Notes under the pieces: model-generated | What the model saw: the letters and a program-made list of their open reading frames with translations, nothing else | What the model was told of the DNA's origin: nothing | Database searches by the model: none | Source: a virus | Length of the DNA stretch: 64,000 bases | Strand: one strand, 5' to 3' | IMG/VR virus record: IMGVR_UViG_3300025887_000011 | Coordinates: 27,808 to 91,807 of that record | Shown here: piece by piece, positions 1 to 64,000 of the stretch | How positions within the stretch are numbered: the stretch's first letter is position 1 | How the letters are laid out: each line of letters starts with the position of its first letter | Translations under genes and position numbers: made by a program

Positions 1-5
1 TATAT

Positions 6-239
6 TTATGAAGCTGTACCTATTTTCTTGCCCTGCAAACGGATGCCAGTGACACTTGTTTTTGCCAGCTTGGTGCGAGATCCGCTGTTTCTGTCGTATA
101 CATTGATGTAAGATGCCGTCTCAGAAACGAACTGAGCGTTAATAGCTTTTCCCGATTTTGTGTATAGACCGAAATAACGACCTTTACTTGAACGGATGGC
201 TTTCATAATTTGGTTTTGTGTTCTTGTACTCATATTCAT
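6..239 (-). CDS. Small basic protein, Hfq/Sm-like fold candidate (real start may be the ATG at 233)
   Basis: TQNQIMKAIR...GLYTKSGKAINAQFVS...LAKTSVTGI aligns by eye with Hfq LQDPFLNALR...SIYLVNGIKLQGQIES...VYKHAISTV; has its own consensus promoter. Confidence 0.5.
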   Translation of the reverse strand: MNMSTRTQNQIMKAIRSSKGRYFGLYTKSGKAINAQFVSETASYINVYDRNSGSRTKLAKTSVTGIRLQGKKIGTAS

Positions 240-241
240 AT

Positions 242-270
242 ATATTAAACTATCTTGATCTGATTGTCAA
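242..270 (-). promoter_or_regulatory. Sigma70-type promoter TTGACA-N17-TAATAT for the Hfq-like gene
   Basis: -35 at 270-265, -10 at 247-242; ATG at 233 follows after 8 nt. Confidence 0.75.
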
Positions 271-2683
271 CATCTTTTATTGTTATTTGTGATTTTTTAG
301 AATTTGAAATAACTATTTTAGCCAATGGTATGTGGATTTTATCGTAGATATACCTTTTTATATCTCTTGCATGCATTTTCTTATTAGTAATATCCTGAAA
401 AATGCAGTTAATTGATGATGCTTTTACGTTTATTTCAAGACCTCTATCGTGCAACTTGTTTTTAACTTTATCAACCTCATGTTTTATGATTCTTTTCATG
501 TCAGAGTCGCATAGCTCATCAAAAACCAAAACATCATTTATCCTTGCTAACAGTTCTGGTTTTAATTCTTTTTTTACGGAGTTTTTATAAGAATCCTCTT
601 CGCTCTCATCATTTTGGACAAAACCCATACTTCTTTTTTTAACTTCTTTATGACCTATATTACTAGTAAGTATTACTATAGATTTAGAAAAGTCTACTTT
701 TTCATGTTTGTTATCCTCCACGTAACCTTCATCTAGAAGATGAAGCAATATATTTAGTATTTGAGGGTCAGCTTTTTCAACCTCATCAAACAAAACGACA
801 CAGTTGGGATTATCTTTAACAAAATTAGTCAATAAGCCCCCTTCTTCGTAACCAACATAGCCAGAGTTAGAACCAATAAGTTTACTAATTCCTGTCTTAT
901 CATAAAGCTCGCTCATGTTGATTTGGAGAATAGCTTTTTCATTACCAAAAAAGTTTTTTGCTATTTTTTTAGCCGTGTAAGTTTTACCAACACTAGTAGG
1001 CCCAACAAAAAACATGCTAGCTAAAGGTTTGTTTTCCTCTGTTAAACCTGCTTTAGCGCAAGAAAGTAAGTCTGTAATAGTATCTATTGCTTTATCTTGA
1101 CCGAATACTTCTTTTTTAATCCTTGAAGAGAAAGAAGTGAAGTTTTGACTTCCAGATTTAACTTGATCAGCTGAAATTTTTGCATGTTCAGCTATAACAT
1201 CAATTATATCTTCTTTCTTTATTTTTATAGGTTTTACATCTTTGTTATTCCTGACGCCATCTAGATCATCAAGAAAGTAGTTTAGTTTTTCTTTTATTAA
1301 AGTTTCGCTGATTTCTTTTTCTGTTAAGCATTTTATTAGATCGTCGTGCTTATCCATTATATCTTTACAAGGCTTTGAGTTCTTAATTTTAACTCTAGAT
1401 CCAACTTGGTCTATTATATCAAAAGCTTTATCTGGAAACTTTTTATTACTAATTAAACTAGAAGAAAAATCAACAACACAATCTATAATGGGTTTAGTGA
1501 AAATTACGTTGTGAAATTCTTCATACTTGCTTTTGCATTTGTAAAGTATTTGTTTTGTTTCATCTTTTGTAGGCTCTTCTACTTTAACCTCAAAGAATCT
1601 ACGCTTCATCGCGCTATCCTTTTTGAATATTTTATTATATTCTTCAGTTGTTGTAGCTCCTATACATTTAATTTCTCCTCTAGCTAAATAAGGTTTCATC
1701 ATGTTCGCTGCATCTATGCTACCTTCTTGGTTGCCTCCTGCTCCAAATATAGTATGTATCTCGTCAAAAAATAAAACTGTATTAGTAGACTTTTTAGCCA
1801 TCTGTAATAGAGATTTAAACTTTTGCTCGAATTGACCTCTATACTGAGTACCAGCAAGCATTGATCCTATATTGACGCTAAGTATTTCCATACCAAACAT
1901 ATTAGATGGTATTTCTGCTTTGCATATTTTAGCAACAAGAGCTTCTACAATCGCTGTTTTTCCAACACCAGCATTACCAGTTAATATTGCATTGCTTTTA
2001 TTTTTTTTAGATATTGTTTCTATAAGCAGCGATACCTCATCGTCCCTGCCATAGACATCTGGAAGTCCGCCCTCCATATAAACACTGTTTAAATGAGTTA
2101 CAAAATCTGGAGTTTCTTCTTCTTGTTCGTTATAAGTTTCCAAAACTTGAACTTCATCAACTAAATCTTCCATTCCAAAATATGAATTGTCCTCTTCAGA
2201 CAGATCAAAATCACCATTAACAAAAATAGCTAGTTTTTCTACAAAAGATTCGTACTCTAAAATATTATCACTAATACATTCAGATACATGTACAGATGTA
2301 TTTAATAAAGCTAAGATTATATGCTCTACACCTATATAGTGTTGATCTAACTTATGAGATATTTTGTTAGCTTCTCCAATTGTATAAACTACTTCTTTAT
2401 TCCAAGGGTCAGAGTTTTTATTTACAAAAAAATGCTTGCTATCTTTTTCAGCAGATTCTTTTATAATATCTAAAGCTTCATGATGATTTATCATGAAGCC
2501 ATTAATCATTAAAAAATTGGTGATTTCTGTAGATGCATTTTTTAAACAGCCATATAAAACGTGCAAGTTAGTTATGTTTTTATGCCCAAGTTCTTTTGAA
2601 ACTGAATAAGCATCTGTATATGCTTTTTTTGCTCTAGGGGTAAGGTTAAAGTCTTTAAATATCACGTTGTTGTTTACACTCAT
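245..2683 (-). CDS. clpC: ClpC/ClpA-type Hsp100 AAA+ ATPase
   Basis: N-terminal Clp repeats (HVLYG, EHIILAL); AAA1 GNAGVGKT/FFDEIH/GTQYRG; AAA2 GPTSVGKT/LFDEVEK/GYVGY; short middle domain; SMGF ClpP-docking loop. Confidence 0.9.
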   Translation of the reverse strand: MSVNNNVIFKDFNLTPRAKKAYTDAYSVSKELGHKNITNLHVLYGCLKNASTEITNFLMINGFMINHHEALDIIKESAEKDSKHFFVNKNSDPWNKEVVYTIGEANKISHKLDQHYIGVEHIILALLNTSVHVSECISDNILEYESFVEKLAIFVNGDFDLSEEDNSYFGMEDLVDEVQVLETYNEQEEETPDFVTHLNSVYMEGGLPDVYGRDDEVSLLIETISKKNKSNAILTGNAGVGKTAIVEALVAKICKAEIPSNMFGMEILSVNIGSMLAGTQYRGQFEQKFKSLLQMAKKSTNTVLFFDEIHTIFGAGGNQEGSIDAANMMKPYLARGEIKCIGATTTEEYNKIFKKDSAMKRRFFEVKVEEPTKDETKQILYKCKSKYEEFHNVIFTKPIIDCVVDFSSSLISNKKFPDKAFDIIDQVGSRVKIKNSKPCKDIMDKHDDLIKCLTEKEISETLIKEKLNYFLDDLDGVRNNKDVKPIKIKKEDIIDVIAEHAKISADQVKSGSQNFTSFSSRIKKEVFGQDKAIDTITDLLSCAKAGLTEENKPLASMFFVGPTSVGKTYTAKKIAKNFFGNEKAILQINMSELYDKTGISKLIGSNSGYVGYEEGGLLTNFVKDNPNCVVLFDEVEKADPQILNILLHLLDEGYVEDNKHEKVDFSKSIVILTSNIGHKEVKKRSMGFVQNDESEEDSYKNSVKKELKPELLARINDVLVFDELCDSDMKRIIKHEVDKVKNKLHDRGLEINVKASSINCIFQDITNKKMHARDIKRYIYDKIHIPLAKIVISNSKKSQITIKDVDNQIKIV

Positions 2684-5223
2684 TTTAGTTCTGAAAGTTT
2701 CATATAAATTTTTTCTCTTAATGGACGAAGGGTGTTGATGAATATCAAATCGTCAGCGGTATCACCAACAACTATAACAACGTCACCTTTCTTCGGCAAC
2801 TTATTACCACAATTTAGGTAGTCTGTCAACCTTTCTTGTCTGTCTGAATCCATAAATAATCCAGAAACAGTTCCAAGTTCATCATTTATATCAAGCCTAG
2901 CATACTTATTTCCATTTCTACTTGTCCTCCTGCTTATATCTGCAATAATACCCACAAATTTAACAGTTCTTCTTGCTTGAGAAAGCCTGATCTCCTCAGA
3001 TGTCTGAAAAGACTCTTCATCGCCGCTACTAAATATCTCTCTTACGTTATAAGAATAACTATATCCAAGTAGTTTGGTCTCAAAAAACCAATTAGCAAAC
3101 TTTAAGTGGCTTGTGTTTTGTTCGTAAATGCTTTTATATGGATCATACTTTTTCTTAAAGGTGTTAAATCTTTTGTCTGAAAAAAGAACTCTACCATCAT
3201 CAGCGGGTGTGGTCTCAGACCTGCAATCATGAATTGTATTTAGGATATCATAGTTGAATTTAGGTCCTAGTTCTATTACATTTCTTTTTTCTCTGTCAGT
3301 TAATATATTGAATGTTTGAGCCTCAAGAACTAATCTACATCTGTCTTTATCAACAAAAGAATCAAGAAGACCAGCTTGGGCAAACGCAGACATAGTTCCT
3401 ATATTAACACCGCAATCTTTTGCCGTGATAAATACATCATACTTGTTTTTAAAAGATCCTTCTCTGAACTCAACCAGCGATTCCATAACTTTATCTGAAA
3501 CACCTTTAATTGAATTTAATCCATATCTAATGTTTTTACCTTCAATTTTGAAATCAAAACCTGACAGATTTAAATCTGGAGGAAGTAGCTTTATGTCAAA
3601 AAAAGAAAGCTCTTGAGCAATACTTGTAATCTCATCATGAGAATTTGGCTCGAATCTCGCCATTTTCAATAAACTTAAGAAGAATTCTTGTGGGTAATTA
3701 AACTTAAGGTAAACTGTAAGTGCGGCTAAATATGCATACGATATACTATGAGACTTATTAAACGAATAGTTAGCTGAGTCTTCAGCAACCTTCCATAAGA
3801 CTTCTCCTATTACTGGATCTAAATTGTTACTTTTTATTTTTTCTTCAATTTTAGCTTTCCATGCTGGCATGTCCTCAACCTTTTTCTTTCCTACTATTCT
3901 TCTAAGTTGCTCTGACTCATCAAGACTAAAGCCAACTTTAACAGCCATCTTCATTAACTGCTCTTGGTAAAGAGGAATGCCTCCTGTATAACTAAGTATA
4001 TCATCAAAAAATTCATGCACACAATTGAACTCTCCAGTTCTTACATATTCAGCATAACTATCTTTGAAATCCAAAGCCCCTGGACGAGCTATAGCGACAA
4101 CGGCAGACAATTGCTCAAGGTTTCTGGGCGCGACTTGCTTACAAACCTTGAAGTTTACTTCCGCTTCGATCTGAAACAATCCTTTAGGTTGTTGGAGACA
4201 AGCTAACGCTGCATAGATGCTTTCGTCGCTAGGGTCGATGTCACAGGCTTTGATGCCAATTTGGTTACATACGTCATGAACCACTGAAAGCGTCCTCAGT
4301 CCAAGTATATCGAACTTAACACTAAGGCTTGCTACGTCATCCATATCATAACCAGACACTAAAGCTCCTTCATTTGTTTTTTGAAGAGGCATTATGTCTG
4401 TCTGATTATAATAGCTAATCGATATTCCAGAAGGATGGACTCCAGTATTCTTTATTAAACCTTCTAGTTTTTTTGATATTTTAAATGACTTCTTGTACTT
4501 GTCAGCATAAACTCTGAAACTTTCACTTTCTTCGTAAGCTTGCGAAAGCTTTGCTACCTTCCCAAAGTGTTTTGGTATAGTGTCACTAATTTGATTAACA
4601 TCTATCTCGGATAAACCATCAACGATTTTGCCACATTCTTTAACACAAAGCTTAGAACTTAAAGTATTTAAGGTTAAAATCTTAGATGTTTTTCCTTTAT
4701 ATTTTTTTTCAATGTATTCAATAACTTCAACTCTTCTATCATAGGATATATCGTTGTCCACATCAGCCAAAAGAGAACCATCTAAATAAGTTACTCCGTT
4801 ATGCTCTATTTTTTTAGCCCTACTCTTAGAAACAAAACGCTCAAAGAAAAGCTCGTATTTAATAGGGTCAATATTGGTGACCCCAAGCAGGTAAAGAACC
4901 AAGCTTCCAGCAGCGCTACCTCTGCCAGCACCAGTTGGGATATCTTTAGATTTACAAAAGTCAAGTATGTCCCAATTCAAAAGTATATAATCGACAAAAC
5001 CAAGCTCCTCTAAAATTTCCAGTTCAGTTTCTGTTCTTTTGTAATACTCAGATCTGTTTTCTTTTTTAGTTATGCCTCTTTCTCTCAAACCCTTTCTGCA
5101 AAGCTGTTTTAGAATATCAAAACTAGAAGCGTTAGAGTCTAGATCTAAATCTTTTAAAGTTTTATCAGGAACTTCGATTTCTGGGAGCTTAACTCCTACT
5201 GGGAATGGCGTTTGATAGTTCAT
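2680..5223 (-). CDS. dnaE: DNA polymerase III alpha catalytic core lacking the PHP domain
   Basis: GRGSAAGSL, FERF, ADVDND (PDIDxD variant), KFDILGL, YQEQ, YSFNKSHS, HhH (GLNSIKGV), C-terminal OB fold. Confidence 0.95.
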   Translation of the reverse strand: MNYQTPFPVGVKLPEIEVPDKTLKDLDLDSNASSFDILKQLCRKGLRERGITKKENRSEYYKRTETELEILEELGFVDYILLNWDILDFCKSKDIPTGAGRGSAAGSLVLYLLGVTNIDPIKYELFFERFVSKSRAKKIEHNGVTYLDGSLLADVDNDISYDRRVEVIEYIEKKYKGKTSKILTLNTLSSKLCVKECGKIVDGLSEIDVNQISDTIPKHFGKVAKLSQAYEESESFRVYADKYKKSFKISKKLEGLIKNTGVHPSGISISYYNQTDIMPLQKTNEGALVSGYDMDDVASLSVKFDILGLRTLSVVHDVCNQIGIKACDIDPSDESIYAALACLQQPKGLFQIEAEVNFKVCKQVAPRNLEQLSAVVAIARPGALDFKDSYAEYVRTGEFNCVHEFFDDILSYTGGIPLYQEQLMKMAVKVGFSLDESEQLRRIVGKKKVEDMPAWKAKIEEKIKSNNLDPVIGEVLWKVAEDSANYSFNKSHSISYAYLAALTVYLKFNYPQEFFLSLLKMARFEPNSHDEITSIAQELSFFDIKLLPPDLNLSGFDFKIEGKNIRYGLNSIKGVSDKVMESLVEFREGSFKNKYDVFITAKDCGVNIGTMSAFAQAGLLDSFVDKDRCRLVLEAQTFNILTDREKRNVIELGPKFNYDILNTIHDCRSETTPADDGRVLFSDKRFNTFKKKYDPYKSIYEQNTSHLKFANWFFETKLLGYSYSYNVREIFSSGDEESFQTSEEIRLSQARRTVKFVGIIADISRRTSRNGNKYARLDINDELGTVSGLFMDSDRQERLTDYLNCGNKLPKKGDVVIVVGDTADDLIFINTLRPLREKIYMKLSELK

Positions 5224-5852
5224 ATTTCAATTTCTAAAATTTGTCTTCTAAATATTTGGAAGTTCATTTCGATGTCATAAAGAGCATCATGTAAACGTTT
5301 CTGGTCAAAAGTAATATCATATTTTTTAAGCAGAGTCAACTGAGAAGTTTTTAAACCTCTCTCCCTAAAGTTTAGCCATTTATATTGCCAGTAAATAAAA
5401 TTATCTTTATCCACTGGGGCGTTTTTAGCTATGGCCGTAGCTATAGCTTTAGTGTCAATGATTCTCTTGATATAAGATTGATCTAGTTTTTCCCCAATAA
5501 GATTTCTCCATACATCAACCATATAAACATCAAAAGCAAGAAGGTTTTGCCCTACGATTAAATAGTCATCATCATAAAGGTATTTTGAGAACTCGCTCCA
5601 AACTTTATCTGCTGGTTCCGAATTGTTCTTGTAATACTCTTTATCAAAACCAGTTATTCTTGCAGCGTCTGGAGAAACGTTTAAGTCGTCCCAATGTATA
5701 AGTTTATCGTATTTTTTAATAACTCTGTCTCCCTCAACAACAATCCAAGCTGCTTGCCAAGGCTTAGACTTGATTAGATTCAAGCCTTCAGTTTCTGTAT
5801 CAAATATGATATATTTTTGGTTTCTTTTAAACCTAAGAAGTGATTCATTCAT
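5220..5852 (-). CDS. DEDDh 3'-5' proofreading exonuclease (DnaQ-like); start revised to ATG 5852
   Basis: ExoI FDTETEG, ExoII GQNLLAFD, ExoIII HDALYD. Confidence 0.9.
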   Translation of the reverse strand: MNESLLRFKRNQKYIIFDTETEGLNLIKSKPWQAAWIVVEGDRVIKKYDKLIHWDDLNVSPDAARITGFDKEYYKNNSEPADKVWSEFSKYLYDDDYLIVGQNLLAFDVYMVDVWRNLIGEKLDQSYIKRIIDTKAIATAIAKNAPVDKDNFIYWQYKWLNFRERGLKTSQLTLLKKYDITFDQKRLHDALYDIEMNFQIFRRQILEIEI

Positions 5853-5854
5853 AA

Positions 5855-6598
5855 TTAAACTTGTTCTTTGTAAGACTCCCAGCAAAACTCATCACTACCA
5901 AAATGACTTAAGTTTGGATTAGACAATGTTGCTTGCCTACCAAAAGATCTATTACACAGAACTTTATAAGTTTGCAATGCTTCTACATCCTCTTTGTTTT
6001 TGTATTTGATTGTTTTGACTAAGCTTATAGGGTATTTGCCGTCGACAAAAGATTTAACCTTATCTTCTAGAAGAGAATCAAAAGGGAGGTTATTTCTTTC
6101 TATCCAAAACCTAGGGTTTAAGCCTTCTAAATAAGGTATGCAGTTTTTTAGAAAGAAGTTATTTTCATGTATGAAACTACCATAAAAAGGAACAACAAAA
6201 GAAAGATGTTTGTTATTCCAGAACCTTATTAGGTTATCATAATTAATTTTGCCACCACACTCAGTGAAAGCAAAAGAATAAATCTTGTTTAAAAGCTTAC
6301 AACCTTCGTCGTCTAAAGCAAAAATTACAGCCTTATGGGAGTCATCTTTATTTTCGCTTTCAGAGTTATTGCAAAGATTAATCTTTAATCCATAAGTCAA
6401 TCTAATGTCGTTTTCTTTGCAGACATGAAAAGCTTTCATGAAGCTTGTTAGATTGTCTTCAACAAGAACTAGATCTTTTAAACCTTCCTCTTTACAGATT
6501 GAAATTATTGAGTCTGGACCCTCATCCGATTCAGAGTTGTTTAAAGTTAGTATACTTTTACCTGTAGAGTAGCAAGAAGTAAATATCGGCTTGATCAT
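5855..6598 (-). CDS. Stand-alone PHP domain of the DnaE replicase, metal ligands degenerate
   Basis: FTSCYS..KSIL, LVEDN..SF..AF, GLKI, ALDDEG.K.L.KI.S.A match the DnaE N-terminal PHP pattern without the conserved His residues; adjacent to exo and pol genes. Confidence 0.85.
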   Translation of the reverse strand: MIKPIFTSCYSTGKSILTLNNSESDEGPDSIISICKEEGLKDLVLVEDNLTSFMKAFHVCKENDIRLTYGLKINLCNNSESENKDDSHKAVIFALDDEGCKLLNKIYSFAFTECGGKINYDNLIRFWNNKHLSFVVPFYGSFIHENNFFLKNCIPYLEGLNPRFWIERNNLPFDSLLEDKVKSFVDGKYPISLVKTIKYKNKEDVEALQTYKVLCNRSFGRQATLSNPNLSHFGSDEFCWESYKEQV

Positions 6599-6604
6599 GT
6601 TATG

Positions 6605-6632
6605 ATATTAGCATAAATCATAAGTTTGTCAA
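6605..6632 (-). promoter_or_regulatory. Sigma70-type promoter TTGACA-N16-TAATAT with extended -10 TG; probably leaderless
   Basis: -35 at 6632-6627, -10 at 6610-6605, ATG at 6598 after 6 nt. Confidence 0.75.
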
Positions 6633-7654
6633 GATGAATGTGCAGGGCAACCAGGATAATACTTCATTTCATATGAACCTCCTTCTGGAACCATTTCTTC
6701 TGAAAACTCATCGTCAAAACAAGATTTTGCAAAGTTGCCATTTGAATCTCTAATGTCATAATAAAAGAAATCAAACTTCATTCCACAATACCACATTGGA
6801 GTGCCATCTTTTTTAAGTTGTCCCTTTTCTTTAGCGAAACCACAAAGAAGTTTGCAACTAAAAGAACCATCGCTAGGGAAACCTTTGTAAGCCGCCATGT
6901 TCTTTGTAGCAGATTCTTCATTAAAATTATCTAGATACTCTTGAATCTCAGTAAGATGATGTTCGAAACCGTGGAGATCATGTTCATCAAGAGGCTTCAT
7001 TCTTACTATGCCGCTTTTTTTGACATCTGGTATTAAGTCAAACTTAAGAAACAAAAATTCACTTTGTTTTGTTTCGTACTCTGGAAATAGATGCTTAACA
7101 GCAAGACTATACATTAGATCCTGCATGTTGTCTTCTGCATCCTTACCTTTGAATGTTTCCTTGCTTGTTTTAAAGTCTCTAATTAAAGCGAATTTTTTAT
7201 CTTTATAAAGAAAAAGTTTATCAATAAACCCTCTGATTTTATATTTTACTGTACCGTCATTAACTACGATGTGGAAGTCTTTTTCTGAATGCTCTTCAGT
7301 AGGATCTACTTCTGTATCTCCAAAAAAATCATACATCAAACCATTAAGGGTCATCTCTTTCATCATCTGAACGTTATCTTTATCATCAACGCCCTCCCTT
7401 ATCGCATGTTTCATTATTAGCCTTTTTATAGACGGAACACTGAATACATCAAGAGTACGGATAATTTCGTCAAAGTAATGTCTTCTTCTTTTTTCTCCCA
7501 AAACTTCAAAAATTAAGTGACAAATAGAACCTCTTCTAGCTCCATCATTACTCCTGTCTGGAAGCTTTAGTTTATACTTAGACCAGTAAAGCCAAGAACA
7601 ACTTTCTGCTGTTTTGATTCTGCTTGCCGACAATGTTGTTATTGGTTCACTCAT
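6629..7654 (-). CDS. PD-(D/E)XK RecB/AddB/Cas4-like exonuclease
   Basis: LSASRI..C, G..H, RGFID, IRDFKT, Q...Y motifs; C-terminal Cys cluster (CKLLC...C). Confidence 0.85.
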   Translation of the reverse strand: MSEPITTLSASRIKTAESCSWLYWSKYKLKLPDRSNDGARRGSICHLIFEVLGEKRRRHYFDEIIRTLDVFSVPSIKRLIMKHAIREGVDDKDNVQMMKEMTLNGLMYDFFGDTEVDPTEEHSEKDFHIVVNDGTVKYKIRGFIDKLFLYKDKKFALIRDFKTSKETFKGKDAEDNMQDLMYSLAVKHLFPEYETKQSEFLFLKFDLIPDVKKSGIVRMKPLDEHDLHGFEHHLTEIQEYLDNFNEESATKNMAAYKGFPSDGSFSCKLLCGFAKEKGQLKKDGTPMWYCGMKFDFFYYDIRDSNGNFAKSCFDDEFSEEMVPEGGSYEMKYYPGCPAHSS

Positions 7655-8672
7655 TTAATTTAGCAGCTTTCTTTAAGTCTAACTTAGAGAAATTGTTTTT
7701 ATTGTTTTTAACGAAATTCGAAATAAATAGTCTTTGTTTGATTTTGTCTGTTTCTTTTTCTTCCCAAGAAGAGAAGTTAGCAGAAGACTCATTTGCGTCG
7801 CCAAAGTCGTTAAAACCCTTTGGCGGAAGTTTAATGGTTAAGTTTTCTAGGTCGAAGTAACGAGAAAGCTTTAGGTAGTTTTTAACACACCCAATTAAAC
7901 CTCTATTCTCTTTAGAATCGAAATCATTGTTTCCAGCAATTATAACTTCATCTAAAACCTTGCTTGACAAATAAGATATAAGAGATGGGCTTATTGATAA
8001 ACCGAAAACAACTAAAACGTTTTTTATTCCGTTTTGATATAAAGACATTGCATCTCCTATACTTTCAGTAAGATATACCGAACGCTTTTCATTTATAATG
8101 GAATCTACAGTTTCTTCATTCGGTATATAAGCTGGATATATCCAATTATTTTTTTTACCCAAATGCTTCCACTTTGCAAAGTTATTTTCGTCCACCCTTC
8201 TTCCAGAAAAACCTACTATCTGAGAATGTTCGTTATAAATAGGGAAAACCATTCTCCTGTACATTTGTCCCGAACCAGCGAGACCAACTCTAAATGATTT
8301 TTGAGTTTCTTCTGATATTTTTTTGGGCAAATAAAAATTATAATTAGGAAATAACTTTTGTAAAATTGATTCATCGTATACTTTTTCCATTTCTATGAGT
8401 GCTTTCTGTTTGTATTCTGTGAAATCTGATACGTTTGATTCTATCGATCTCAATACAGAATTTAATTTCTTTTTATCGTCTTTTAGAGTAAGTTTAACTA
8501 AAGCCTCAAAAGGTTTAGATTTATTTCCATGAATAAAATCTATCCAAACTCCAGTATTTTTATATATTCTTAGAGCAGTCTGATTATCCCCAGACCTATA
8601 TAGAGCACTAGTCCTCCAATGGTTTCCGCAATCAACAAGATTGTAACCAAGCTCCTCTAATATTTGCTTCAT
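7647..8672 (-). CDS. dnaG: DnaG-type DNA primase; start revised to ATG 8672
   Basis: RMVFPI...GFSGR..KW, TOPRIM LTESIGDAMSL, NNDFD, NDFGD; next to DnaB. Confidence 0.88.
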   Translation of the reverse strand: MKQILEELGYNLVDCGNHWRTSALYRSGDNQTALRIYKNTGVWIDFIHGNKSKPFEALVKLTLKDDKKKLNSVLRSIESNVSDFTEYKQKALIEMEKVYDESILQKLFPNYNFYLPKKISEETQKSFRVGLAGSGQMYRRMVFPIYNEHSQIVGFSGRRVDENNFAKWKHLGKKNNWIYPAYIPNEETVDSIINEKRSVYLTESIGDAMSLYQNGIKNVLVVFGLSISPSLISYLSSKVLDEVIIAGNNDFDSKENRGLIGCVKNYLKLSRYFDLENLTIKLPPKGFNDFGDANESSANFSSWEEKETDKIKQRLFISNFVKNNKNNFSKLDLKKAAKLNE

Positions 8673-8676
8673 TTTA

Positions 8677-10191
8677 TTACAGTTGGTCAAAATCTGGTAG
8701 TTCGCCTGGCTCTGACCCATCGATATCAGCGCCGCCATTAACGGATCTAACTATATCCCTAAGATCACCACGTTCTGAAATATTAAAATTAGCGAAGTTT
8801 AAGTTTATAAAGTTTTTCCTTAAGGAATCTCCAACTTGAATAGGCTCTAAAGCTCCAGCTATGTCCTTGCCCAAGTGTCTCGATTTAATTCCAACAAGCT
8901 TGTGAGTTCCAAAATGAGAACCCTCTATCTCAATTTCATCAGCTGTTTTACTACGAAGTATAAACATGTGAGAGCAAAACTGAATGATTCTGTCAGAAAG
9001 GGATACAGTACTTTCATCATCCACTACATTCTGAGCATTCCTGTTGTTTGTAATACCCAGCCTATTGGATTGAACAGAAGTTATCATAGGAATGATGGGT
9101 TCTCCTTCATGAAGGATTTCTTTTTGCACACACTTTTTGAATTTATCCACCATCTCTCCAACGATCTGCCACTCGTTTTTGTTTGCCGATGATTCACTAG
9201 TAGTCTTGATGTAGTCAAAAGAAAATATCATCTTATTACCTCTTCCCACTTTTGAGAAGTAAAAACGCTTTAATGTATTAACCATTGAATCTACATCTAA
9301 GCCTCCTACGTTATAGTAATAAAATTTAAGATTTTTAACCTTTGGCCAAACACTTCTTACTTTTGCTACCACCTCTTCTCCAGCTTGCCTCCACTTACCA
9401 CTTTCCAATAAATGCATAGGAACGCCAGATAAAGAAGCGCACTGACGCATTATTAACTCTTCTTTGCTCATCTCTCCATTATCAAAATGAAGCACTGGAA
9501 CATCATACTTTAAACTTACTTTGGTAGCATAATCCATGCAGAACTGAGTTTTTCCAACCCCAGATCTAGCGACAATAACAGTAATATTTCCTGGCCTTAA
9601 AAGAGATCCATAAATTTTATTTACTGTTGGGTGCGGACCCATCATTCCAAATTCGACAACGGGATTATTGCCCCGCTCTTCAACAAGATCCTCCATCTCA
9701 TCATAAATATTTTCTGGGAGATTATCTCCAGCCTCGTAAAGATTTATTTTAGAATTATAAACATGATCTGCTTTTTCAACAATCTCATTATAAGGTATCT
9801 CTGGAGACATCTTCTTCATCTCCATTGCAACCTCTTGAGCCGCTTTATATATACCTCTTCTTACTGATGTTTTTTTAAGTTCTTTAGCTGTTTTTAAAAC
9901 GTTTCCTTCAGGCACTCTCCTTAAGGCTAAAGATTTAATATAATCAGACGGATTAAGATTATCTTCAAAAGACAAACCTATACTAGATATCCTGCCAGCC
10001 ACGATTATCTCATCGACCTGATCACCAGACTGATGAGCCTGTTTGATGACAGTAAAGATGGTCTTGTGAAGATTAGATTCCTCTGAATAAAAATCACTGC
10101 TATCAATAAAATCAGATATGTCTGAGAAAGAGTCTGAATCTTTGATTAAGCCAGCCAAAAGCTGCTTCTCTAGTTCTAAATTATAAATCAC
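8677..10191 (-). CDS. dnaB: Replicative DnaB-family helicase (GTG start)
   Basis: ELEKQLLAGL N-terminus, Walker A ARSGVGKT, GEMS, FDYIK, QSNR, K.R finger. Confidence 0.93.
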   Translation of the reverse strand: MIYNLELEKQLLAGLIKDSDSFSDISDFIDSSDFYSEESNLHKTIFTVIKQAHQSGDQVDEIIVAGRISSIGLSFEDNLNPSDYIKSLALRRVPEGNVLKTAKELKKTSVRRGIYKAAQEVAMEMKKMSPEIPYNEIVEKADHVYNSKINLYEAGDNLPENIYDEMEDLVEERGNNPVVEFGMMGPHPTVNKIYGSLLRPGNITVIVARSGVGKTQFCMDYATKVSLKYDVPVLHFDNGEMSKEELIMRQCASLSGVPMHLLESGKWRQAGEEVVAKVRSVWPKVKNLKFYYYNVGGLDVDSMVNTLKRFYFSKVGRGNKMIFSFDYIKTTSESSANKNEWQIVGEMVDKFKKCVQKEILHEGEPIIPMITSVQSNRLGITNNRNAQNVVDDESTVSLSDRIIQFCSHMFILRSKTADEIEIEGSHFGTHKLVGIKSRHLGKDIAGALEPIQVGDSLRKNFINLNFANFNISERGDLRDIVRSVNGGADIDGSEPGELPDFDQL

Positions 10192-10436
10192 TAATTGTTA
10201 TTGTTGATGGTTTCTATTGAAGAAGACATGTCAGAAAGAAAATTTTCTAAAGCTTTTCTTAATCCTAGCTCTATAATAGTTGAATCGTGCCTTGAATATA
10301 TTGTAGGGCTTCCATTTTCAGTACACAAAGCCAATATCATACCTTTGTTTTTATCTGCCCCGCCGCTAAACTCATAAATTTTATCTATAAAATTTTCTGG
10401 TATGGAGAATTCTATTTCTTCTGTTTCTTTGCTCAT
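10191..10436 (-). CDS. Hypothetical protein
   Basis: 81-aa ORF with overlapping start/stop on both sides. Confidence 0.75.
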   Translation of the reverse strand: MSKETEEIEFSIPENFIDKIYEFSGGADKNKGMILALCTENGSPTIYSRHDSTIIELGLRKALENFLSDMSSSIETINNNN

Positions 10437-10840
10437 AAATTAATATCCTGGTCTTTGAAAAGTGATGCGTTTATTTCGTCCGTAGTATAAACTTCTAGAA
10501 GCTTTATATCATTAATCTCGCAAAAGTCAAACTTCTTTTGATCCCTTTTTAGTTGATCTAAATATTTAAGCCTGTTTTTGTGAAAGTGTTTAACATACCT
10601 AATATGTTGATCACCTTGGACTTCAACTGCGATGCCTTTATTGGCGTTGTAAAAATCTAAGGATAGTCTTGTTCCGACTATTCTGAATTCTTCAAAAACT
10701 ACATCATGCTTCCAGTAAGGCTTTAAAAAATCTTTAACTTTATTTTGGAACTTGCTTCTGCTAAGTGCATTCCAATCAATTAGGTATTTTTTTGCTCCTT
10801 TTAAATTTCTTGGTTTTCCATATGGATCCAAGAATTTCAT
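10433..10840 (-). CDS. Vsr/DUF559-like PD-(D/E)XK endonuclease
   Basis: LDFY....IAVEVQGDQH ... D..K..FC....I.L. Confidence 0.75.
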   Translation of the reverse strand: MKFLDPYGKPRNLKGAKKYLIDWNALSRSKFQNKVKDFLKPYWKHDVVFEEFRIVGTRLSLDFYNANKGIAVEVQGDQHIRYVKHFHKNRLKYLDQLKRDQKKFDFCEINDIKLLEVYTTDEINASLFKDQDINL

Positions 10841-11964
10841 GTCAGTTCTGCTATCGCATTTTTAAAATATTTAATCAAGAAGTCAGAAAGTTTGTCGTCG
10901 TCTTCAATCAATTTAAACAGGTTGTTCTCTCCTTGTATTTTTTCTGGAAACTCAAGTTCGTTTTCAATGAGCAGTTCTTTAAAGTCTTCTGTAGCGGATA
11001 TCCAAGCTCCCCCTTTTTTAAGGAACTCCCAAGCATACATCAAATCAATAATCTCTTTTTCAATCCATATAGAGTTTCCTCCTTTACGGCCATACCTCAA
11101 GGGGTAGGTTATTCTAGAGTTTGTTTTTTCGTTGGGTGACTTTTTAACTGTGACAACAGCAAAGTGGCCAATAATTGGATTTTTTTTCATGTCCATTTTT
11201 TTAATAGAAGAGTTTTGAAGTATAACATCCTTATTAAATCTTGGTTCAAATTCGATAATCCAATTAGCAAAGTGAAGTAGTGCGTTGCCTCCTGTAGCGC
11301 TGGTTTGTCTAATGGGGGCCTTTGTATAAGGATCTAATTTGATATCTGCTCTGACTTGAGAAATAAATATTGCCATGTGACCTCGCTTCGCCAAAGCAAT
11401 AGACATTTTCTTCATAAAAGTACCTGCAATTACGGCCCCACCAGCAATCTTAGAAGAGTCCTCAAACCCCTTATCCATATCATTCTTCGGTATCAGTCCA
11501 TCTACAGAGTCAAGAACAAAACAATACTTTGTGTCGTTTTCATTGTCCGCAACAAGTTGCCTCATTAAATCTACAGCTGTTTCATAAATATTAGATTCAA
11601 ATACAAAACAAGTTCCATCCACCCAGTCTTTTGCGCTGAAAACAAATTCAAGACCAGATCTTTCTCTCATCTCTTTAGACAGTCTTCCTTCTGCTTTTAT
11701 GTAAACACCTTTCGATCTAGGTATTGTAGATAGAAAGTTTTTTATAACCTCTAAAGCCTCTGATGTCTTGCCTCCTTCATTCATACCACAAAATCTATGG
11801 AGTCCAGGCCCAAAGCCGCCTCCAAGCTGAAGGTCGAATTGTAGAGATCCGCTAGATACTTTATAATCTATCTCTTCTTCGAAGTTATAGTGATCATCCT
11901 TGTTTGCCTTAAGGAATCTGTCTAATAAATTGATTGAGTCTTGTTGTTGTTCTTCTTTATTCAT
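10837..11964 (-). CDS. recA: RecA/UvsX-like recombinase
   Basis: SSGSLQFDLQLGGG, GMNEGGKT, VLDSVDGL, ISQVR, TGGNALLHFA. Confidence 0.9.
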   Translation of the reverse strand: MNKEEQQQDSINLLDRFLKANKDDHYNFEEEIDYKVSSGSLQFDLQLGGGFGPGLHRFCGMNEGGKTSEALEVIKNFLSTIPRSKGVYIKAEGRLSKEMRERSGLEFVFSAKDWVDGTCFVFESNIYETAVDLMRQLVADNENDTKYCFVLDSVDGLIPKNDMDKGFEDSSKIAGGAVIAGTFMKKMSIALAKRGHMAIFISQVRADIKLDPYTKAPIRQTSATGGNALLHFANWIIEFEPRFNKDVILQNSSIKKMDMKKNPIIGHFAVVTVKKSPNEKTNSRITYPLRYGRKGGNSIWIEKEIIDLMYAWEFLKKGGAWISATEDFKELLIENELEFPEKIQGENNLFKLIEDDDKLSDFLIKYFKNAIAELT

Positions 11965-12409
11965 CTAAAAATTTCTTTGTTGTTTTTTTTGTTCTCGTTA
12001 TTATTTGATCTTCTCCGACCTTTTCTCCAATATTATACTCTGGATATTTATTGTTGTCAAACTTATAATTAAATGCTCTGAATTTCTCATCTAGTTTACC
12101 CCTAAGCTTAGGGCTTGTCAAGTAAGCTAAGGAATCAAATTTCTTACCGAAATTAACTATATTCATAAACTCAAGAGAATACCTTTCGCACAAAGAATTT
12201 AACATCTTCATTTCCCTTGCGAAGAAAAATCTTTTTTGTTTTTCTGGCACTTCTACTAAACGATAAAGAACGGATCTTTTGTTTATGTTTTTTTCTTTGC
12301 TTTCAATTTTAACCTTATCTTTAGCAAATAAATGCCCACACAAACAAGATACAGACCTTACGCCTGTAAACTCCTTGCATGAAGGGCATTGCTTTTTACC
12401 TCTTGGCAT
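11957..12409 (-). CDS. Hypothetical protein with N-terminal zinc ribbon
   Basis: CPSC-x10-CLCGH. Confidence 0.7.
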   Translation of the reverse strand: MPRGKKQCPSCKEFTGVRSVSCLCGHLFAKDKVKIESKEKNINKRSVLYRLVEVPEKQKRFFFAREMKMLNSLCERYSLEFMNIVNFGKKFDSLAYLTSPKLRGKLDEKFRAFNYKFDNNKYPEYNIGEKVGEDQIITRTKKTTKKFLDE

Positions 12410-12418
12410 AGGTTGACC

Positions 12419-13450
12419 TTATCCGATATTTATATCGGTGTCAACCATCTTTTTAACAAGCCCTTGGAAATTTGTTTTTCTGATCCAGCCAAGCTCTTTT
12501 TCTGCTCTGGAAGGGTCCCCTAATAAAAGCTCTACTTCGGCAGGTCTGTAATATCTAGGATTAATCTCAACAAGTAATTTATCACCGTGGATATATTTCT
12601 CGTCTAGACCTTCACCGACCCATTTGCATTTTTCAGCACCGTAACCAGCATAAGAAAAAGCAGTTTCCACAAAATCTCTGATTGTATGGGTCTCCCCAGA
12701 AGCTAGAACATATTCCTTTGGCTCTTTTTGATTAAGCATCTTCCAAATACCATCTACAAAATCCTCCGCATCAGACCAGTCTCTTTTTGCTTCAAGGTTT
12801 CCAAGCTCAATAGGTTTGAAACTATCTCCGATGCTGTTTTTCAAAAATATCTCAGCCACACCTTTAGTGACTTTTCGGGTAAGAAACTCTTCACCTCTCC
12901 TTGTTCCTTCGTGATTAAATAACCAACCTTGTATTGCATAAAGATTGTAAGAGTCCCTCCAAACTTTAACCAAGTGTCTTGCGGAGGCTTTGGATGCTCC
13001 ATACGGGCTTCTGGGGCGCAATGGATGCGTCTCGTCCTGAGGAGCGGTAACTACGTCGCCGAATTCTTCAGACGAGCCAGCATTGTAGTATCGGCAATCT
13101 GGGCAGTATTTGCGGATAGCCTCAAGCTGGTACAATACAGACATGCAATTTGTATTCATGTGGTTCTCTGGCATATCCCAACTAACACCAACAAATGAAT
13201 TTGCTGCAAAATTAATAAAGTAGTCTGGCTTCTCTTCTTCGATAACACGATTGACATTTGATTGGTCAGTTATGTCAAGGTCGATGAGTCTAAATCTTGG
13301 GTTGTCAGACAAGTGTTTTATGTTTTCGTGATTTTTAACACTAAGTCGGCGCACTCCTGCGATGATATCGATGTCTGTATTCTCCAACAAGTAGTCAGCC
13401 ATAAAGCTTCCGTCTTGTCCTGTTACACCTGTGATAATTACTTTTTTCAT
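12419..13450 (-). CDS. gmd: GDP-mannose 4,6-dehydratase
   Basis: ITGVTGQDGS, AGSSEEFG, SPYGASK, LFNHE..RGEEF.TRK, RDW, RPAEV. Confidence 0.96.
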   Translation of the reverse strand: MKKVIITGVTGQDGSFMADYLLENTDIDIIAGVRRLSVKNHENIKHLSDNPRFRLIDLDITDQSNVNRVIEEEKPDYFINFAANSFVGVSWDMPENHMNTNCMSVLYQLEAIRKYCPDCRYYNAGSSEEFGDVVTAPQDETHPLRPRSPYGASKASARHLVKVWRDSYNLYAIQGWLFNHEGTRRGEEFLTRKVTKGVAEIFLKNSIGDSFKPIELGNLEAKRDWSDAEDFVDGIWKMLNQKEPKEYVLASGETHTIRDFVETAFSYAGYGAEKCKWVGEGLDEKYIHGDKLLVEINPRYYRPAEVELLLGDPSRAEKELGWIRKTNFQGLVKKMVDTDINIG

Positions 13451-13864
13451 TTAAACGTAGTCTGTGCAAACGCCAAAGCATTTGTATTTTTTTTCCTTCC
13501 AGTTAACATCATTATCTACAATAACACATCTTTTTTCAACTCTTTTACCAGGAAAAGTCCAAATAATTTTTTTTGATGTTAGTGTATAGTCGTCGTTTTC
13601 GTGCCAAAAGTAATTACAGCTTGGAGGACAGTTAACCAAAGCCTCTAAATTCTTGCAATGAATCCATAGACCTTTATTGTATAAAAAAGAAAAATCTATC
13701 TTGTATTGAGGGTAATCATGCCCAAGAAAAAAACAGGAATCTTTTTGCCATAAATCTATCTCGCAATCAAAACCAAGCTGTAAACATTTTAAGATTTGAT
13801 CTGGATTGTTCTCTGTATCTTTGTTTACTCCTTTAAGGTTCCCTCTGTGCGATATTATCTTCAT
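13451..13864 (-). CDS. Small glycerophosphodiester phosphodiesterase-like protein
   Basis: ISHRG..EN, CEIDLW, LGHD, WIHCKN, GVCTDY. Confidence 0.75.
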   Translation of the reverse strand: MKIISHRGNLKGVNKDTENNPDQILKCLQLGFDCEIDLWQKDSCFFLGHDYPQYKIDFSFLYNKGLWIHCKNLEALVNCPPSCNYFWHENDDYTLTSKKIIWTFPGKRVEKRCVIVDNDVNWKEKKYKCFGVCTDYV

Positions 13865-13891
13865 GATTTGATATTACGTAGAATAGGCATT

Positions 13892-15256
13892 CTAAATTTT
13901 ATTTTTTAAAAACAAATCGAGATCTTCTGGAGTTCCTAAACCCCACATTTTTTCTATATTAAATGTTTTTATTTTTTTGCCGTCAGCTATAGCTTCATTA
14001 AAAACTGGACAAACATAAAACTCATTATTAAATCTTTTGTTTTCACTAATCATTTGTTCTGCATATTTAACATAATCAGAACCCTTCTTCCAATAATAAA
14101 TCCCAACTGTGGCAATATCTGATATCGGGTTTTTTTCTGCAACCTCTGTAACGAAACCGTTTTCATCAATTTTAGCAAAAGACCACTTAGGATGCGTCGA
14201 CCTAAAGGTCAGTATCCCAGCATCAAGATCTTGTTCTTGCATTTTATACATAAACTCACTTGTGTCCCACTCAGCAAATTGGTCGGAGTTCGCTATGATT
14301 AAAGGGTTGTCATTATTTATAATATCTTTAGCCAACAGCGTAGTACAAGCGGCACCTTCTGTGATTCCTTCGACTTCTACTATGTTCGGTTTTTCTGCAA
14401 TCATGCCAAGCATTGAATCAAGGTTATATTTTTCTCTATGACTTTTTTGAACTATAAAAGAATGCTTGCTTTCAAAGTTTAAGTTGTCCACGACAACTTG
14501 TATCATTGCTTTGCCATCTACCTCAATCAAAGGTTTTGGAAATGTATAGCCAGCTTTTTCAAAACGACTACCTGCACCAGCCATGGGAATAAGAACATTT
14601 AGCTTCCTATCTTGCCACTTTGTATTTGTATTTGTGTTTTTCGTTTCCAAAAGGTTTCTTTCTATTTTTTCTAAAGTCAAGTCTTTCGCATTTTTAACCC
14701 TAACCACTTTAGCTCCAGATCTTTGAGCCGCTAGTAGTCCGTGTGGAGAATCTTCCACTATCAATGTTTCTTCTGGGTTTTTTTCAAGTATTGACATAGC
14801 ATCCCAATACATTTGAGGATGAGGTTTTGAATTTTTTACATCTTCGTTGGAGATTATAAGATCGAAGTACTCTATTACGCCTACTTTAGAAAGCATTAGT
14901 ATAACAGACCTTCTTATAGAGTTGGAGCAACAAGCAATCTTAAAACCTTTAGCTCTTAAACCCTTAAACATTGAGATTAAATTTTGATTAAATTCTAATT
15001 CTTGTATCTTTTTAGATGTTATTCTTTGTTTCCCTTGCCAAATTTGTTTGTGCAGTTTTTCTGGCAATCCTTTTTTCTCTGATAGAATATTTAACTTAGA
15101 TGTTGTTTTGAGACCATCATAAATACTCAAATGTTCTTGTTCAGATATTACAAATTCTGATCCGACTTCAGCCAAAGCCTCGTTCAAGGCATCGTAATGA
15201 ATTTCTTTAGCGTCAACTAAAACACCGTCTAAATCAAATATTATTAATTTTATCAT
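13892..15256 (-). CDS. HAD phosphatase fused to sugar-phosphate nucleotidyltransferase
   Basis: N-half FDLDGVL, SNS, KPHP, VEDS..G; C-half PMAGAGSRF..PKPLI, GAA.T, ANSDQ, EK.PIS, GTPEDL. Confidence 0.9.
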   Translation of the reverse strand: MIKLIIFDLDGVLVDAKEIHYDALNEALAEVGSEFVISEQEHLSIYDGLKTTSKLNILSEKKGLPEKLHKQIWQGKQRITSKKIQELEFNQNLISMFKGLRAKGFKIACCSNSIRRSVILMLSKVGVIEYFDLIISNEDVKNSKPHPQMYWDAMSILEKNPEETLIVEDSPHGLLAAQRSGAKVVRVKNAKDLTLEKIERNLLETKNTNTNTKWQDRKLNVLIPMAGAGSRFEKAGYTFPKPLIEVDGKAMIQVVVDNLNFESKHSFIVQKSHREKYNLDSMLGMIAEKPNIVEVEGITEGAACTTLLAKDIINNDNPLIIANSDQFAEWDTSEFMYKMQEQDLDAGILTFRSTHPKWSFAKIDENGFVTEVAEKNPISDIATVGIYYWKKGSDYVKYAEQMISENKRFNNEFYVCPVFNEAIADGKKIKTFNIEKMWGLGTPEDLDLFLKNKI

Positions 15257-15954
15257 AAGTCTCTAAAAAGTTTGTAGTAGTGGTTTTGTAGAGGCGTTTT
15301 TTTAATATTAAACAAATCAGAACAATGTAAATTAAAACCAAGGAAACATTCTGGATTAACAGCACAACCATTTTCTACCATAGATTCTATACGGACAAAC
15401 GTTTGACTATAAACATCCATATCTTTACTGTTTGAAAAACTAAAAAGATCGTTTACTGCGTATTCAGTATGAACAAATTGATCATTAATATACATGTTCT
15501 CTTGGTTGTAATCATCAATTTTAAAATCTTTTGTGAAAAACAAGTCGGTTCTTAACCTTACGGACCAATCAAAATCAACATTTCTTGCTTGAGAAAATAA
15601 AATCTTCAAGTTATTAGCCATCATAATTGAATAAAACATAGAAAATGTGTTTTCAATAGGATGCGGGAACCTTGGATCTGGGATTAAATCGCTTTTAAAA
15701 GATATAGGCTTCTCCAAAAGAAAAGAATCTGGATTAACATCTAAAATGTCAGAAACGTTTTTAGATTTATAAAAACCCCTGTCTGTTCTTTCTCCAAAAT
15801 GACTTTTACCTTCTAAAGATTTATCAGACCAAGAGTGAAAAAATATATAAAAATTATATTCTGGGTTTGCCTCTACAATATGTCTTACATGTGATTCAAA
15901 GCATTTTTTAAAGTCTCTAATTTGACCAGAATAACAAAGTGCTACGTTTTTCAT
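15253..15954 (-). CDS. Putative glycosyltransferase
   Basis: VALCYSGQIR, HSW, SMFYS, RLRTD, NDLF, NPE pattern typical of glycan-locus proteins. Confidence 0.6.
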   Translation of the reverse strand: MKNVALCYSGQIRDFKKCFESHVRHIVEANPEYNFYIFFHSWSDKSLEGKSHFGERTDRGFYKSKNVSDILDVNPDSFLLEKPISFKSDLIPDPRFPHPIENTFSMFYSIMMANNLKILFSQARNVDFDWSVRLRTDLFFTKDFKIDDYNQENMYINDQFVHTEYAVNDLFSFSNSKDMDVYSQTFVRIESMVENGCAVNPECFLGFNLHCSDLFNIKKTPLQNHYYKLFRDL

Positions 15955-16895
15955 TTTATTTTTTCAATTAAGTTTTCAAATTTTCTTGCTATGTTCATCC
16001 AATCAAAAGACTCTGCATAGGAAACTATACTATCTCTTTGGTTTAAAGAAATATGTTTGTTTGTTTCTATTTTATCATTAATATAAATTATGTCATTTAT
16101 CCTATCATCGGGAATAACAGTTATAAAATCCTTTGATGTATCTAGATTTTGAACACAAGCTTCTGTAACTACAAGCCCAAGACCAGCAGACATAGCCTCT
16201 AAACATACTAATGGCTGAAGTTCAGAAGACGAAAGAAGTATCAAGTTAGCATAATGAGTCAAATCTTCTTTAACTTTTTTAGATTCCCATGCACCTAAGT
16301 AATTAGGGTCATCTTTATTGAAATCACTATCAAAACAAGATCCTACATACTTAACCATCGATGTTTGGCTTTGCAGTTGAGCTTGCCTTTTTCTTGAATC
16401 TATCTTACCTAAGCATATACTATACTCTGAGTTCTCTACGTATTGTTTTTTAACCCTGTTAAATTTAGAAAAACAAACTCCGTTTGGCAATATGTTTATT
16501 TTACTAGGAGATATTCCAACTTTTAAAAGTAGGTTTTCTTCGAAGGTTGTTAGGCAAAAAAAGTTACAGTCATAAAAAAACTCCCTTATCAACTTTTCGT
16601 GAAAAGGCAAGCTGTTTATAAAACTACCGTCATGAGTTGTAATAATTTTTTTACACTTGAGGTGAGGCATCATTTCCCAATGCTTACCGTAGTGCAGGTG
16701 AACTATATCTGGATTTATTTCAAGAACTTTTTGATGAGTAAGGTTAGTCGATTTTTCATTTATAAAATAAACATCATGACCAAGCTTTCTTAATGATTCA
16801 TACTGGTTCCAAAGCACAGTCTCTAAAGCGCCCCAACCATCTGGAGGTATTTCTATTTCACCTGGAGCTATAAAACATATTTTCATTTTGAACAC
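15951..16895 (-). CDS. GT-B (GT4-like) glycosyltransferase
   Basis: PP.GWGALE, PDIVHLH, LPNGV, GKIDSRK, ELQPLVCLEA (E-x7-E). Confidence 0.88.
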   Translation of the reverse strand: MFKMKICFIAPGEIEIPPDGWGALETVLWNQYESLRKLGHDVYFINEKSTNLTHQKVLEINPDIVHLHYGKHWEMMPHLKCKKIITTHDGSFINSLPFHEKLIREFFYDCNFFCLTTFEENLLLKVGISPSKINILPNGVCFSKFNRVKKQYVENSEYSICLGKIDSRKRQAQLQSQTSMVKYVGSCFDSDFNKDDPNYLGAWESKKVKEDLTHYANLILLSSSELQPLVCLEAMSAGLGLVVTEACVQNLDTSKDFITVIPDDRINDIIYINDKIETNKHISLNQRDSIVSYAESFDWMNIARKFENLIEKIK

Positions 16896-17479
16896 AGTTT
16901 ATTGTAAATTTCTATATCTTTTTCGTAAAGAAACTTATAATCTTCGAATTTAACTTCTGAGATTTTATTGCCAACAGATTCGTTTTGATGATAAGCTTCA
17001 ACCTTTACGTCTAAGTATTCAGATAAGTTATCAAAAAGTTGATCGTCACACAAGAAGTCTTTATCGGTTATTTTTTTTTCTCCATCAAAAATAAATTCGT
17101 TTTGAGGACATCCATGTATAAAGTTACAACTTTGAATGTAATACTTGTTTCTTATTGAATTAAGGTAAGAATAATAAAAAAACAAATGTTCTGGGTTTCC
17201 TAAGTGCTTGGTAGCATAGGAAAGAGAAGAATAAAACCTTTCTTCTGGGTTTCTAATCGTAGAAAAAACTTTATAACCGTTATCTATAGCTGACTGTATA
17301 ACATGAAATTTAGAGTAGTGCATTGGCAGCATATGAGTTTTATCTATAGTCCCATCTTCGGTTGCCATATGAGTATCTATAAGATCTGGATCTATCTTCT
17401 TAAAAGATTTGTATATAGAAGAACCCCAATTCTTAGGGATATGTATATATAGGAATTTTAACTTGTGACTAACCAGCAT
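16883..17479 (-). CDS. Sulfotransferase (Sulfotransfer_2-like)
   Basis: 5'-PAPS motif YIHIPKNWGSS, 3'-PAPS motif IRNPEERFYS, C-terminal YEKD. Confidence 0.82.
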   Translation of the reverse strand: MLVSHKLKFLYIHIPKNWGSSIYKSFKKIDPDLIDTHMATEDGTIDKTHMLPMHYSKFHVIQSAIDNGYKVFSTIRNPEERFYSSLSYATKHLGNPEHLFFYYSYLNSIRNKYYIQSCNFIHGCPQNEFIFDGEKKITDKDFLCDDQLFDNLSEYLDVKVEAYHQNESVGNKISEVKFEDYKFLYEKDIEIYNKLCSK

Positions 17480-18527
17480 TGTATATTTCGTTGTATTTTA
17501 GTAAAGCTTCTTTAGTGTAACTCATTTGGAAACCTCTGTCAAGTATAATAGATGCAAAATATTGTTGTTTTTTTATTAATGCTTCTACGTCTTCTTTTTT
17601 CTTAAACGCCTTAAAATCTTCAAGAAAGGATTCTTCTTCGAATGTAGGAAGAATTCCAAGATTGTTTAAAAAAGAATGATACCAAATATAATCGTCTTCA
17701 TTCTCTTTTGGTTTCACCTGTATCAATAAAGAATTAGAAGCGAGTTGCCACATCATCCTATCTCCAGAAACTGTGTTTCCGTTTATATAGGCTATGTATT
17801 TATATTTTAATTGATCTTCTGAAGAAGTATGCTCTGAATATATTTCACTTTTATTTATATTGTGGCTTTTTAACATATCATCAGAGTAATGAGCAAAAAA
17901 GGTTATTTTAGAATCTATATATTCAGAGTCTTTATTGTTAATGCAGAACGTTAATCTTTGATTTAAAAGATCTTCTCTTTGTTTGCTTGTGTCTGAACCT
18001 CTAAATATTATGCCATCTTTTTTTTCTGAAAAAGGAATGTCATCATTTAGGTAAGTTCTTATTTTGTAACCAAAGGTCAAGACCCCGCATACTAATGGGT
18101 CTGGCATTCCAATATGATTACTTGACTTATGCCTACCGAATGTAGAGAACTTTGTATATTTATCTGTGATTGGTAGGCCGTCATTTAAACAAGCTACAAA
18201 CCTGCAATTTAATTTAATTTTATAAGTGTCTATGACTGATTTAATCAAGCCGTAAAAACTTTGAAGTTTCCATTCGTTATTTTTATCTGCAATAGCATCT
18301 ATAACTTTAATAGGTGACAATTCTCCATTTTGATCTGTATCTGGATCTTCAGTATTAATTTCAAAAACGAATTCAAGAAGGCTTGCTCTTTCATGTTTTT
18401 CTAGAAAACTTTTGTTAAATTTTATGGTATTATTTTTAAATTCGCTTTCTATGCAGTAATCAACTACATCTTCACTTGTGTATAAAGTAGACATCTTTTC
18501 TATTATTTTGGTATTTTTTAAATTCAC
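17469..18527 (-). CDS. GT90/CAP10-like glycosyltransferase
   Basis: IPFSEKK..IIFRGS, R, QLKYKYIAYING, QLASNSL, WY. Confidence 0.75.
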   Translation of the reverse strand: MNLKNTKIIEKMSTLYTSEDVVDYCIESEFKNNTIKFNKSFLEKHERASLLEFVFEINTEDPDTDQNGELSPIKVIDAIADKNNEWKLQSFYGLIKSVIDTYKIKLNCRFVACLNDGLPITDKYTKFSTFGRHKSSNHIGMPDPLVCGVLTFGYKIRTYLNDDIPFSEKKDGIIFRGSDTSKQREDLLNQRLTFCINNKDSEYIDSKITFFAHYSDDMLKSHNINKSEIYSEHTSSEDQLKYKYIAYINGNTVSGDRMMWQLASNSLLIQVKPKENEDDYIWYHSFLNNLGILPTFEEESFLEDFKAFKKKEDVEALIKKQQYFASIILDRGFQMSYTKEALLKYNEIYNAG

Positions 18528-19218
18528 TACATACTGGATCGCCCATTAAGAATTTGTTTTCAGAAAGTATAGATCTTAATAAATATTGAAGTATCCACAT
18601 GTCAGAATTAAAATCGGTGTTACCCATCTTTATTCTGGTTTCACAAAATTTTTGATAAAACAATAGCATATCTTCATATCGACCTCCTACAACGCCCATA
18701 TTTATAAGCTCCCAAGAATTATTATTAATAATGAATTTAACACTGTCATCCCAATTAAATTGATTGTGAACATTCAAGTATGGGAACTCTTGTAATTGGA
18801 TGCTGTCTTTACAAGCAAAATAAGAATAATCTGGGAAAGATTCAATAAGTCCAGAAGGATCTTTTACAACGACAACATCAGAAGCATCAGTATGAAATAC
18901 TGTGTCGAATTTATTTTCTTCAAGATAGTTTCTAAAACAAAAGAATCTATAGTCGTTATTTGAATATTCAAAGTCACCTACCTTCTTGAATTTTATTTTA
19001 TCTGTCTCGTATTTTGATACAAAATCATCAGATAATCCATCATAAAAAAGAACAGCATTTAGATTTTTATCTAAAATAGAATTATACCATTTTTCAATAT
19101 ATGGAAAATAATCCTTTTGTATATGGTTGTTTTCCATCCTGCCGACAACATGCTTGTCATCGACACTGTTTGGATGTATTTTTTTTGTGAAATATGAACT
19201 AAGTATTACACTCGACAT
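18472..19218 (-). CDS. Putative GT-A glycosyltransferase
   Basis: RF..F..YL, TDASDV, INMGVVGG, SDM..LQ, FIHK. Confidence 0.65.
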   Translation of the reverse strand: MSSVILSSYFTKKIHPNSVDDKHVVGRMENNHIQKDYFPYIEKWYNSILDKNLNAVLFYDGLSDDFVSKYETDKIKFKKVGDFEYSNNDYRFFCFRNYLEENKFDTVFHTDASDVVVVKDPSGLIESFPDYSYFACKDSIQLQEFPYLNVHNQFNWDDSVKFIINNNSWELINMGVVGGRYEDMLLFYQKFCETRIKMGNTDFNSDMWILQYLLRSILSENKFLMGDPVCSEFKKYQNNRKDVYFIHK

Positions 19219-19251
19219 GAGGTATTATACCTCAAATGCTTTCGTCTTCAA
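19218..19251 (-). promoter_or_regulatory. Sigma70-type promoter TTGAAG-N16-TATAAT with the -10 inside a 17-bp palindrome
   Basis: -35 at 19251-19246, -10 at 19229-19224; TGAGGTAT-T-ATACCTCA at 19218-19234. Confidence 0.6.
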
Positions 19252-20107
19252 CTATATAATCTACATATTTTAGATCTGAATTGATTTCAAGTATTTCGTC
19301 CATATTGACAACGGAAGACTCATCCCAACCCCACTGACTAAGTATTTCCTCATCATCCCATTCTACAGCCTCAGAAGATACCGATTTGTTTACTGGTTTT
19401 TTACTCCACATCTTACAAGACCAGTAACGGGGTGTCGTTTTATCCTTGGCTGTATCACACTTATGTCTAGCTCTAAAGCTACGACGGCGATCTGGATCAT
19501 CTCTTTTGATTTCCATATTTGGGTCACCAAACTTAACTACGATAACGTTGCCCGTTTTTGGGCTTTTTACGTAAACTCCAAATTTTTTGCTTTCACCTTT
19601 TAGCCGAAACGGCTTATTAAGTGTCTTTTTTTCAGCTTCTGAATAGAAGAGCTCTTCGCATTCAGCATCTTGATCCCATTTTTCCAAACCAGCCTTAACC
19701 AAATCTAGGTTTGCTAAGTTTAAATCTAAATCGGAGAAAGAAAAGAACGAGCAGATATTTTCTCCTTCTTCTCGGTAACGATTAGATATAATGTCTTTTT
19801 CAGATTCAATATATTGTTCGTCAACATTTTCTCCTCTGTTGCACTTTAAAAACATATTTACCCTGGCCATAGCCCATTGGCTTTTGGTTTTGCCAACCCT
19901 ATGAGTAGAATTATAAGAATGAGAACCTCTTAAATAAACTCTTTTTAACTGATCTTCAGATACTTTATTTTCATAACGGTCGTTATGTTTTTGAGTTTTT
20001 TCAGATATAACGGAAGAGATTATTTCAGAAACATCGAATGAACTAAGGTAATTAACCTTGTAATCTTTGTTTAATTCTTTTATTTGCTTAGAAAAATCGT
20101 ATTCCAT
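19232..20107 (-). CDS. Conserved viral hypothetical protein with two small basic domains, probably late
   Basis: VYLRG...HR....QWAMARVN.F and KFGDPNM.IKRDDP.RRRSFRARHKC...RYWSC motifs recalled from large dsDNA viruses; GTGTA motif upstream. Confidence 0.6.
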   Translation of the reverse strand: MEYDFSKQIKELNKDYKVNYLSSFDVSEIISSVISEKTQKHNDRYENKVSEDQLKRVYLRGSHSYNSTHRVGKTKSQWAMARVNMFLKCNRGENVDEQYIESEKDIISNRYREEGENICSFFSFSDLDLNLANLDLVKAGLEKWDQDAECEELFYSEAEKKTLNKPFRLKGESKKFGVYVKSPKTGNVIVVKFGDPNMEIKRDDPDRRRSFRARHKCDTAKDKTTPRYWSCKMWSKKPVNKSVSSEAVEWDDEEILSQWGWDESSVVNMDEILEINSDLKYVDYIVEDESI

Positions 20108-20116
20108 TGTGATAAA

Positions 20117-20127
20117 TTATTACACTA
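20117..20127 (-). promoter_or_regulatory. GTGTA late-promoter motif
   Basis: TAGTGTAATAA; GTGTA ends 13 nt before ATG 20107. Confidence 0.6.
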
Positions 20128-20148
20128 AAATTTTAAAATAATGAAACG

Positions 20149-21819
20149 TTAACCTTCGCAAGATGTACATTCCATGATAGATTGAGCTAAAGCTTGGCTT
20201 GGGTTTGTGCTCCTTTGGTAGTAGAAACCCTTAAGGCCCATTTCCCAACCCAAAATCATAAGATCACTGACTTCCTTTGGGGACGCTTTAGGGTGAACCA
20301 TTAGATTGAGAGATTGGCCTTGGTCTATATACTTTTGGCGTTGAGAAGCTTGTATTACAATTTCTTTCTGGGATACTTCTGAAAATGTTTTGAATACATC
20401 CTTTTCGTGTTCGTCCAGAAAGCTCAAGTGTTGCACTGATCCGTCCTTAACCAAAATTGATTTCCATACGGCTTCTGTGTTTTTACCTTTAGATTCAAGG
20501 AGTCTCTCTAGATGTGGGCTTCTAATTGTGAATTTTCCTTTTGCTGAATTCTTTGTATAGTAATTAACAGTAGGCTCAATTCCTTGAGATACCTGACCAA
20601 GAATAAGAGAACTCGTTGTAGTGGGAGCGACTGCCATTGTGGTAGTGTTTCTACGCCCATAACCTTTCAATACTTCTGGTTCTCCAAATACTTTAGCTAG
20701 TTCTTCAGTGGCTTTATCTGCTCTTTCTCTGATGGTTCTGAAGATTTCTGCATTTTTCATCTTAGCTTCCATGCTTTCAAAAGAAATCATGTTGTCTTGT
20801 AAATAAGAATGCCAGCCAAGAACACCCATCCCCAAAGCTCTGTGACGCTTTGCAAAGTCGTGATCAGGCTCCATATAAGGAATGTCCTCAGTCTTATTGA
20901 TGTATTCCTCCATTACGGAATCAAGAAAGTAAACCATTGTTTCAATAGCATCAGTCTCAACGATCTGGTCCCATCTTTCCAGATTAAGGGAAGATAAGCA
21001 ACAGACAAATGATTCTTCTGGTGATGATGGCAATGCAATCTCATTGCAGAGATTTGAAGCGTAAATCTTCATGTCTTTATCTTTATATACTTGAGGCGCG
21101 TTTTTATTCGCGGTATCTTGGAAAAACAAGTATGGATAACCCGATTCAAACTTTTTCTGCACAATCTTCGCCCAGATCTTTCGCTTATCAATATCTCCAC
21201 CTTTCATGCTCTCCATCCATTCGTCTGTAATAGTAACAGCAAATGATAGGTCTTGAATTGGATGACCGTCAGACCTGATGCGAAGAAACTCTACAATGTC
21301 TGGATGGTCAACTGGAAGATAGGCAGCAAAAGAACCTCTGCGAACACTGCTCTGAGACACTACAGAAGTAACCTTATCAAATAACTCCATGAAGTGAACA
21401 GATCCAGAAGAGCTTCCTCCTGTGCTAATGGATTTGCCCCTGCCTCTCAATTCACCGAAATAACCAGAAGTTCCAGCTCCATGCTTGGTTTGCATACCAA
21501 CCTCAGACTGTTTTGTTAGAATGCCCTCCATTGTATCTGGAACATAAACGCCATTACATGAAACTGGCAAACCTCTATCTCTTCCGTAGTTAGCCCAAAC
21601 AGGGCTAGATAAAGAAAAGAAGCCGAGAGACATATAATGCTCAAACTTCTCGCATAAGTTAGAAAAACTACCCTTATGTTCCGCAGGGGCGCGAGATACG
21701 AAATCTTTCTGAAAAGCCTCGCCTACACTTAATACTCTATCAATCAAACTTTCGCCATCAAGATATCCTCTGTTTAAGATTTGCTTCGAAGTTTCGTTGT
21801 TCCAATAATATTTTTTCAT
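20149..21819 (-). CDS. nrdA: Ribonucleotide reductase class I alpha subunit, short, no ATP cone
   Basis: SSP, PVSC, RRG, SNLCNEI, CCLSS, APT, QGQS, YY, C-terminal CTSCEG. Confidence 0.96.
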   Translation of the reverse strand: MKKYYWNNETSKQILNRGYLDGESLIDRVLSVGEAFQKDFVSRAPAEHKGSFSNLCEKFEHYMSLGFFSLSSPVWANYGRDRGLPVSCNGVYVPDTMEGILTKQSEVGMQTKHGAGTSGYFGELRGRGKSISTGGSSSGSVHFMELFDKVTSVVSQSSVRRGSFAAYLPVDHPDIVEFLRIRSDGHPIQDLSFAVTITDEWMESMKGGDIDKRKIWAKIVQKKFESGYPYLFFQDTANKNAPQVYKDKDMKIYASNLCNEIALPSSPEESFVCCLSSLNLERWDQIVETDAIETMVYFLDSVMEEYINKTEDIPYMEPDHDFAKRHRALGMGVLGWHSYLQDNMISFESMEAKMKNAEIFRTIRERADKATEELAKVFGEPEVLKGYGRRNTTTMAVAPTTTSSLILGQVSQGIEPTVNYYTKNSAKGKFTIRSPHLERLLESKGKNTEAVWKSILVKDGSVQHLSFLDEHEKDVFKTFSEVSQKEIVIQASQRQKYIDQGQSLNLMVHPKASPKEVSDLMILGWEMGLKGFYYQRSTNPSQALAQSIMECTSCEG

Positions 21820-22793
21820 GCAAATACGCTCTCTAGATCAAATGTTTGTGATTTTTTTGAATACTCCACGGGGCGGGAGTGAAAGAAGTCTGTGGAATTA
21901 TTCCCCATCAACTCCTCTTCGAACCACATTGTATCTTTTATCAAGGTATTGTCAACATCAAATGACTTTTTAAATGAAATTTGTTCAAGGGAGTCATTGA
22001 TTCTTTCTTTTATAAATTCTTTAAGTAGCGGAGCGCTAAGACCTTTTTCGTTTATACCATTCACCATCCAATCAATAATTTTAGCTTCTGCAATATAAGC
22101 CTGTTCAGCCTCTTGCCTGATACGCTCTTCAAGCTCCTCGTCGAAAAGCTCTGGATGCTCTTCTCTGATTGTATTTATAATTTTAATACCTACTTGAGCA
22201 TGTATGTTTTCTTCATTTCTTGTATACCTAACTTGCTGCTCTGTATCCTTAAGAACATTTTTATTTCTGGAGAACCAGTTAATAATGTAAAACTGACTCA
22301 TCAATGATACGTTCTCAACAAACAGAGTAAACAGAATCAATGAATATACATATTGCTTCTTAGAATCCTTGTAATACCTATGGTTATATTTACGCAAATA
22401 ATTAACCCTACCTTCAATAAAATCCAATTTCAGGTTTTCTTCGAAAACGTCCTCTAAACCAAGGACCTTAAGAAGCCTTTCGTATGCATTATTATGAACG
22501 ACTTCAACGTTTGCCATTACATAACCAAGGTCTGTTAACGAAGGGTGAGGTAGGTTATCTCCGAGTTTGGCCCAAAACTTTTTAACAGCCACCTCAATTT
22601 GTCCGATTGCAGATAAAGTTCTAATGATGATCTCTCTTTGTTGATCGTCCATTGTAATATTAAAATCTTGAATGTCAGAAGAAAAACTAAATTCCTTATC
22701 CGTCCAAAAGCCATTATGCATGACTTCAATGAATTCTTCTGCCCATGGATAATGATTAGGTTTTCTTGATATCTGCTCGTCGAATATACTCAT
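21816..22793 (-). CDS. nrdB: Ribonucleotide reductase beta subunit, class Id signature
   Basis: E67, K71, E97, H100, Y104, FVEN, EENIH, DFF..RP.EY. Confidence 0.95.
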   Translation of the reverse strand: MSIFDEQISRKPNHYPWAEEFIEVMHNGFWTDKEFSFSSDIQDFNITMDDQQREIIIRTLSAIGQIEVAVKKFWAKLGDNLPHPSLTDLGYVMANVEVVHNNAYERLLKVLGLEDVFEENLKLDFIEGRVNYLRKYNHRYYKDSKKQYVYSLILFTLFVENVSLMSQFYIINWFSRNKNVLKDTEQQVRYTRNEENIHAQVGIKIINTIREEHPELFDEELEERIRQEAEQAYIAEAKIIDWMVNGINEKGLSAPLLKEFIKERINDSLEQISFKKSFDVDNTLIKDTMWFEEELMGNNSTDFFHSRPVEYSKKSQTFDLESVFA

Positions 22794-22874
22794 TTTGTTG
22801 TTTTTTTTGGTTTGTTTTGGTTTCTATTGCTGGCGAGACTCGCTCAAAAGCTCCTAATGCCTCCCGCTGATTTA

Positions 22875-22908
22875 ATTTACACTGTAGTTATATTTTGGTC
22901 ACAGTCAA
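22875..22908 (-). promoter_or_regulatory. Overlapping sigma70-type (TTGACT-N16-TACAGT) and GTGTA promoters for nrdBA
   Basis: -35 at 22908-22903, -10 at 22886-22881, GTGTAAAT at 22882-22875. Confidence 0.55.
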
Positions 22909-23074
22909 CTATGAAATATAGTTAATTTTTTGACTTGAAAAAAAAGTTGAAAAAAGTTGTAGAAAAAATTGCTGACAAGTTTTATAATCAGTAGATATCG
23001 AACAGCGAAAAAGAAAGCGTCGAAGTCAACGATATAGATAACTTAATCACTGAACAACTCAATAAAGGTCTCGT

Positions 23075-23162
23075 TAAGCATATGCTTTACGTAATTTATT
23101 TAAAAACAAGTTTTAAATAAATAACAACAAAAAGGAGGAGTTTTAAAAAAAATACGTAATTT
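23075..23162. repeat. Palindrome/inverted-repeat cluster in divergent intergenic region
   Basis: AAGCATATGCTT (23075-23086), TTACGTAA (23087-23094), ATTTATTTAAAA-N5-TTTTAAATAAAT (23094-23122), direct repeat TACGTAATTT (23088, 23153). Confidence 0.7.
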
Positions 23163-23207
23163 TCTAATTTTAAAGAAAAAGAGCAAAAGAAACTTTATCT
23201 TTTTTTG

Positions 23208-23235
23208 TTGACAACTTTAATAAAAAGAATATAAT
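23208..23235 (+). promoter_or_regulatory. Consensus sigma70 promoter TTGACA-N16-TATAAT; probably leaderless
   Basis: -35 at 23208-23213, -10 at 23230-23235, ATG at 23243 after 7 nt. Confidence 0.85.
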
Positions 23236-23242
23236 AGCCTGC

Positions 23243-23842
23243 ATGAGTAAAAACTCTACAAATAGATTTAAACACAAAATCATAGGAATCTCTGGTAATG
23301 CTAGATCAGGTAAGGACACCTTGGGCCGAAACATGGTTTCTATTCTTTCGGATTCAGGTATAAAAGCAAAAACCTTTTCTTTTGCTCACGAACTTAAAAA
23401 GTCAGTTGATGGTTTTCTTATTGAACAGCTTGGCATATCAGCTTTCACCGAAGACTCTGATGAGAAAAAAATAATCAGACCTTTTCTTGTGAATTGGGGT
23501 ACAGAAATAATGAGAAAGAAAGACTCAGAACATTGGATAAAATCTATAGAGAAAAAACTATCTGAGGATTGTGTTAATATAATTACAGATGTAAGGTTTG
23601 AGAATGAACTAGACTGGGTAAAAGAAAAGGATGGTCTTTCTGTTTTCTTGAGTAGAGAAGGAATATCCCCAGCAAACTCCTACGAGGAAGAAAACAACAA
23701 ACTACTCTCTGAAAATGTTGATTTGAAGTTTTTCATTGGTAACTTTGAAGACGAAAAATTAATTATGTTGACATCTAACGAAATATTAGATAGACTAATA
23801 AATAACGATATATTTGAATTATGGAAAGCGACCTGTCACTAA
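23243..23842 (+). CDS. Deoxynucleoside monophosphate kinase
   Basis: GISGNARSGKDT, SFA..LK, RP.L..WGTE.MR, ITDVRFENE. Confidence 0.85.
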   Translation: MSKNSTNRFKHKIIGISGNARSGKDTLGRNMVSILSDSGIKAKTFSFAHELKKSVDGFLIEQLGISAFTEDSDEKKIIRPFLVNWGTEIMRKKDSEHWIKSIEKKLSEDCVNIITDVRFENELDWVKEKDGLSVFLSREGISPANSYEEENNKLLSENVDLKFFIGNFEDEKLIMLTSNEILDRLINNDIFELWKATCH

Positions 23843-24435
23843 TAGATAAAGTTAAGAAAAACAACGATAGTAAATGCTTGACAGAGCTTATAAATAGGCA
23901 TTCTGGGGTATACCAATATGTGATAGATAAGTTTGCTAAATCTCCAAGTAGTGTTTTGGATAAGAGTTTGTTTATAGACGACAAGAACTATGTCATTTAT
24001 GAATCTGTTTTAGAATACGACCCCAACAGGAACAGTAAGTTTTCGACTTTTTTAGCAAACAAAGCTAAATGGAAATGTTTGACTGCCTTAAATAAACACA
24101 AAAAGTTCAAATCTGTTTCTATTGATAATCCAGAATCATCATACAAAAACAGCAAAGAGTTAAATGAAAGCAAAAAATTGCTTAACAATTCGGGATCTCC
24201 ATTAGAGTTTATATCTAATATGGAAATTTTTGACTTCTTTTATGACATGCTTAATAAAGAAGACGATAAAAGACTTGAGAAAATTATTGACATAAGATAC
24301 AATACGTATACTAATAAGCTAGCGCCTTGGAGAGAGTCGGCAGAAAAGCTTGATTTAAGCATCCAATGGGTGATAGTCATACACAACAGATTTATTAAAA
24401 AAGTAAAACAACAATTAGAAAAAGATTATGTATAA
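23821..24435 (+). CDS. Phage RNA polymerase sigma factor (regions 2 and 4)
   Basis: Region 2.3-like YDPNRNSKFSTFL; C-terminal HTH IIDIRY...WRESAEKLDLSIQWV. Confidence 0.8.
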   Translation: MESDLSLIDKVKKNNDSKCLTELINRHSGVYQYVIDKFAKSPSSVLDKSLFIDDKNYVIYESVLEYDPNRNSKFSTFLANKAKWKCLTALNKHKKFKSVSIDNPESSYKNSKELNESKKLLNNSGSPLEFISNMEIFDFFYDMLNKEDDKRLEKIIDIRYNTYTNKLAPWRESAEKLDLSIQWVIVIHNRFIKKVKQQLEKDYV

Positions 24436-24808
24436 TACAATAACAGCAGCAGGGTATTTGGTTTCTGATCCAGAAATTAGATCTTTTGGAGACAACCAAG
24501 TTTGTCATATTCGCATGTGCGCATCATCAGATAGAGCAAAAGAAAAATGCTTTATTGATGTTGAGCTTTGGGGAAAACAAGCAGATATTGCAAAGCAGTA
24601 TCTTAGTAAAGGCAGGAGTATCCTTCTTACTGGAGAACTAAAGTTTTCTAGTTGGGAGCATGACGGAAAGAAATATTCTAAGAACTTCATTAGAGGCAAC
24701 GAGTTCACCTTCCTTCCGACTGGAGGGAAAAAAGAAGATTCAGAAAATTCTAACCAAGAAAACTCCCAAAGTAAGAGTAATTCTTCAAGCGAAGAAATTC
24801 CTTTTTAA
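24428..24808 (+). CDS. ssb: Single-stranded DNA-binding protein
   Basis: G.L..DPE.R, FIDVELWGKQA, YLSKG, W; acidic tail EEIPF. Confidence 0.95.
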   Translation: MYNTITAAGYLVSDPEIRSFGDNQVCHIRMCASSDRAKEKCFIDVELWGKQADIAKQYLSKGRSILLTGELKFSSWEHDGKKYSKNFIRGNEFTFLPTGGKKEDSENSNQENSQSKSNSSSEEIPF

Positions 24809-24811
24809 TTT

Positions 24812-25870
24812 ATGAAAATTCTATTGGAGGCTCCATTAAACAGCTTAAGCTTTGGAAATGTAACACTTAACTTTATTAAAGAGTTACACAAAAAGGGTCA
24901 TGATTTTGGTATCTGGCCAGTCAATAACGATATTGATTTGTCAGCTTATGATATAACACCCGATCTAAAATTAAGAATCGAAGAAGCTATAAATGAGCGT
25001 TACAGCTTTTTATCTTCTGATGTTCCATCTTTAAAGATTTGGCATATTAATGGAGCCGAAAATAGAAAAAATGAAAAGCAATACCTTTATACTTTTTATG
25101 AATGTAGTGAACCTACAGAAGAAGAAAAGGTTACTGTAGAAGCCCAAACACAAACTATTTTTAGTTCTTCTTATTCAGCTAATCAATTTAACAAGCCATT
25201 TGTACCACTTGGTTTTGATTCTGATTTTAACGTAACTAATAAGAATTATCTTAATAACGTTACTCATTTTGGTTTAATGGGTAAGCTAGAAAAAAGAAAA
25301 CATACAGTTAAAATAATCAACACTTGGGCAAAAAAATACGGAAACAACCCCAAATACCAATTGTCTTGCTTGATCAATAATGCTTTCTTGGAAAAAGAAG
25401 AAATGTTAAATACTATTAATTTAGCATTAGAAGGAGAAAGATATAACAATATAAACTTTATACCTTTTCTTAAAACCAATAAAGAGGTTAACGAGTTTTT
25501 AAATGCTATAGACATCGATTTGACTGGACTTTCTGGAGGAGAAGGTTGGAATCTACCAGCTTTTAATTCAACATGTTTAGGCAAGTGGAGCATTGTCCTT
25601 AACTCAACATCTCATAAAGATTGGGCTAATTCACAAAATTCAATCCTTGTAGAACCTGAAGGTAGGTTTGATTGTTATGATAATAAATTTTTCCAAAAAG
25701 GCTCAAAATTTAATCAGGGACAATTCTTTGACTTTAATGTAGAAGAAGTTATTTCAGCTATGGAATTAGCAGAAAGCAAAGTAGGAAATATTAATACAGA
25801 AGGTTTAAAATTAGCTGAGAAATTCACATACTCTAAGACGGTTGATAGTATTTTGTCACATATTTCTTAG
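24812..25870 (+). CDS. GT-B (GT4-like) glycosyltransferase
   Basis: SFG, FYE, VPLGFD, GKLEKRK, GEGWNLP. Confidence 0.8.
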   Translation: MKILLEAPLNSLSFGNVTLNFIKELHKKGHDFGIWPVNNDIDLSAYDITPDLKLRIEEAINERYSFLSSDVPSLKIWHINGAENRKNEKQYLYTFYECSEPTEEEKVTVEAQTQTIFSSSYSANQFNKPFVPLGFDSDFNVTNKNYLNNVTHFGLMGKLEKRKHTVKIINTWAKKYGNNPKYQLSCLINNAFLEKEEMLNTINLALEGERYNNINFIPFLKTNKEVNEFLNAIDIDLTGLSGGEGWNLPAFNSTCLGKWSIVLNSTSHKDWANSQNSILVEPEGRFDCYDNKFFQKGSKFNQGQFFDFNVEEVISAMELAESKVGNINTEGLKLAEKFTYSKTVDSILSHIS

Positions 25871-25882
25871 CTTTATATATTC

Positions 25883-25892
25883 TGTGTAATAA
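25883..25892 (+). promoter_or_regulatory. GTGTA late-promoter motif
   Basis: TGTGTAATAA; GTGTA-N9-ATG. Confidence 0.65.
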
Positions 25893-25897
25893 ATATT

Positions 25898-26290
25898 ATG
25901 CCAATCTACATTTACAAGCATCCAGCCAAAGAAGAATACACGGAAGTATTGCAGACAATGAGCGAGGATCACATATACTTTGATCCTGATGGGCTTGAAT
26001 GGAAAAGAGTGTTCACTGTCCCACATGCATCAATAGACTCTCAAATAGATCCAAGCAATAAGAGGCAGTTCTTAGACGTTACAGAATCAAAAAAAGGTTC
26101 CGTAGGAGATATGATGGATTTTAGTAGGGAATTAAGTGAAAGAAGGACAGATTCAAACGGAGGCATAGACCCTATAAAAGAAAAATATTTCTCCGATTAC
26201 TCAAAGAAAAGAAATGGAGCTAAACATTTTGACCAAATAAGGCAAAAGGGACATGATGGAAAACATGTCAAAATGGATTTTAGTGAGTAG
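25898..26290 (+). CDS. FmdB-like small protein lacking the Zn cysteines
   Basis: MPIYIYK....E..Q.MS.....W.RV pattern of FmdB zinc-ribbon proteins, no CxxC. Confidence 0.6.
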   Translation: MPIYIYKHPAKEEYTEVLQTMSEDHIYFDPDGLEWKRVFTVPHASIDSQIDPSNKRQFLDVTESKKGSVGDMMDFSRELSERRTDSNGGIDPIKEKYFSDYSKKRNGAKHFDQIRQKGHDGKHVKMDFSE

Positions 26291-26316
26291 ATCAACTGAT
26301 CTTTAAATTACTTACA

Positions 26317-26466
26317 TCACCCTCCTCCTGATGCATACTTTAAAAACCATTCTTTAAGAGCTTCAGACATAGTTGTAGCAAAAACAACTTTGTTTTCTTC
26401 TTTTGTTATTAAATAAGCTACGCAAAGACCATCGTCTATTTTTTTTACGTTAGGTTTATTGTTCAT
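26317..26466 (-). CDS. 49-aa hypothetical protein missed by the ORF track
   Basis: ATG 1 nt after the LRR gene stop; MNNKPNVKKIDDGLCVAYLITKEENKVVFATTMSEALKEWFLKYASGGG*; fills the gap. Confidence 0.65.
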   Translation of the reverse strand: MNNKPNVKKIDDGLCVAYLITKEENKVVFATTMSEALKEWFLKYASGGG

Positions 26467-26467
26467 T

Positions 26468-29400
26468 TTAATTTCCATCTGTAGAAGGATAAAGCCTCCA
26501 AGGTAATACTGTCAAACCCTGGAATGTTGGACCGTAATTTCCTGTGTATTCATCTGTTACGTATAAATTGCCAGTAGGGCCATTTAAAAAAGCATTAGCT
26601 CCTATGTTGGGAGAATCAATATCAAGAAAAACATTCCTTATTTTTGAGCAGTTTTCATAAGCAGAAGCACCTATTGACATGTTTAATTCAAAATAATTAG
26701 CAAAAATAATGTCTCCAGTTATATTAGAACAACCTTTAAATGCATTATCTCCTATTTTAGATAAAGATGGGATATCTTCATAACTAAGTATTTGAGATAT
26801 ACCGCTACAGTTTCTGAACGCTGCGTTATCTATTACTTCTAAACTAGGACCAAGAGCTAAAAAAGGTCCAACTTGAGAACAACCATCAAAAGCTTGATTT
26901 GCTATTCCAGTGGTGCCAAAACCAAAGGCTAATGATCCAGATAAATTATCTAAACCAGCAAAAGCTCTGGTGCCAATAGAAATCAGACCTTCAGAAAGCA
27001 AACGTAATTGTCCTGAAAATCCAGAACATTCATAAAAAGATTCTTTTCCTATTCTTTGGATGTTTGGTGGTAAAGTTAGTCCTCCATTAAAACCAGTACA
27101 TCTTGAAAAACTATAATCATCTAAATATAGTAGGGTTCCTGGTAGTTCTAGCTTTCCAGTAAAATTATAATCATAGAATCCAGAAACACCAACCCCAGTA
27201 ACTCCTTCTTTAAAAGATAGAGTGCTTTGGCTGTCAAAGTTATATGTTTTATAGAATTCAAAAGAACTTTTTTGCACCGAAGACGAAGGACAGGAAGCTA
27301 ATACAAGGCCAGTAAAATAAGATTGGTCAAATACATTTATCCCGACATCTGTAGATGGGCTCATTTGCAAAAACCCACTAAAAGGACTATCTTGAAAAGC
27401 TGAATTTTCGATCTTTTGGACAGAACAACCTATTTTAGCGCTTCCCGATAATCCAGTACAACCTTTAAACGCAGCAAAACCAATGCCAGTGACTGAATTA
27501 GGAATGTTAATAGATCCTGTTAAGTTATATCCAGAAAAAGCATATTCATGCAAACCCGAAGCATTATTATTAATTATTAAGTTTAGATTAATATCTTTAA
27601 ACTCTTCATAGAATCCAGACTTAATCTCTGTTAATGATGAAGCTGTAAATAATCTTCCACCTTCAATATTTATTCCTGAAAAATTTGTTCCATAAAAAAC
27701 ATTTCTTCCTATTGATGTTCCGTCTTCTATATTCAATAACCCTGAAAGGCCAGAACAACCAGAAAATGCGAAGTTTCCTATTTTATTTAAATTGTCGCTA
27801 AATGTCAATCCTCCAGTTAAAGGCCAATTATCAAAAGATCTTGAATTTATGTTTTTAACGCTTTCAGGGAAACTAACAGAACTAGAGTTGCTATTTGATA
27901 AATAGTAGTCAAATTCATTGTTGCTTATGTTTTTAACCCCTTGAGACACTTTAAGGTTTGTAAAATCACATCCAGTAAAAGCTAATGGATGTATCAAACC
28001 GCTTCCAGATTGAGGCTCTAAACCTCCCTCCCATATTGCTGGGAAAGTTGTTAAAGTTTTTGCGTTTGAACAATTTCTAAAAGCTCCGCTTTCTATAGCG
28101 GAATCTCCAGAACCATAAATGAATTGAGCTCTTGATAAAGATATTTCTGAGAAACCACTACAATCATCAAATGCTAAACTTCTTATGCCAGTTAAGGATG
28201 TAGGTAAATCTAATTTACCAGTAAATTGCATTCCTGCAAAAGATCTTTTGTTAATTTGTTCGACCTTTGAAGGAGCTTTGAATGTTAAAATACTTTGCTC
28301 TGCATAATTAGAAGTTGTTTTTGTGTGTATATCTAACCCGTACCAACCGTATCCGAAATAACTAGTATTTGCATTCCGACCTGTAACAGAGTAAATAACA
28401 TTTGGAACTTCTAAGTTTTTAAAATCGTTGTTTTTAAAAGAGTCAGGACTATTAATAAATCTACTGGACTGACCATCCCTGCTTAAATATTGATATGAAG
28501 GCGGAACAGTTAATTTCCCATCAAAAGCATTTAAATCAAAAGCTAGATTAGAAATGGTTGAAATCCCTGTAGAGTTTAATTCTAGATCTCCAGTTAAATT
28601 ACAAAATCGAAACCCCTGACTCCCTACTGACTGCAGATTTTTGCTAAAAAATATTTTTTTCTGTTGTAAACTAGCGCCTCCAAATACACTTGTCGAAGCA
28701 GTCTTTAATTTAGGAAAGTGAAAATCATTTTGAATATCGTAACCTTTAATAAAACCACCTCTGAATGCAAGAGATCCAAGATTTTCCAGGTTGTTATCGA
28801 CAGGAAAAGTAAATTTCCCTTTTGGTGATTTATCTTGGTTATAATCCATTCCAAAAGCACTACTCCCAATGCTGCGTACACTCGCTGGTAGATAAAAGTC
28901 TCCAGTCATATAAGATAGATAGAACCTCGAGGTTATACTTGAGGTCGCGTAAAAAGCCAGATCCTCTATAGTTACAAGACCTTCATTAAGTTTTAAAGTA
29001 TGAATTCCTGTTGTCGGGCTGGCATTACTTGTAGATCTGAAAGACTGGTTAAAAGCATAAGGTTCTATACCAGTTATATTGGATGGTATTTCTAAAACTC
29101 CAGTTATGTAGTTATTAGCAAATCCATAAGTTGGGATTATTTGTAAACCAGTTCCAATTTCTAGGCTTCTAATATTATTATCTCTAAACCCACTTCCCCC
29201 CATAAATACTAATGAATCTGGTATTTTAAGTTCTCCAGTTATAGCCCATCTATAACATGATGCATTAGCTACATTTTTAACGCCCTCTTCTATATTTACA
29301 TATGGGAACGGCTTAGTAGTTTGTGATAGGCGTCTTCTAAACCATTGATAGTCATTTGTTCCATCAAAAGTTAACGTACAAGATTTTACTGTTAAACCAG

Positions 29401-32302
29401 TCAAACTAGAAGGGGGGAAAGAAGAATTTACTCCAGTATCAGCTATAACTCCGCTACCAGCAGACACCTTAGTAAAATTACAACCAGTAAAAGCTAAAGG
29501 GCCTATTTCAAGATCTCCGCAATTAAGTTCTATTTCTTCATCAAATGAAGAACACCCATTGAAAGCATTGTCTCCTATAACACTAACTGACTCTGGAATT
29601 ATCAACTTCCCCGTTAAACTAGAGCAATTCTGGAATGTGTTTTTTCCTATTCCTAGCAAACCGCTTTGAAAATTTAAATTTTTAAATCCAGTTGAATTAT
29701 AAAAAGCAAAATCACCAACCCCAGTTATTTGTTGCCCTATGTTTATAGAACCTGTCAAGCTACTGCAATTATAAAATGTTTTTTCTTTTATTACGTCTAT
29801 TGAATTACTTATAGAAAGTTGGCCGTCAAACCCATCACAATCCTGAAAAACACCAACCCCTAAACCAGTTATTTTAGACGTAATGTTTAAATCTCCTTCG
29901 AAGCTGTTGCATCCAGAAAAAGCATGATTACCAATTAAGCTAACGTTGTTTAAGTTTAAATTACCAGTAAAACTATAACCATCAAAAGCGTTATCTGCTA
30001 TGGTTTTAGTATCATCGCCTAAAGTTAAAGACGCAAATGAAGTTTTAAAAGCGTCAAATTGATTGTCATTTATTGTTTTTACTTTGCTTATGATTATATT
30101 TTTAAAATTATTATTACCAAAAGCATTTGTAGCAATAGTCTTATCTCCAATAATTTGTATTGAAGAGTCAAATCCAGAGCAATCAAAAAAAGCAGCGTCT
30201 TCTATTTCTTTTATGTAATCTGGAAATATAAGATCTCCAGAAAAACCAGCACAACCAGAGAAAACACCTGATTGTAATTTAGATAAACTTGTGCTAAATT
30301 TTAAACCAGTTCCTAAACTTTCACAACCAGCAAAAGAATAGCTTCCTAAACCAGTTATGCTATTAGGCAGTATTAAATTTCCAGTTATATTAGAGCATTC
30401 GTAAAAAGCTTTATTATCAATAATGCTAACTTCTTCATCAAAGAAAATAAAACCATTTATACCAGAGTTATTATTAAAAGCAGACTTGCCTATTCTGTTT
30501 AAGAAAACAGGAAAAACTAAAGATCCAGTGAATTGATAATTGTCGAATGCGTTATCATTTATGCCGCTAAGATAAGGTGACATAGTTAACAACAGCTTTG
30601 AATCAGAAAAATAATCATAACCACCGTCATCTACATAATCAATGAGGTCGTCAAATATTAATTCATTAAATTGACAACCAGAAAAAGCGTTTAAACCAAT
30701 ACTTGTTATTGTACTGTCTGATATTTTTATAGATTTCTTAAAATTAGAACAATTACCAAAAGCTTCTTGTCCTATATTTAAAACATTTCTTGGGATTTCG
30801 AGATCTCCATTTAAGCCAGTGCAATTAAAAAAAGCTTCTCTAGCTATTCCAGATATAGACTCACCAATATAAAGACCACCATCGAATCCAGAACAATTAT
30901 AAAAAGTTTCTGTTTTTACATCTTTAAGTAGATCATGTAGATAAAGATCTCCTTTAAAACCTGCACAATCTTTAAAAGCTGACCTAGATATATTTTCTGT
31001 AAAGTCTGGAATTCTTAAAGCTCCAGTTATATTGGAGCAACCAGAAAAAGCTTCTCTACCTATTGAGTTTGCTAAGGTTCCTATTCTTAATCTTGCAGCG
31101 TTTAAGTCACCGCTACTCCAATAAGAAGGTATATTTGCTTCGGTTGATCTTAACACTGCTCCATTAGAATCGTATACAGTAGAATCGAAAAATGGCGTAG
31201 TCCAAAAGTTAAAATCTTTCTTGTTGTTTATCGGAAATGAAAACGAAGATGAATATGTCATACTTTCGTTTTCTTTCATCGAATAAGAAAAACTCTCTAA
31301 TTGTAAGTTTGGAAACCTCAATATTGAAGCATAGTCAGATTCTAAATTCTCAGCTACTAAAGAGAAAGAATAGCGATCTTCGTCAGCCAGTAAACCAGAT
31401 ATAAATCCAGTTTGGTATTTTGATACGTTCGACTCAATATTTAAAGTGCCCTCTAAAGGAAATTTTATTTTTCTATCACGAATGTAGTCAGAACCTAAGC
31501 CTTCTAAGTTTACCCTGTTTATAGGTATAGTCATAGACATGCTTGTCACCCTATGGTCAGCACCATAAAGATCTTGGCCACCAATTTGGATATTAGCCAA
31601 CACCAAACTCAAACCGCAACTAGTAGCGTGGATATCTGGCTTTGTGAAGTCTAAATATCTTTCAGAAGCTTCGTCATAACCAGAAAGTTTTGTGCCAGAT
31701 ACTAGCAGTCTACCAACTCCATTGTCATTTCCAGATATTAGATTTATAGCTGGAGACTTTATATTACCAGTATAAATATCGCCCTGCATATTAGAGCATT
31801 TATAACTTGTTCTTACTTTTGGTATAGAACCTATCTCGAACGACAAGTTATAAGAGTTTAAGTATGAGTTCCCAAATGAAAATATTTCTCCGCTATTAGG
31901 ATTCTGTAAAGCATTAGAGTCAAAATAATCTATAGCATCAGACCCTTCATCTGGATGGTTATAGAAATAAAAATTATAAGACTTGTCTAATAATTGCTCT
32001 AAAAAACCAGTTGGCTTATAGTTTACACCAGTAACTATACCCAAGCCCATTAAGTTTTCATTAGGCATAAATGGATTATATAGATAATCTATAGTAAGAT
32101 CTATTTCTGGGTGTTTGTTGATGCTATTAAGTTGAAAATCTTTTGATCCAACAGCTCCAGCCTTTTCTCTTTGCATGGATACAGAAAAAGACGAGTTAGT
32201 AACCCCGCCAAACAAAACTCCAGACTCATCGTAATCTTTGAACGATGGAGACTCTCCTATTATTACTAAACTATTATTACTATTTAATCTTATTCTAGAC
32301 AT
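26468..32302 (-). CDS. Tail-tube-like domain (about 370 aa) fused to a long BspA/LRR_5 leucine-rich-repeat array; probable receptor-binding protein
   Basis: N-terminus homologous to the 47250/48501 proteins (GNSYLNSYNLSFEIGSIP...SN; R..LE.LGS...FP); dozens of IG..AF..C..(F/L)TG.L.IP repeats. Confidence 0.85.
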   Translation of the reverse strand: MSRIRLNSNNSLVIIGESPSFKDYDESGVLFGGVTNSSFSVSMQREKAGAVGSKDFQLNSINKHPEIDLTIDYLYNPFMPNENLMGLGIVTGVNYKPTGFLEQLLDKSYNFYFYNHPDEGSDAIDYFDSNALQNPNSGEIFSFGNSYLNSYNLSFEIGSIPKVRTSYKCSNMQGDIYTGNIKSPAINLISGNDNGVGRLLVSGTKLSGYDEASERYLDFTKPDIHATSCGLSLVLANIQIGGQDLYGADHRVTSMSMTIPINRVNLEGLGSDYIRDRKIKFPLEGTLNIESNVSKYQTGFISGLLADEDRYSFSLVAENLESDYASILRFPNLQLESFSYSMKENESMTYSSSFSFPINNKKDFNFWTTPFFDSTVYDSNGAVLRSTEANIPSYWSSGDLNAARLRIGTLANSIGREAFSGCSNITGALRIPDFTENISRSAFKDCAGFKGDLYLHDLLKDVKTETFYNCSGFDGGLYIGESISGIAREAFFNCTGLNGDLEIPRNVLNIGQEAFGNCSNFKKSIKISDSTITSIGLNAFSGCQFNELIFDDLIDYVDDGGYDYFSDSKLLLTMSPYLSGINDNAFDNYQFTGSLVFPVFLNRIGKSAFNNNSGINGFIFFDEEVSIIDNKAFYECSNITGNLILPNSITGLGSYSFAGCESLGTGLKFSTSLSKLQSGVFSGCAGFSGDLIFPDYIKEIEDAAFFDCSGFDSSIQIIGDKTIATNAFGNNNFKNIIISKVKTINDNQFDAFKTSFASLTLGDDTKTIADNAFDGYSFTGNLNLNNVSLIGNHAFSGCNSFEGDLNITSKITGLGVGVFQDCDGFDGQLSISNSIDVIKEKTFYNCSSLTGSINIGQQITGVGDFAFYNSTGFKNLNFQSGLLGIGKNTFQNCSSLTGKLIIPESVSVIGDNAFNGCSSFDEEIELNCGDLEIGPLAFTGCNFTKVSAGSGVIADTGVNSSFPPSSLTGLTVKSCTLTFDGTNDYQWFRRRLSQTTKPFPYVNIEEGVKNVANASCYRWAITGELKIPDSLVFMGGSGFRDNNIRSLEIGTGLQIIPTYGFANNYITGVLEIPSNITGIEPYAFNQSFRSTSNASPTTGIHTLKLNEGLVTIEDLAFYATSSITSRFYLSYMTGDFYLPASVRSIGSSAFGMDYNQDKSPKGKFTFPVDNNLENLGSLAFRGGFIKGYDIQNDFHFPKLKTASTSVFGGASLQQKKIFFSKNLQSVGSQGFRFCNLTGDLELNSTGISTISNLAFDLNAFDGKLTVPPSYQYLSRDGQSSRFINSPDSFKNNDFKNLEVPNVIYSVTGRNANTSYFGYGWYGLDIHTKTTSNYAEQSILTFKAPSKVEQINKRSFAGMQFTGKLDLPTSLTGIRSLAFDDCSGFSEISLSRAQFIYGSGDSAIESGAFRNCSNAKTLTTFPAIWEGGLEPQSGSGLIHPLAFTGCDFTNLKVSQGVKNISNNEFDYYLSNSNSSSVSFPESVKNINSRSFDNWPLTGGLTFSDNLNKIGNFAFSGCSGLSGLLNIEDGTSIGRNVFYGTNFSGINIEGGRLFTASSLTEIKSGFYEEFKDINLNLIINNNASGLHEYAFSGYNLTGSINIPNSVTGIGFAAFKGCTGLSGSAKIGCSVQKIENSAFQDSPFSGFLQMSPSTDVGINVFDQSYFTGLVLASCPSSSVQKSSFEFYKTYNFDSQSTLSFKEGVTGVGVSGFYDYNFTGKLELPGTLLYLDDYSFSRCTGFNGGLTLPPNIQRIGKESFYECSGFSGQLRLLSEGLISIGTRAFAGLDNLSGSLAFGFGTTGIANQAFDGCSQVGPFLALGPSLEVIDNAAFRNCSGISQILSYEDIPSLSKIGDNAFKGCSNITGDIIFANYFELNMSIGASAYENCSKIRNVFLDIDSPNIGANAFLNGPTGNLYVTDEYTGNYGPTFQGLTVLPWRLYPSTDGN

Positions 32303-32304
32303 TT

Positions 32305-33336
32305 TTACCAGGGATTAGTATCTTCTTCAAAGCCTCCATTATCATATCCTCCAAAAAACTCTAGAGCCACGTTCTGTATTGTAGTTGGTATTTCTCCACC
32401 AACAGGAACTTCTCTTGGAATAACACCAAGAGGGTCCTCTTTAAACACAACCTGTAAATCATGACTTTCTGGGCTTTTCCAAACATGATTCCAAGACTGA
32501 CATATATAAACTTTCGGTCTATTATAAACAGTGGGTATATGATGTCTAAATCTTCTATAGCCACCTTTTAATTCTAAAAAATGAAGCATTGTTTTCAACT
32601 GCTTTTTAGATATAGATGTAAAATTATAACTGATTGGAACTAGAGATATATTTTTAGAATCCTTTATTCTTTGTCCGTATGTTCCATCAAATCTACTGAC
32701 TGAGAATTGCACCTGGTTTGTTGTCCCTACATCAGGTTGCCAATAAAAAGATTGACTCCAAGCTGTGTTTATGCCTGTTGGAGAGTTTTCAGAAACGGAA
32801 GAATGTTCACCTGTGCAATAATAAAAGTTGTTCCATTTTTCTTCTGAGTTATCAAAATAAACAATGTCATCTAGTTCGTAATCTAAATCTTCAGACCATT
32901 CTTTAAATTTATATTCTGTAAAATTAGTATTTTTCCAATTTAAAAGGTTTGGAGCTTCATCTACAGAAACAGTAGTGTTGACTCTATAACTGTTTTCTGA
33001 TAAATGGCTTATTGAATAACCATCACAATAACCACTTAGGTCTTTATAAATTAAATTGTCAGTTTTAAATACGAAGCTATTTTGCCCACTTAAAGCCTCT
33101 AAGTCGTTTGCTATTTTTTGAGCGCCTTCTTGATTAACATCATAAGAAACAGAGAAATCTACAACCAAACTATTAACACTTGCAGGGATAAGTGTAAAGT
33201 AGTTATCACTAAGCTTTAAATTTTCATTTTTAGTGGAGAAGCTAGCTTGCAAACCATAACTGGGACAAAAACCAGTAAGATCTACATAGTCTATATCTTT
33301 GAAATTCCTTGTCCTGTCGTAATAATACTCTTCCAT
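32305..33336 (-). CDS. Distal tail protein (lambda gpM-like), tandem duplicated, with central CBM5/12-like insert
   Basis: RFDGTYGQR...N...FL..KGG..F...P....C..W (C-half) and similar N-half; W....Y..DDIV.F...YYC...H.S...P...W insert; located downstream of the TMP. Confidence 0.6.
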   Translation of the reverse strand: MEEYYYDRTRNFKDIDYVDLTGFCPSYGLQASFSTKNENLKLSDNYFTLIPASVNSLVVDFSVSYDVNQEGAQKIANDLEALSGQNSFVFKTDNLIYKDLSGYCDGYSISHLSENSYRVNTTVSVDEAPNLLNWKNTNFTEYKFKEWSEDLDYELDDIVYFDNSEEKWNNFYYCTGEHSSVSENSPTGINTAWSQSFYWQPDVGTTNQVQFSVSRFDGTYGQRIKDSKNISLVPISYNFTSISKKQLKTMLHFLELKGGYRRFRHHIPTVYNRPKVYICQSWNHVWKSPESHDLQVVFKEDPLGVIPREVPVGGEIPTTIQNVALEFFGGYDNGGFEEDTNPW

Positions 33337-34130
33337 TACCCGTGTCCTACGTAATTAAGATCAAGTTTTAAACTTCCGTCTTGAGAAATCCTCAAGGTTT
33401 CATTTATCAAACTTGCGTTTGGTATGTTTACACTTTGTAGTTCTTTTCCGTCTCTACCATTAACAATTATAGATAAGTTTTTATTTTCCTTTAATTCTAA
33501 AAAATTATAAGAATTTTGTAAAAAAGCATCATCAACGTCTATAGAAGCATTAGCTGTGTAAAATATTGGGGCTATTGTTTCTACAGCAAAGGGGTCTTTT
33601 TGACCTATTCCATAGATTGGTTTTCTGTTTATATTTATAGCGTAGTTAAACCCCACAACTCTATTTGTTGTTGAATTATCACATGTTATAGCTATAGATC
33701 CTTGGCTTGGAATATCTATTTTTGGATGTCTTCTTACAGTTCTTTTTCCACCTGCATCAACACCGCTTTTCATTTCATCTGTTATTATAAAATTAGAAGC
33801 AGATTTTGGAACAGCTCCGACTGCACAACTTAAAGAATAATTATTTAGGTAACCTTTTTCAAATCCATAATAAGAATCATTATAAAAAAGACTTGCAGCT
33901 ATCGGTTCAGATCCAGTATAATTTAAGACTGGGTCGTTATATATTAAATTTCTATTTAAAGTTAAGCCTTGTTGTATAGGCCCACTGTTTACTGAGAAAC
34001 CTCTTCTGCTGCCAAGTATATTCTTTACATCTGATGAAGATTTATAAGAAAACTCTAAAGAATTTATACCAGACAGTTCATAATTATCTGTGAAAAGCCT
34101 AGCTTCGTGATTAAATATTCCGTTAAACAT
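33336..34130 (-). CDS. Tail tube paralogue (tube initiator/hub candidate)
   Basis: GYLNNYSLSCAVGAVP and RVVGFNYAININRKPIYGIG match the tube proteins; immediately after the TMP. Confidence 0.65.
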   Translation of the reverse strand: MFNGIFNHEARLFTDNYELSGINSLEFSYKSSSDVKNILGSRRGFSVNSGPIQQGLTLNRNLIYNDPVLNYTGSEPIAASLFYNDSYYGFEKGYLNNYSLSCAVGAVPKSASNFIITDEMKSGVDAGGKRTVRRHPKIDIPSQGSIAITCDNSTTNRVVGFNYAININRKPIYGIGQKDPFAVETIAPIFYTANASIDVDDAFLQNSYNFLELKENKNLSIIVNGRDGKELQSVNIPNASLINETLRISQDGSLKLDLNYVGHG

Positions 34131-37100
34131 TATACTCCTCTTCTAAGTGTTCCTCCAAGTCTCTTCTCTTCATTTATAACCTTAAGAACCTGATCTCTTA
34201 TAAGTTTTGCAATTTTAATGTTGTCATCTTCTTCTTGAGATCCAGTACTTTTTTCTTCGCTATTAGAACCATCACTATTCACCGTTATGGTTATCGCCCC
34301 AGTTGATTCTTTAGTAGCTTTTATTAACTCGTCTAATCTATCTATAACTTCTTCTTGGTTTTCTGGTTCTACTGAAGAAGAATCTCCAGCGTTAAGTTTT
34401 TCTAAGGAAGATTGACCTAATCGACTTGCCGCAGAACTATTTACCACAAACTCTCCACCAGAAAGCATTGTTGGCACTGTATCAATTCCAGGAGCATCTT
34501 GAACTCTTCCTCCAGTAGCAAACCCTTTAGGAGGAAGAAGTCCTCCATTTCCCGATGCCGCAAGACTAAAGAAGTAATCCTGAATCTTTTGGTATAAACT
34601 TTTTTCTATGTCTGAGTTCCTAGAAGGCAAAGTAGATTCAAGAGCTGCGCCTTCACCATAAACAGGGCTTGAAACTTTACCTGCGCTATATTTTCTTATT
34701 GAGTTATCGCTTGAAGCTTTTAAAGCATCTATACTAAGCTGGTCAACTTGAGAGGCTTTTATCGAAGACAATATAGCTTGATTTCTGCTTGTTGATAAAG
34801 TTTTATCTCCAGATATTTGAGATCCTCTTCCGTCTATAATAGCTTGTACAGCTGGGTTTTTGGCAGTAAATCCATATTTTCCAGAATTTGATGTAAACTC
34901 TCCAGATTTGAAAAAGTCTATAGCAGCTGGAGATGTTGAATTTTTTAAGAAATAATTACCTAACCCCTGCTGATTAACAGTCCCTCTATTATTAAAAAAG
35001 TTTGTTAAGCCTCCGTATGTTTGTTCTCCACCGCCATTTAAAGTTCCTCCACCAAAAGCTCCTCTTACTCCAGTCCAAAATTTACTACCTGCAGATAGTG
35101 TTTCCCCAGAGGCAGCTGCTTGTTGTGTAGCTCCTGATATTGCATTCTGAGCACCTGTTGCTGCAACATTTACACCATAGCTAATTACTGCACTTGCTAC
35201 TGTGGATATTATAGCTTTTTTGAATTCTTCTTTTGCTCTTTTATTTTCTGCATCTATCTGAGCTCTTAAATCGTCATCTCTAATAGCTAAATCAAAAGCT
35301 TGTCTTTTTGCGTCTTGAGTAGCTAGTTGAATAGGAGTTCCTGCTTTTCTTCCAAAGTTTGTTAACCTAAGGCTTTCTGGTTCAAGATCAATAAATGCTG
35401 CATTACTTTTTTGATCGCCGCCAATAAAATCAGTAGCTCCATTTGTAAACCCTTGAGTCGCAAAGTTCCTCAAAGCTTCCGCTCCGCTTATTTTTCCAGA
35501 TCCTCTTAATCCTGGAGCGAAATAATTTCCAGTTCCTGTTTGAGTTGGTATTTTATCACGATCAACAATACCACCTTCAGCAAATTGACCGATGTTTCCA
35601 CTGTTTATATCATCAAGAAGTTTCGTGCCGTATTTTTCAACAGACTTTTTCTTAACGACATACTCTCCAGACATTAACAAAGCTGGAACATCGTCCTTGC
35701 TTCCAGAACCTCCGCTCACCGAACCTCCAGAGCTATACCCACCTGCACTGAAAGCATTTACGAAAGCATTTCCTTGGCCTCCTCCTCCTCCTATAATATT
35801 GGCTATTCCACCAATTGCATTCTTTAAATTTGTTCTTGTAAGCTCTTTCAAGAAGCTTGTGGCAGCATCTCTTAATGTTTCTTTTAAATCTTTTCCTTCT
35901 ACAATGGCCGCTTCTATTCCATTTACAATTGCATCTGTAAAATCAACAGCTCCTTTTACTAGCGTATTATTAATATTTTGTACAGCTTCTGGTCCGTCTA
36001 CAGAAAGTTCATCTAAGATTCTTTCTGTAACTTTTTCTGGTTTATTCTTCTGAGCTGCGATTTGTTTTCTCAACTCTTGCAACTCATCTCGACCTTCCTT
36101 AGTTAAAGTCCCCTTACTTTCTTGTTCTGTAAGAGCTTTCGACTTTTGCAACAAATCAAATATTAATAGTCTATCATCGTATTCTCTTTGAAGCTTTCTT
36201 CTTTGAGCCGTGCTTGTTGACTCTATTAAGTCTAATTCAAGTTGATAGTAAGCTCCTAACCTTTGTTGATCAAGCTGTGTTTGTATATCAACATCACTAA
36301 GCCCCTCGTTTCTTCTTGTGATATCTTCTGTCTCGGCCGCTCCAGAAAATTCGGTCCTAGGTTGTATTGGGGTTTGGGTTTCAGAACCGAAACCAAAGAA
36401 GCTTTTTATTTTATTGAAAGCTTTTTTAATAAAGTCTAAGATACCAGAGAAACTTTTTAATGATTCTATTACTGTATTGGTTTCTGTATTTTGGTTTCGT
36501 TGAGCTTCTAATGCTGTTCTCTGGGTCTCTAGTTTTTCTTTTTCTACTTTTGCTGCTTTTTTCTGATCGTCTGTAGATTCAGTATCATTTATAACAGAAT
36601 CTAATTGAGTTATTCTTGTGGTTAAGTTTTCAGAAGCTACATTCAAGCGAGAAAAACCGTCAACAACGCCGCTTACAAAAGAACCTATACTACTAAATTG
36701 TCTAGACGACTGTGTTATAGGGTCTTGTCTATCAGGGCTTGAGATTCCCGCTTGTGTATTCTGAGGATTAGCGTTAGGTCCGAATGTAGAAAGAATCTGT
36801 TTTGTTTTTTCCAACTCTATTCTTAATTTTTCTTGAAGTACGATTTCTTCCTGCCTAAGCTTGTTTAATAACTTTAATCTTTCCCCTTTTTCTGATTCTG
36901 CCCCAATAATATCTACGCCATCACCAGCATTTGGGTTTGCCCTAAACACTTCGCCGCTTCTTAAGTTTGTTTCCGCAGGAGTTGGGAAATCTCCAAGCCT
37001 TCCAGCATCAAAATTATTTCTAAAATTGGAAGCACTGCTATCTTCTGTCACTGATTCAATAGCCGAGCTAAAACCCTGCACTGCTACCGCTGACTGAGCT

Positions 37101-40100
37101 AGCCTTTGACTTAAATCTGCTAAATCTTTTTTAGCTTTAACTTCATTGCCTCCTTCAGCCAAGAAAAGTTTTTGTCTTGCTTCTTCAATAGTAATAGTCC
37201 CAGCTATAGCTTTTTTATATAATTCTACAGTAGCGTTTAACGCTTCAAACTCTTTTGCATTTTCTGATATTTTTTTATTTATAGATTCTAAATCTATAGT
37301 TCTTGTAGTAGCGCCAAACTGAGAATTATCAACTTTTCGGCTTGAAATCTTATTTCTTTCTTTTATCAAGTCAAGCCCTCGTCCTCTAATTTTTTCTAAT
37401 TCTAGTGCTGGAGTTTGAGCTTCTTGTTTTAAAAGTTTTCTTTTTTCTTTTTCTTCTGGGCTATTCTCTTTAGCTTCTGTTTCTGCTTTCTTAAGATACT
37501 CAAGTAATTTATTTATAGCCGTACTAAATGTAGAGGCGTTATTTGTTTGTTGGTTTAGTATTTCTCTATTCTTGTTTTCGGTATCTTCAAGGAATTTTTG
37601 CCTAGCTGCAGTTTGCTTAGTTAATTCATTATTAAGCAATTCAGACAAAGCTTGTATTTCCCCTGGTCCTTGTCTTACTTGACCATCTGCATCAGGACGA
37701 GTGAGATTGTTGATGGCCTCTCTTATTCCTTTTTCGTTTAATATCCCAGTATCTCTAGCTGTTTGTAAAAAATCTTTTTGTATTTTTTCTAAACGGTCAA
37801 ATCTTTTTATATTTATATTGTTTTCTTCTTTTCTTCTTGCGTTTGTTGACTTAACGACATCCAAAACAGAAGGGGCTTGCCCTCCTCCAAAAATCCTAGA
37901 TGTGGATTTTTCGCTTCTGTCTATAGCTATGTTTGAAGCTTCTAACCTTGATTTGGTTATTTGGTTTTGTGTGTTAAGGCTTTGTTGAAGTATTCTTTCT
38001 TCTTCTTTGATTATATCTACCCTGTCTTTATATACAGCATTCTGAGCTTGAGCGACTTCTTCGGCAGCTCTTTGAATTTGCAATGTTTTTTGTTGCTGCT
38101 CTATTTGAGCTTTTAAATTATCAACAATTTCTTTTGATAATGTTTCTTGTCCAGTAAATGCAAGTAGAGCGGCTTCTAAAGGTTTAGCAAAATCATCAGA
38201 AAATCCAGTCTCCGAAAGATCTAGTTTGGCAATTTCGTCTATAGTAGCCTTAATAACAAGAAACCTATCCTGACCTATCTTCTTATCTTGATCACCCTCT
38301 AATAACTCTTTTACTTTTTTATTATCAAGTATAGTTTTTGAAATTAAAGCGTTTATTTCTTGAGCGCCTTCTCTTTGAGCTTTTATAGACCTTAATTGCA
38401 AATCAAGTTCTAGCTGTTTGTTTTTAGATGTGTTTAAAGATATTTTTTGTAACTCTAGTTCAGCTTCTTTTCTTGTTTTTACGCTAGATATTATTTTGCT
38501 TTCAGCCAAAGCACCTTTGATCTGGATATTGAGTATTTCGGCTCTAAGCTTTACAATATCTTCTAGTTCTTCTTTTTCTGCTTTGACTATATCAAAAACT
38601 TGCTTGCTTAAATCTCTTTGCTGTTTAACAAGCTCTTTTATCTTCTTGTCGTCACCAGTAAGCTGGGCTTTAAGTAGGTCAGCGCTAGCAGCTTCTAGCT
38701 TCTTTATTTCTTCTGAAGCAACGCCACCTTTTACTAAATCGACAAGTTCTTTTACTTGAGATGCATCTGTTAAATCTGCTGAAGTAAGTTTAACATCATC
38801 AACTAAGTTGAGAATACCTCTTGTAAAGTTTTCTTGGCTTGTCTCTACAAGACTTTTTATAGCACCATCATCTATATCTAAGTTTGATGTATTTATGCCA
38901 GATATATCTAGAGCTCCAGAACCTCTTTGCGCTTTTCTAAATAGCTCTGCTCTAAGCTTTTCAGGGTCTTCTATGTTTTTTAGTTTCGGGTCTTTTAACT
39001 CAGCTTCTCTTCTGCTTACTTGAGTTAAAATTTGAGTACCAGTTTGGGCAAAAGTGTTTTGGCCACCTTGGCCTTTAAGTAGATTTTGGTCTAAACTGTC
39101 GCCAAACTTTTCTAAGCTTTTAGCGGCTTTTTCAGCTGGGCTATCAATGACCCCAAGTTTTTCTAGAAGTTTTGTGCCTAATTTAGTAAAAAATCCTCCT
39201 AAATCAAAACCAAATAATTTAAGCGCCGAGTTGACCGCTTGAAAGCCAACTACAAGAGGCCCTATAAGAGGAACAAGTCTAGAAAACAAACCTACTGTTT
39301 TTCCTACAAAAGGTCCAGCTTTACCAATTAAGGAAAAAACTTTTGCAATTCCTTTTGAAGATGTTTTTGTAAAAGCATCTGCACCCGATCCTCTTCTTAA
39401 TGAAGCTGCAGCGCCTTTTCTTCCAAATAGTTCTACGGTTTTCCCAAAGCTTTTTCCCTGTTCATTTCCAAACCTTTTGATAAAATCTGTGCTTGATTCT
39501 CCCTTTTCTTTACCTAGAGATTTTTGATCTAACCCTAGAGACTGTATTCCTTGAATGAGAAGAACAGTTCTTGCCGCACCAGCTCCAGCTTCAGCGAGTT
39601 GTTTACCAGCGCCTTCAGCAGTTTCGGCGAAAGCTTGAAGTGTGCTCGCTGTTGTGAATGCTGCACTGCCAAGAACTAAAAACGATTGTAAGCTTTTTTC
39701 TTGAGTTTTTTCTGCTGCACCTTCACCGCCTCTTTGAACTAAACGTTCTTTTGCTGCTGTTTTTAAAGATTCTTTATTGGCTTTCCCTCCAGCTTTACTA
39801 AGGTTTTTTATTTCTGGACTGCTTCCATTAAGATTTTTTACTAACTCATCTATTTTTTCGTTAGCTTCTTTTTGGGTTATTACTTTATCTTTAGTATCTT
39901 TTACTATAACATCTAAAGACTTATTGAAATCTCCCAGTGTTCCTTTTAAGGAATCAAGTTCTTTTTGTATTCCTTGAGCTTCAATACCCCCACCTTGACC
40001 TCTTGATTCCAGTGTTGATTGAGCTTGAATTAATTCTAATGGATTTCTGGTTCCAGTTTTAGCTGCAAAATTTGGTATGTAACCTAAAGATGCGTTTCTT

Positions 40101-43100
40101 GGTATTCTCCCAGTAGGTTCATCTCTGGTATTGGTTACAGCAAGGCCATTTGGGTTTTTGCTGTTTCTTAATTTGCCGTTTTGATTTATTCTTATCTGGT
40201 TAACAGGAACTCCTGCTTGCTGCTCTCTTTCGATAGCTTCATCAATAGGACTTTTTCTGTTTGCAAAATTGGGGATATATCCTCCAGCAGAACTTTTCTT
40301 AGTCTTTTTTTGATCAGGATTTAATATATTTTTCCTAACAAAAGATAAGGCTTTAGTTTTTGTATCTTCATCATTAAATACTTTTTTAGCAACATCTCTT
40401 ACTTGCTTGCTTCCTTTGAAGTTTGTTTCCCCACCCCTCTTGCTTTCTCCTTTTAGGGCTTTGATTCCAAAGATATCCTGTATTGCCTCTGAATTTTGAA
40501 AGTCAAACGGTCTGCCTTGTTCTGATTGGTCAAAAACTTTAGAAATATCAGAGAAGCTATTCAAAGCCACCTTACTTGCAGCTTCAAAAAGATTTCCTTC
40601 TGTTGCGGATGGAAGTATTTGTTTTCCTTTTAATTCTTTCTGTAATGCTTGGCTAAACTGGCCGCCGCTTGCTGGATCAAAAAATCCCCCATATAAATCG
40701 CCAGCTAAATTAACTATACCTTCAGCAAAGAATGAGTTTATTCCTTTAGTTAAACCTTCGATATCTTGACCTCCAGGAGTATTTGTAGCATAAAGATTTG
40801 TTAGGTTTATTTTTTTCTTCAACTGCTCTTCGCTCAGTGTCTTGTCGTCCTTAAACTGACTTATGTCTGCAAGTTTTATAGGAGGGGTATCAAAATCAGC
40901 AACATTTCTAGGTCCTTCGAATCTTGGTGATATTAAAGCAATTCCACCGAGTTTTTTGGTGTCTATAGAATATGTTTTTGCACTATCAAATTCAGCCTTT
41001 CCGCTTTTGCTGGCAGCATTAGCATTTCTTGCGACTTTGAATTTGCCTGTAGTTTGGTTAAATAACTGAGAGGTGTTAAATTCTTTTGTGTTTGTGCCGT
41101 CGTTAAATTCATAAGCTCGTCGACCTGGAATCTTTTTTACAAACGTGCTCTTTTCAAACTCTTCTAAGTTTGTTGCTCCTGTTTTCGCTATTGCTTGAGC
41201 AACGCCGAATCCACCAGCATAGTTGGGTATATAACCTCTAGCTGCATTTAATTGTTTTGCGCCTTCTGGAACACCAAATTTTTCAACCATATCGCGGTTG
41301 AATATTGCGTCTCCTCCTCCAGCATAATCACGAACAATATACTCGCTATCGTTAGCGACCATTGTTCCAGTTTTACCTGCTCCAAATTTAAAATCGTCTA
41401 TTATTACCGTCTTTGCGGAATTAGGAGCTTTTCCTACTCCCTTTGATATATCTGACTTCTCTTTATTTATTGGAAGGAATCCATCTGCAGCGTTGGCTAC
41501 ATAACCACCAGCACCAGTAGCGCCAGTAGATACTGTTTTTGTTTGAGCATTTCTAAAGGATTTGGTATTGCCTAAGACGGTCTTAGATATATTAGTTGAT
41601 ATTTTATTTACCTTCTCAAGACTAGCAAGCTGCTCTTTAACAGCTAGAGTAATAAGTTCCGCTTGTTTAAGTCTTTTCTCTTCAGAAGTTAAAGAAGAAT
41701 TCTCTATTTTAAGTATAGCATTTCTAATATCTTTATCTTGAAGTAACGTAGATACTATATTTTTTTGAGTGTTTTCTAATTCTTTGGCAAATTTATTAAG
41801 ACCAAGAAATGTTTTAAAAGAGTCTATTCCAAATGAAGCTAATTTTTTGCTTAAGACAAAAATAACAGCAACAACTGCCGCAAGGCCAATTTTTATAGCC
41901 GAATCAGCAAACCCTTTAAACAATGAAGATGCAAGATCACTACCTGATATTCTTTCGCCTAATCCTCTTAGTGCATCTATAAAACCATTTAACCCAGAAA
42001 GTAACTCTTTAAATGGGTCTATTATACCAAGCTCTCCAAATTGACTGGCTAACTCTTCTATATTAACTTTTGTAAGATTTATTCCAGCGGCTAATGTTTG
42101 GTTTAAAATTATATTCTTTTTATATGCTTCGTCTGAAGCATTAGCGAATGATTCTGTAGCTGCAACAGCAACTGAAGACTGACTATTATAATCAGCTAGA
42201 GCAGCAAGCAAAGGTGCTATCTGGAAACCTCCACCAATTTTCTCAGTAATCGATCTTACTTCTACATCACTTAAACCATCTAATTGTTTAGCAAGACCAG
42301 CAATTAGCTGTGTCGCTGGTTTTATCTTTCCTTGTAAATCAGTAACTTCAACACCAACACTTCTTAACAATTCTAAGTTATCTGCTCGTCCAATACGAGT
42401 AAATATAGTTTTAAATGAGTTTCCGATGACAGCTCCACCACGGGCAGTTCTTTGCTGGACAGCAGTAATAATACCTCCAAGCTCATCGATGCTAACTCCA
42501 GCCTGTTCAGCTACAGAAGCTGAACGTTTAAATCCTTCAATAAGATCTCTCTCTGAAACGGCAAATTTGTTCGCGGCGTTACTTATTTTATTTAAAACAT
42601 CACCCGTACTCAGACCAGCCTTAGAAAAACTGTTAACGGCAGCTGTTAATCCAGAAACGGCATCAGCAGCACTAAGACCAGAAAGTCTAGATAGTATTAA
42701 AGAATCGTTAAGCCTCTTTACTACATCTTCAGTTCCTAAACCCTGTCTTGAAAGTTCTAAAGCAGCATTAGATACTACATCAAAAGATTGCCCAGTTTCC
42801 TTAGCTATTTGGAATATAGATCCTTTAAGGCTATCTAATCCTTCTGCGTTAGTATTTAGGATCGAGTTTATTTTGGCTAGGTTAGCCTCTACTTCAATAG
42901 TAACATTAACTAGACCTTTAAAAGACTGAACCAATCCATTGATTATACCAACAGAAGCACCAAAGGCAAGAACTCGAGCATTTGAAGCTTCAATCGATTT
43001 AGTAAACTCATCTGCTTGACCAGTAATTCTTCCAAGAGGTTGAGATAGTGCATTTATATCTTTTGCACTAGAACCTAGATCAACTTTGAAGTTTCTCCCT

Positions 43101-43189
43101 GCTTTTTTAGCGACATCGCTAAACTGTCTTTCGAGTTGAGTTGCGTTCTGTAAAGACGCTTTTACTGATACATTAATCGATTCTGGCAT
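34130..43189 (-). CDS. Tape measure protein (3019 aa)
   Basis: TP901-type N-terminal block (A..TGQ...AALEL.RQG, G..IGNSFKTIF.R), long helical Ala/Lys/Glu-rich body, C-terminal GG.V...D.VP.LL..GE.VV motifs. Confidence 0.95.
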   Translation of the reverse strand: MPESINVSVKASLQNATQLERQFSDVAKKAGRNFKVDLGSSAKDINALSQPLGRITGQADEFTKSIEASNARVLAFGASVGIINGLVQSFKGLVNVTIEVEANLAKINSILNTNAEGLDSLKGSIFQIAKETGQSFDVVSNAALELSRQGLGTEDVVKRLNDSLILSRLSGLSAADAVSGLTAAVNSFSKAGLSTGDVLNKISNAANKFAVSERDLIEGFKRSASVAEQAGVSIDELGGIITAVQQRTARGGAVIGNSFKTIFTRIGRADNLELLRSVGVEVTDLQGKIKPATQLIAGLAKQLDGLSDVEVRSITEKIGGGFQIAPLLAALADYNSQSSVAVAATESFANASDEAYKKNIILNQTLAAGINLTKVNIEELASQFGELGIIDPFKELLSGLNGFIDALRGLGERISGSDLASSLFKGFADSAIKIGLAAVVAVIFVLSKKLASFGIDSFKTFLGLNKFAKELENTQKNIVSTLLQDKDIRNAILKIENSSLTSEEKRLKQAELITLAVKEQLASLEKVNKISTNISKTVLGNTKSFRNAQTKTVSTGATGAGGYVANAADGFLPINKEKSDISKGVGKAPNSAKTVIIDDFKFGAGKTGTMVANDSEYIVRDYAGGGDAIFNRDMVEKFGVPEGAKQLNAARGYIPNYAGGFGVAQAIAKTGATNLEEFEKSTFVKKIPGRRAYEFNDGTNTKEFNTSQLFNQTTGKFKVARNANAASKSGKAEFDSAKTYSIDTKKLGGIALISPRFEGPRNVADFDTPPIKLADISQFKDDKTLSEEQLKKKINLTNLYATNTPGGQDIEGLTKGINSFFAEGIVNLAGDLYGGFFDPASGGQFSQALQKELKGKQILPSATEGNLFEAASKVALNSFSDISKVFDQSEQGRPFDFQNSEAIQDIFGIKALKGESKRGGETNFKGSKQVRDVAKKVFNDEDTKTKALSFVRKNILNPDQKKTKKSSAGGYIPNFANRKSPIDEAIEREQQAGVPVNQIRINQNGKLRNSKNPNGLAVTNTRDEPTGRIPRNASLGYIPNFAAKTGTRNPLELIQAQSTLESRGQGGGIEAQGIQKELDSLKGTLGDFNKSLDVIVKDTKDKVITQKEANEKIDELVKNLNGSSPEIKNLSKAGGKANKESLKTAAKERLVQRGGEGAAEKTQEKSLQSFLVLGSAAFTTASTLQAFAETAEGAGKQLAEAGAGAARTVLLIQGIQSLGLDQKSLGKEKGESSTDFIKRFGNEQGKSFGKTVELFGRKGAAASLRRGSGADAFTKTSSKGIAKVFSLIGKAGPFVGKTVGLFSRLVPLIGPLVVGFQAVNSALKLFGFDLGGFFTKLGTKLLEKLGVIDSPAEKAAKSLEKFGDSLDQNLLKGQGGQNTFAQTGTQILTQVSRREAELKDPKLKNIEDPEKLRAELFRKAQRGSGALDISGINTSNLDIDDGAIKSLVETSQENFTRGILNLVDDVKLTSADLTDASQVKELVDLVKGGVASEEIKKLEAASADLLKAQLTGDDKKIKELVKQQRDLSKQVFDIVKAEKEELEDIVKLRAEILNIQIKGALAESKIISSVKTRKEAELELQKISLNTSKNKQLELDLQLRSIKAQREGAQEINALISKTILDNKKVKELLEGDQDKKIGQDRFLVIKATIDEIAKLDLSETGFSDDFAKPLEAALLAFTGQETLSKEIVDNLKAQIEQQQKTLQIQRAAEEVAQAQNAVYKDRVDIIKEEERILQQSLNTQNQITKSRLEASNIAIDRSEKSTSRIFGGGQAPSVLDVVKSTNARRKEENNINIKRFDRLEKIQKDFLQTARDTGILNEKGIREAINNLTRPDADGQVRQGPGEIQALSELLNNELTKQTAARQKFLEDTENKNREILNQQTNNASTFSTAINKLLEYLKKAETEAKENSPEEKEKRKLLKQEAQTPALELEKIRGRGLDLIKERNKISSRKVDNSQFGATTRTIDLESINKKISENAKEFEALNATVELYKKAIAGTITIEEARQKLFLAEGGNEVKAKKDLADLSQRLAQSAVAVQGFSSAIESVTEDSSASNFRNNFDAGRLGDFPTPAETNLRSGEVFRANPNAGDGVDIIGAESEKGERLKLLNKLRQEEIVLQEKLRIELEKTKQILSTFGPNANPQNTQAGISSPDRQDPITQSSRQFSSIGSFVSGVVDGFSRLNVASENLTTRITQLDSVINDTESTDDQKKAAKVEKEKLETQRTALEAQRNQNTETNTVIESLKSFSGILDFIKKAFNKIKSFFGFGSETQTPIQPRTEFSGAAETEDITRRNEGLSDVDIQTQLDQQRLGAYYQLELDLIESTSTAQRRKLQREYDDRLLIFDLLQKSKALTEQESKGTLTKEGRDELQELRKQIAAQKNKPEKVTERILDELSVDGPEAVQNINNTLVKGAVDFTDAIVNGIEAAIVEGKDLKETLRDAATSFLKELTRTNLKNAIGGIANIIGGGGGQGNAFVNAFSAGGYSSGGSVSGGSGSKDDVPALLMSGEYVVKKKSVEKYGTKLLDDINSGNIGQFAEGGIVDRDKIPTQTGTGNYFAPGLRGSGKISGAEALRNFATQGFTNGATDFIGGDQKSNAAFIDLEPESLRLTNFGRKAGTPIQLATQDAKRQAFDLAIRDDDLRAQIDAENKRAKEEFKKAIISTVASAVISYGVNVAATGAQNAISGATQQAAASGETLSAGSKFWTGVRGAFGGGTLNGGGEQTYGGLTNFFNNRGTVNQQGLGNYFLKNSTSPAAIDFFKSGEFTSNSGKYGFTAKNPAVQAIIDGRGSQISGDKTLSTSRNQAILSSIKASQVDQLSIDALKASSDNSIRKYSAGKVSSPVYGEGAALESTLPSRNSDIEKSLYQKIQDYFFSLAASGNGGLLPPKGFATGGRVQDAPGIDTVPTMLSGGEFVVNSSAASRLGQSSLEKLNAGDSSSVEPENQEEVIDRLDELIKATKESTGAITITVNSDGSNSEEKSTGSQEEDDNIKIAKLIRDQVLKVINEEKRLGGTLRRGV

Positions 43190-43218
43190 AACCTTTTGTC
43201 CTTTAAAGGTATTACACG
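43190..43218 (-). promoter_or_regulatory. GTGTA late motif plus AGGACAAAAGGTT leader for the TMP
   Basis: CGTGTAATAC at 43218-43209; GTGTA is 23 nt before the ATG. Confidence 0.6.
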
Positions 43219-43228
43219 AAAATAGATA

Positions 43229-44212
43229 TTATTGACCAGCCAATTTCATCATTTGTTCCATATCAAGTTTGCCTCCAGCCTTCTTTATTTCGTCAGATAA
43301 AGAAACTGTATTCACATCGCTCAGATCTTCTACGTCTTCTTTTGTTCCTCCAAATACAGTGGAACCAGCAGCATTTTCATTTATGAAAGGTTTGCCCTTT
43401 TTCCCTTTGGCGGCATTACTTTTGGACTCGGAGTAAGCAAGCAACTTCTCTGGATCATCTCTTATGTTATCAGGTATATCTTCTGTATACTGGAATATGC
43501 TTTGGAATATCCTACCAAATAAAATCAATTTTATTTGAAAAACAGAAAGATAAATTAAAGGTTTACCATAAAAGTCGCTTGGATTTTCACAATAAGATAA
43601 GTACATAGAGAAGAATGGCCTTAATGCAGCTTTTTGAATATTCTCTTCACTAAGCCTTTCATTTATTTCGTTTTGCATTTTTCTCAGAACAAGTAAATCG
43701 ATATCACTCATAGAGTCAAACTCATCTTCTGAGAATGCGTGTGCCGTCAATTCTTTGTCTTTAAAAACAAAATACCTAATCATTTCTACGGCAGACATTG
43801 AGGTAGCATAATCCTCGGCCGTTTTTCCAACCAACTCTTTTCTTTTGGTAAGTAAGTTGTAATAGCTTTCGCTTTTTTCGTCTATGGTCTCTTGTATTTT
43901 AGTTTGACCAGACTTAAGGAAAGTTCCTTTTTTTGTTGATTTTAAATTTTCTATCTCAGTTTCGAGATTCTGAATGTTAAGATCGTCTTCATCGCTCCAA
44001 AGATCATCTTTTTTTAAGTCTTTTAATATTTCATCTTCCTTAGGCAACCCCTTGGAAATAGCGTTTTCTTTATATTTTTCATAGAAAACGTTTAGATATC
44101 TCTGATCTTTCACAGAGAAGTGTTTGAGGTATACGGTTGATCCTTTAAAATTGGATTCGGTATAACCATCAAACACTTCCCCTACAAGAGAGATGAAAAA
44201 TTCTTCATTCAC
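43229..44212 (-). CDS. Tail assembly chaperone, long form (GTG start)
   Basis: Directly upstream of the TMP, acidic and helical; paralogous to 44209-44964. Confidence 0.6.
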   Translation of the reverse strand: MNEEFFISLVGEVFDGYTESNFKGSTVYLKHFSVKDQRYLNVFYEKYKENAISKGLPKEDEILKDLKKDDLWSDEDDLNIQNLETEIENLKSTKKGTFLKSGQTKIQETIDEKSESYYNLLTKRKELVGKTAEDYATSMSAVEMIRYFVFKDKELTAHAFSEDEFDSMSDIDLLVLRKMQNEINERLSEENIQKAALRPFFSMYLSYCENPSDFYGKPLIYLSVFQIKLILFGRIFQSIFQYTEDIPDNIRDDPEKLLAYSESKSNAAKGKKGKPFINENAAGSTVFGGTKEDVEDLSDVNTVSLSDEIKKAGGKLDMEQMMKLAGQ

Positions 44213-44964
44213 AGTTCGCCAGCCTCAGACTTTTTGACGATTTCTTCGAATTCTTCTTGTGACGAAGCTTGGTTAAAGAACCAAAAAGCTATAACTGTTG
44301 AAGCTTGTTTAATTAAATCAAGATAAAACTGATCCTCAGATTCTTCAAGATCATAATAGTAAGAAATTTTATCTTCAAACTCCTCACCTTTAAAATATTC
44401 TTCAAACTTGTCGCTGTCTTTATCGTAAATGTAAGTCAAATTCAAACAATACCAAAGCAAAACTTTATTTTGAGCTTTTACATCTGCTGTATGATCGAAA
44501 AGAGATTGAAAGTTGGATTCGAAATCAACGATTTCTTTCCTGTTTAAAGCCATCTCTCCTTTGATTTCCTCAAATCTTTCTTTTTGAGCTTTTGTTTTCT
44601 TCTTTACGGTATCCAGTCTGATGTATTCGTTTTGAAGATCTAAAGCTTCTTTGTAATACTTCGCGTAATCTGATGCGTCGTCCTCGCTAAACAAACCACC
44701 GCTGTCGCTATACTTTTTAGCAAGCATAGCTTTTGTAAGGATACCCTTCTTGATACACTTGCTCATCTCAACCGAATAGACAAGTTCAGCTTCTTCAAGC
44801 TCTCGTCTAGTTGGTCTTCTGATCTGTATCTCAATAGGCTCCTTTTCCTTTACTGTTTTTTTCGTGGTAGTTTCTTCGCCAGTCTTTTTGTTTTTCTTGG
44901 TTGACTCCACTACTTTTTCAACCTCTTTATCGAGGGTGAATTGATATAATTTTTTATTTTCCAT
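44209..44964 (-). CDS. Tail assembly chaperone, short form
   Basis: Position; IRRPT.RE motif; paralogous to the next gene. Confidence 0.6.
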   Translation of the reverse strand: MENKKLYQFTLDKEVEKVVESTKKNKKTGEETTTKKTVKEKEPIEIQIRRPTRRELEEAELVYSVEMSKCIKKGILTKAMLAKKYSDSGGLFSEDDASDYAKYYKEALDLQNEYIRLDTVKKKTKAQKERFEEIKGEMALNRKEIVDFESNFQSLFDHTADVKAQNKVLLWYCLNLTYIYDKDSDKFEEYFKGEEFEDKISYYYDLEESEDQFYLDLIKQASTVIAFWFFNQASSQEEFEEIVKKSEAGEL

Positions 44965-44969
44965 ATGCC

Positions 44970-45257
44970 TTATTTAAATTTAAACGAAACTTGGTAATTT
45001 TCAATTTCTTTTTCCATATTTCTTGCTGATTCATTGCCGAAATCCAATATTCTTTTCCTTATCCATGATAATTTATCTGGGGTAAAGTGATCGGCGGTTT
45101 TAATTATTGGGTGATATTTTTTTGGCACCTCATCGTAAAGTTTTTGATAATGAAAGTCATGATCATTTTTCATGTCTTCCACAAGCATTAACATAACTTT
45201 GAAGAGGCCAGAAATCTCCTTATATGATGTATTGTTGAGAATTTTTTTAGCATTCAT
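44970..45257 (-). CDS. Hypothetical protein
   Basis: 95-aa ORF with promoter and SD-like leader. Confidence 0.75.
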   Translation of the reverse strand: MNAKKILNNTSYKEISGLFKVMLMLVEDMKNDHDFHYQKLYDEVPKKYHPIIKTADHFTPDKLSWIRKRILDFGNESARNMEKEIENYQVSFKFK

Positions 45258-45302
45258 ACCTTTGTCCTGTATTATTATAACAAAAAAAGTGTAATTTTCA
45301 AT
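45258..45302. promoter_or_regulatory. Overlapping divergent promoters: minus-strand TTGAAA-N16-TATAAT (extended -10) and plus-strand GTGTA motif
   Basis: -35 at 45301-45296, -10 at 45279-45274; GTGTA at 45289-45293 then 9 nt to ATG 45303. Confidence 0.7.
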
Positions 45303-45770
45303 ATGGCAGGGTTTTTATCTTCATCTCAAATAACAGAAATCGAAAGTCTGTATAACAAATTGCACGAAACATTCGCGCAACAAATAACGGTTTATAAGAA
45401 TGGAACAAGGGTTTTAATAGCCCACGACCCTAAGTATAACGCTGTTTATGGTAGGGACAATAGGGGAAAAAGAGATAGCGTTAAATACGAAAAGCTATCT
45501 AAATCTTTTGACGCTAGGATTTATTATGTAAAACTAGAAGAAGAAAAATTTAGTTACGAAAGTCAAAAAAGCCAAATAAAAGTCGACATGATTAAAGGCT
45601 CAGTCAAGATTTTTGTAAAAAAAGAAGGTTTCGATTTTCTTCAAGAAGCAAGAAGAGTCGAGCTAGACGGAAGAAAGTTTAGCATCCATACAGATGGAAT
45701 GCCGTTTGGTTTAACTGGTAACCTTTTTTATACTTTTTACTTAACTCCTTTAGAAGAATCCGAAGAATAA
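45303..45770 (+). CDS. Head closure/stopper-like neck protein
   Basis: Size, beta-rich pattern (ARI.Y, V.LDG..F.I), first gene of the neck cluster. Confidence 0.5.
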   Translation: MAGFLSSSQITEIESLYNKLHETFAQQITVYKNGTRVLIAHDPKYNAVYGRDNRGKRDSVKYEKLSKSFDARIYYVKLEEEKFSYESQKSQIKVDMIKGSVKIFVKKEGFDFLQEARRVELDGRKFSIHTDGMPFGLTGNLFYTFYLTPLEESEE

Positions 45771-46333
45771 TGGTCAAAATTCCAAAGTCAATTCAAAAAG
45801 ATATAGCTAAAAGATCTCTTAAAGCTAATAAAAAAGAGGTTAAGAAACCCTTTGATAAAAAATTCAATGAAATAAAAGAACAGATGATAGAAGAATTTCT
45901 GTCTAATCCTGTTACAGCTGAAATACTATCTGGGCCAACATCTAGCAACACAAGCGGAACTCTTGGGGGAGAAGCGAATCTTTTTTCTTTTATTGGGTTC
46001 TCCTCTGGGGATAAACCTATAGAGCCAATAGTGCAAATACTAAGATCAGCAACATACAAAGAAACAAAAGATGGTTATAAGATAACTATTCCTTCTGCTG
46101 AAGATATATTCGCAGTTACACCAATGCCCTGGGCTACAGGCAGAAGTTGGGCTAAAGGGGTAGAAACTGGTATTTCTGGGCTAGGTTATCTTTTAAACAA
46201 AAAAACTACAAAGAGTAGATCTGGAGCAGCGATACAAACAAGCAAAAAAGTAAGAAGCGGAGGTTTTAAAAACACACTTTATATATCTTCCTTAATAAAA
46301 AAATATAAAAAAAGATTTAAGAAAATATTATGA
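45770..46333 (+). CDS. Basic neck/tail-completion protein (HK97 gp10-like position)
   Basis: Very basic; W...VETG motif; lies between stopper and terminator candidates. Confidence 0.45.
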   Translation: MVKIPKSIQKDIAKRSLKANKKEVKKPFDKKFNEIKEQMIEEFLSNPVTAEILSGPTSSNTSGTLGGEANLFSFIGFSSGDKPIEPIVQILRSATYKETKDGYKITIPSAEDIFAVTPMPWATGRSWAKGVETGISGLGYLLNKKTTKSRSGAAIQTSKKVRSGGFKNTLYISSLIKKYKKRFKKIL

Positions 46334-47202
46334 TAGAACAGTATCACCATAAAGTAACCAACTCTTTTATGCTTTGGTTTGACAATTACCTCTTGGATAA
46401 AGGTAAAGCTTATACAAACTACACAGGTATAGCTCTCGATCATTACACCGATGATAGATTAGATCCTGCTTATGAAGCTTATGGAAGCCCATATAAACAA
46501 TGGGTAATAGACTCTTCAATAACTGGAGCAATAATTCCTGATTATGTGACTGTAGGAAATACTCCATCTGGGCAATTCAACCCCTCTATTACTGGAAGAG
46601 AAGGGGTTGCTATCGATTTTGATAACGGAAGAGCATTAATGAAGGGTTCTAATGAAAACCTAAATGTAACATGTGATTTTTCAGTAAAAGATTTCAATCT
46701 ATATTTTACCAACGAAACAGAAGAGGATCTTATTATAGAAAACGACTATGAGATAAATTCAAGGATTATACCTAGAGAACAGAAGCCTATAGCACCATAC
46801 GATCAAGTTGTTCCAGCTGTATTTTTCAACACTACTTTTGCACAAAATAAAGGTTTTGCATTTGGAGGTATGGAAGAAACAACAACAAAAATAATAGCAA
46901 CTGTTATGTCTGAAGATAGTTATATGCTAGATGGTGTACTTTCTATCTTTGCAGACTCTCATAATGAGAACATAGCTATAATTCCTATGGAAGACCATCC
47001 ATTTAATGAGTTTAATGATTTAAAATCAGGCATTTACAACTATAAAAATCTGTCAAAAGAACATAACAAGTGTAATGGTATGTATGTTAATGGTGTTACT
47101 ACATCAAAGCTTACAGATAGAGCTAGAAAATCATTATCAAACGATATTTTTGTCGGTTTTATAGATTTCGAGCTTCAACAGCATAGATTTAGGCATCAAT
47201 AA
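46330..47202 (+). CDS. Tail terminator-like protein
   Basis: Immediately precedes the tube genes; P.VF....N..FAFGG pattern. Confidence 0.45.
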   Translation: MIEQYHHKVTNSFMLWFDNYLLDKGKAYTNYTGIALDHYTDDRLDPAYEAYGSPYKQWVIDSSITGAIIPDYVTVGNTPSGQFNPSITGREGVAIDFDNGRALMKGSNENLNVTCDFSVKDFNLYFTNETEEDLIIENDYEINSRIIPREQKPIAPYDQVVPAVFFNTTFAQNKGFAFGGMEETTTKIIATVMSEDSYMLDGVLSIFADSHNENIAIIPMEDHPFNEFNDLKSGIYNYKNLSKEHNKCNGMYVNGVTTSKLTDRARKSLSNDIFVGFIDFELQQHRFRHQ

Positions 47203-47249
47203 TTTCACAATACAAGAAAACAACTGTAAACATTTTAAATCATAATGCT

Positions 47250-48458
47250 ATGGCACAATCACGAAATAGAGTAATTTATCAATCGGAAGCGCTTTTTGGA
47301 AGTAAGGAATATAATTCCATCTCGAAAAAAGATCACACGCAGCTTTTCCGCGTACAAAGCGCGAACTACGGGTTCACAATTAACCGTCAAGACGTAAACC
47401 AGTATGGAAACTTGGCAAGAATCGATTCTTTGATTCTTGAGCCACCTACTGTTAACTTTGATATTAGTTATTATCCCACAAACGGTTATAACGAAAGAGC
47501 CCTAGGCTTTTCTGTTACAAACACAACTAACCCAGCAGAAGCTCAGTTTTCTTCTGGAGCACTTGCTGGAGGAAGCGGTCAAAACTTTTACGTTTTAACT
47601 GTCGAAGATGGATTCGATGCAAACCTCGATAGGGCTAGCGGTTCTACAGAACACCAAATCGTAGGAATCGGAAACGCCTTCCTTACAGACTACACCCTCG
47701 ATCTTGCAGTTGGATCTCTTCCTACTGCTACTGTTGCCTTCGAAGCTTCAAACATCATCTCTGACACTACTGTTACTGGTAATGACGCTTTGGGGACATT
47801 CGGTTATAGTGGTATTTCTAGTCCTGCTGTCGAGCCTGTCCAAGGAGTTCCTCTTAGCGATACAAACGCAGCTTTCGAAAATATTAAGATTCCTTATGCA
47901 ACTGGAAACTCTTGGTCTGGAGATAACGGAGTTTATACTTCAGACGCAGAAGACAAACTTTCAGCTCTTCGCCCAGGAGATATCGGACTTGATCTTACAT
48001 CGTTTAATGGCATTGCCTTAAGTACCATTGGAGGAACTAGTGGAATTCACGTTCAAAGCGCTTCTCTTTCATTGCCTCTTTCCAGAACACCAATTGAAAG
48101 ACTTGGTTCTAAATTCCCGTTTGCACGGGTTGTAGACTTCCCAGTTAACGCATCTTTAACAGTTAACGCTTTCGTTAACACTCAAGTTTCCCAAAACCTT
48201 GCAGATCTAATTTCTGGTTGCGGTGGACAAGGACTTAAAGAGGTTAGTGTTAGTCTCAAAGAGTGCGGAGGCACAACAGACGGACTAAAAATAACTCTTA
48301 AAGGATGTACTCTTGATTCTGAAAGCTTCTCATCAAGCATCGGATCAAACAAGAGTGTCGACTTAACTTTCTCAACTCAAATTGGAGGAATTAGAGATCT
48401 TGAAAAAGGAGTGTTCTTCAGCGGCAGCAACAATACACCCCTTCCCTGGGAATATTAA
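47250..48458 (+). CDS. Major tail tube protein A
   Basis: Gly/Ser/Thr-rich beta protein with high-expression codon usage; internal two-fold repeat RVQSA...R...G / HVQSA...R...LG. Confidence 0.75.
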   Translation: MAQSRNRVIYQSEALFGSKEYNSISKKDHTQLFRVQSANYGFTINRQDVNQYGNLARIDSLILEPPTVNFDISYYPTNGYNERALGFSVTNTTNPAEAQFSSGALAGGSGQNFYVLTVEDGFDANLDRASGSTEHQIVGIGNAFLTDYTLDLAVGSLPTATVAFEASNIISDTTVTGNDALGTFGYSGISSPAVEPVQGVPLSDTNAAFENIKIPYATGNSWSGDNGVYTSDAEDKLSALRPGDIGLDLTSFNGIALSTIGGTSGIHVQSASLSLPLSRTPIERLGSKFPFARVVDFPVNASLTVNAFVNTQVSQNLADLISGCGGQGLKEVSVSLKECGGTTDGLKITLKGCTLDSESFSSSIGSNKSVDLTFSTQIGGIRDLEKGVFFSGSNNTPLPWEY

Positions 48459-48500
48459 TAGTATAACTAAAAATTTATAAACATTTAATAAAAAAAACAA

Positions 48501-49643
48501 ATGGCAACTTCAAGAAATAGAGTAATTTATCAATCAGAATCCCTTTTTATCAGTAAAGAGCTGGATTCAGTAGTAACAGGCCAGCACTGCGAACTTATCC
48601 GTGTTCAAAGCGCTAACTATGGCTTCACCATCAACAGACAGGATGTAAACCAGTACGGAAACCTAGCAAGAATTGATTCTCTCGTTCTTGAGCCACCAAC
48701 AGTAAACTTTGATTATTCATATTACCTAGGTGACGGCTACAATGAAAAAGCAATGGGATTCGCTATTGATGGAAATTCACAGTTTGCATCTGGACACGTT
48801 GAAACATCAAGTGGAAACAACTTCTACATGGTTACTTCTAACGAAGGTATTGACGCAGTTGATTTCCTTAATGGAGACCCTTACAGTCTTGTCGGAATTG
48901 GAAACGCTTTCCTAAGTGATTACACTGTTGATCTTTCTGTAGGAGCGATACCAACCGTAACGGTTAGTTTTGAAGCTTCCAACATCAACTCTGAAAATGG
49001 TTTGGTTACGGGAACAGCACCTTCAAACAACAGGATTACAGGATCTCTTCCTTCTATCGATCCAGCTCTAGGAGATATTATTCCTGGCTCCCCTTCGATC
49101 AGAACACCAAGAAACACTGGAGATAACGGCCCAACAGCATTAAGACCTGGAGACATCACACTGTCTTTCCCTGGATTTGATGAGGGTGCCGCAGAATCTG
49201 GTACTCTTACCACGTTAAGTGGCGCAGGAGCATTCCACGTTCAAAGTGCATCTCTTTCAGTGCCTCTTTCAAGAACTCCAATTGAAAAGGTCGGTTCAAA
49301 GTTTCCGTTTGCTAGGGTTGTAGACTTCCCAGTTAACGCTACGCTTTCTGTAAATGCAGTTCTTAACACACTTCAAGCAGGAAACCTCGCAAAGGTTATT
49401 GCTGGTTGTGCTCAAGCTGGAGGCAAAGAAGTAGAACTTCAGGTTAATACCTGTGAAGGCCCATCAGCAATCAAGTGGACTCTTAAAGGAGCTACTTTAG
49501 ATTCTGAGAGTTTCTCATCGAGCATTGGATCAAATAAGACTGTAGACCTTACATTCGGAGTTCAGCTTGGTGGAGTTAATGACACTTCTCAGGGTATCGT
49601 TTGCGATGCTGCCGCCAAAACAAGAAACCCTTTCACGGCTTAG
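48501..49643 (+). CDS. Major tail tube protein B (tandem paralogue)
   Basis: Shares identical blocks with protein A (RVQSANYGFTINRQDVNQYGNLARIDSL; GSKFPFARVVDFPVNA; TLDSESFSSSIGSNK). Confidence 0.75.
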   Translation: MATSRNRVIYQSESLFISKELDSVVTGQHCELIRVQSANYGFTINRQDVNQYGNLARIDSLVLEPPTVNFDYSYYLGDGYNEKAMGFAIDGNSQFASGHVETSSGNNFYMVTSNEGIDAVDFLNGDPYSLVGIGNAFLSDYTVDLSVGAIPTVTVSFEASNINSENGLVTGTAPSNNRITGSLPSIDPALGDIIPGSPSIRTPRNTGDNGPTALRPGDITLSFPGFDEGAAESGTLTTLSGAGAFHVQSASLSVPLSRTPIEKVGSKFPFARVVDFPVNATLSVNAVLNTLQAGNLAKVIAGCAQAGGKEVELQVNTCEGPSAIKWTLKGATLDSESFSSSIGSNKTVDLTFGVQLGGVNDTSQGIVCDAAAKTRNPFTA

Positions 49644-49671
49644 TTGTTAATTAAACTTGTTCATATATAAT

Positions 49672-49701
49672 AAAAAACCCCGCTGCAAGGCGGGGTTTTT
49701 T
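49672..49701. terminator. Bidirectional intrinsic terminator
   Basis: AAAAAACCCCGC-T-GCAA-G-GCGGGGTTTTTT between convergent genes. Confidence 0.92.
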
Positions 49702-49727
49702 AGTTGACAATAATAACAAGGGTAACA

Positions 49728-50186
49728 CTACAAAACCTCTGCCTCAATCCCTCCAACCTGTCTAGGTTCGGATTGATACATATTATATCTAGTCACAAGA
49801 TCTGTTATTTCACTCTTTGCGTCGTTAGCCAAACCACGAATAACCTTTGCGGTTTCGTTTCTGTTTGCAAACGCGACTCTACTTTCTCCGTCTTTTAGAG
49901 AAATGATCTCACCAGAGCCATCGCTACAATTGTCCATAACGCCACGTAGGGCACTCCTAGCCTTCTTGGAGTAGTAATTGTGCATGTACATTCGTTTGTA
50001 TATAGCCCACGCCTCACAGTCTCCATCTGGAGGGTATTCACCGAATGATGTGTCTATAAGAGCATTTAGTGCTCCTACGTTACTTTCTAGCCAACATTCA
50101 ATAGATTGAAGTGAGTTTAATGAATCGTCGTTATCAAACTCACACTCCATTATTTCTGCAGCTGCTTTTTGTAAAGGTGTTTCCAT
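49728..50186 (-). CDS. Head-tail adaptor candidate
   Basis: Helical 152-aa protein downstream of the capsid gene; ISLKDGESRV beta hairpin as in SPP1 gp15-like adaptors. Confidence 0.5.
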   Translation of the reverse strand: METPLQKAAAEIMECEFDNDDSLNSLQSIECWLESNVGALNALIDTSFGEYPPDGDCEAWAIYKRMYMHNYYSKKARSALRGVMDNCSDGSGEIISLKDGESRVAFANRNETAKVIRGLANDAKSEITDLVTRYNMYQSEPRQVGGIEAEVL

Positions 50187-50705
50187 TTAAATATCTCCAA
50201 GTATTCTAAGCGCTTCTGCGTTTTTTGGATCTTTTGGATCAAGGATGATGGACTGTTTTGAAGTTGGCATTACATTCCTCATATTATTTTTATTTGTATC
50301 TAGGAAATGTTTTTTTAAAGCTGACTTCATTCTTTGATGAGGAAGGAATGGGTTTAGTCCAACCTTATAAGCCATATCTCTCATGTCTGCATAAGTCATA
50401 GAGTTAAGTTTTTCCTCAAATACGTCAGGTTCATTAGTTCCAAATGGACTAATCTCATCGATACCTAAAACAACCTCCAACTTAGCCATTTTCTCTCTGA
50501 ATTCAGGCGTGTTAACTTGGCCGCTAGCTTTCATTTCCTCAATTTGATCAATCAACGAAACCTTCTTTTGGGGTTTTTCTTCTTCTACTTTCTCAAAAGC
50601 TTCTTCTCGGGCTTCATCTAGTTTTTTTGCGGTGACCTCTTCGGTTTTGCTAACGCCGTAAGAAACGTCCGTGTTTTTCTTTTTTGATGTTTTTTTCTTT
50701 GCCAT
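50187..50705 (-). CDS. Hypothetical protein (late)
   Basis: 172-aa ORF; GTGTA motif at 50739-50735. Confidence 0.75.
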   Translation of the reverse strand: MAKKKTSKKKNTDVSYGVSKTEEVTAKKLDEAREEAFEKVEEEKPQKKVSLIDQIEEMKASGQVNTPEFREKMAKLEVVLGIDEISPFGTNEPDVFEEKLNSMTYADMRDMAYKVGLNPFLPHQRMKSALKKHFLDTNKNNMRNVMPTSKQSIILDPKDPKNAEALRILGDI

Positions 50706-50739
50706 ATTCTATTATAAGTTAGTTATACGATATTTACAC

Positions 50740-50771
50740 AAAAAAAGGCCACTCAGTTAAGAGCGGCCTTT
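50740..50771 (-). terminator. Intrinsic terminator after the major capsid gene
   Basis: Minus strand GGCCGCTC-TTAACT-GAGTGGCC-T7, running into a GTGTA motif. Confidence 0.88.
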
Positions 50772-50809
50772 AAAAATTAGTTTTTTATTGATTGTATTAA
50801 CTAAGATCT

Positions 50810-51937
50810 TTACAGACCTTTACAGATAACACCTGCAAGAGCGCGGTTATCGAGAACCATACGGCCCTCTTCGATACCACCGTACCAACCGATCTTATTC
50901 TGACGAATACTGTACTGGTCATCAGCGGTAAGCTGGAACTCAGAACCGTTTTCTTCGTCAACTGCGATAGCTTTAACGAGCGCGTCGCGTCCACGATCAA
51001 GTCCAAGAAGGATTTCGTCACCTGCTCCAAATACAGCACCACTGGTACCATCTGCTTTGGTGTAAGATTTTGCACCAGCGACGGCCTCAAAGATTGTGTT
51101 GAACTTTTGTCCAATACCAAGCTCGTTGACTTCCATAATGGAAATACCGTAGAAGTCAGGAAGACCACCACCAGATTGGTAAACAGACTCTCTGAGTGCC
51201 TCTGGAGCAGCAATATCAGCACCGTTTGAGTCGTTAGACTTGGTGTTTACTGCGTTGTAAGACATGGCGCGAAGAGATTTAACTGCTTCTGGAGAAACCA
51301 TGATGTCGGTAATTCCACGACGACCACCTTCAGGAGTTCCTTTGGCCCATGAAGTATTGATACGCTTGGCGCGAGTCAAAAGCTCATTGAAGTCGTCAAG
51401 AAGGAAAGAGCCGTCAACAGCAGCGCGGAAAACGTGATCCTTGCCGTTGGTTTCAGCACCTGCAACAGCACCCATGATAAGGTTAGCTGAAGTCTTCTCT
51501 TGCTTGAGAAGAATTTCTTGAGCCATGCGAGTGAATGTCTTGCTGATTACGTCCATGCGGCTCTTAGCTGCATAACGACGGTCAAAGCTAACAGCGGTAT
51601 CAAGGCTATAAGTAGCTACTTTAAGCTCGGATACCGTAGGAACAACTTGGTTCTGTGGAAGACCACCAGCAACAGTGTTGCTGTAGATCTGCACGTAGTC
51701 CTCGTCAGTTACGTCATAGTAAAGATCAAGAGGAATAGATGGGTTGTCTTCGGAGTTGAACTGTAGCGAAGTAAACAGGTTACTAAGTACAGGAGCATTG
51801 TTGATTACTTCAGCGATAACTGGACCGATGAATTCAGCAAGTGCGACTTGAGCTTCATAAGCAACCGAGCGGTTCTTAGAGGCCATAGCTTTAATAAGCT
51901 CGATTTGTTCTGGAGTTCTTTTAAGAGAAATTTTCAT
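50810..51937 (-). CDS. Major capsid protein
   Basis: 375 aa, after portal-protease-cement genes, strong codon bias, followed by a terminator; HK97-like spine helix (MAQEILLKQE) and MVSPE. Confidence 0.85.
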   Translation of the reverse strand: MKISLKRTPEQIELIKAMASKNRSVAYEAQVALAEFIGPVIAEVINNAPVLSNLFTSLQFNSEDNPSIPLDLYYDVTDEDYVQIYSNTVAGGLPQNQVVPTVSELKVATYSLDTAVSFDRRYAAKSRMDVISKTFTRMAQEILLKQEKTSANLIMGAVAGAETNGKDHVFRAAVDGSFLLDDFNELLTRAKRINTSWAKGTPEGGRRGITDIMVSPEAVKSLRAMSYNAVNTKSNDSNGADIAAPEALRESVYQSGGGLPDFYGISIMEVNELGIGQKFNTIFEAVAGAKSYTKADGTSGAVFGAGDEILLGLDRGRDALVKAIAVDEENGSEFQLTADDQYSIRQNKIGWYGGIEEGRMVLDNRALAGVICKGL

Positions 51938-51967
51938 ATTTATATATTTTCTAGTTGTTTGTTAAGA

Positions 51968-52573
51968 TTACAGACCAAGTGCGATAACTGCATAATCACC
52001 AGCGAAAGCGTCAGTGATAGTTCCGCTTGAGCGGCTTCCAGTTCCGATTACAGTGCCAACTTTTTCAGCTGCTGTAGGGCCGCAAGGAGCAAGCTTTCCA
52101 GAAGCTCCAAGTGCTACACCGCCACCGACTGCAAGTGCTCCGTCATAACCAAGAGAAGTCAAGGTAAAGACTCCGCGAGTAGCTACAGGAACAGCTTGTC
52201 CAGGTAGTACACAGAAAAGCTCTTCAGCTTTGATTGGGTTGTAAAGAAGCTTCTCTCCGTTTTCGTCAGTCTTAGCTGTTTGGCGAAGAGTAAGTCCAAG
52301 CATAGCGTCTCCGCTTGTTGCTGGAGCACACTCAAGCTGAACGCTTGGGTACTGAGCTTTAACGAAAGGATAATCGGTCTTACCAAGGTAAGCGTTATCT
52401 GAGTAAGCTACGGGGTCTTTATCGAAGTTTCCAGCGGAAACTTTAACAAAAACACCTGCATCGCCGTTGCCTGAGTCTGTAGTAGCCTCGTTAGCATAAG
52501 CACCGTCTAGTGCGAAAAGATTGATAACATCATTTTCGTCGTATTGTCTGAATGGTAGAATTCTGAGTGACAT
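51968..52573 (-). CDS. Capsid decoration/cement protein
   Basis: Small Gly/Ala-rich protein between scaffold and capsid genes; PGQAVPVATRG.F. Confidence 0.7.
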   Translation of the reverse strand: MSLRILPFRQYDENDVINLFALDGAYANEATTDSGNGDAGVFVKVSAGNFDKDPVAYSDNAYLGKTDYPFVKAQYPSVQLECAPATSGDAMLGLTLRQTAKTDENGEKLLYNPIKAEELFCVLPGQAVPVATRGVFTLTSLGYDGALAVGGGVALGASGKLAPCGPTAAEKVGTVIGTGSRSSGTITDAFAGDYAVIALGL

Positions 52574-52597
52574 AATTATTATTTTAGTTTAGATTGT

Positions 52598-54142
52598 TTA
52601 AGAGATTTCAATGTTGCTGCGATCAAATGCAGCTGAAAAGCGGTCTTTAAGAGACTGCTCTTCGCGGGAAAGTGTTTCGTTGGAGTTTGCAATGCAAGCT
52701 TCTGTAGCTTCAGCAGAATCAAGAATTTCTTCTTCTGTTTTGCTAGCAACAACTTCTTCAACTTCGCTGTCAGTAGAAAGTCTTTTTTGGACTTCTTCCA
52801 TAATGCGAGCTTCGATTTGCTTTTCAAATTCAGCTTTAGCTTCTTTGCTCTTGTGCTTCCAGAGTACTGTGAGTTTATCTTCGAAAGAAGCAAACGCTTC
52901 TTCAGCTTCGTCGATAGACTTCAGCTCCTTAGCCAAAAACTCCTTATCTTCGTCTTCAAGATCAAACTTTTGATCAAGAACGTCCATACGCTCGTTAAAA
53001 CGTGCAATTGCCTCCTCTGCTTTTTGGGCAGATTCGTAGTCAGCAATTTTCATCTGGGCTTCATCGAACTTAGATTTCAACTCTTCGACTGAAGACTTGA
53101 GTTCTGCTTGTTCTTTGGCTACAGCCTCTTTTTCTTCTTGAGCCTTGGCAAGTTCTGCACGAAATTCCTCGTCTTTTTCTTTGATAGCATCTGTAAAGGT
53201 GCTGGTCATAGAGGCGATTGCTTCATGCGAGAACTTCTTTTCGGTAAGAAGATCCTTCAGTTCGTCGATAACTTTTTCAGTTTCCATAGAATTTTTAATC
53301 TTTTTAAGGTTTACATTAGTTTTTTCACTTTGTGAAATATTTTTATCTCTTTTGTCGTTTATTGTTACAGGGTTTTCTCCCTGTTTTTTCATATGAACTC
53401 CCTTTACATCGGCAGCTGGGTTAGATGTATATCCAATTCCAAGAGGGTAAATTTTACCTTTGATAAGCCTATTTACTGGCCTTCCATCTTCGGTATATCC
53501 AGAGCCCCCATATGATTTTAAACAGCCTAGCATTTCCTGCATTTCGTCTCCACCATCAATGATGGTTGACTCTTCCAGGTATTCACTGCCAACGGCTAAA
53601 ACAAATTCTGAAAATCCAACTTCCCAGCTTGTTGATATTGATTGATTATAAGGCCCTGGAGAACAAGACCTTTCAAGAGCTTCTGCAAAGGTAGAATTAG
53701 CCGACTTATAAACCAAAGCTCCCAACGCAATGTTAAATGGTTTTTTATAATTTTTAACGTCTGATTCTGAAAGTATTGAACTTGTCCCGTAATCACTCCA
53801 ACCTGCATTAACAATGTGACCTACAATTCTGTCTTTATCGTGTTCGATATTTGTAGGTTTATGTAAGAAGTTTTTTGTGTAAGCTACTGCTGTTTCTGAA
53901 TCGATTCCGTCTCCGTTTTTATTAAACCTATTAACAACTGCAGCATTAAAAGCCACCCCCATTAAGTCTATGTTGTCTTCAAAATCTATTCCTTCAGGAA
54001 TTAGAGATTCAAGATTACTTAATGAAGCTTTTGATATAAATGAAGACTCACTTATTTCACACGGTAAAACGTCCGCCTCAAATGTCGTTGTGTATTTGTA
54101 ATCTGGAACTCCAGCCTTATTTTTCTTCTTACTTAATCTCAT
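52598..54142 (-). CDS. Prohead protease fused to coiled-coil scaffold
   Basis: N.NGD, KPTNIEH...IVGH, STSWE, G.G.T.NPAA; acidic coiled-coil C-half. Confidence 0.8.
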   Translation of the reverse strand: MRLSKKKNKAGVPDYKYTTTFEADVLPCEISESSFISKASLSNLESLIPEGIDFEDNIDLMGVAFNAAVVNRFNKNGDGIDSETAVAYTKNFLHKPTNIEHDKDRIVGHIVNAGWSDYGTSSILSESDVKNYKKPFNIALGALVYKSANSTFAEALERSCSPGPYNQSISTSWEVGFSEFVLAVGSEYLEESTIIDGGDEMQEMLGCLKSYGGSGYTEDGRPVNRLIKGKIYPLGIGYTSNPAADVKGVHMKKQGENPVTINDKRDKNISQSEKTNVNLKKIKNSMETEKVIDELKDLLTEKKFSHEAIASMTSTFTDAIKEKDEEFRAELAKAQEEKEAVAKEQAELKSSVEELKSKFDEAQMKIADYESAQKAEEAIARFNERMDVLDQKFDLEDEDKEFLAKELKSIDEAEEAFASFEDKLTVLWKHKSKEAKAEFEKQIEARIMEEVQKRLSTDSEVEEVVASKTEEEILDSAEATEACIANSNETLSREEQSLKDRFSAAFDRSNIEIS

Positions 54143-56120
54143 TACTATGATATAAAATTGCTGCTGAGTAATTATCTAGCTCATGTTCTGCCGCTATTTC
54201 TAAAATTTCTGGCAATACATCTAGATCTTGTATTTCTTCTAGGTTAGATACACAAGAAAGAGCTTTTTGTGTCCAATTTTCCATATTGGTAGAGCAAACG
54301 ATACCTTCACATAAGCTATCAAGAATTCCTTCTTTACTTTTTGTAAATCTTTTTATGTTTAGCTTATCTTTCATTTCTTGTTTTATGGAAGCTCTGATAG
54401 TCTCTAGATTAGATATAGTTTCTTGGATATTTGTTCTGGAATATTTAGCTTCTGAGTTTTCTTGAGGTATTCCAGATGTACCCTCTGGTCTTCCTGGTTG
54501 CCCTTTCGGTCCTGTTTGATTACTTGGATTATCATCTTCTTCCATTTCCTCTTTGAACATTGGAACTCCTCCGACAATAGGGTTGTAATAACCTTCTTCC
54601 CTTTCCTCTATAAACTTTTTCTGTGAAGGTGAGATTTCTTCTACTTTTGGAAACTTGCCAGTATGGAACATTTCCATTCCTTGTTGAGGTGTAATAATAC
54701 CTAATTCCATAAGTCTTGTAGACACACGCATAAGTTGAGTCTCGTCTCTCATATCAATATCTTTAAACATCGCTGTTGGATAAGACCTAAATCCCAGACT
54801 TTTAGCTACTCTTTTCATTTCTTTGTCTAAAAAGTCTGACAAGAATGCGTTTCTAGCTTCTTTTAGTCTATCAATGAATATTTGAGCTTTAACTTGAGTC
54901 GCTCCATATTTTTCCTCTCCAACAACTACGTTTTGAAGTCCTTGTTTGATGTCCTCGTTTAAAACTTTGTATTTTTCTGAGCCTAAAACTTTATTTAGAT
55001 CTGGAAGAATGAAGTCAGCCTTGGTTGTGTAGTCAGAAACCAGAACCCTACCAACACTTTCATTCTTAAATAAACCTTGCATTGCGTTTATATTGTGAGG
55101 GCTTATCCCTCCTTTATCAGGCTCTGCCCCCATAGTAATAAGTAAGATAACATTCTCTACGGTTCTTGTTATGGCTTGATCCATTTTTTTCAGTTCAAGC
55201 TTGGCGTTGATATCTTCTAAAACTGGATAGCCGAAAGGTATAGCAAAAGGCTCATAATCCTGCTTCTTATAAAAAGAATGGGACACTTTATCTGGGTCTA
55301 GTTTTATCTTCAAACCATCAACATTATAAGCTCCTTTTTTTATCTGTTCTTTTACGTCAGCTGGAAGAGCGTTAAATATTTCTTTATCTTCTTCTGTTGT
55401 AGGGTTTTGCAACCTAGACATTTCGTATTCTGAAAGTATTTTTTGATAAGCACCCTCGTTAAAAGAAGAGGCTCTTGAGGCTACAATATCGTATGGATTC
55501 ATCACAACATACCTAACTGGTATTTTGTTTTCCACTACAGCTCTAGGACTTATTGATTTTATCAAATCAGAGAAATCGTTAGCCTTAAACTTTCCATCTA
55601 TTCTATAAAGAAAGATGTTACCACTGCGATAGTACTCCCTGAAGTATTGATCTTTAAGGTTTTGTAAGTTTATCTTTTTAAACCATTGTTTGAAAAACGT
55701 TCTGCTTTTCTTTGTTCCTCCTTCTAAAAAAAGTTCAGTATTTGCAAACTCCGACATTATATCTACAGCATTTCTAAAAACTGAGATATTTGCATAAGCT
55801 TTTTGGCATAATTCAATAGCATCTCTGACATTAACTCCGTCAGCAGAATATTCGTAAGGAAGAAGACCTCTTCTTATACTAGAATACCTATCTATTGTTT
55901 GGCTGAATGCCGCCCTGTTAACTCTTGAGGCTCCTTTTGCTGATGTCGTTCTAGTTCCGCAAGAAGCTTTGGATACTTTTACTGATGCGTCTGAAGTGTA
56001 AAAAGGTTCTCCCACAAGTTCGGGGGAGAAATTTTCTTCTAAAGCGGGGATGTTCGCTTGCGTGGTTTTTTCAAATTTTTGCCAGTAATTTGACTTCTTA
56101 TTGTATTGCCTCTTCGCCAT
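54129..56120 (-). CDS. Portal protein
   Basis: Between terminase and protease; FRNAVDIMSEF, EYYRSGN.F.Y, KKQDYEPFAIP, C-terminal GRP. Confidence 0.85.
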   Translation of the reverse strand: MAKRQYNKKSNYWQKFEKTTQANIPALEENFSPELVGEPFYTSDASVKVSKASCGTRTTSAKGASRVNRAAFSQTIDRYSSIRRGLLPYEYSADGVNVRDAIELCQKAYANISVFRNAVDIMSEFANTELFLEGGTKKSRTFFKQWFKKINLQNLKDQYFREYYRSGNIFLYRIDGKFKANDFSDLIKSISPRAVVENKIPVRYVVMNPYDIVASRASSFNEGAYQKILSEYEMSRLQNPTTEEDKEIFNALPADVKEQIKKGAYNVDGLKIKLDPDKVSHSFYKKQDYEPFAIPFGYPVLEDINAKLELKKMDQAITRTVENVILLITMGAEPDKGGISPHNINAMQGLFKNESVGRVLVSDYTTKADFILPDLNKVLGSEKYKVLNEDIKQGLQNVVVGEEKYGATQVKAQIFIDRLKEARNAFLSDFLDKEMKRVAKSLGFRSYPTAMFKDIDMRDETQLMRVSTRLMELGIITPQQGMEMFHTGKFPKVEEISPSQKKFIEEREEGYYNPIVGGVPMFKEEMEEDDNPSNQTGPKGQPGRPEGTSGIPQENSEAKYSRTNIQETISNLETIRASIKQEMKDKLNIKRFTKSKEGILDSLCEGIVCSTNMENWTQKALSCVSNLEEIQDLDVLPEILEIAAEHELDNYSAAILYHSNEIK

Positions 56121-56125
56121 AAAAT

Positions 56126-56179
56126 ATTATACACAAAAAAGCATTAAAGTTAACTTTTAACTTTTACAACTTTAACTTT
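56126..56179 (-). promoter_or_regulatory. GTGTA late promoter of the head operon with upstream AAAGTT repeats
   Basis: GTGTATAAT with GTGTA-N9-ATG; palindrome AAAGTTAACTTT at 56146-56157; AACTTT x4. Confidence 0.65.
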
Positions 56180-56447
56180 ATCTTTGATACTTTACTTTTA
56201 TAACCATGGTTTCGTCTCCATCAGTTTGAGTTATGTATGTTTCTCCTTTTTGATGAAGTTCATTCATAGCTTCTTTTGAAATGGTCATTTCGTGGTCATA
56301 GTCTCTCTCCTGAGTCTTATCTCCGTCATCAGATTCTTGAGTATAATCTTCGTTTGACTTAATTGTCACAAAGCGATCATTTGCGAATTCAATTGTAGCA
56401 ATAAACTTGCTTTTTTTCTCTTCTTTACTTTCTTCAGGTAAACTCAT
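56178..56447 (-). CDS. Acidic hypothetical protein; start revised to ATG 56447
   Basis: The track's GTG start at 56462 is the GTGTATAAT promoter motif, 10 nt before this ATG. Confidence 0.7.
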   Translation of the reverse strand: MSLPEESKEEKKSKFIATIEFANDRFVTIKSNEDYTQESDDGDKTQERDYDHEMTISKEAMNELHQKGETYITQTDGDETMVIKVKYQR

Positions 56448-56468
56448 AATATGATTATACACTAAAAC

Positions 56469-58328
56469 TTAATCAATGAACATCGGCGTGAATGTTCCTT
56501 GATTTATTTCTATCTTATCATCAAACATATCATAGTATACATTCATCATCCAGTTGCCAAGTATAAGAGCAGAATAAGAGTCTTTTCTCGCTTTATCAGC
56601 GCCTCTTTGTTTTCTGAGGTTCAAAGGTAAATCAAAGCTTTGTGTTCCTTGTGTTGATGTCGAAACTTGAACCATAGCACATTCAACTTTAATTAAGTCC
56701 ATCATATCTTTTTGATGTTCAACAAAATCTATCATTTTGGAAGCTTCAGAAGACTCGTTGTAATTAGGTATGAATTTTAAATCCTTAATTGGTATTTTTG
56801 ATTTTCTCTGAGCATTATAGTCGTCATCCATTGCAGCTCCAGCAAAGAATATTTTTTTGTGATCAAAAGATGCTTGAAGCAGTTCATTCGCGTAGCGAAT
56901 CCATTTTGAACTTGGCTTCCTTAATAAAACATAAGTTTTGCTGTCTTTGTTGTATTGTCTTTTAAGATCTCTCAATCCTTTGTCATAATTTTGATGGTCG
57001 TCTAAGTCAGCATCAATAAGGTTTAGTCTTAAATTTTTATCTTTAAAAATGCTACTTTCATTACATGAGTTTAGAAACTGAACGCCGCCGTTATAGTCTC
57101 CAACAATCGATACTATGTTAAAGTTTTGGATCAAATAAGCCATATACTTTATATGCGTTTTTAAGTTTGCTCCTGGTAATGCATAACTATGAACAATTGT
57201 CCCTTTTTTATCCTCATTGTTTAATTTTATGAGCATCATAGCAAAGTCATCAGAACCTTCGCTTTCCGACCAAGATGGGTCAAAAGCAAGTATATATTCA
57301 TCAGATGGTTGACCTATCACCTCAACGCTTTGACCTTCTCCATCAGGAATGGTACATGCCGCCATCTTACTTACCTTGAAATAACCAGAACTATCATCTG
57401 TAAAAACAGCCATAAATTCTCTGTCAAACTGAGACTGGCTCATGGTGGCTTTAGCCTGATCAATAAGGTTTTGATCATATAATTGTTGGGGCGCACAATC
57501 ATAACTAAAATGCATTATTGTTCTATGTGCCTTATCTTGAGCGTTTTCATTAAGAATTAATGACTCATACTGACAATACATCTTATACAGATGTTCGAAC
57601 CTATAAGATGCAGAAGACAAACCAATGATCTTGTTGTTAGGCCATTTATGTCTATCTTCCTCCTTCATCTTGCCCTGTTTAATCATCTCTGTTTCAATGT
57701 CGTAAGTTTCCTGTCTCTCCGTAGGGTTTTTGATAACGGAAAGGAAAGGCATTATCACCTCGTTAAGGACTTTTTCTGGCATAAGAAGAAGCTCGTCAAT
57801 AATCATCCTCTCAAAACGAAAACCACGAAGCTTCTCTCCGTCACCTAAAGGTAGCGCTGTTATTTTGCTAGCCCCAAGCTCCATAACCCATTGGTCATTG
57901 GCTTTAGATACTCTAGTTATACATTGAGAAAGAAACTCGGCTTTTGGACTGGCCGCTATCTCTTCCATCTTAGTAAATATCATTTTAGACTGTCGAAACG
58001 ACTTAGATATGATTCCAATGTGAACACCTTGGTTTAGAATAGCGTCTAATAGCGCAAAAACGGCCGTAGAGAAGCTTTTGGACATTCCACGACTCCATAT
58101 CCCCAAAAAGTAATCGGTCTCCATCATGGCCTTTATGGACATATGCTGGAAAGGGAACAATTTTACCCCAGTAATAAACTCCGCTGCGAAAGATGGGTTT
58201 TGCCTTAGAAATTTATAAAGCAGTATTTTTGCTTCGTCTTCTTCTATGTAACCATCTATATCTAGAATCTCTTGATTGATATTTGGGAATCTATTTCTAG
58301 ACTCTTGTATTCCTTTTTCCCAACTCAT
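56469..58328 (-). CDS. terL: Terminase large subunit
   Basis: LFPFQ, SRGMSKS (Walker A variant), LRG.R..IIDE, LSSA, FDREF.A.F, RNase H-like LAFDPS...DD...KDSYSA. Confidence 0.93.
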   Translation of the reverse strand: MSWEKGIQESRNRFPNINQEILDIDGYIEEDEAKILLYKFLRQNPSFAAEFITGVKLFPFQHMSIKAMMETDYFLGIWSRGMSKSFSTAVFALLDAILNQGVHIGIISKSFRQSKMIFTKMEEIAASPKAEFLSQCITRVSKANDQWVMELGASKITALPLGDGEKLRGFRFERMIIDELLLMPEKVLNEVIMPFLSVIKNPTERQETYDIETEMIKQGKMKEEDRHKWPNNKIIGLSSASYRFEHLYKMYCQYESLILNENAQDKAHRTIMHFSYDCAPQQLYDQNLIDQAKATMSQSQFDREFMAVFTDDSSGYFKVSKMAACTIPDGEGQSVEVIGQPSDEYILAFDPSWSESEGSDDFAMMLIKLNNEDKKGTIVHSYALPGANLKTHIKYMAYLIQNFNIVSIVGDYNGGVQFLNSCNESSIFKDKNLRLNLIDADLDDHQNYDKGLRDLKRQYNKDSKTYVLLRKPSSKWIRYANELLQASFDHKKIFFAGAAMDDDYNAQRKSKIPIKDLKFIPNYNESSEASKMIDFVEHQKDMMDLIKVECAMVQVSTSTQGTQSFDLPLNLRKQRGADKARKDSYSALILGNWMMNVYYDMFDDKIEINQGTFTPMFID

Positions 58329-59245
58329 TTTTCTTTTATATGTTTAGACCAAAAATAATTAACATCTGTTTTCCATATTTGTTTCCCCATAACCAATATC
58401 TTCGGTATGATTAATTCACTCATCTCTCTAGACCCAGAAAAGACAAACTGGCAGCAGTCTCCGTATTGTTTTTGCATCTCCCTAACATTATGGAAAACAT
58501 AGTCTATTTTATATTTTTTATAGCTTTTATAGTTATATTCTTGTATCTCCTCAAAAGGAAACTCCATAACAACAAACAAATAACAACCCAGATCTTTACA
58601 CCTTTCTAATTCTTTGCAGAATCTAGAATATCCAACTGTAACCGTACTACAAAAATCTCCAAACGATTTTCTATCTACATATGTGTAATCATAATTTTCA
58701 GAAGTTACACCATAATCTCCTACATCTAATTTATAAGATTCTGATTTATTAAACGATAGTGGTTGTTGCTCTCTGGTATCTATCAATATCTTTGTATTGG
58801 AATAGTCATCAAAAAAACTTTTTGGCAATTTTCTGTCTAATAAAGGTTTAACATCACAAGCTTCACAGGCGTAAGTGTAGCTGCCAAAATATTTCTTGTA
58901 TAAATCAATCGAAGGCAGACCAGCTGAAAGCATCTCCAACTCCGTTGGTCCATAATTTAAATCTTTTTCTGTTATTCTCTGATTAAGTAATTTACCAATA
59001 TATTCTTTTACTTCTTTACCATCAGCTTTCTCACACCACTCGGCAAGTTGACCTGGCTGAGAGAAATCTTTTCCAAAATACTCATCGTAATTCTTAAATG
59101 GTAACAGTTCTCCAGTAAGTTTATTCTTTCTGGCGTAATGTTTTACATAATAGTCGCCAAGAAACATCTTATGCTTCTTTATGTGAGCATGTAAACTTCT
59201 CAGGCTTTCAAAGCCCTGATTACATTCTTTGCATTTAAATGACAT
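58325..59245 (-). CDS. C2H2 zinc finger plus ERCC4 (XPF/Mus81-type) nuclease
   Basis: CKEC...LHAHIKKH; LIDTREQ, GDY, VDRKS..D, RF..EL.R. Confidence 0.82.
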   Translation of the reverse strand: MSFKCKECNQGFESLRSLHAHIKKHKMFLGDYYVKHYARKNKLTGELLPFKNYDEYFGKDFSQPGQLAEWCEKADGKEVKEYIGKLLNQRITEKDLNYGPTELEMLSAGLPSIDLYKKYFGSYTYACEACDVKPLLDRKLPKSFFDDYSNTKILIDTREQQPLSFNKSESYKLDVGDYGVTSENYDYTYVDRKSFGDFCSTVTVGYSRFCKELERCKDLGCYLFVVMEFPFEEIQEYNYKSYKKYKIDYVFHNVREMQKQYGDCCQFVFSGSREMSELIIPKILVMGKQIWKTDVNYFWSKHIKEK

Positions 59246-60284
59246 CGTCTTGGCTTATCCCTAATACTCTTGCTTTCCATTCAGCCATTCCCTCAAGTCT
59301 TTCGGCTTCTTTTTTAGCGGTTAGTTTTTGCATCTCTGCCATTCTTACCATATTGTCTCGCTCCTCCTTCTCTTGGAAGAGTTGGACGATAGATAGAATA
59401 GAGGCGTTGTCTTTAGTCTTGTTTTGCATCCTAGTTGACCTGTCACCCTGAAGTTTCTTTGTGAGGTTCTCAATTCGACCTTCGCACTGGTGGTATTCAG
59501 AACTTTTTGCTTTAATGATTTCGGCAAGACGAACAGACATTTCTGTTTGATCATCAGCAACATCAAACATATCGTTTAGTTTGTTCAGGTGTTTACTCAC
59601 AACCTCCAGATTGATAATTTCTTTACATACATTAAGGTAAAGATTGATTTCATCCGCAGTCAAGTCTGGTTTGTCCCACGTAAGTCTTACAAATTCTTCT
59701 TCAAATAAGTCTCTGTCGCTCTTGTCTAAATAATTGTTCATTATCTTCAAGAAGCGAGAGTTATTCAAATGTACGCCTAACCGCTCAACGCAAACTTGGT
59801 ATTGTCGGTTTAGCTTTGAATCTTCAAAGTCATTGCCTGTGGCTTCATTTATTTTTTTAATGATTCTACTTGAAGCTTTCGGGCCAACGTATGAATTCAA
59901 CGCCCCACTATCTTGAGTAGGTAAGAAGTCTGGGTTAACATCTCTTATAACCTCCAGAACTCCTCTTTGCTCAAGGCTTAGTGGAGAAACCCGCTTCTTT
60001 GGAAACAATAGTTTGGCTATTTCAAGAGAAGACAGTCCGTCTTCAGCTTGTTTCACTATAAACTCTTTTTGCTGTTCAGTAAAAACAATAGGGTCTTGTT
60101 TCGCCTTAAAGGATGTGTTGAATTTTATATCATTCTCAATTAAAAACTTTCTAACCAACCGTCCCTGTTTACTTCTGCCGTCAAGTGTTTCGTCTTCGAA
60201 GCATTTCCTCGTCATGACAATAAGATCATTAATCTTTTCGGCATTTTCTAGAATAAATTCTTTTTGTTTTTCTGTTAGGTCCAT
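59235..60284 (-). CDS. HTH plus coiled-coil protein, terminase small subunit candidate
   Basis: Two (L/F)TE.QKEFI..AE repeats, GLSSLEIAKLLF HTH, coiled-coil C-half; upstream of terL. Confidence 0.45.
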   Translation of the reverse strand: MDLTEKQKEFILENAEKINDLIVMTRKCFEDETLDGRSKQGRLVRKFLIENDIKFNTSFKAKQDPIVFTEQQKEFIVKQAEDGLSSLEIAKLLFPKKRVSPLSLEQRGVLEVIRDVNPDFLPTQDSGALNSYVGPKASSRIIKKINEATGNDFEDSKLNRQYQVCVERLGVHLNNSRFLKIMNNYLDKSDRDLFEEEFVRLTWDKPDLTADEINLYLNVCKEIINLEVVSKHLNKLNDMFDVADDQTEMSVRLAEIIKAKSSEYHQCEGRIENLTKKLQGDRSTRMQNKTKDNASILSIVQLFQEKEERDNMVRMAEMQKLTAKKEAERLEGMAEWKARVLGISQDDVI

Positions 60285-60351
60285 TTTCCTTATAAATACG
60301 TTCTTAAGTGTACTAATAGTGTATAAAGAGAGATAGTATAATATGGTATGT

Positions 60352-61053
60352 CTACTTATCCCCTAGTATTATATCATTATCTTTTATTATTTCTGCGGCT
60401 TTCTGCGCAAACATCTTTTTCAAATTCTTGACTTGTCTATAACCCGCTTTTCTTTTCTTCTCGTTTGTTTTATAACCCATAAACTTAGCCACATCTTCTT
60501 CAGAGGCTTCTTCAAAGAATAACATAGAGTAAGCTTTGTAGTGGATATCGGTTAAGGCTTTTTCCATATAGTAATTCAACTTAGCTATACAGTCATCAAA
60601 TTGAACGTCTCTTGATGTGTTAGATCCTATCTCATATAGATGGTCTTCTGTAGATACTGCAACCTTCAAATCAAAAGCTGGCTTCTTGGTCTTCTCCCAC
60701 TTCCTGTATTGTGGACACTCTCCATCCTGAATGCCGCTATTTGTAAAAGAACAATGATTGTCGGATAAATTATGAGAACAGTTTACACATGGCTTTATGT
60801 AATTGCCGTAATGGTTTCTAACTAAGTTTCTTATTTGATTAGTTACAATTATATTAACCCAAGGAGCTAGTGGGCGGGTTTGATCCCACATATCCCACTT
60901 TTTATAAATATGAAGCTTTATTACTTGCTCGACATCTTCGAAGTCAAACCAAGAGATGCAATTTAAACGCCATCTGCTTCTCTGTTTCTTGATGGCCTCT
61001 TCAACTATATCTATACAATCTTCAAATCTTTTTTTATCTTCGTTTGGCATCAA
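60352..61053 (-). CDS. Phage sigma factor (ECF-like) with Cys-rich insert
   Basis: FEDVEQ...H...W..WD..RPL..W...I..NQIRN..R (region 2); CVNC..C..C insert; EEDVAKFMGY HTH. Confidence 0.75.
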   Translation of the reverse strand: MMPNEDKKRFEDCIDIVEEAIKKQRSRWRLNCISWFDFEDVEQVIKLHIYKKWDMWDQTRPLAPWVNIIVTNQIRNLVRNHYGNYIKPCVNCSHNLSDNHCSFTNSGIQDGECPQYRKWEKTKKPAFDLKVAVSTEDHLYEIGSNTSRDVQFDDCIAKLNYYMEKALTDIHYKAYSMLFFEEASEEDVAKFMGYKTNEKKRKAGYRQVKNLKKMFAQKAAEIIKDNDIILGDK

Positions 61054-61366
61054 TAAAGTCTTCTAAGTTACTAGAACCCTTTCTTCTCGATGCCGCTTGC
61101 TGAGAACTATCTCCAGCTAAAGACCCAAAAGTGAATACGTTGTCGTTATACTGCTCTAAATCAACTTCAAGCCTTTTGATGTCTGGAACTTCATCTATAG
61201 AAGTCTCATCTTCGGCCAAAGATTCCTCATTTTTAGGAATTTTATTAGATTTCTTGTCAACAAGAGACGCTCCTCCAAATTTGCTTCCACAACCAGAGCA
61301 AAATTTTGGTTTGGAATAAGAATATTCTATCTTATTTCCGCATTCAGTACAAAAAACGTGGTTCAT
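61034..61366 (-). CDS. Zinc-ribbon protein with acidic tail
   Basis: FCTECG...KPKFCSGCG; overlaps the sigma gene start. Confidence 0.8.
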   Translation of the reverse strand: MNHVFCTECGNKIEYSYSKPKFCSGCGSKFGGASLVDKKSNKIPKNEESLAEDETSIDEVPDIKRLEVDLEQYNDNVFTFGSLAGDSSQQAASRRKGSSNLEDFIDAKRR

Positions 61367-61370
61367 ATTA

Positions 61371-61400
61371 AATATATAGACGTTTTTTGTTTATTTTCAA
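61371..61400 (-). promoter_or_regulatory. Possible sigma70-type promoter TTGAAA...TATAT(A/T)
   Basis: -35 at 61400-61395; TA-rich -10 within 61378-61371; ATG at 61366. Confidence 0.45.
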
Positions 61401-61498
61401 TTAAAAACCAATCATTACTAACCTTTAATTTTTTAGGCTTTTCGCAGCTTGAGCGTTGGCTGTTAGAATTAGTTTACAACACTTAATACACTTGTAAA

Positions 61499-62419
61499 CT
61501 ATAATATAGAGTCTTTAATTTGTATTCTTGTTAAAATATTATCGGTACCACGAACACCTAGTGTCTCCTCTCCGACAAAAGACCCTTTGGTAAGCCTTAA
61601 TTCAAAACCTTCAGGTTTAGAAGGTTGACCTATGCCACTCCCGTTAGAGTTGTATAAACCAACTGAAATATCTCCCGTAGTGGAGAAACCTTCATATGGC
61701 AAAAACATTTTAAAACCAGTAGCCGCAATATTAAGCTCTGCATCAACCGCATTAACTAAATAACTTTTCGGTTGACTATCATAAATACAAGATGTCTCAT
61801 TAGCCCCATATCTTTTGTCATAAGTAAGATCTAAAACCAACTTATCACCAACAACTTCTCCTTCTAACCCACTTAAGGAACATGTATGACCGTAAACAAA
61901 TTTATTGCTGTTTGATATTGAGTTGTAATACTCGTTTATAGTGCCAGTATAACCACTTATTGTGGTTTCTTTTGGCGGCTTAAAAGATTTCATTGTAGCC
62001 TTACATGTAACTGGCTGAAAAGGCTTAATGTTGAGACTGTAGTTAGTCAAATAACACTCCTCATAAACATTACCCCCAAACATAACTGGAAAAAAGTTTT
62101 TACCAGTCTCATTACCTCTTTGTAAAGATCCGTCCGTCCACTCATCAAACAAAAAACCATAAGCATTATCCATTTCGTTTTCCGCCAATAAAAAAAACTC
62201 TAACTCTAGTCTGCAATCCATAAAATTGTCAGTACCAAACTTTTTAGCCCTGGCGACACTATTCGCGGAACCTTTTCCTAATGTTTTTTGAGGGTTAGAC
62301 TTTACTGAGTGTTCGGCGACAACAGCATTGCAAGGAAGCATGTATCCACTGCCATCTCCTATGGAATTTATCCCACTATTTGGCAAACCGATGAAAAGCG
62401 GTACTTTATCGTACGTCAT
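61499..62419 (-). CDS. Divergent tail tube paralogue
   Basis: ECYLTNYSLNIKPFQPVTCKATMKSF matches the (N/G)(A/S)(F/Y)L..Y.L......P motif of the tube family; GTGTA-N9-ATG. Confidence 0.5.
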   Translation of the reverse strand: MTYDKVPLFIGLPNSGINSIGDGSGYMLPCNAVVAEHSVKSNPQKTLGKGSANSVARAKKFGTDNFMDCRLELEFFLLAENEMDNAYGFLFDEWTDGSLQRGNETGKNFFPVMFGGNVYEECYLTNYSLNIKPFQPVTCKATMKSFKPPKETTISGYTGTINEYYNSISNSNKFVYGHTCSLSGLEGEVVGDKLVLDLTYDKRYGANETSCIYDSQPKSYLVNAVDAELNIAATGFKMFLPYEGFSTTGDISVGLYNSNGSGIGQPSKPEGFELRLTKGSFVGEETLGVRGTDNILTRIQIKDSIL

Positions 62420-62459
62420 GCTTTTTTATACACTATTTTTTTATAAGAAGAACTTATAC

Positions 62460-62762
62460 TTAGCTCGCCGTACGTTTTAAAAGCCTTTTTAAACAAGAAG
62501 GGGATATGTCATATAGCCACAACCCGAAATTTATCATTTTTACTAATTTTTTTGGAATTTTATACCTCCTGAGAAGTTTTATAAAACTTTTTCTGTTGTG
62601 TTTTGCCGTGTTAGGGTACTTGTAAGTCAAATAATCATGGAATTTACCTGCTCTGTCTATTAGAGCCATGGTTTCTTCGCCGTACCTCTTCAAAATCCAC
62701 TTTCTAAAGAATTTAGGTAGCGAAGCTCCGTCACTTGCATCATAATTTTCCCATTCAGCCAT
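62460..62762 (-). CDS. DUF1353-like protein
   Basis: SDGASLP...AGKFHDYL; GTGTA motif 15 nt upstream. Confidence 0.6.
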   Translation of the reverse strand: MAEWENYDASDGASLPKFFRKWILKRYGEETMALIDRAGKFHDYLTYKYPNTAKHNRKSFIKLLRRYKIPKKLVKMINFGLWLYDISPSCLKRLLKRTAS

Positions 62763-62781
62763 AATTGCGTAAATTATTACA

Positions 62782-63684
62782 CTATTTGTCCGCTTTTCTC
62801 TTCTTTAAAAATGCCGCAAGTTCTTTCTCGCAGTGCTTGTTGCTCTTAGCAAGATTCTCATTACCCCACATAGGACGAAGATTCGTGTAATGCCACAAGT
62901 GTTTTTTATCTTCAAGATTATAAACAGAAGAAAGAGGTAATGTATGATCTACGTGCCACTTTGGGTTATTTGGATCCCAGTTTCCTTCCCAATTACCCCT
63001 ATTGTTCCATGTCATTCCGCCCTCAAACAAAGACTCAATATAACAACGAAAATCATGACCACTCAAACCTCTAATCTCATTGGTGGTTTCATTCTTGCCT
63101 CCAAGTGGCTCCAACGATCTCCTCATTGCTTTTTTCTGACAATCATCAAAACACCTCAACTCAAAATCTTCCCTGTTTAACCATAGTTCAAAATTATGAG
63201 CGGCGTGTGTTTGAGAATATTGGAAGAATACCATCCCATCTTCTCTTACATCACCCCTTTTTAATTTTCTCTCCTTCTTCGCAAACTCACCCCTTCTTCT
63301 TTGATCCTTTTGTTTTATTTTACCCAGATAGATTTCATAAGCCTCCATTGTTATCCAATTTTCAAAGTTTTTTTTCGGACTGGCAACAACTGAATAAGAA
63401 TAAAACACCATCCCATCTTTTCTTATATCGCCAAACTTATATTTTTTTTCAACGCTATTAAACAATGTCAATCTTTTTGGGCATTTTCTCCTTTCCTTTG
63501 CCTTTTTACTTTGACACTCTTTACAACAAGCTCTACGCTTATGTTTCGTTATATTATTAACACTAAAAGAATCCCAAACCTTAAACTCCCTACATTCTGT
63601 ACATTCCCTACCTTGTTCATTAACTATATGACCGTTTCTGTTTCTTGCCTCTTCCATATCTTTAAATAATGTTAATTGTTCCAT
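62782..63684 (-). CDS. Free-standing HNH endonuclease
   Basis: CTEC...CKEC zinc finger; two K.GD.R.DGMVF..YS...NFE.W repeats; WHVDH..PL...HYTNLRP.W..EN..KSNK. Confidence 0.85.
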   Translation of the reverse strand: MEQLTLFKDMEEARNRNGHIVNEQGRECTECREFKVWDSFSVNNITKHKRRACCKECQSKKAKERRKCPKRLTLFNSVEKKYKFGDIRKDGMVFYSYSVVASPKKNFENWITMEAYEIYLGKIKQKDQRRRGEFAKKERKLKRGDVREDGMVFFQYSQTHAAHNFELWLNREDFELRCFDDCQKKAMRRSLEPLGGKNETTNEIRGLSGHDFRCYIESLFEGGMTWNNRGNWEGNWDPNNPKWHVDHTLPLSSVYNLEDKKHLWHYTNLRPMWGNENLAKSNKHCEKELAAFLKKRKADK

Positions 63685-64000
63685 AAAAGTGATCGCGGTA
63701 TATTAATTATTATATATCATTTCTCATTTTTTTAAACACATAACGTTTTTTCACAAATAGACCCCCCAACTTGTGAAATTTAACTTATGCTTAATCCTAA
63801 ATAACACCCACGGTTTTTTTTAAACCCAACAATCTCTTGCATACCTTATTTGGGGCTTTTTTTTACTTATTCAGGGGGGCAAGGGCACCAGCCCCATTAC
63901 CTATTCCCATTTGCCATTGATAAACTGAGAAAAGACTCCCCCCCCCAAAATCTAACAACTAACAGCTAACAGTTTTCACTTATTGGGGTAGGGTATCTGT

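Follow-up and report, generated by a model that had tools for sequence, protein, structure and literature searches.

A phage gene island for sugar activation, glycosyl transfer and sulfation, and its possible role in virion glycosylation

Analysis of a 64,000-nt stretch of DNA (the window) supports the view that an uncultured marine tailed phage carries a self-contained soluble kit for sugar activation, glycosyl transfer and sulfation. With a probability of about 0.4, these genes may form a cytoplasmic pathway whose product, a short, acidic, sulfated oligosaccharide, is attached in the cytoplasm, the likeliest acceptor being structural proteins of the phage itself. The acceptor would then be tail fibres, tail or head proteins, modified before or during assembly. 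The source record is 91.8 kb long and about 74% complete, and the phage size is about 92-127 kb.

Organization of the glycan island

The features considered here are the following (window coordinates).

11957..12409, minus strand: 150-aa basic Cys-rich zinc-ribbon-like protein (net charge +15), marking the island's conserved right border ahead of UvsX
12419..13450, minus strand: Gmd, GDP-mannose 4,6-dehydratase, core gene no. 2 of the island (PF16363, 349.7 bits)
13451..13864, minus strand: 137-aa virus-specific protein (PHROG 34507, 2.5e-25, function unknown)
13892..15256, minus strand: 454-aa fusion of a beta-phosphoglucomutase-type HAD and a sugar-1-phosphate nucleotidyltransferase (HAD_2, 1.7e-34; NTP_transferase, 2.3e-12)
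15253..15954, minus strand: 233-aa DUF7796-related protein (PF25072, only 9e-4; PHROG 13607, 6e-24)
15951..16895, minus strand: 314-aa GT4 (GT-B) glycosyltransferase (PF13439, 34.5 bits, above cut-off; PHROG 33732, 2.5e-72)
16883..17479, minus strand: 198-aa probable PAPS-dependent sulfotransferase, Sulfotransfer_2-like (PF03567, 4e-4; PHROG 3347, 3e-6)
17469..18527, minus strand: GT90 (CAP10/POGLUT-like) GT-B glycosyltransferase, island core gene (family profile and fold model)
18472..19218, minus strand: 248-aa protein, tentative GT-A-type glycosyltransferase (PHROG 1579 'glycosyltransferase', 3e-6)
19232..20107, minus strand: DUF5824 protein of 291 aa, marking the island's conserved left border (PF19141, 26.5 bits)
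20118..20127, minus strand: promoter-like GTGTAATA (GTGTA[AT]), lying 18 nt upstream of the island's leading gene (DUF5824)
24812..25870, plus strand: 352-aa GT-B (GT4-like) glycosyltransferase adjoining SSB (PHROG 2170, 1e-14)

As the preliminary description had proposed, eight contiguous ORFs of the same orientation occupy positions 12419-19218 of the minus strand, with overlaps or gaps of at most 28 nt. All eight cassette proteins are soluble, and a search for TM-like segments found none in any of them, in line with the earlier claim. In comparison with a sister strain, every cassette gene has a dN/dS of 0.04-0.15, which indicates coding genes maintained under purifying selection. The island is located in the DNA-replication and nucleotide-metabolism block (RNR, dNMP kinase, SSB, UvsX, helicase, primase and DnaE), not in the structural block, and this setting counts against a virion target.

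Sugar-activation genes

The Gmd and HAD-nucleotidyltransferase assignments of the preliminary description were both borne out. Gmd matches GDP-mannose dehydratases of the PDB at 1e-81 (2z1m) and TIGR01472 at 329 bits, under the strict 415 cut-off of that model. The PDB matches of the HAD-nucleotidyltransferase fusion are 4evw and beta-phosphoglucomutases. Going by these families, the fusion would convert a host hexose phosphate to an NDP-hexose, in the simplest case Man-6-P to Man-1-P to GDP-Man, from which Gmd would make GDP-4-keto-6-deoxymannose. Neither a 4-reductase nor an aminotransferase was found in the island of this genome, so completion of the keto sugar would fall to Gmd itself or to a host enzyme. 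In relatives, DegT aminotransferases or additional SDRs are present instead.

The 137-aa protein had been described as GDPD-like. This label was rejected, as the GDPD score is only at chance level. The protein belongs to a virus-only family travelling with the HAD-nucleotidyltransferase gene: all its atlas neighbours are viral and lack a Pfam family, and it adjoins the fusion homologue in B3, S-CAM9, L029 and L038.

Glycosyltransferases

Family identity and fold of the GT90 protein, as judged from profiles and a structure model, are solid. The protein alone scores 23.3 bits in Pfam (cut-off 24), while 23 of 50 homologues match PF05686, the best at 3e-35. The family profile matches POGLUT2 (7e-21), POGLUT1 and Rumi in the range 7e-21 to 1e-10, and the AF2 model (pLDDT 93.6) has chains of the same three proteins as top Foldseek matches, with a TM of 0.65. 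Met12 of the ORF, conserved in nearly all aligned family members, is probably the true start. This GT90 family is nearly phage-only, with 56 viral loci and two weak bacterial ones; homologues are present in 51 related viral loci. Solved GT90 members are protein O-glycosyltransferases without exception, which, with the nearly phage-only distribution, counts for the virion reading; glycan-acting enzymes such as Cryptococcus Cxt1 also occur within GT90, which counts against it. The GT90-fold enzyme would prime the pathway by putting the first sugar on a conserved acceptor. Going by its constant association with Gmd, its donor may be a GDP-6-deoxyhexose and not UDP-Glc or UDP-Xyl.

The GT4 assignment was upheld by Pfam. 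The 248-aa protein, formerly 'GT-A-like', is retained as tentative: it has the PHROG match and a D111-x-S113-D114 motif that is invariant in 28 homologues, but Pfam and PDB searches gave no match. It belongs to a large, metagenome-only family (247 clusters) and is the most diverged cassette gene, with 83% identity to the sister strain. The 233-aa protein had been called 'GT-like', a weak label; it is a relative of DUF7796, with PF25072 present in several of 27 homologues, but its family profile found no match in the PDB.

Beyond the island, the same genome encodes two more glycosyltransferases and one GNAT. The glycosyltransferase noticed earlier at 24812 proved to belong to a GT-B/GT4-like phage family. 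Its atlas neighbours are phage clusters with Glycos_transf_1, it is retained across the phage family (54-69% identity in relatives), and a paralogue type of 618 aa occurs at G000:C1:23941-25797. The GT4 enzyme, the 248-aa protein and the two outlying GT-B enzymes would lengthen the chain.

Sulfotransferases

The island 198-aa protein is, from its motifs, probably a PAPS sulfotransferase. It contains a 5'-PSB-like PKNWGSS and a 3'-PB-like RNPEERFYSS, and the corresponding PAPS-type motifs PKxxGSS and RNPxxRxxS are invariant across eight homologues. Its dN/dS is 0.11. Relatives with 32-33% identity (LR756508.1 and the record of L092) score 42-57 bits, above the Pfam cut-off. The sulfotransferase call of the preliminary description is thus kept as probable, the protein's own Sulfotransfer_2 score being under the threshold (20.9 bits, cut-off 22). 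This score and a fold model with a pLDDT of only 39 count against the virion reading.

A second, clear-cut sulfotransferase (PF13469, 59 bits) lies in the same genome between the LRR fibre genes and a minor-tail gene. Its place inside the tail-fibre block counts for the virion reading. In relatives, the tail-fibre site has up to three more Sulfotransfer_2 genes and also homologues of replication-module island genes, and a more distant relative keeps a sulfotransferase in the replication-module island, which also counts for the virion reading. Both sulfotransferases would add sulfate to the chain with host PAPS as the donor.

Conservation of the island and the host-envelope alternative

The island occupies the same slot, between the DUF5824 gene and UvsX, in more than 50 related IMG/VR contigs. 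DUF5824 homologues lie left of it in at least 25 related contigs, and the 150-aa border protein, for which a family search gave no match, has homologues at the same place in 46 related loci. GT90 and Gmd form a conserved core at this fixed slot in more than 40 relatives, with Gmd found at 43 of 51 related loci, mostly adjoining the GT90 gene; the other content is swappable. The GT90-fold enzyme is the sole transferase kept along with Gmd family-wide. Island content is hypervariable between strains, with mosaic dS. Sister strains have as an extra gene a polysaccharide pyruvyltransferase (PF04230, 39.8 bits), and they would also attach a pyruvate ketal.

Among 533 island ORFs called in 51 GT90-anchored loci (L018-L068), no polytopic membrane protein was found. 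The commonest Pfam families are SDRs, DegT aminotransferases, methyltransferases, GT2, GNAT and radical SAM, not Wzx, Wzy or priming transferases. The reported absence of flippase and polymerase genes was confirmed here and in the islands of about 50 relatives, and priming transferase genes are missing from all of these too; the roughly 50 islands are also devoid of ligase and ABC exporter genes. Soluble proteins, no membrane or export genes, a fixed GT90 and Gmd core and purifying selection count for the virion reading.

A serious rival, ranked close behind the virion-protein reading and itself only tentative, is that the soluble phage enzymes modify host undecaprenyl-linked LPS, capsule or EPS intermediates at the cytoplasmic membrane face and that host machinery exports the sulfated glycan. 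This rival is compatible with proteins free of TM segments, since bacterial O-antigen and capsule glycosyltransferases are also soluble or peripheral. PF04230 in sister strains, together with the sulfo- and methyltransferases and sugar aminotransferases of relatives, is a hallmark of surface-polysaccharide loci, and hypervariable content with mosaic dS is the pattern of surface-antigen loci. Homologous modules lie within the cyanomyovirus 'LPS/cell-wall' AMG islands, of which the standard reading is host-surface modification (PMC9602691). The sulfotransferase next to the tail fibres is compatible with a receptor-modifying moron, and this is a classic site of morons that alter host receptors. 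The pyruvyl-, sulfo- and methyl-transfer typical of bacterial surface polysaccharides, the cyanomyovirus reading and the moron site all count against a virion target.

However, with about 50 islands lacking export genes, the host's Wzx/Wzy or ABC transporter would have to accept a chain that four or five foreign glycosyltransferases had made. The family-wide GT90 and Gmd core suggests one conserved acceptor, not strain-specific host glycans, and the phage GT90 family is nearly missing from bacterial genomes. The phage genes surveyed included neither an integrase nor a lysogeny module, which makes long-term seroconversion unlikely.

Promoter-like motif and acceptor sites

The GTGTA motif at 20125, pointed out in the preliminary description, is real. 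Ahead of the 52 gene starts, within 45 nt, GTGTA[AT] has 8 occurrences against 0.8 expected, an enrichment of about 10-fold (P about 3e-6), and it is retained upstream of the DUF5824 homologue in the divergent relative L034. As also stated there, no terminator-like site was found between the motif and the cassette. Other copies precede structural operons (43189, 56120, 62419, 62762 and 50705). A motif common to the island and structural operons counts for the virion reading and against host-envelope remodelling.

The Ser/Thr-Gly support given earlier for O-glycosylated structural proteins was lost. The SG/TG 'sequon' is limited to a 1944-aa LRR protein, where it equals the LRR repeat consensus, and it was rejected as an O-glycan sequon. 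The POGLUT-type acceptor motif (EGF-type C-x-S-x-[PA]-C) is absent from the phage proteome, which counts against the virion reading, and Ser/Thr-rich C-terminal tails of the mycobacteriophage-acceptor type were not found in the phage. The sulfated virion glycan first proposed is favoured by the soluble kit, the lack of export and priming genes, the shared motif and the second sulfotransferase, but not by SG/TG or by the replication-module location.

DNA and other cytoplasmic acceptors

The position of the island within the replication and nucleotide-metabolism module, and of one GT-B gene beside SSB, would fit glycosyltransferases that attach a sugar chain to a hydroxylated base of phage DNA (T-even, RB69 or TET-linked style), shielding the genome from host nucleases. 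Known DNA-glycosylating enzymes are soluble relatives of LPS enzymes, often beside replication genes (10.1101/2023.12.21.572611), and the sugar-nucleotide supply may be phage-encoded (PMC13326640), which also counts for this possibility. However, no ThyA-type hydroxymethylase/hydroxylase, ThyX, TET/JBP dioxygenase or C5-methyltransferase was found in the 91.8-kb record. The hydroxyl-bearing base is therefore without visible source and DNA glycosylation very unlikely, although this absence is not final in a record only about 74% complete. The second sulfotransferase in the tail-fibre block also speaks against a DNA target, and we know of no case of GT90, GDP-6-deoxyhexoses, sulfation or pyruvylation in DNA modification.

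Improbable, though less so than DNA, is another cytoplasmic acceptor: a soluble sulfated glycoside or oligosaccharide (metabolite or signal), or host cytoplasmic proteins glycosylated for takeover. The pathway is soluble and self-contained, the 248-, 233- and 137-aa proteins have no assignable acceptor type, and read-through from the RNR genes would permit early expression. However, we know of no precedent in phages for a multi-glycosyltransferase sulfating host-takeover system, strain-level hypervariability is seen more typically in exposed structures than in a metabolite inside the cell, and the tail-fibre-adjacent sulfotransferases would be left unexplained.

Comparison with known systems

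Precedents for the virion reading come from chloroviruses and Megavirinae, which use soluble enzymes of their own, a Gmd among them, to glycosylate virion proteins. The phage island resembles the systems for the PBCV-1 capsid and Megavirinae fibril glycans in its soluble glycosyltransferases without signal peptides, its own sugar-nucleotide enzymes including GDP-mannose 4,6-dehydratase, its strain- or clade-specific gene content and, in the phage relatives, tailoring methyltransferases. GT90/CAP10-fold proteins occur in giant viruses too. In contrast, the present island belongs to a tailed phage, lies in a replication module and is only a putative virion-glycosylation system. To our knowledge, sulfotransferases and pyruvyltransferase (the latter here in sister strains) are not known from giant-virus systems.

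The eukaryotic GT90 enzymes POGLUT1/Rumi and POGLUT2 share family profile and GT-B fold with the phage enzyme, but identity is 13-17% and the latter lacks both a signal peptide and an ER retention signal. Some mycobacteriophages (Che8-type) O-glycosylate capsid and tail proteins with their own cytoplasmic glycosyltransferases, the only phage precedent for a virion-glycosylation mechanism known to us. They differ in having 2-4 glycosyltransferases, no sugar-nucleotide synthesis or sulfation, and Ser/Thr-rich C-terminal tails as acceptors. DNA hypermodification clusters (T4 a/b-gt, RB69/DLP3 arabinosyl-5hoC, MT-TET-GT) likewise have soluble glycosyltransferases beside replication genes and sometimes their own sugar nucleotide, but the defining ThyA homologue or TET/5mYOX is missing from the phage record; we know of no sulfation in such clusters. 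A mycobacteriophage glycosyltransferase pair is mentioned in PMC11256854.

Cyanomyovirus clusters (P-SSM2, S-SCSM1, S-CAM9, B3) are also marine and combine Gmd with several soluble glycosyltransferases. Their cassettes have homologues of the HAD-nucleotidyltransferase fusion (56-58% identity), the 137-aa protein (44-47%), the GT4 enzyme (40%, in B3 and S-CAM9) and the DUF7796-related protein (25-33%). Unlike the fixed replication-module slot described here, these genes lie in AMG/hypervariable islands adjoining hli and talC. As for the phage island, the function of the 'LPS/cell-wall' clusters is predicted only (PMC9602691). Across 50,697 GenBank phage records, GT90 or island-sulfotransferase homologues were limited to one weak match, in an uncultured 484-kb phage.

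If the host envelope were the target, the outcome would be a superinfection block, less progeny sticking to debris, or changed grazing or aggregation. If the acceptor is the virion, the swappable part of the island would diversify the glycan among strains.

Genomic setting of the cassette

The phage record is linear, 91.8 kb long and an estimated 74% complete; the window (bases 27808-91807) has a G+C content of about 35%. Its DnaE polymerase is only about 28-32% identical to those of the nearest cultured phages, which points to an uncultured lineage, and the related contigs come from marine metagenomes, TARA included; surface samples of the North Sea and of TARA contain this clade. As the preliminary description stated, there are eight contiguous genes at 12419-19218. 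They lie on the minus strand with overlaps or gaps of at most 28 nt, and a TM check found no membrane segment in any of the eight products. The 27.8 kb to the left of the window were covered by a Pfam scan, after which features were located by family searches. The glycan-related sites of the genome are as follows (G000:C1 denotes coordinates of the full record).

12419-19218 (-), eight-gene cassette: Gmd, 137-aa protein, HAD-nucleotidyltransferase fusion, 233-aa protein, GT4, probable sulfotransferase, GT90, 248-aa protein
24812-25870 (+), 352-aa GT-B glycosyltransferase
G000:C1:1382-2179 (-), locus L074, second sulfotransferase, 265 aa
G000:C1:21486-25797 (-), locus L075, 618-aa glycosyltransferase (PHROG 2170, as for the enzyme at 24812) and a GNAT, just left of a ClpC-like gene

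Counting the last site, the glycan-related genes of this genome number at least 12 and are spread over four places. The cassette lies outside the structural module. It is preceded by the genes for RNR beta, RNR alpha and a DUF5824 protein (19232-20107), and followed by those for a basic zinc-ribbon-like protein, UvsX/RecA, an HNH nuclease, DnaB, primase, a PD-(D/E)XK nuclease and a split DnaE. A divergent operon encodes a dNMP kinase, SSB and the extra glycosyltransferase at 24812. The latter is a GT-B enzyme of a large phage-only family; it gave no significant match in sequence and profile searches of PDB and no tblastn match in GenBank phages.

The GT90 enzyme

Taken alone, the GT90 protein scores 23.3 bits against Pfam PF05686, whose cut-off is 24. 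An exhaustive search recovered 280 relatives, and 23 of the 50 that were aligned match PF05686 (Glyco_transf_90), the best at 3e-35. The family profile matched POGLUT2 (7e-21), POGLUT1 (1e-12) and Rumi (1e-10) in PDB. The AF2 model (pLDDT 93.6, pTM 0.90) has a GT-B fold that superposes on solved GT90 structures, the top four Foldseek PDB matches being 9w47, 5l0t, 5l0r and 5f84 (E from 2e-12 to 5e-9, TM 0.65-0.67). Profile matches and fold search, headed by the same chains, thus place the protein in GT90, the family named in the preliminary description. In a viral structure library the nearest folds were those of giant-virus CAP10/GT90 proteins and of domains called 'LPS-modifying' in irido- and ascoviruses. 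No homologue was found by tblastn in 50,697 GenBank phage records, and the literature search returned no paper tying GT90 to phages. A search for GT90-bearing loci with an 11-sequence alignment recovered 56 viral loci versus only two weak bacterial ones.

Other enzymes of the cassette

Gmd matches PF16363 over its full length (349.7 bits, positions 1-332 of 332) as well as solved Gmd structures (PDB 2z1m, 1e-81), which upholds its label. Its exact substrate is a prediction, since the TIGR01472 score of 329 bits is below the equivalog cut-off of 415 bits. The HAD-nucleotidyltransferase proved to be a beta-phosphoglucomutase-type HAD fused to a sugar-1-phosphate nucleotidyltransferase, and the GT4 enzyme matches PF13439 and PHROG 33732 (2.5e-72), so that both carry the right names.

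The labels of the remaining small proteins fared less well. For the 248-aa product (18472-19218), described as GT-A-like, a PHROG match, itself weak, and a DxSD motif that is invariant are all that speaks for the label; its family has no Pfam counterpart, no PDB relative and no tblastn match in GenBank phages. It is a very abundant and well-conserved metagenome-only family (52-84% identity) with 247 clusters, on contigs that reach 216 kb. The 233-aa product, described as GT-like, is related to DUF7796; sequence and profile searches of PDB with this family gave no significant match, and hhalign detected no relation between the 233-aa and 248-aa families. The GDPD assignment of the 137-aa protein was rejected, as the protein is too short and the sole pointer was a chance-level Atlas lead.

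A probable sulfotransferase in the cassette and a clearer one in the tail-fibre block

The sulfotransferase of the cassette falls just short of the Sulfotransfer_2 threshold (PF03567 cut-off 22 bits; score 20.9 bits, E 4e-4) and matches PHROG 3347 at 3e-6. Its sequence reads HIPKNWGSS at residues 13-21 and TIRNPEERFYSS at residues 74-85. The motif PKxG[ST][ST] is the 5'-phosphosulfate-binding loop of PAPS-dependent sulfotransferases and RxPxxRxxS their 3'-phosphate-binding motif; both are present in this protein, and their forms PKxxGSS and RNPxxRxxS are kept in all full-length homologues (eight). Relatives with 32-33% identity clear the PF03567 cut-off, at 56.6 bits in LR756508.1 and 42.1 bits in the record of locus L092. 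No significant PDB match was obtained in sequence and profile searches, and the AF2 model, built from an 8-sequence alignment of close homologues, was unusable (pLDDT 39). Judged on motifs and relatives, the gene probably encodes a PAPS-type sulfotransferase; the original label is supported to that extent but not proven.

The second sulfotransferase gene of the genome is clearer. It scores 59 bits against Sulfotransfer_3 (cut-off 27), belongs to PHROG 27463 and carries distinct GLPRxxST and VPVRD motifs. Its PDB sequence and profile search gave no significant match, and hhalign found no relation between its family and that of the cassette enzyme. It lies within the tail-fibre block, with LRR proteins on one side and, on the other, a 114-aa protein and a 273-aa minor-tail/cement-domain protein. 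In 17 related contigs it is 88-100% conserved, while the adjoining LRR fibres are only 40-70% identical. Several relatives have an extra variable segment after this gene. The segment contains a paralogue of it, between one and three Sulfotransfer_2 genes that clear the Pfam cut-off, and homologues of genes from the replication-module island. In a more distant relative, whose replication proteins are 61-87% identical, the replication-module island is small and consists of the GT-A-like gene, Gmd, a Sulfotransfer_2 gene and one gene without a label. These arrangements show sulfation to be a trait of the clade, with gene exchange between the two islands. In an uncultured 484-kb phage (LR756508.1, 312282-322007, locus L073), a neighbouring pair of Sulfotransfer_2 genes, scoring 57 and 40 bits, lies about 8 kb from Gmd and an SDR gene, the SDR being 50% identical to an island gene of the present family. 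Neither APS kinase nor PAPS_reduct/CysD-like genes were found in the phage, which implies that the sulfate donor is left to the host. The literature search retrieved no study of a phage-encoded sulfotransferase.

A conserved slot with variable content

About 50 viral loci belong to a single phage family with a common replication-module synteny, in which the glycan island sits between the DUF5824 gene and UvsX. Island content was obtained by clustering the 533 ORFs called in 51 GT90-anchored loci. The core consists of GT90 (51 loci) and Gmd (43 loci), which are usually adjacent. The variable genes around it include DegT sugar aminotransferases, which are present in 18 loci and imply sugars of the GDP-perosamine type, besides additional SDRs, numerous methyltransferases, GT2 and CAP59-like transferases, GNATs, radical SAM enzymes and UDP-galactopyranose mutase. 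Most relatives also encode ThyX (PF02511, 1.6e-30; e.g. L055:4958-5590) and a conserved 143-aa protein with two hydrophobic segments (e.g. L049:9568-9999) between the GT90 and zinc-ribbon genes; both are absent from the present phage.

Near-identical phages were found in three IMG/VR records and two metagenome contigs. Their replication proteins are 98-100% identical to those of this phage, whereas the cassette proteins are only 83-96% identical. Between window positions 8677 and 22793, dS relative to sister strain L009 is 0.01-0.04 from DnaB to Gmd, rises to 0.3-0.7 in the stretch that begins with the 137-aa gene and ends with the GT-A-like gene, and is 0.17 for DUF5824 and 0.30 for RNR. Because of this jump the island is regarded as a recombination mosaic, and a breakpoint is indicated at the junction of Gmd and the 137-aa gene. 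Every cassette gene has a dN/dS of 0.04-0.15 (0.11 for the sulfotransferase) and is thus under purifying selection. In sister strains with 98-100% identical flanks, two extra genes are inserted between the HAD-nucleotidyltransferase and 137-aa genes (L003:10448-12096): a polysaccharide pyruvyl transferase (PF04230, 39.8 bits, 6.8e-10) and a gene for a 234-aa protein whose relatives are found in cyanophage cassettes. Gene order is unchanged in more distant short contigs (64-80% identity).

Transcription signals

The GTGTA motif that had been proposed upstream of the cassette is real. When the 45 nt ahead of each of 52 gene starts were scanned, GTGTA[AT] was found eight times versus 0.8 expected (P ~3e-6), an approximately 10-fold enrichment; it follows a T-rich tract and lies 14-34 nt upstream of the eight start codons.

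GTGTA[AT] sites in the window: 20125, 25884 (+), 43217, 45289 (+), 50739, 56134, 62433, 62782

The site at 20125 precedes the DUF5824 gene that heads the island. Others precede the gene that follows the terminase, the operon encoding a 3019-aa protein together with the Dit-like and 1944-aa LRR tail proteins, and several further unassigned genes in the structural half of the window. From its enrichment and the operons that it precedes, GTGTA[AT] is a plausible late-class promoter element, the late timing being our inference, and it is probably a phage promoter element common to the glycan island and the structural operons. In line with the earlier observation, nothing resembling a terminator lies between RNR, the motif and the cassette; generic sigma-70 and terminator scans performed no better than shuffles or background. 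Two perfect TTGACA-N16/17-TATAAT sites were noted, one at 12032-12060 (-) within the gene for the 150-aa protein that precedes UvsX, and a second at 23208-23235 (+) ahead of the dNMP kinase-SSB-glycosyltransferase operon.

Proposed pathway and its acceptor

The virus itself encodes soluble glycosyltransferases together with sugar-nucleotide enzymes, as virus-autonomous virion glycosylation of the chlorovirus or mycobacteriophage type would require. In the proposed pathway, the HAD-nucleotidyltransferase fusion and Gmd would supply an NDP-hexose and GDP-4-keto-6-deoxymannose. As the island has no reductase or aminotransferase, either Gmd itself or an enzyme of the host would have to complete the keto sugar. 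GT90, the constant partner of Gmd, may prime a conserved acceptor, the remaining transferases would lengthen the chain, and the sulfotransferases would draw on host PAPS.

As acceptor we favour the virion proteins, with a probability of about 0.4. In favour of this reading are a design that is soluble and self-contained in all 50 islands, the protein acceptors of the GT90 family, the combination of a conserved primer enzyme with variable tailoring enzymes, the promoter motif common to structural operons, and the placement of sulfotransferases within the fibre block. Against it, a motif scan detected no POGLUT1-type acceptor site in the phage proteins, and the island is located among replication genes. 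The Ser/Thr-Gly dipeptides that had been enlisted as support did not hold up: the SG/TG excess is found in the LRR protein at 26468-32302 alone (83 versus 38 expected, z = 9), where it is the repeat consensus, and it was discarded as independent evidence. Outside that protein only the 187-aa product of 45770-46333 has an [ST]G excess, a modest one (8 versus 2.6).

The sugars could instead remodel the host envelope. Pyruvyl-, sulfo- and methyl-transfer chemistry would suit such a role, as would the moron-like position beside fibres and the homology to cyanophage 'LPS' clusters, which are usually read as modifying the host surface (PMC9602691). The cassettes of cyanomyoviruses B3 and S-CAM9, located in AMG islands adjoining hli and talC, share 4-5 homologous genes with the present one. 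However, priming and export genes are wholly absent. The 533 island ORFs encode no polytopic membrane protein, only 75-144-aa proteins with one or two segments, and no priming, flippase, polymerase or exporter family is among the 25 commonest of the 62 Pfam families in the islands; neither the cassette nor the 51 loci therefore has the make-up of a Wzx/Wzy- or ABC-dependent surface-polysaccharide locus. The GT90 family is also nearly absent from bacteria. Envelope remodelling is a serious candidate, somewhat less likely than the virion acceptor.

DNA glycosylation appears very unlikely. It would fit the replication-gene context and recent work on phage DNA glycans, but its defining enzyme, one that makes a hydroxyl-bearing base, is lacking: ThyA, ThyX, TET/JBP and C5-methyltransferase (PF00303, PF02511, PF12851, PF00145) had no match at E <=0.1 across the 91.8-kb, ~74% complete record. 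The ThyX found beside GT90 in relatives was set aside as a base modifier, being an ordinary PF02511 match absent from this phage. Another cytoplasmic acceptor is rather unlikely.

Returning to the virion acceptor, its fullest form would be that, in this family of uncultured marine siphophages, a conserved GT90-type protein O-glycosyltransferase and Gmd prime a glycan on tail-fibre/virion proteins, and a swappable set of enzymes (among them 2-4 sulfotransferases and a pyruvyltransferase) finishes a strain-specific polyanionic glycan. Such a particle would be the first phage virion known to carry sulfated glycoprotein, and its glycan type would serve as a variable 'serotype'. We put this complete scheme forward as a speculative proposal, possible but on present evidence doubtful.

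Significance

Multi-enzyme phage glycan pathways, for example the cyanophage 'LPS' clusters, are known from genome annotation, and to our knowledge almost none has a known product or acceptor. Since Gmd-bearing multi-glycosyltransferase 'LPS-like' islands have already been described in marine phages, the cassette is of a known kind; new are the GT90 enzyme, the sulfotransferases, the fixed slot with a two-gene core across a phage family, and the link to the tail-fibre block. With eight genes the system is compact and could be reconstituted; its Gmd and GT90 core is family-wide, natural variants gain or lose tailoring genes, and a second sulfotransferase lies in the fibre block. If the product is on virions, there would be marine phages with polyanionic sugar coats, which could change how they adsorb, aggregate and stick to marine gels and how fast they decay or are grazed. 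If it is on the host, lytic marine phages would re-dress their hosts with sulfated glycans during infection. Either outcome would answer what the abundant 'LPS-like' genes of phages are for.

Follow-up and report, generated by a model that had tools for sequence, protein, structure and literature searches.

A tandem tail-tube domain fused to a long BspA-type LRR solenoid in the tail-tip module of an uncultured phage: a putative ring with adhesion arms

The locus and its genes

The window, by which we mean the whole stretch of 64,000 nucleotides that was analysed, is the final 64 kb of one phage-like contig of 91,807 bp. At 26468..32302 on its minus strand lies an open reading frame of 1,944 aa (P0001), which a preliminary description of this DNA, made from the sequence alone, had delimited correctly to the nucleotide. 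The encoded protein is predicted to consist of a tandem tube domain, a linker and an LRR_5 solenoid. Tube domain 1 (residues 1-~209) is encoded at 31676..32302 and tube domain 2 (residues ~217-372) at 31187..31654; the linker or LRR N-cap (residues ~373-403) follows at 31094..31186 and the BspA-type LRR_5 solenoid (residues 404-1921) at 26540..31093, all of them on the minus strand. Independent protein clusters with the same fusion of a tube domain to LRRs number at least 14 and come from ENA, JGI, Logan and NCBI, so that the fusion is not an assembly artefact.

The surrounding genes are, in minus-strand order, two small genes, a tape measure protein (TMP), p264, a gpM-like protein and then the LRR fusion. 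TMP (3,019 aa; 34130..43189, minus strand) was recognised through PHROG TMP families, with E-values down to 5e-43. Directly after it comes p264 (264 aa; 33336..34130, minus strand), a shortened member of the tube family, which matches phrog_290 (minor tail protein) and whose alignment was paired with the tube-family alignment by hhalign at a probability of 98.4 and an E-value of 5.5e-15. The gpM-like protein, a putative distal tail protein (Dit) of 343 aa (32305..33336, minus strand), is encoded directly upstream of the LRR fusion gene, 2 nt from the ATG of the latter. It matches Phage_min_tail (E 1.4e-15, in two stretches) and phrog_14 and, weakly, the PDB profile of lambda gpM (8iyk_M). Its two halves align weakly with each other (hhalign E 0.007, probability 5%), and the case for an internal duplication comes mainly from the two Pfam stretches. 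In lambda, gpM is the distal tail protein and forms a tube-like ring between the tube and the hub (PMC10721106).

A tube fold in the amino-terminal domain

The resemblance of the first ~370 residues to major tube proteins, which the preliminary description had pointed out, was recovered when residues 1-400 were compared by phmmer with all open reading frames of the window. The best match was the gene at 48501..49643 on the plus strand (E 7.4e-15, aligned over 58-348), followed by that at 47250..48458, also on the plus strand (E 6.4e-12), and weakly by p264 at 33336..34130 on the minus strand (E 1e-3). The two plus-strand genes encode tube paralogues of 380 and 402 aa, respectively, both of them putative major tube proteins. 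Given that the N-domain shares only ~20% identity with these two, the earlier wording of an alignment "motif by motif" is a fair one. The N-domain (~400 residues) gave no Pfam match and no PHROG match above threshold, and nothing meaningful was found for it in the PDB by phmmer or by profile.

An AF2 model of the N-domain, built from an alignment of 57 sequences (pLDDT 85.8, pTM 0.87), recovered the tube fold. The best Foldseek matches were the SH-Ab15497 major tail protein (E 1.5e-15) and T5 p140 (5.9e-14), with T5 pb6 (~1e-11), P74-26 TTP (1.7e-11) and DT57C as further matches. In VIA comparisons the model reached a Z of 21.9 with the SH-Ab15497 MTP (8xan_A; rmsd 3.3 over 292 aligned residues), 21.0 with T5 pb6 (7qg9_A), 20.6 with P74-26 TTP (8ed0_A) and 17.3 with T5 p140 (9ioz_A). 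The tandem TTPs (T5 pb6, P74-26 and SH-Ab15497) align over model residues 3-383, with Z 20-22 and ~300 residues, and each half of the model also matches single-domain tube proteins separately, over residues 1-178 (the alignments covering 1-~178/209) with Z ~8 and over residues 217-372 with Z 7-8.6. According to the model, residues 1-~372 are a tandem double tail-tube domain of the T5 pb6/p140/P74-26 type, which by analogy with these proteins would form a trimeric pseudo-sixfold ring coaxial with the tail tube. A two-copy complex prediction for residues 1-372 scored 0.31 against a mark of 0.42 and weighs neither way.

Since the alignment pairs the tube part of pb6 (1-375) with model residues 3-383, the LRR part begins where pb6 bears its C-terminal Ig decoration. 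Between the two, residues 371-390 are of low confidence in the AF2 model (pLDDT 50-57), as expected of a linker.

The LRR solenoid and its divergence

The sole Pfam match in the reading frame is LRR_5 (PF13306), with an E-value of 1.6e-136 and 448.6 bits against a cut-off of 27.7, in 13 stretches. A repeat HMM derived from the protein itself covers residues 404-1921, so that the dozens of LRR_5 repeats described earlier behind the N-domain are indeed there: the solenoid comprises roughly 60 repeats of ~24 aa and spans ~1,520 aa, within a C-terminal part of ~1,550 aa. The corresponding DNA repeats have a period of 72 nt (24 aa) and are just 60-70% identical, which indicates that the LRR array is old and not recently expanded. 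A recent repeat expansion or a DGR-like mechanism was considered for the LRR part and is unsupported, given the 60-70% DNA identity and the lack of a tandem array.

The matches of the repeat HMM become weaker and irregular at about residues 925-1330 (28313..29530, minus strand), where the preliminary description had seen inserts in the middle of the array. The irregularity is real; however, the inserts are not foreign domains, since residues 900-1350, when modelled with AF2 (pLDDT 83), keep the fold of a BspA-type LRR solenoid, and the sole significant Foldseek matches of this model are bacterial BspA-type LRR surface proteins (4gt6, PcpA 4cp6, 4fs7 and 4h09), the E-values of 4gt6, 4cp6 and 4fs7 lying between 1e-6 and 6e-6. 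The inserts are thus irregular LRR repeats, and the C-terminal ~1,520 aa are one continuous solenoid.

Variability among relatives is unevenly distributed along the protein. When compared region by region with six homologues of equal architecture, identity is 65-71% in the tube domain, 54-61% in residues 371-930, only 28-30% in residues 931-1330 and again 40-47% in residues 1331-1944. The same region stands out at short distance, where 27 of the 62 substitutions that separate the protein from the 97%-identical P0002 fall within residues 953-1326, that is within 19% of its length. A conserved anchor combined with a fastest-evolving solenoid middle is the pattern expected of a specificity region, and on the strength of these comparisons we regard the irregular middle as a candidate ligand-binding region.

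Place of the fusion protein in the tail

Outside the window, the genome also codes for a gpL-like protein (Phage_tail_L, 1.5e-46), for three gpI-like proteins and for a gpJ-like central fibre of 1,564 aa (phrog_31, 1.6e-104). These genes bear on the question whether the fusion could itself be the distal tail protein or the hub, that is an evolved Dit or a Tal with a receptor-binding extension that ends the tube. Such proteins also hold tube-like domains, often together with binding modules, and the fusion gene does lie downstream of TMP. However, the gene immediately upstream already codes for a gpM-like Dit, and the genome has gpL-like and gpJ-like hub proteins at another place. The best-scoring Foldseek and VIA matches are tube proteins and T5 p140, with none titled hub or Tal among them, although a hub relative could be missing from such lists. 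We consider this reading very improbable, its hub or Tal version in view of the separate gpL-gpI-gpJ module. The LRR fusion protein has no Phage_min_tail match, and its gene is the third after TMP. Since there is a gpM-like Dit next door and there are gpL-like and gpJ-like proteins elsewhere, we take the fusion to be an extra tube-fold protein of the tip, most likely neither hub nor Dit, and judging from gene order it belongs to the TMP-p264-gpM-like tail-tip module.

It can also be asked whether the fusion is a virion component at all, or acts for example on the host surface during infection. The tube fold, the 2-nt gap to the Dit-like gene within a tail operon, which points to translational coupling, and the conserved synteny described below all speak for the virion, and a role outside it appears extremely unlikely.

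The base composition of the genes is an indirect pointer to different copy numbers. The LRR fusion gene has a GC content of 0.34, like the minor tail genes, compared with 0.42-0.43 for the two plus-strand tube genes (0.423 for the 402-aa and 0.432 for the 380-aa paralogue) and 0.465 for the capsid gene. The proximity of the tube paralogues to the capsid gene suggests that those two tube proteins are abundant, and the value of the fusion gene suggests a low-copy minor protein.

Relatives and a variable adhesin slot

An exhaustive HMMER search with the N-domain gave 414 representative relatives, many of them stand-alone proteins of 360-400 aa and others extended up to 3,938 aa. In IMG/VR, 172 stretches encode relatives, and 80 of these loci were fetched. 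Wherever a fetched locus was long enough, the order TMP, p264, gpM-like gene, orthologue of the N-domain, divergent five-gene cluster and ribonucleotide reductase was conserved. The orthologue is a stand-alone protein in most loci (358-403 aa, usually ~361 aa), which points to a structural role of its own. Fusions are found in the clade of the window, namely in L004, L005/6 (2,072 aa) and L008, with a short one of 525 aa, carrying about one LRR_5 unit, in L007.

Right after the stand-alone orthologue, the slot is occupied by a variable cassette, a lectin, Ig or LRR gene. One version encodes a Laminin_G_3 lectin of ~220-250 aa, another a protein (243-896 aa) whose N-terminus is shared and conserved and whose distal parts differ, and further versions combine He_PIG, Cadherin and LRR_5, or FG-GAP and LRR_5, or hold Malectin or LRR_8. 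Both L013 and L009 have a downstream protein that opens with a homologue of the fusion's linker and LRR N-cap (E 6e-9 and 1e-7, respectively, by BLASTP); by this sequence match, the two are split versions of the fusion, cut at its tube/LRR boundary. L015 is also counted among the split relatives. L009 also has a 1,733-aa LRR_5 array which is fused to the p264 orthologue instead. In the family tree, C-terminal extensions of more than 100 aa occur in 56 of the 196 members and are spread over several clades, and the two tube genes of the window sit in a distant clade, away from the fusion.

These relationships bear on where the fusion is placed in the tail. It could be a decorated tube subunit of sub-stoichiometric amount, co-assembled with the two major tube proteins at scattered sites of the very long tail, in the manner of SPP1 gp17.1* or of the Ig-decorated lambda gpV and T5 pb6, so that the whole tail would be sticky. 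In its fold the N-domain does resemble genuine major tube proteins most (Z 20-22), the LRR part starts exactly at the decoration point of pb6, and members of the tube family repeatedly carry C-terminal extensions, among them a paralogue of the major-tube clade in L013 (1,089 aa). Since the fold is slightly nearer to full tube proteins (Z 21) than to p140 (Z 17.3), the fold alone is no proof of a tip ring. However, the gene represents a separate conserved orthologous group in the TMP-Dit tip module, mostly undecorated, its product is only ~20% identical to those of the major tube genes, its GC content is that of a minor protein, and a plain decorated variant of the tube protein would need no conserved undecorated orthologue at this locus. 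Because the orthologue is conserved, usually undecorated, part of the tip module and far from the major-tube clade, we rank scattered incorporation below a ring at the tip and consider it unlikely.

The content of the slot also bears on what the LRR part binds. Even if a ring with arms is real, the arms might tether the phage to particles, exopolymers, mucus-like matrices or non-host cells, or they might scaffold another virion protein. According to the Pfam description of LRR_5, BspA-type LRRs serve as general adhesins towards proteins and surfaces, the best structural matches of the solenoid are bacterial surface LRR proteins whose ligand is not known, and the true receptor could be left to the gpJ-like central fibre. 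On the other side, the slot of the relatives carries lectin-type modules and others that resemble receptor-binding proteins, as is typical of host recognition, and the divergence gradient along the solenoid is as in host-range determinants. Neither observation excludes a ligand other than the host, but we think such a ligand quite unlikely.

In regard to the wider affiliation of the phage, neither the N-domain nor the 380-aa tube paralogue nor the gpM-like protein found a match by tblastn among 50,697 phage records, and a TerL search returned only Firmicute phages of ~25% identity, which leaves the phage without a cultured relative. A scan of GTDB genomes with the family alignment gave no match and hence no clue to the host.

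Proposed role of the fusion protein

The reading that we favour, with somewhat better than even confidence, is that in this uncultured lambda/T5-like siphophage the protein forms a low-copy trimeric ring at the tail tip that bears three LRR adhesion arms, while a gpJ-like fibre takes the final receptor step. By homology, the N-domain trimer would be a C3 ring on the axis of the tube, and since the gene lies in the TMP-p264-Dit module and not with the major-tube pair, this ring would most likely occupy one unique place next to the gpM-like Dit, as p140 does in T5. The C-terminus of the N-domain would lie at the periphery of the ring, where pb6 bears its Ig domain and p140 touches the collar, and from there a short flexible linker would lead into the ~1,520-aa solenoid. 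Each virion would thus carry three monomeric LRR arms, which by general LRR geometry may measure tens of nm. The arms would bind structures of the host surface in a first adsorption step that is probably reversible, their specificity would lie above all in the fast-evolving repeats of the middle, and the gpJ-like central fibre would then engage the final receptor. By analogy, the fusion would work like a p140 onto which a side appendage has been fused.

The preliminary description had already proposed a specialised tube ring near the tail tip with the LRR solenoids as the receptor-binding device. Such a ring is favoured by the tube fold, the tip-module position of the gene, its minor-protein GC content, the swapping of adhesins among relatives and the precedent of p140. 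To call the LRR part "the" receptor-binding device was an overstatement, as the genome encodes further candidate binders, namely the gpJ-like fibre, three gpI paralogues with extensions, four small LRR_5 proteins and a DUF4376 fibre-like protein; the LRR arms are more likely one adhesion device among several.

A broader reading, possible in our view but offered tentatively, is that the tube-fold rings of the tip (the N-domain orthologue and p264) serve as a universal docking or fusion platform for monomeric adhesins in a widespread, uncultured and apparently marine siphophage lineage. In the clade of the window, platform and ~170-kDa LRR arm would be joined in a single polypeptide, with the arm as the main host-range determinant. 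The adhesins concerned are LRR solenoids, ConA-like lectins, malectin, FG-GAP and Ig/cadherin arrays.

Accounts of how phages recognise their hosts nearly always invoke trimeric fibres, spikes or small lectin heads borne by a baseplate. If the platform reading is true, a C3 tube ring with three monomeric solenoid arms would be different in kind from such trimeric fibres and spikes. Already on the narrower reading of a tip ring with arms, the fusion would join a ring protein of the tube axis to an LRR solenoid that is among the largest seen on a virus, and the phage would have an adhesion device of unusual construction, most likely with three sticky arms that sit on a ring close to the tip of the tail. 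BspA-type LRRs would then also have to be counted among phage adhesion modules, and their fast-evolving middle repeats could help to predict the host range of uncultured phages. A full-text literature search turned up no account of a tip-module protein in which a tube fold is joined to ~1,550 aa of BspA-type LRR, nor of a lineage-wide variable adhesin slot behind such a tube-fold protein.

Comparison with known systems

Several elements of this arrangement, namely decorated tube proteins, evolved Dits and the p140 ring, are already known. SPP1 gp17.1* and lambda gpV have single tube domains, assemble as hexamers and display small FN3 or Ig domains that derive from the major tube gene itself; they share with the fusion a tube domain followed by a surface-exposed C-terminal domain of adhesion type. 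The likeness is closer with pb6, P74-26 TTP and the SH-Ab15497 MTP, in which tube domain 1 and tube domain 2 are followed by a C-terminal decoration, with or without Ig. However, these are major proteins present in many copies with an Ig decoration of at most ~90 aa, whereas the fusion is encoded by a minor gene of the tip module and carries ~1,550 aa of LRR. As to the appendage, BspA-type surface proteins (4gt6, 4cp6 PcpA, 4fs7, 4h09) share the repeat family and the solenoid fold with the fusion, but those structures are of bacterial surface proteins of ~400 aa, in contrast to roughly 60 repeats on a phage tube domain.

The evolved Dits of Gram-positive siphophages resemble the fusion in that a ring protein of the tip, on the axis of the tube, also carries binding modules. 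They are hexameric and have inserted CBMs, whereas the LRR part of the fusion is terminal and the phage has a separate gpM-like Dit.

The solved precedent is the baseplate tail-tube protein T5 p140 (7qg9_G / 9ioz_A), which like the LRR fusion is a tandem tube-domain protein separate from the major tube protein. In T5, a p140 trimer forms a pseudo-hexameric ring between the last pb6 ring and the Dit, and the C-terminus of p140 touches the p132 collar, to which the L-shaped fibres are attached (PMC10038345). The differences are nonetheless considerable: p140 is without decoration and the T5 fibres are attached through the separate p132 collar and trimeric pb1, whereas the appendage of the fusion is part of the same chain and is proposed to be monomeric. 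The p140 gene adjoins that of pb6, before TMP, and the LRR fusion gene lies after TMP. Nor is there a link at the sequence level, since T5 p140 belongs to phrog_3889 and members of the LRR-fusion family match phrog_290 and phrog_10528; the idea that phrog_290 was the p140 family was rejected on these grounds. The authors of the T5 study regarded p140 and p132 as a landmark of T5-like phages only (PMC10038345). If the reading preferred here, of a tip ring with three LRR arms, is true, the p140 principle of a dedicated tube-like ring as fibre anchor would reach beyond T5-like phages, and the fusion would represent a covalent, collar-less answer to the same anchoring problem.

Tube domains fused to adhesins and their database relatives

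The joining of a tube domain to an adhesin is not confined to the 1,944-aa protein (26468-32302, minus strand), in which a tandem tube N-domain precedes a BspA-type LRR_5 solenoid. In the related locus L013, an additional tube-domain protein of 1,089 aa (L013:8734-12003, plus strand), belonging to the major-tube clade, is fused to Laminin_G_3 and FG-GAP repeats, and the fusion of adhesins to tube domains is thus recurrent. In another related locus, a 1,733-aa LRR_5 array (L009:3835-9036) is joined to the orthologue of the 264-aa tube-like protein p264 and not to that of the N-domain.

The N-domain shares 64% identity with that of P0008, a homologue whose public record assigns it to a 'Candidatus Lokiarchaeota archaeon' MAG under the name leucine-rich repeat protein. 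In view of the phage synteny, the source of P0008 is probably a viral contig that was placed in an archaeal MAG during binning. The LRR portion of the 1,944-aa protein is matched by phrog_35892 (E 4e-54), an unannotated phage family of 1,181 positions, which also matches the Ig decoration domain of the T5 major tube protein pb6 (E 1.5e-7). Judging from these two matches, cultured-phage databases already hold uncharacterised proteins predicted to combine LRR and Ig in tail decoration.

Tail tube and tape measure protein

Two adjacent tandem-domain tube paralogues of 402 and 380 aa (47250-49643, plus strand) both have an elevated, capsid-like GC content of 0.42-0.43, which suggests that both are abundant; the tube may therefore be made of two proteins, or one paralogue may form a special section of it. 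The tape measure protein (34130-43189, minus strand) is 3,019 aa long, against 2,100-2,700 aa in most relatives, and a very long tail is implied by this length. It is directly followed by p264 (33336-34130, minus strand), which hhalign places in the tube family (E 5.5e-15) as a shortened form. The L005/L006 relative has a 1,025-aa protein at the tape measure position (L005:5934-9011) and no p264 gene.

Tail tip genes

The remainder of the lambda-like tip lies outside the window (genome 10990-21323, plus strand, L002/L003), distant from the tape measure and Dit genes and on the opposite strand, and comprises a gpL-like gene, a 137-aa gene, three gpI-like paralogues of 433-499 aa with additional C-terminal parts, and a gpJ-like fibre of 1,564 aa. 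Also outside the window, four small LRR_5 proteins of 210-397 aa (genome 2222-6494, minus strand, L002) adjoin a 188-aa DUF4376 tail-fibre-like protein, and a sulfotransferase and a Phage_cement_2-like protein are encoded close by.

At 343 aa, the gpM-like Dit (32305-33336, minus strand) is three times as long as lambda gpM. It is matched in two stretches by Pfam and likewise by PHROG, which points to a possible tandem duplication; the protein might then assemble into a trimeric pseudo-hexamer like that of the tube proteins. Aligned with each other by hhalign, its halves match weakly.
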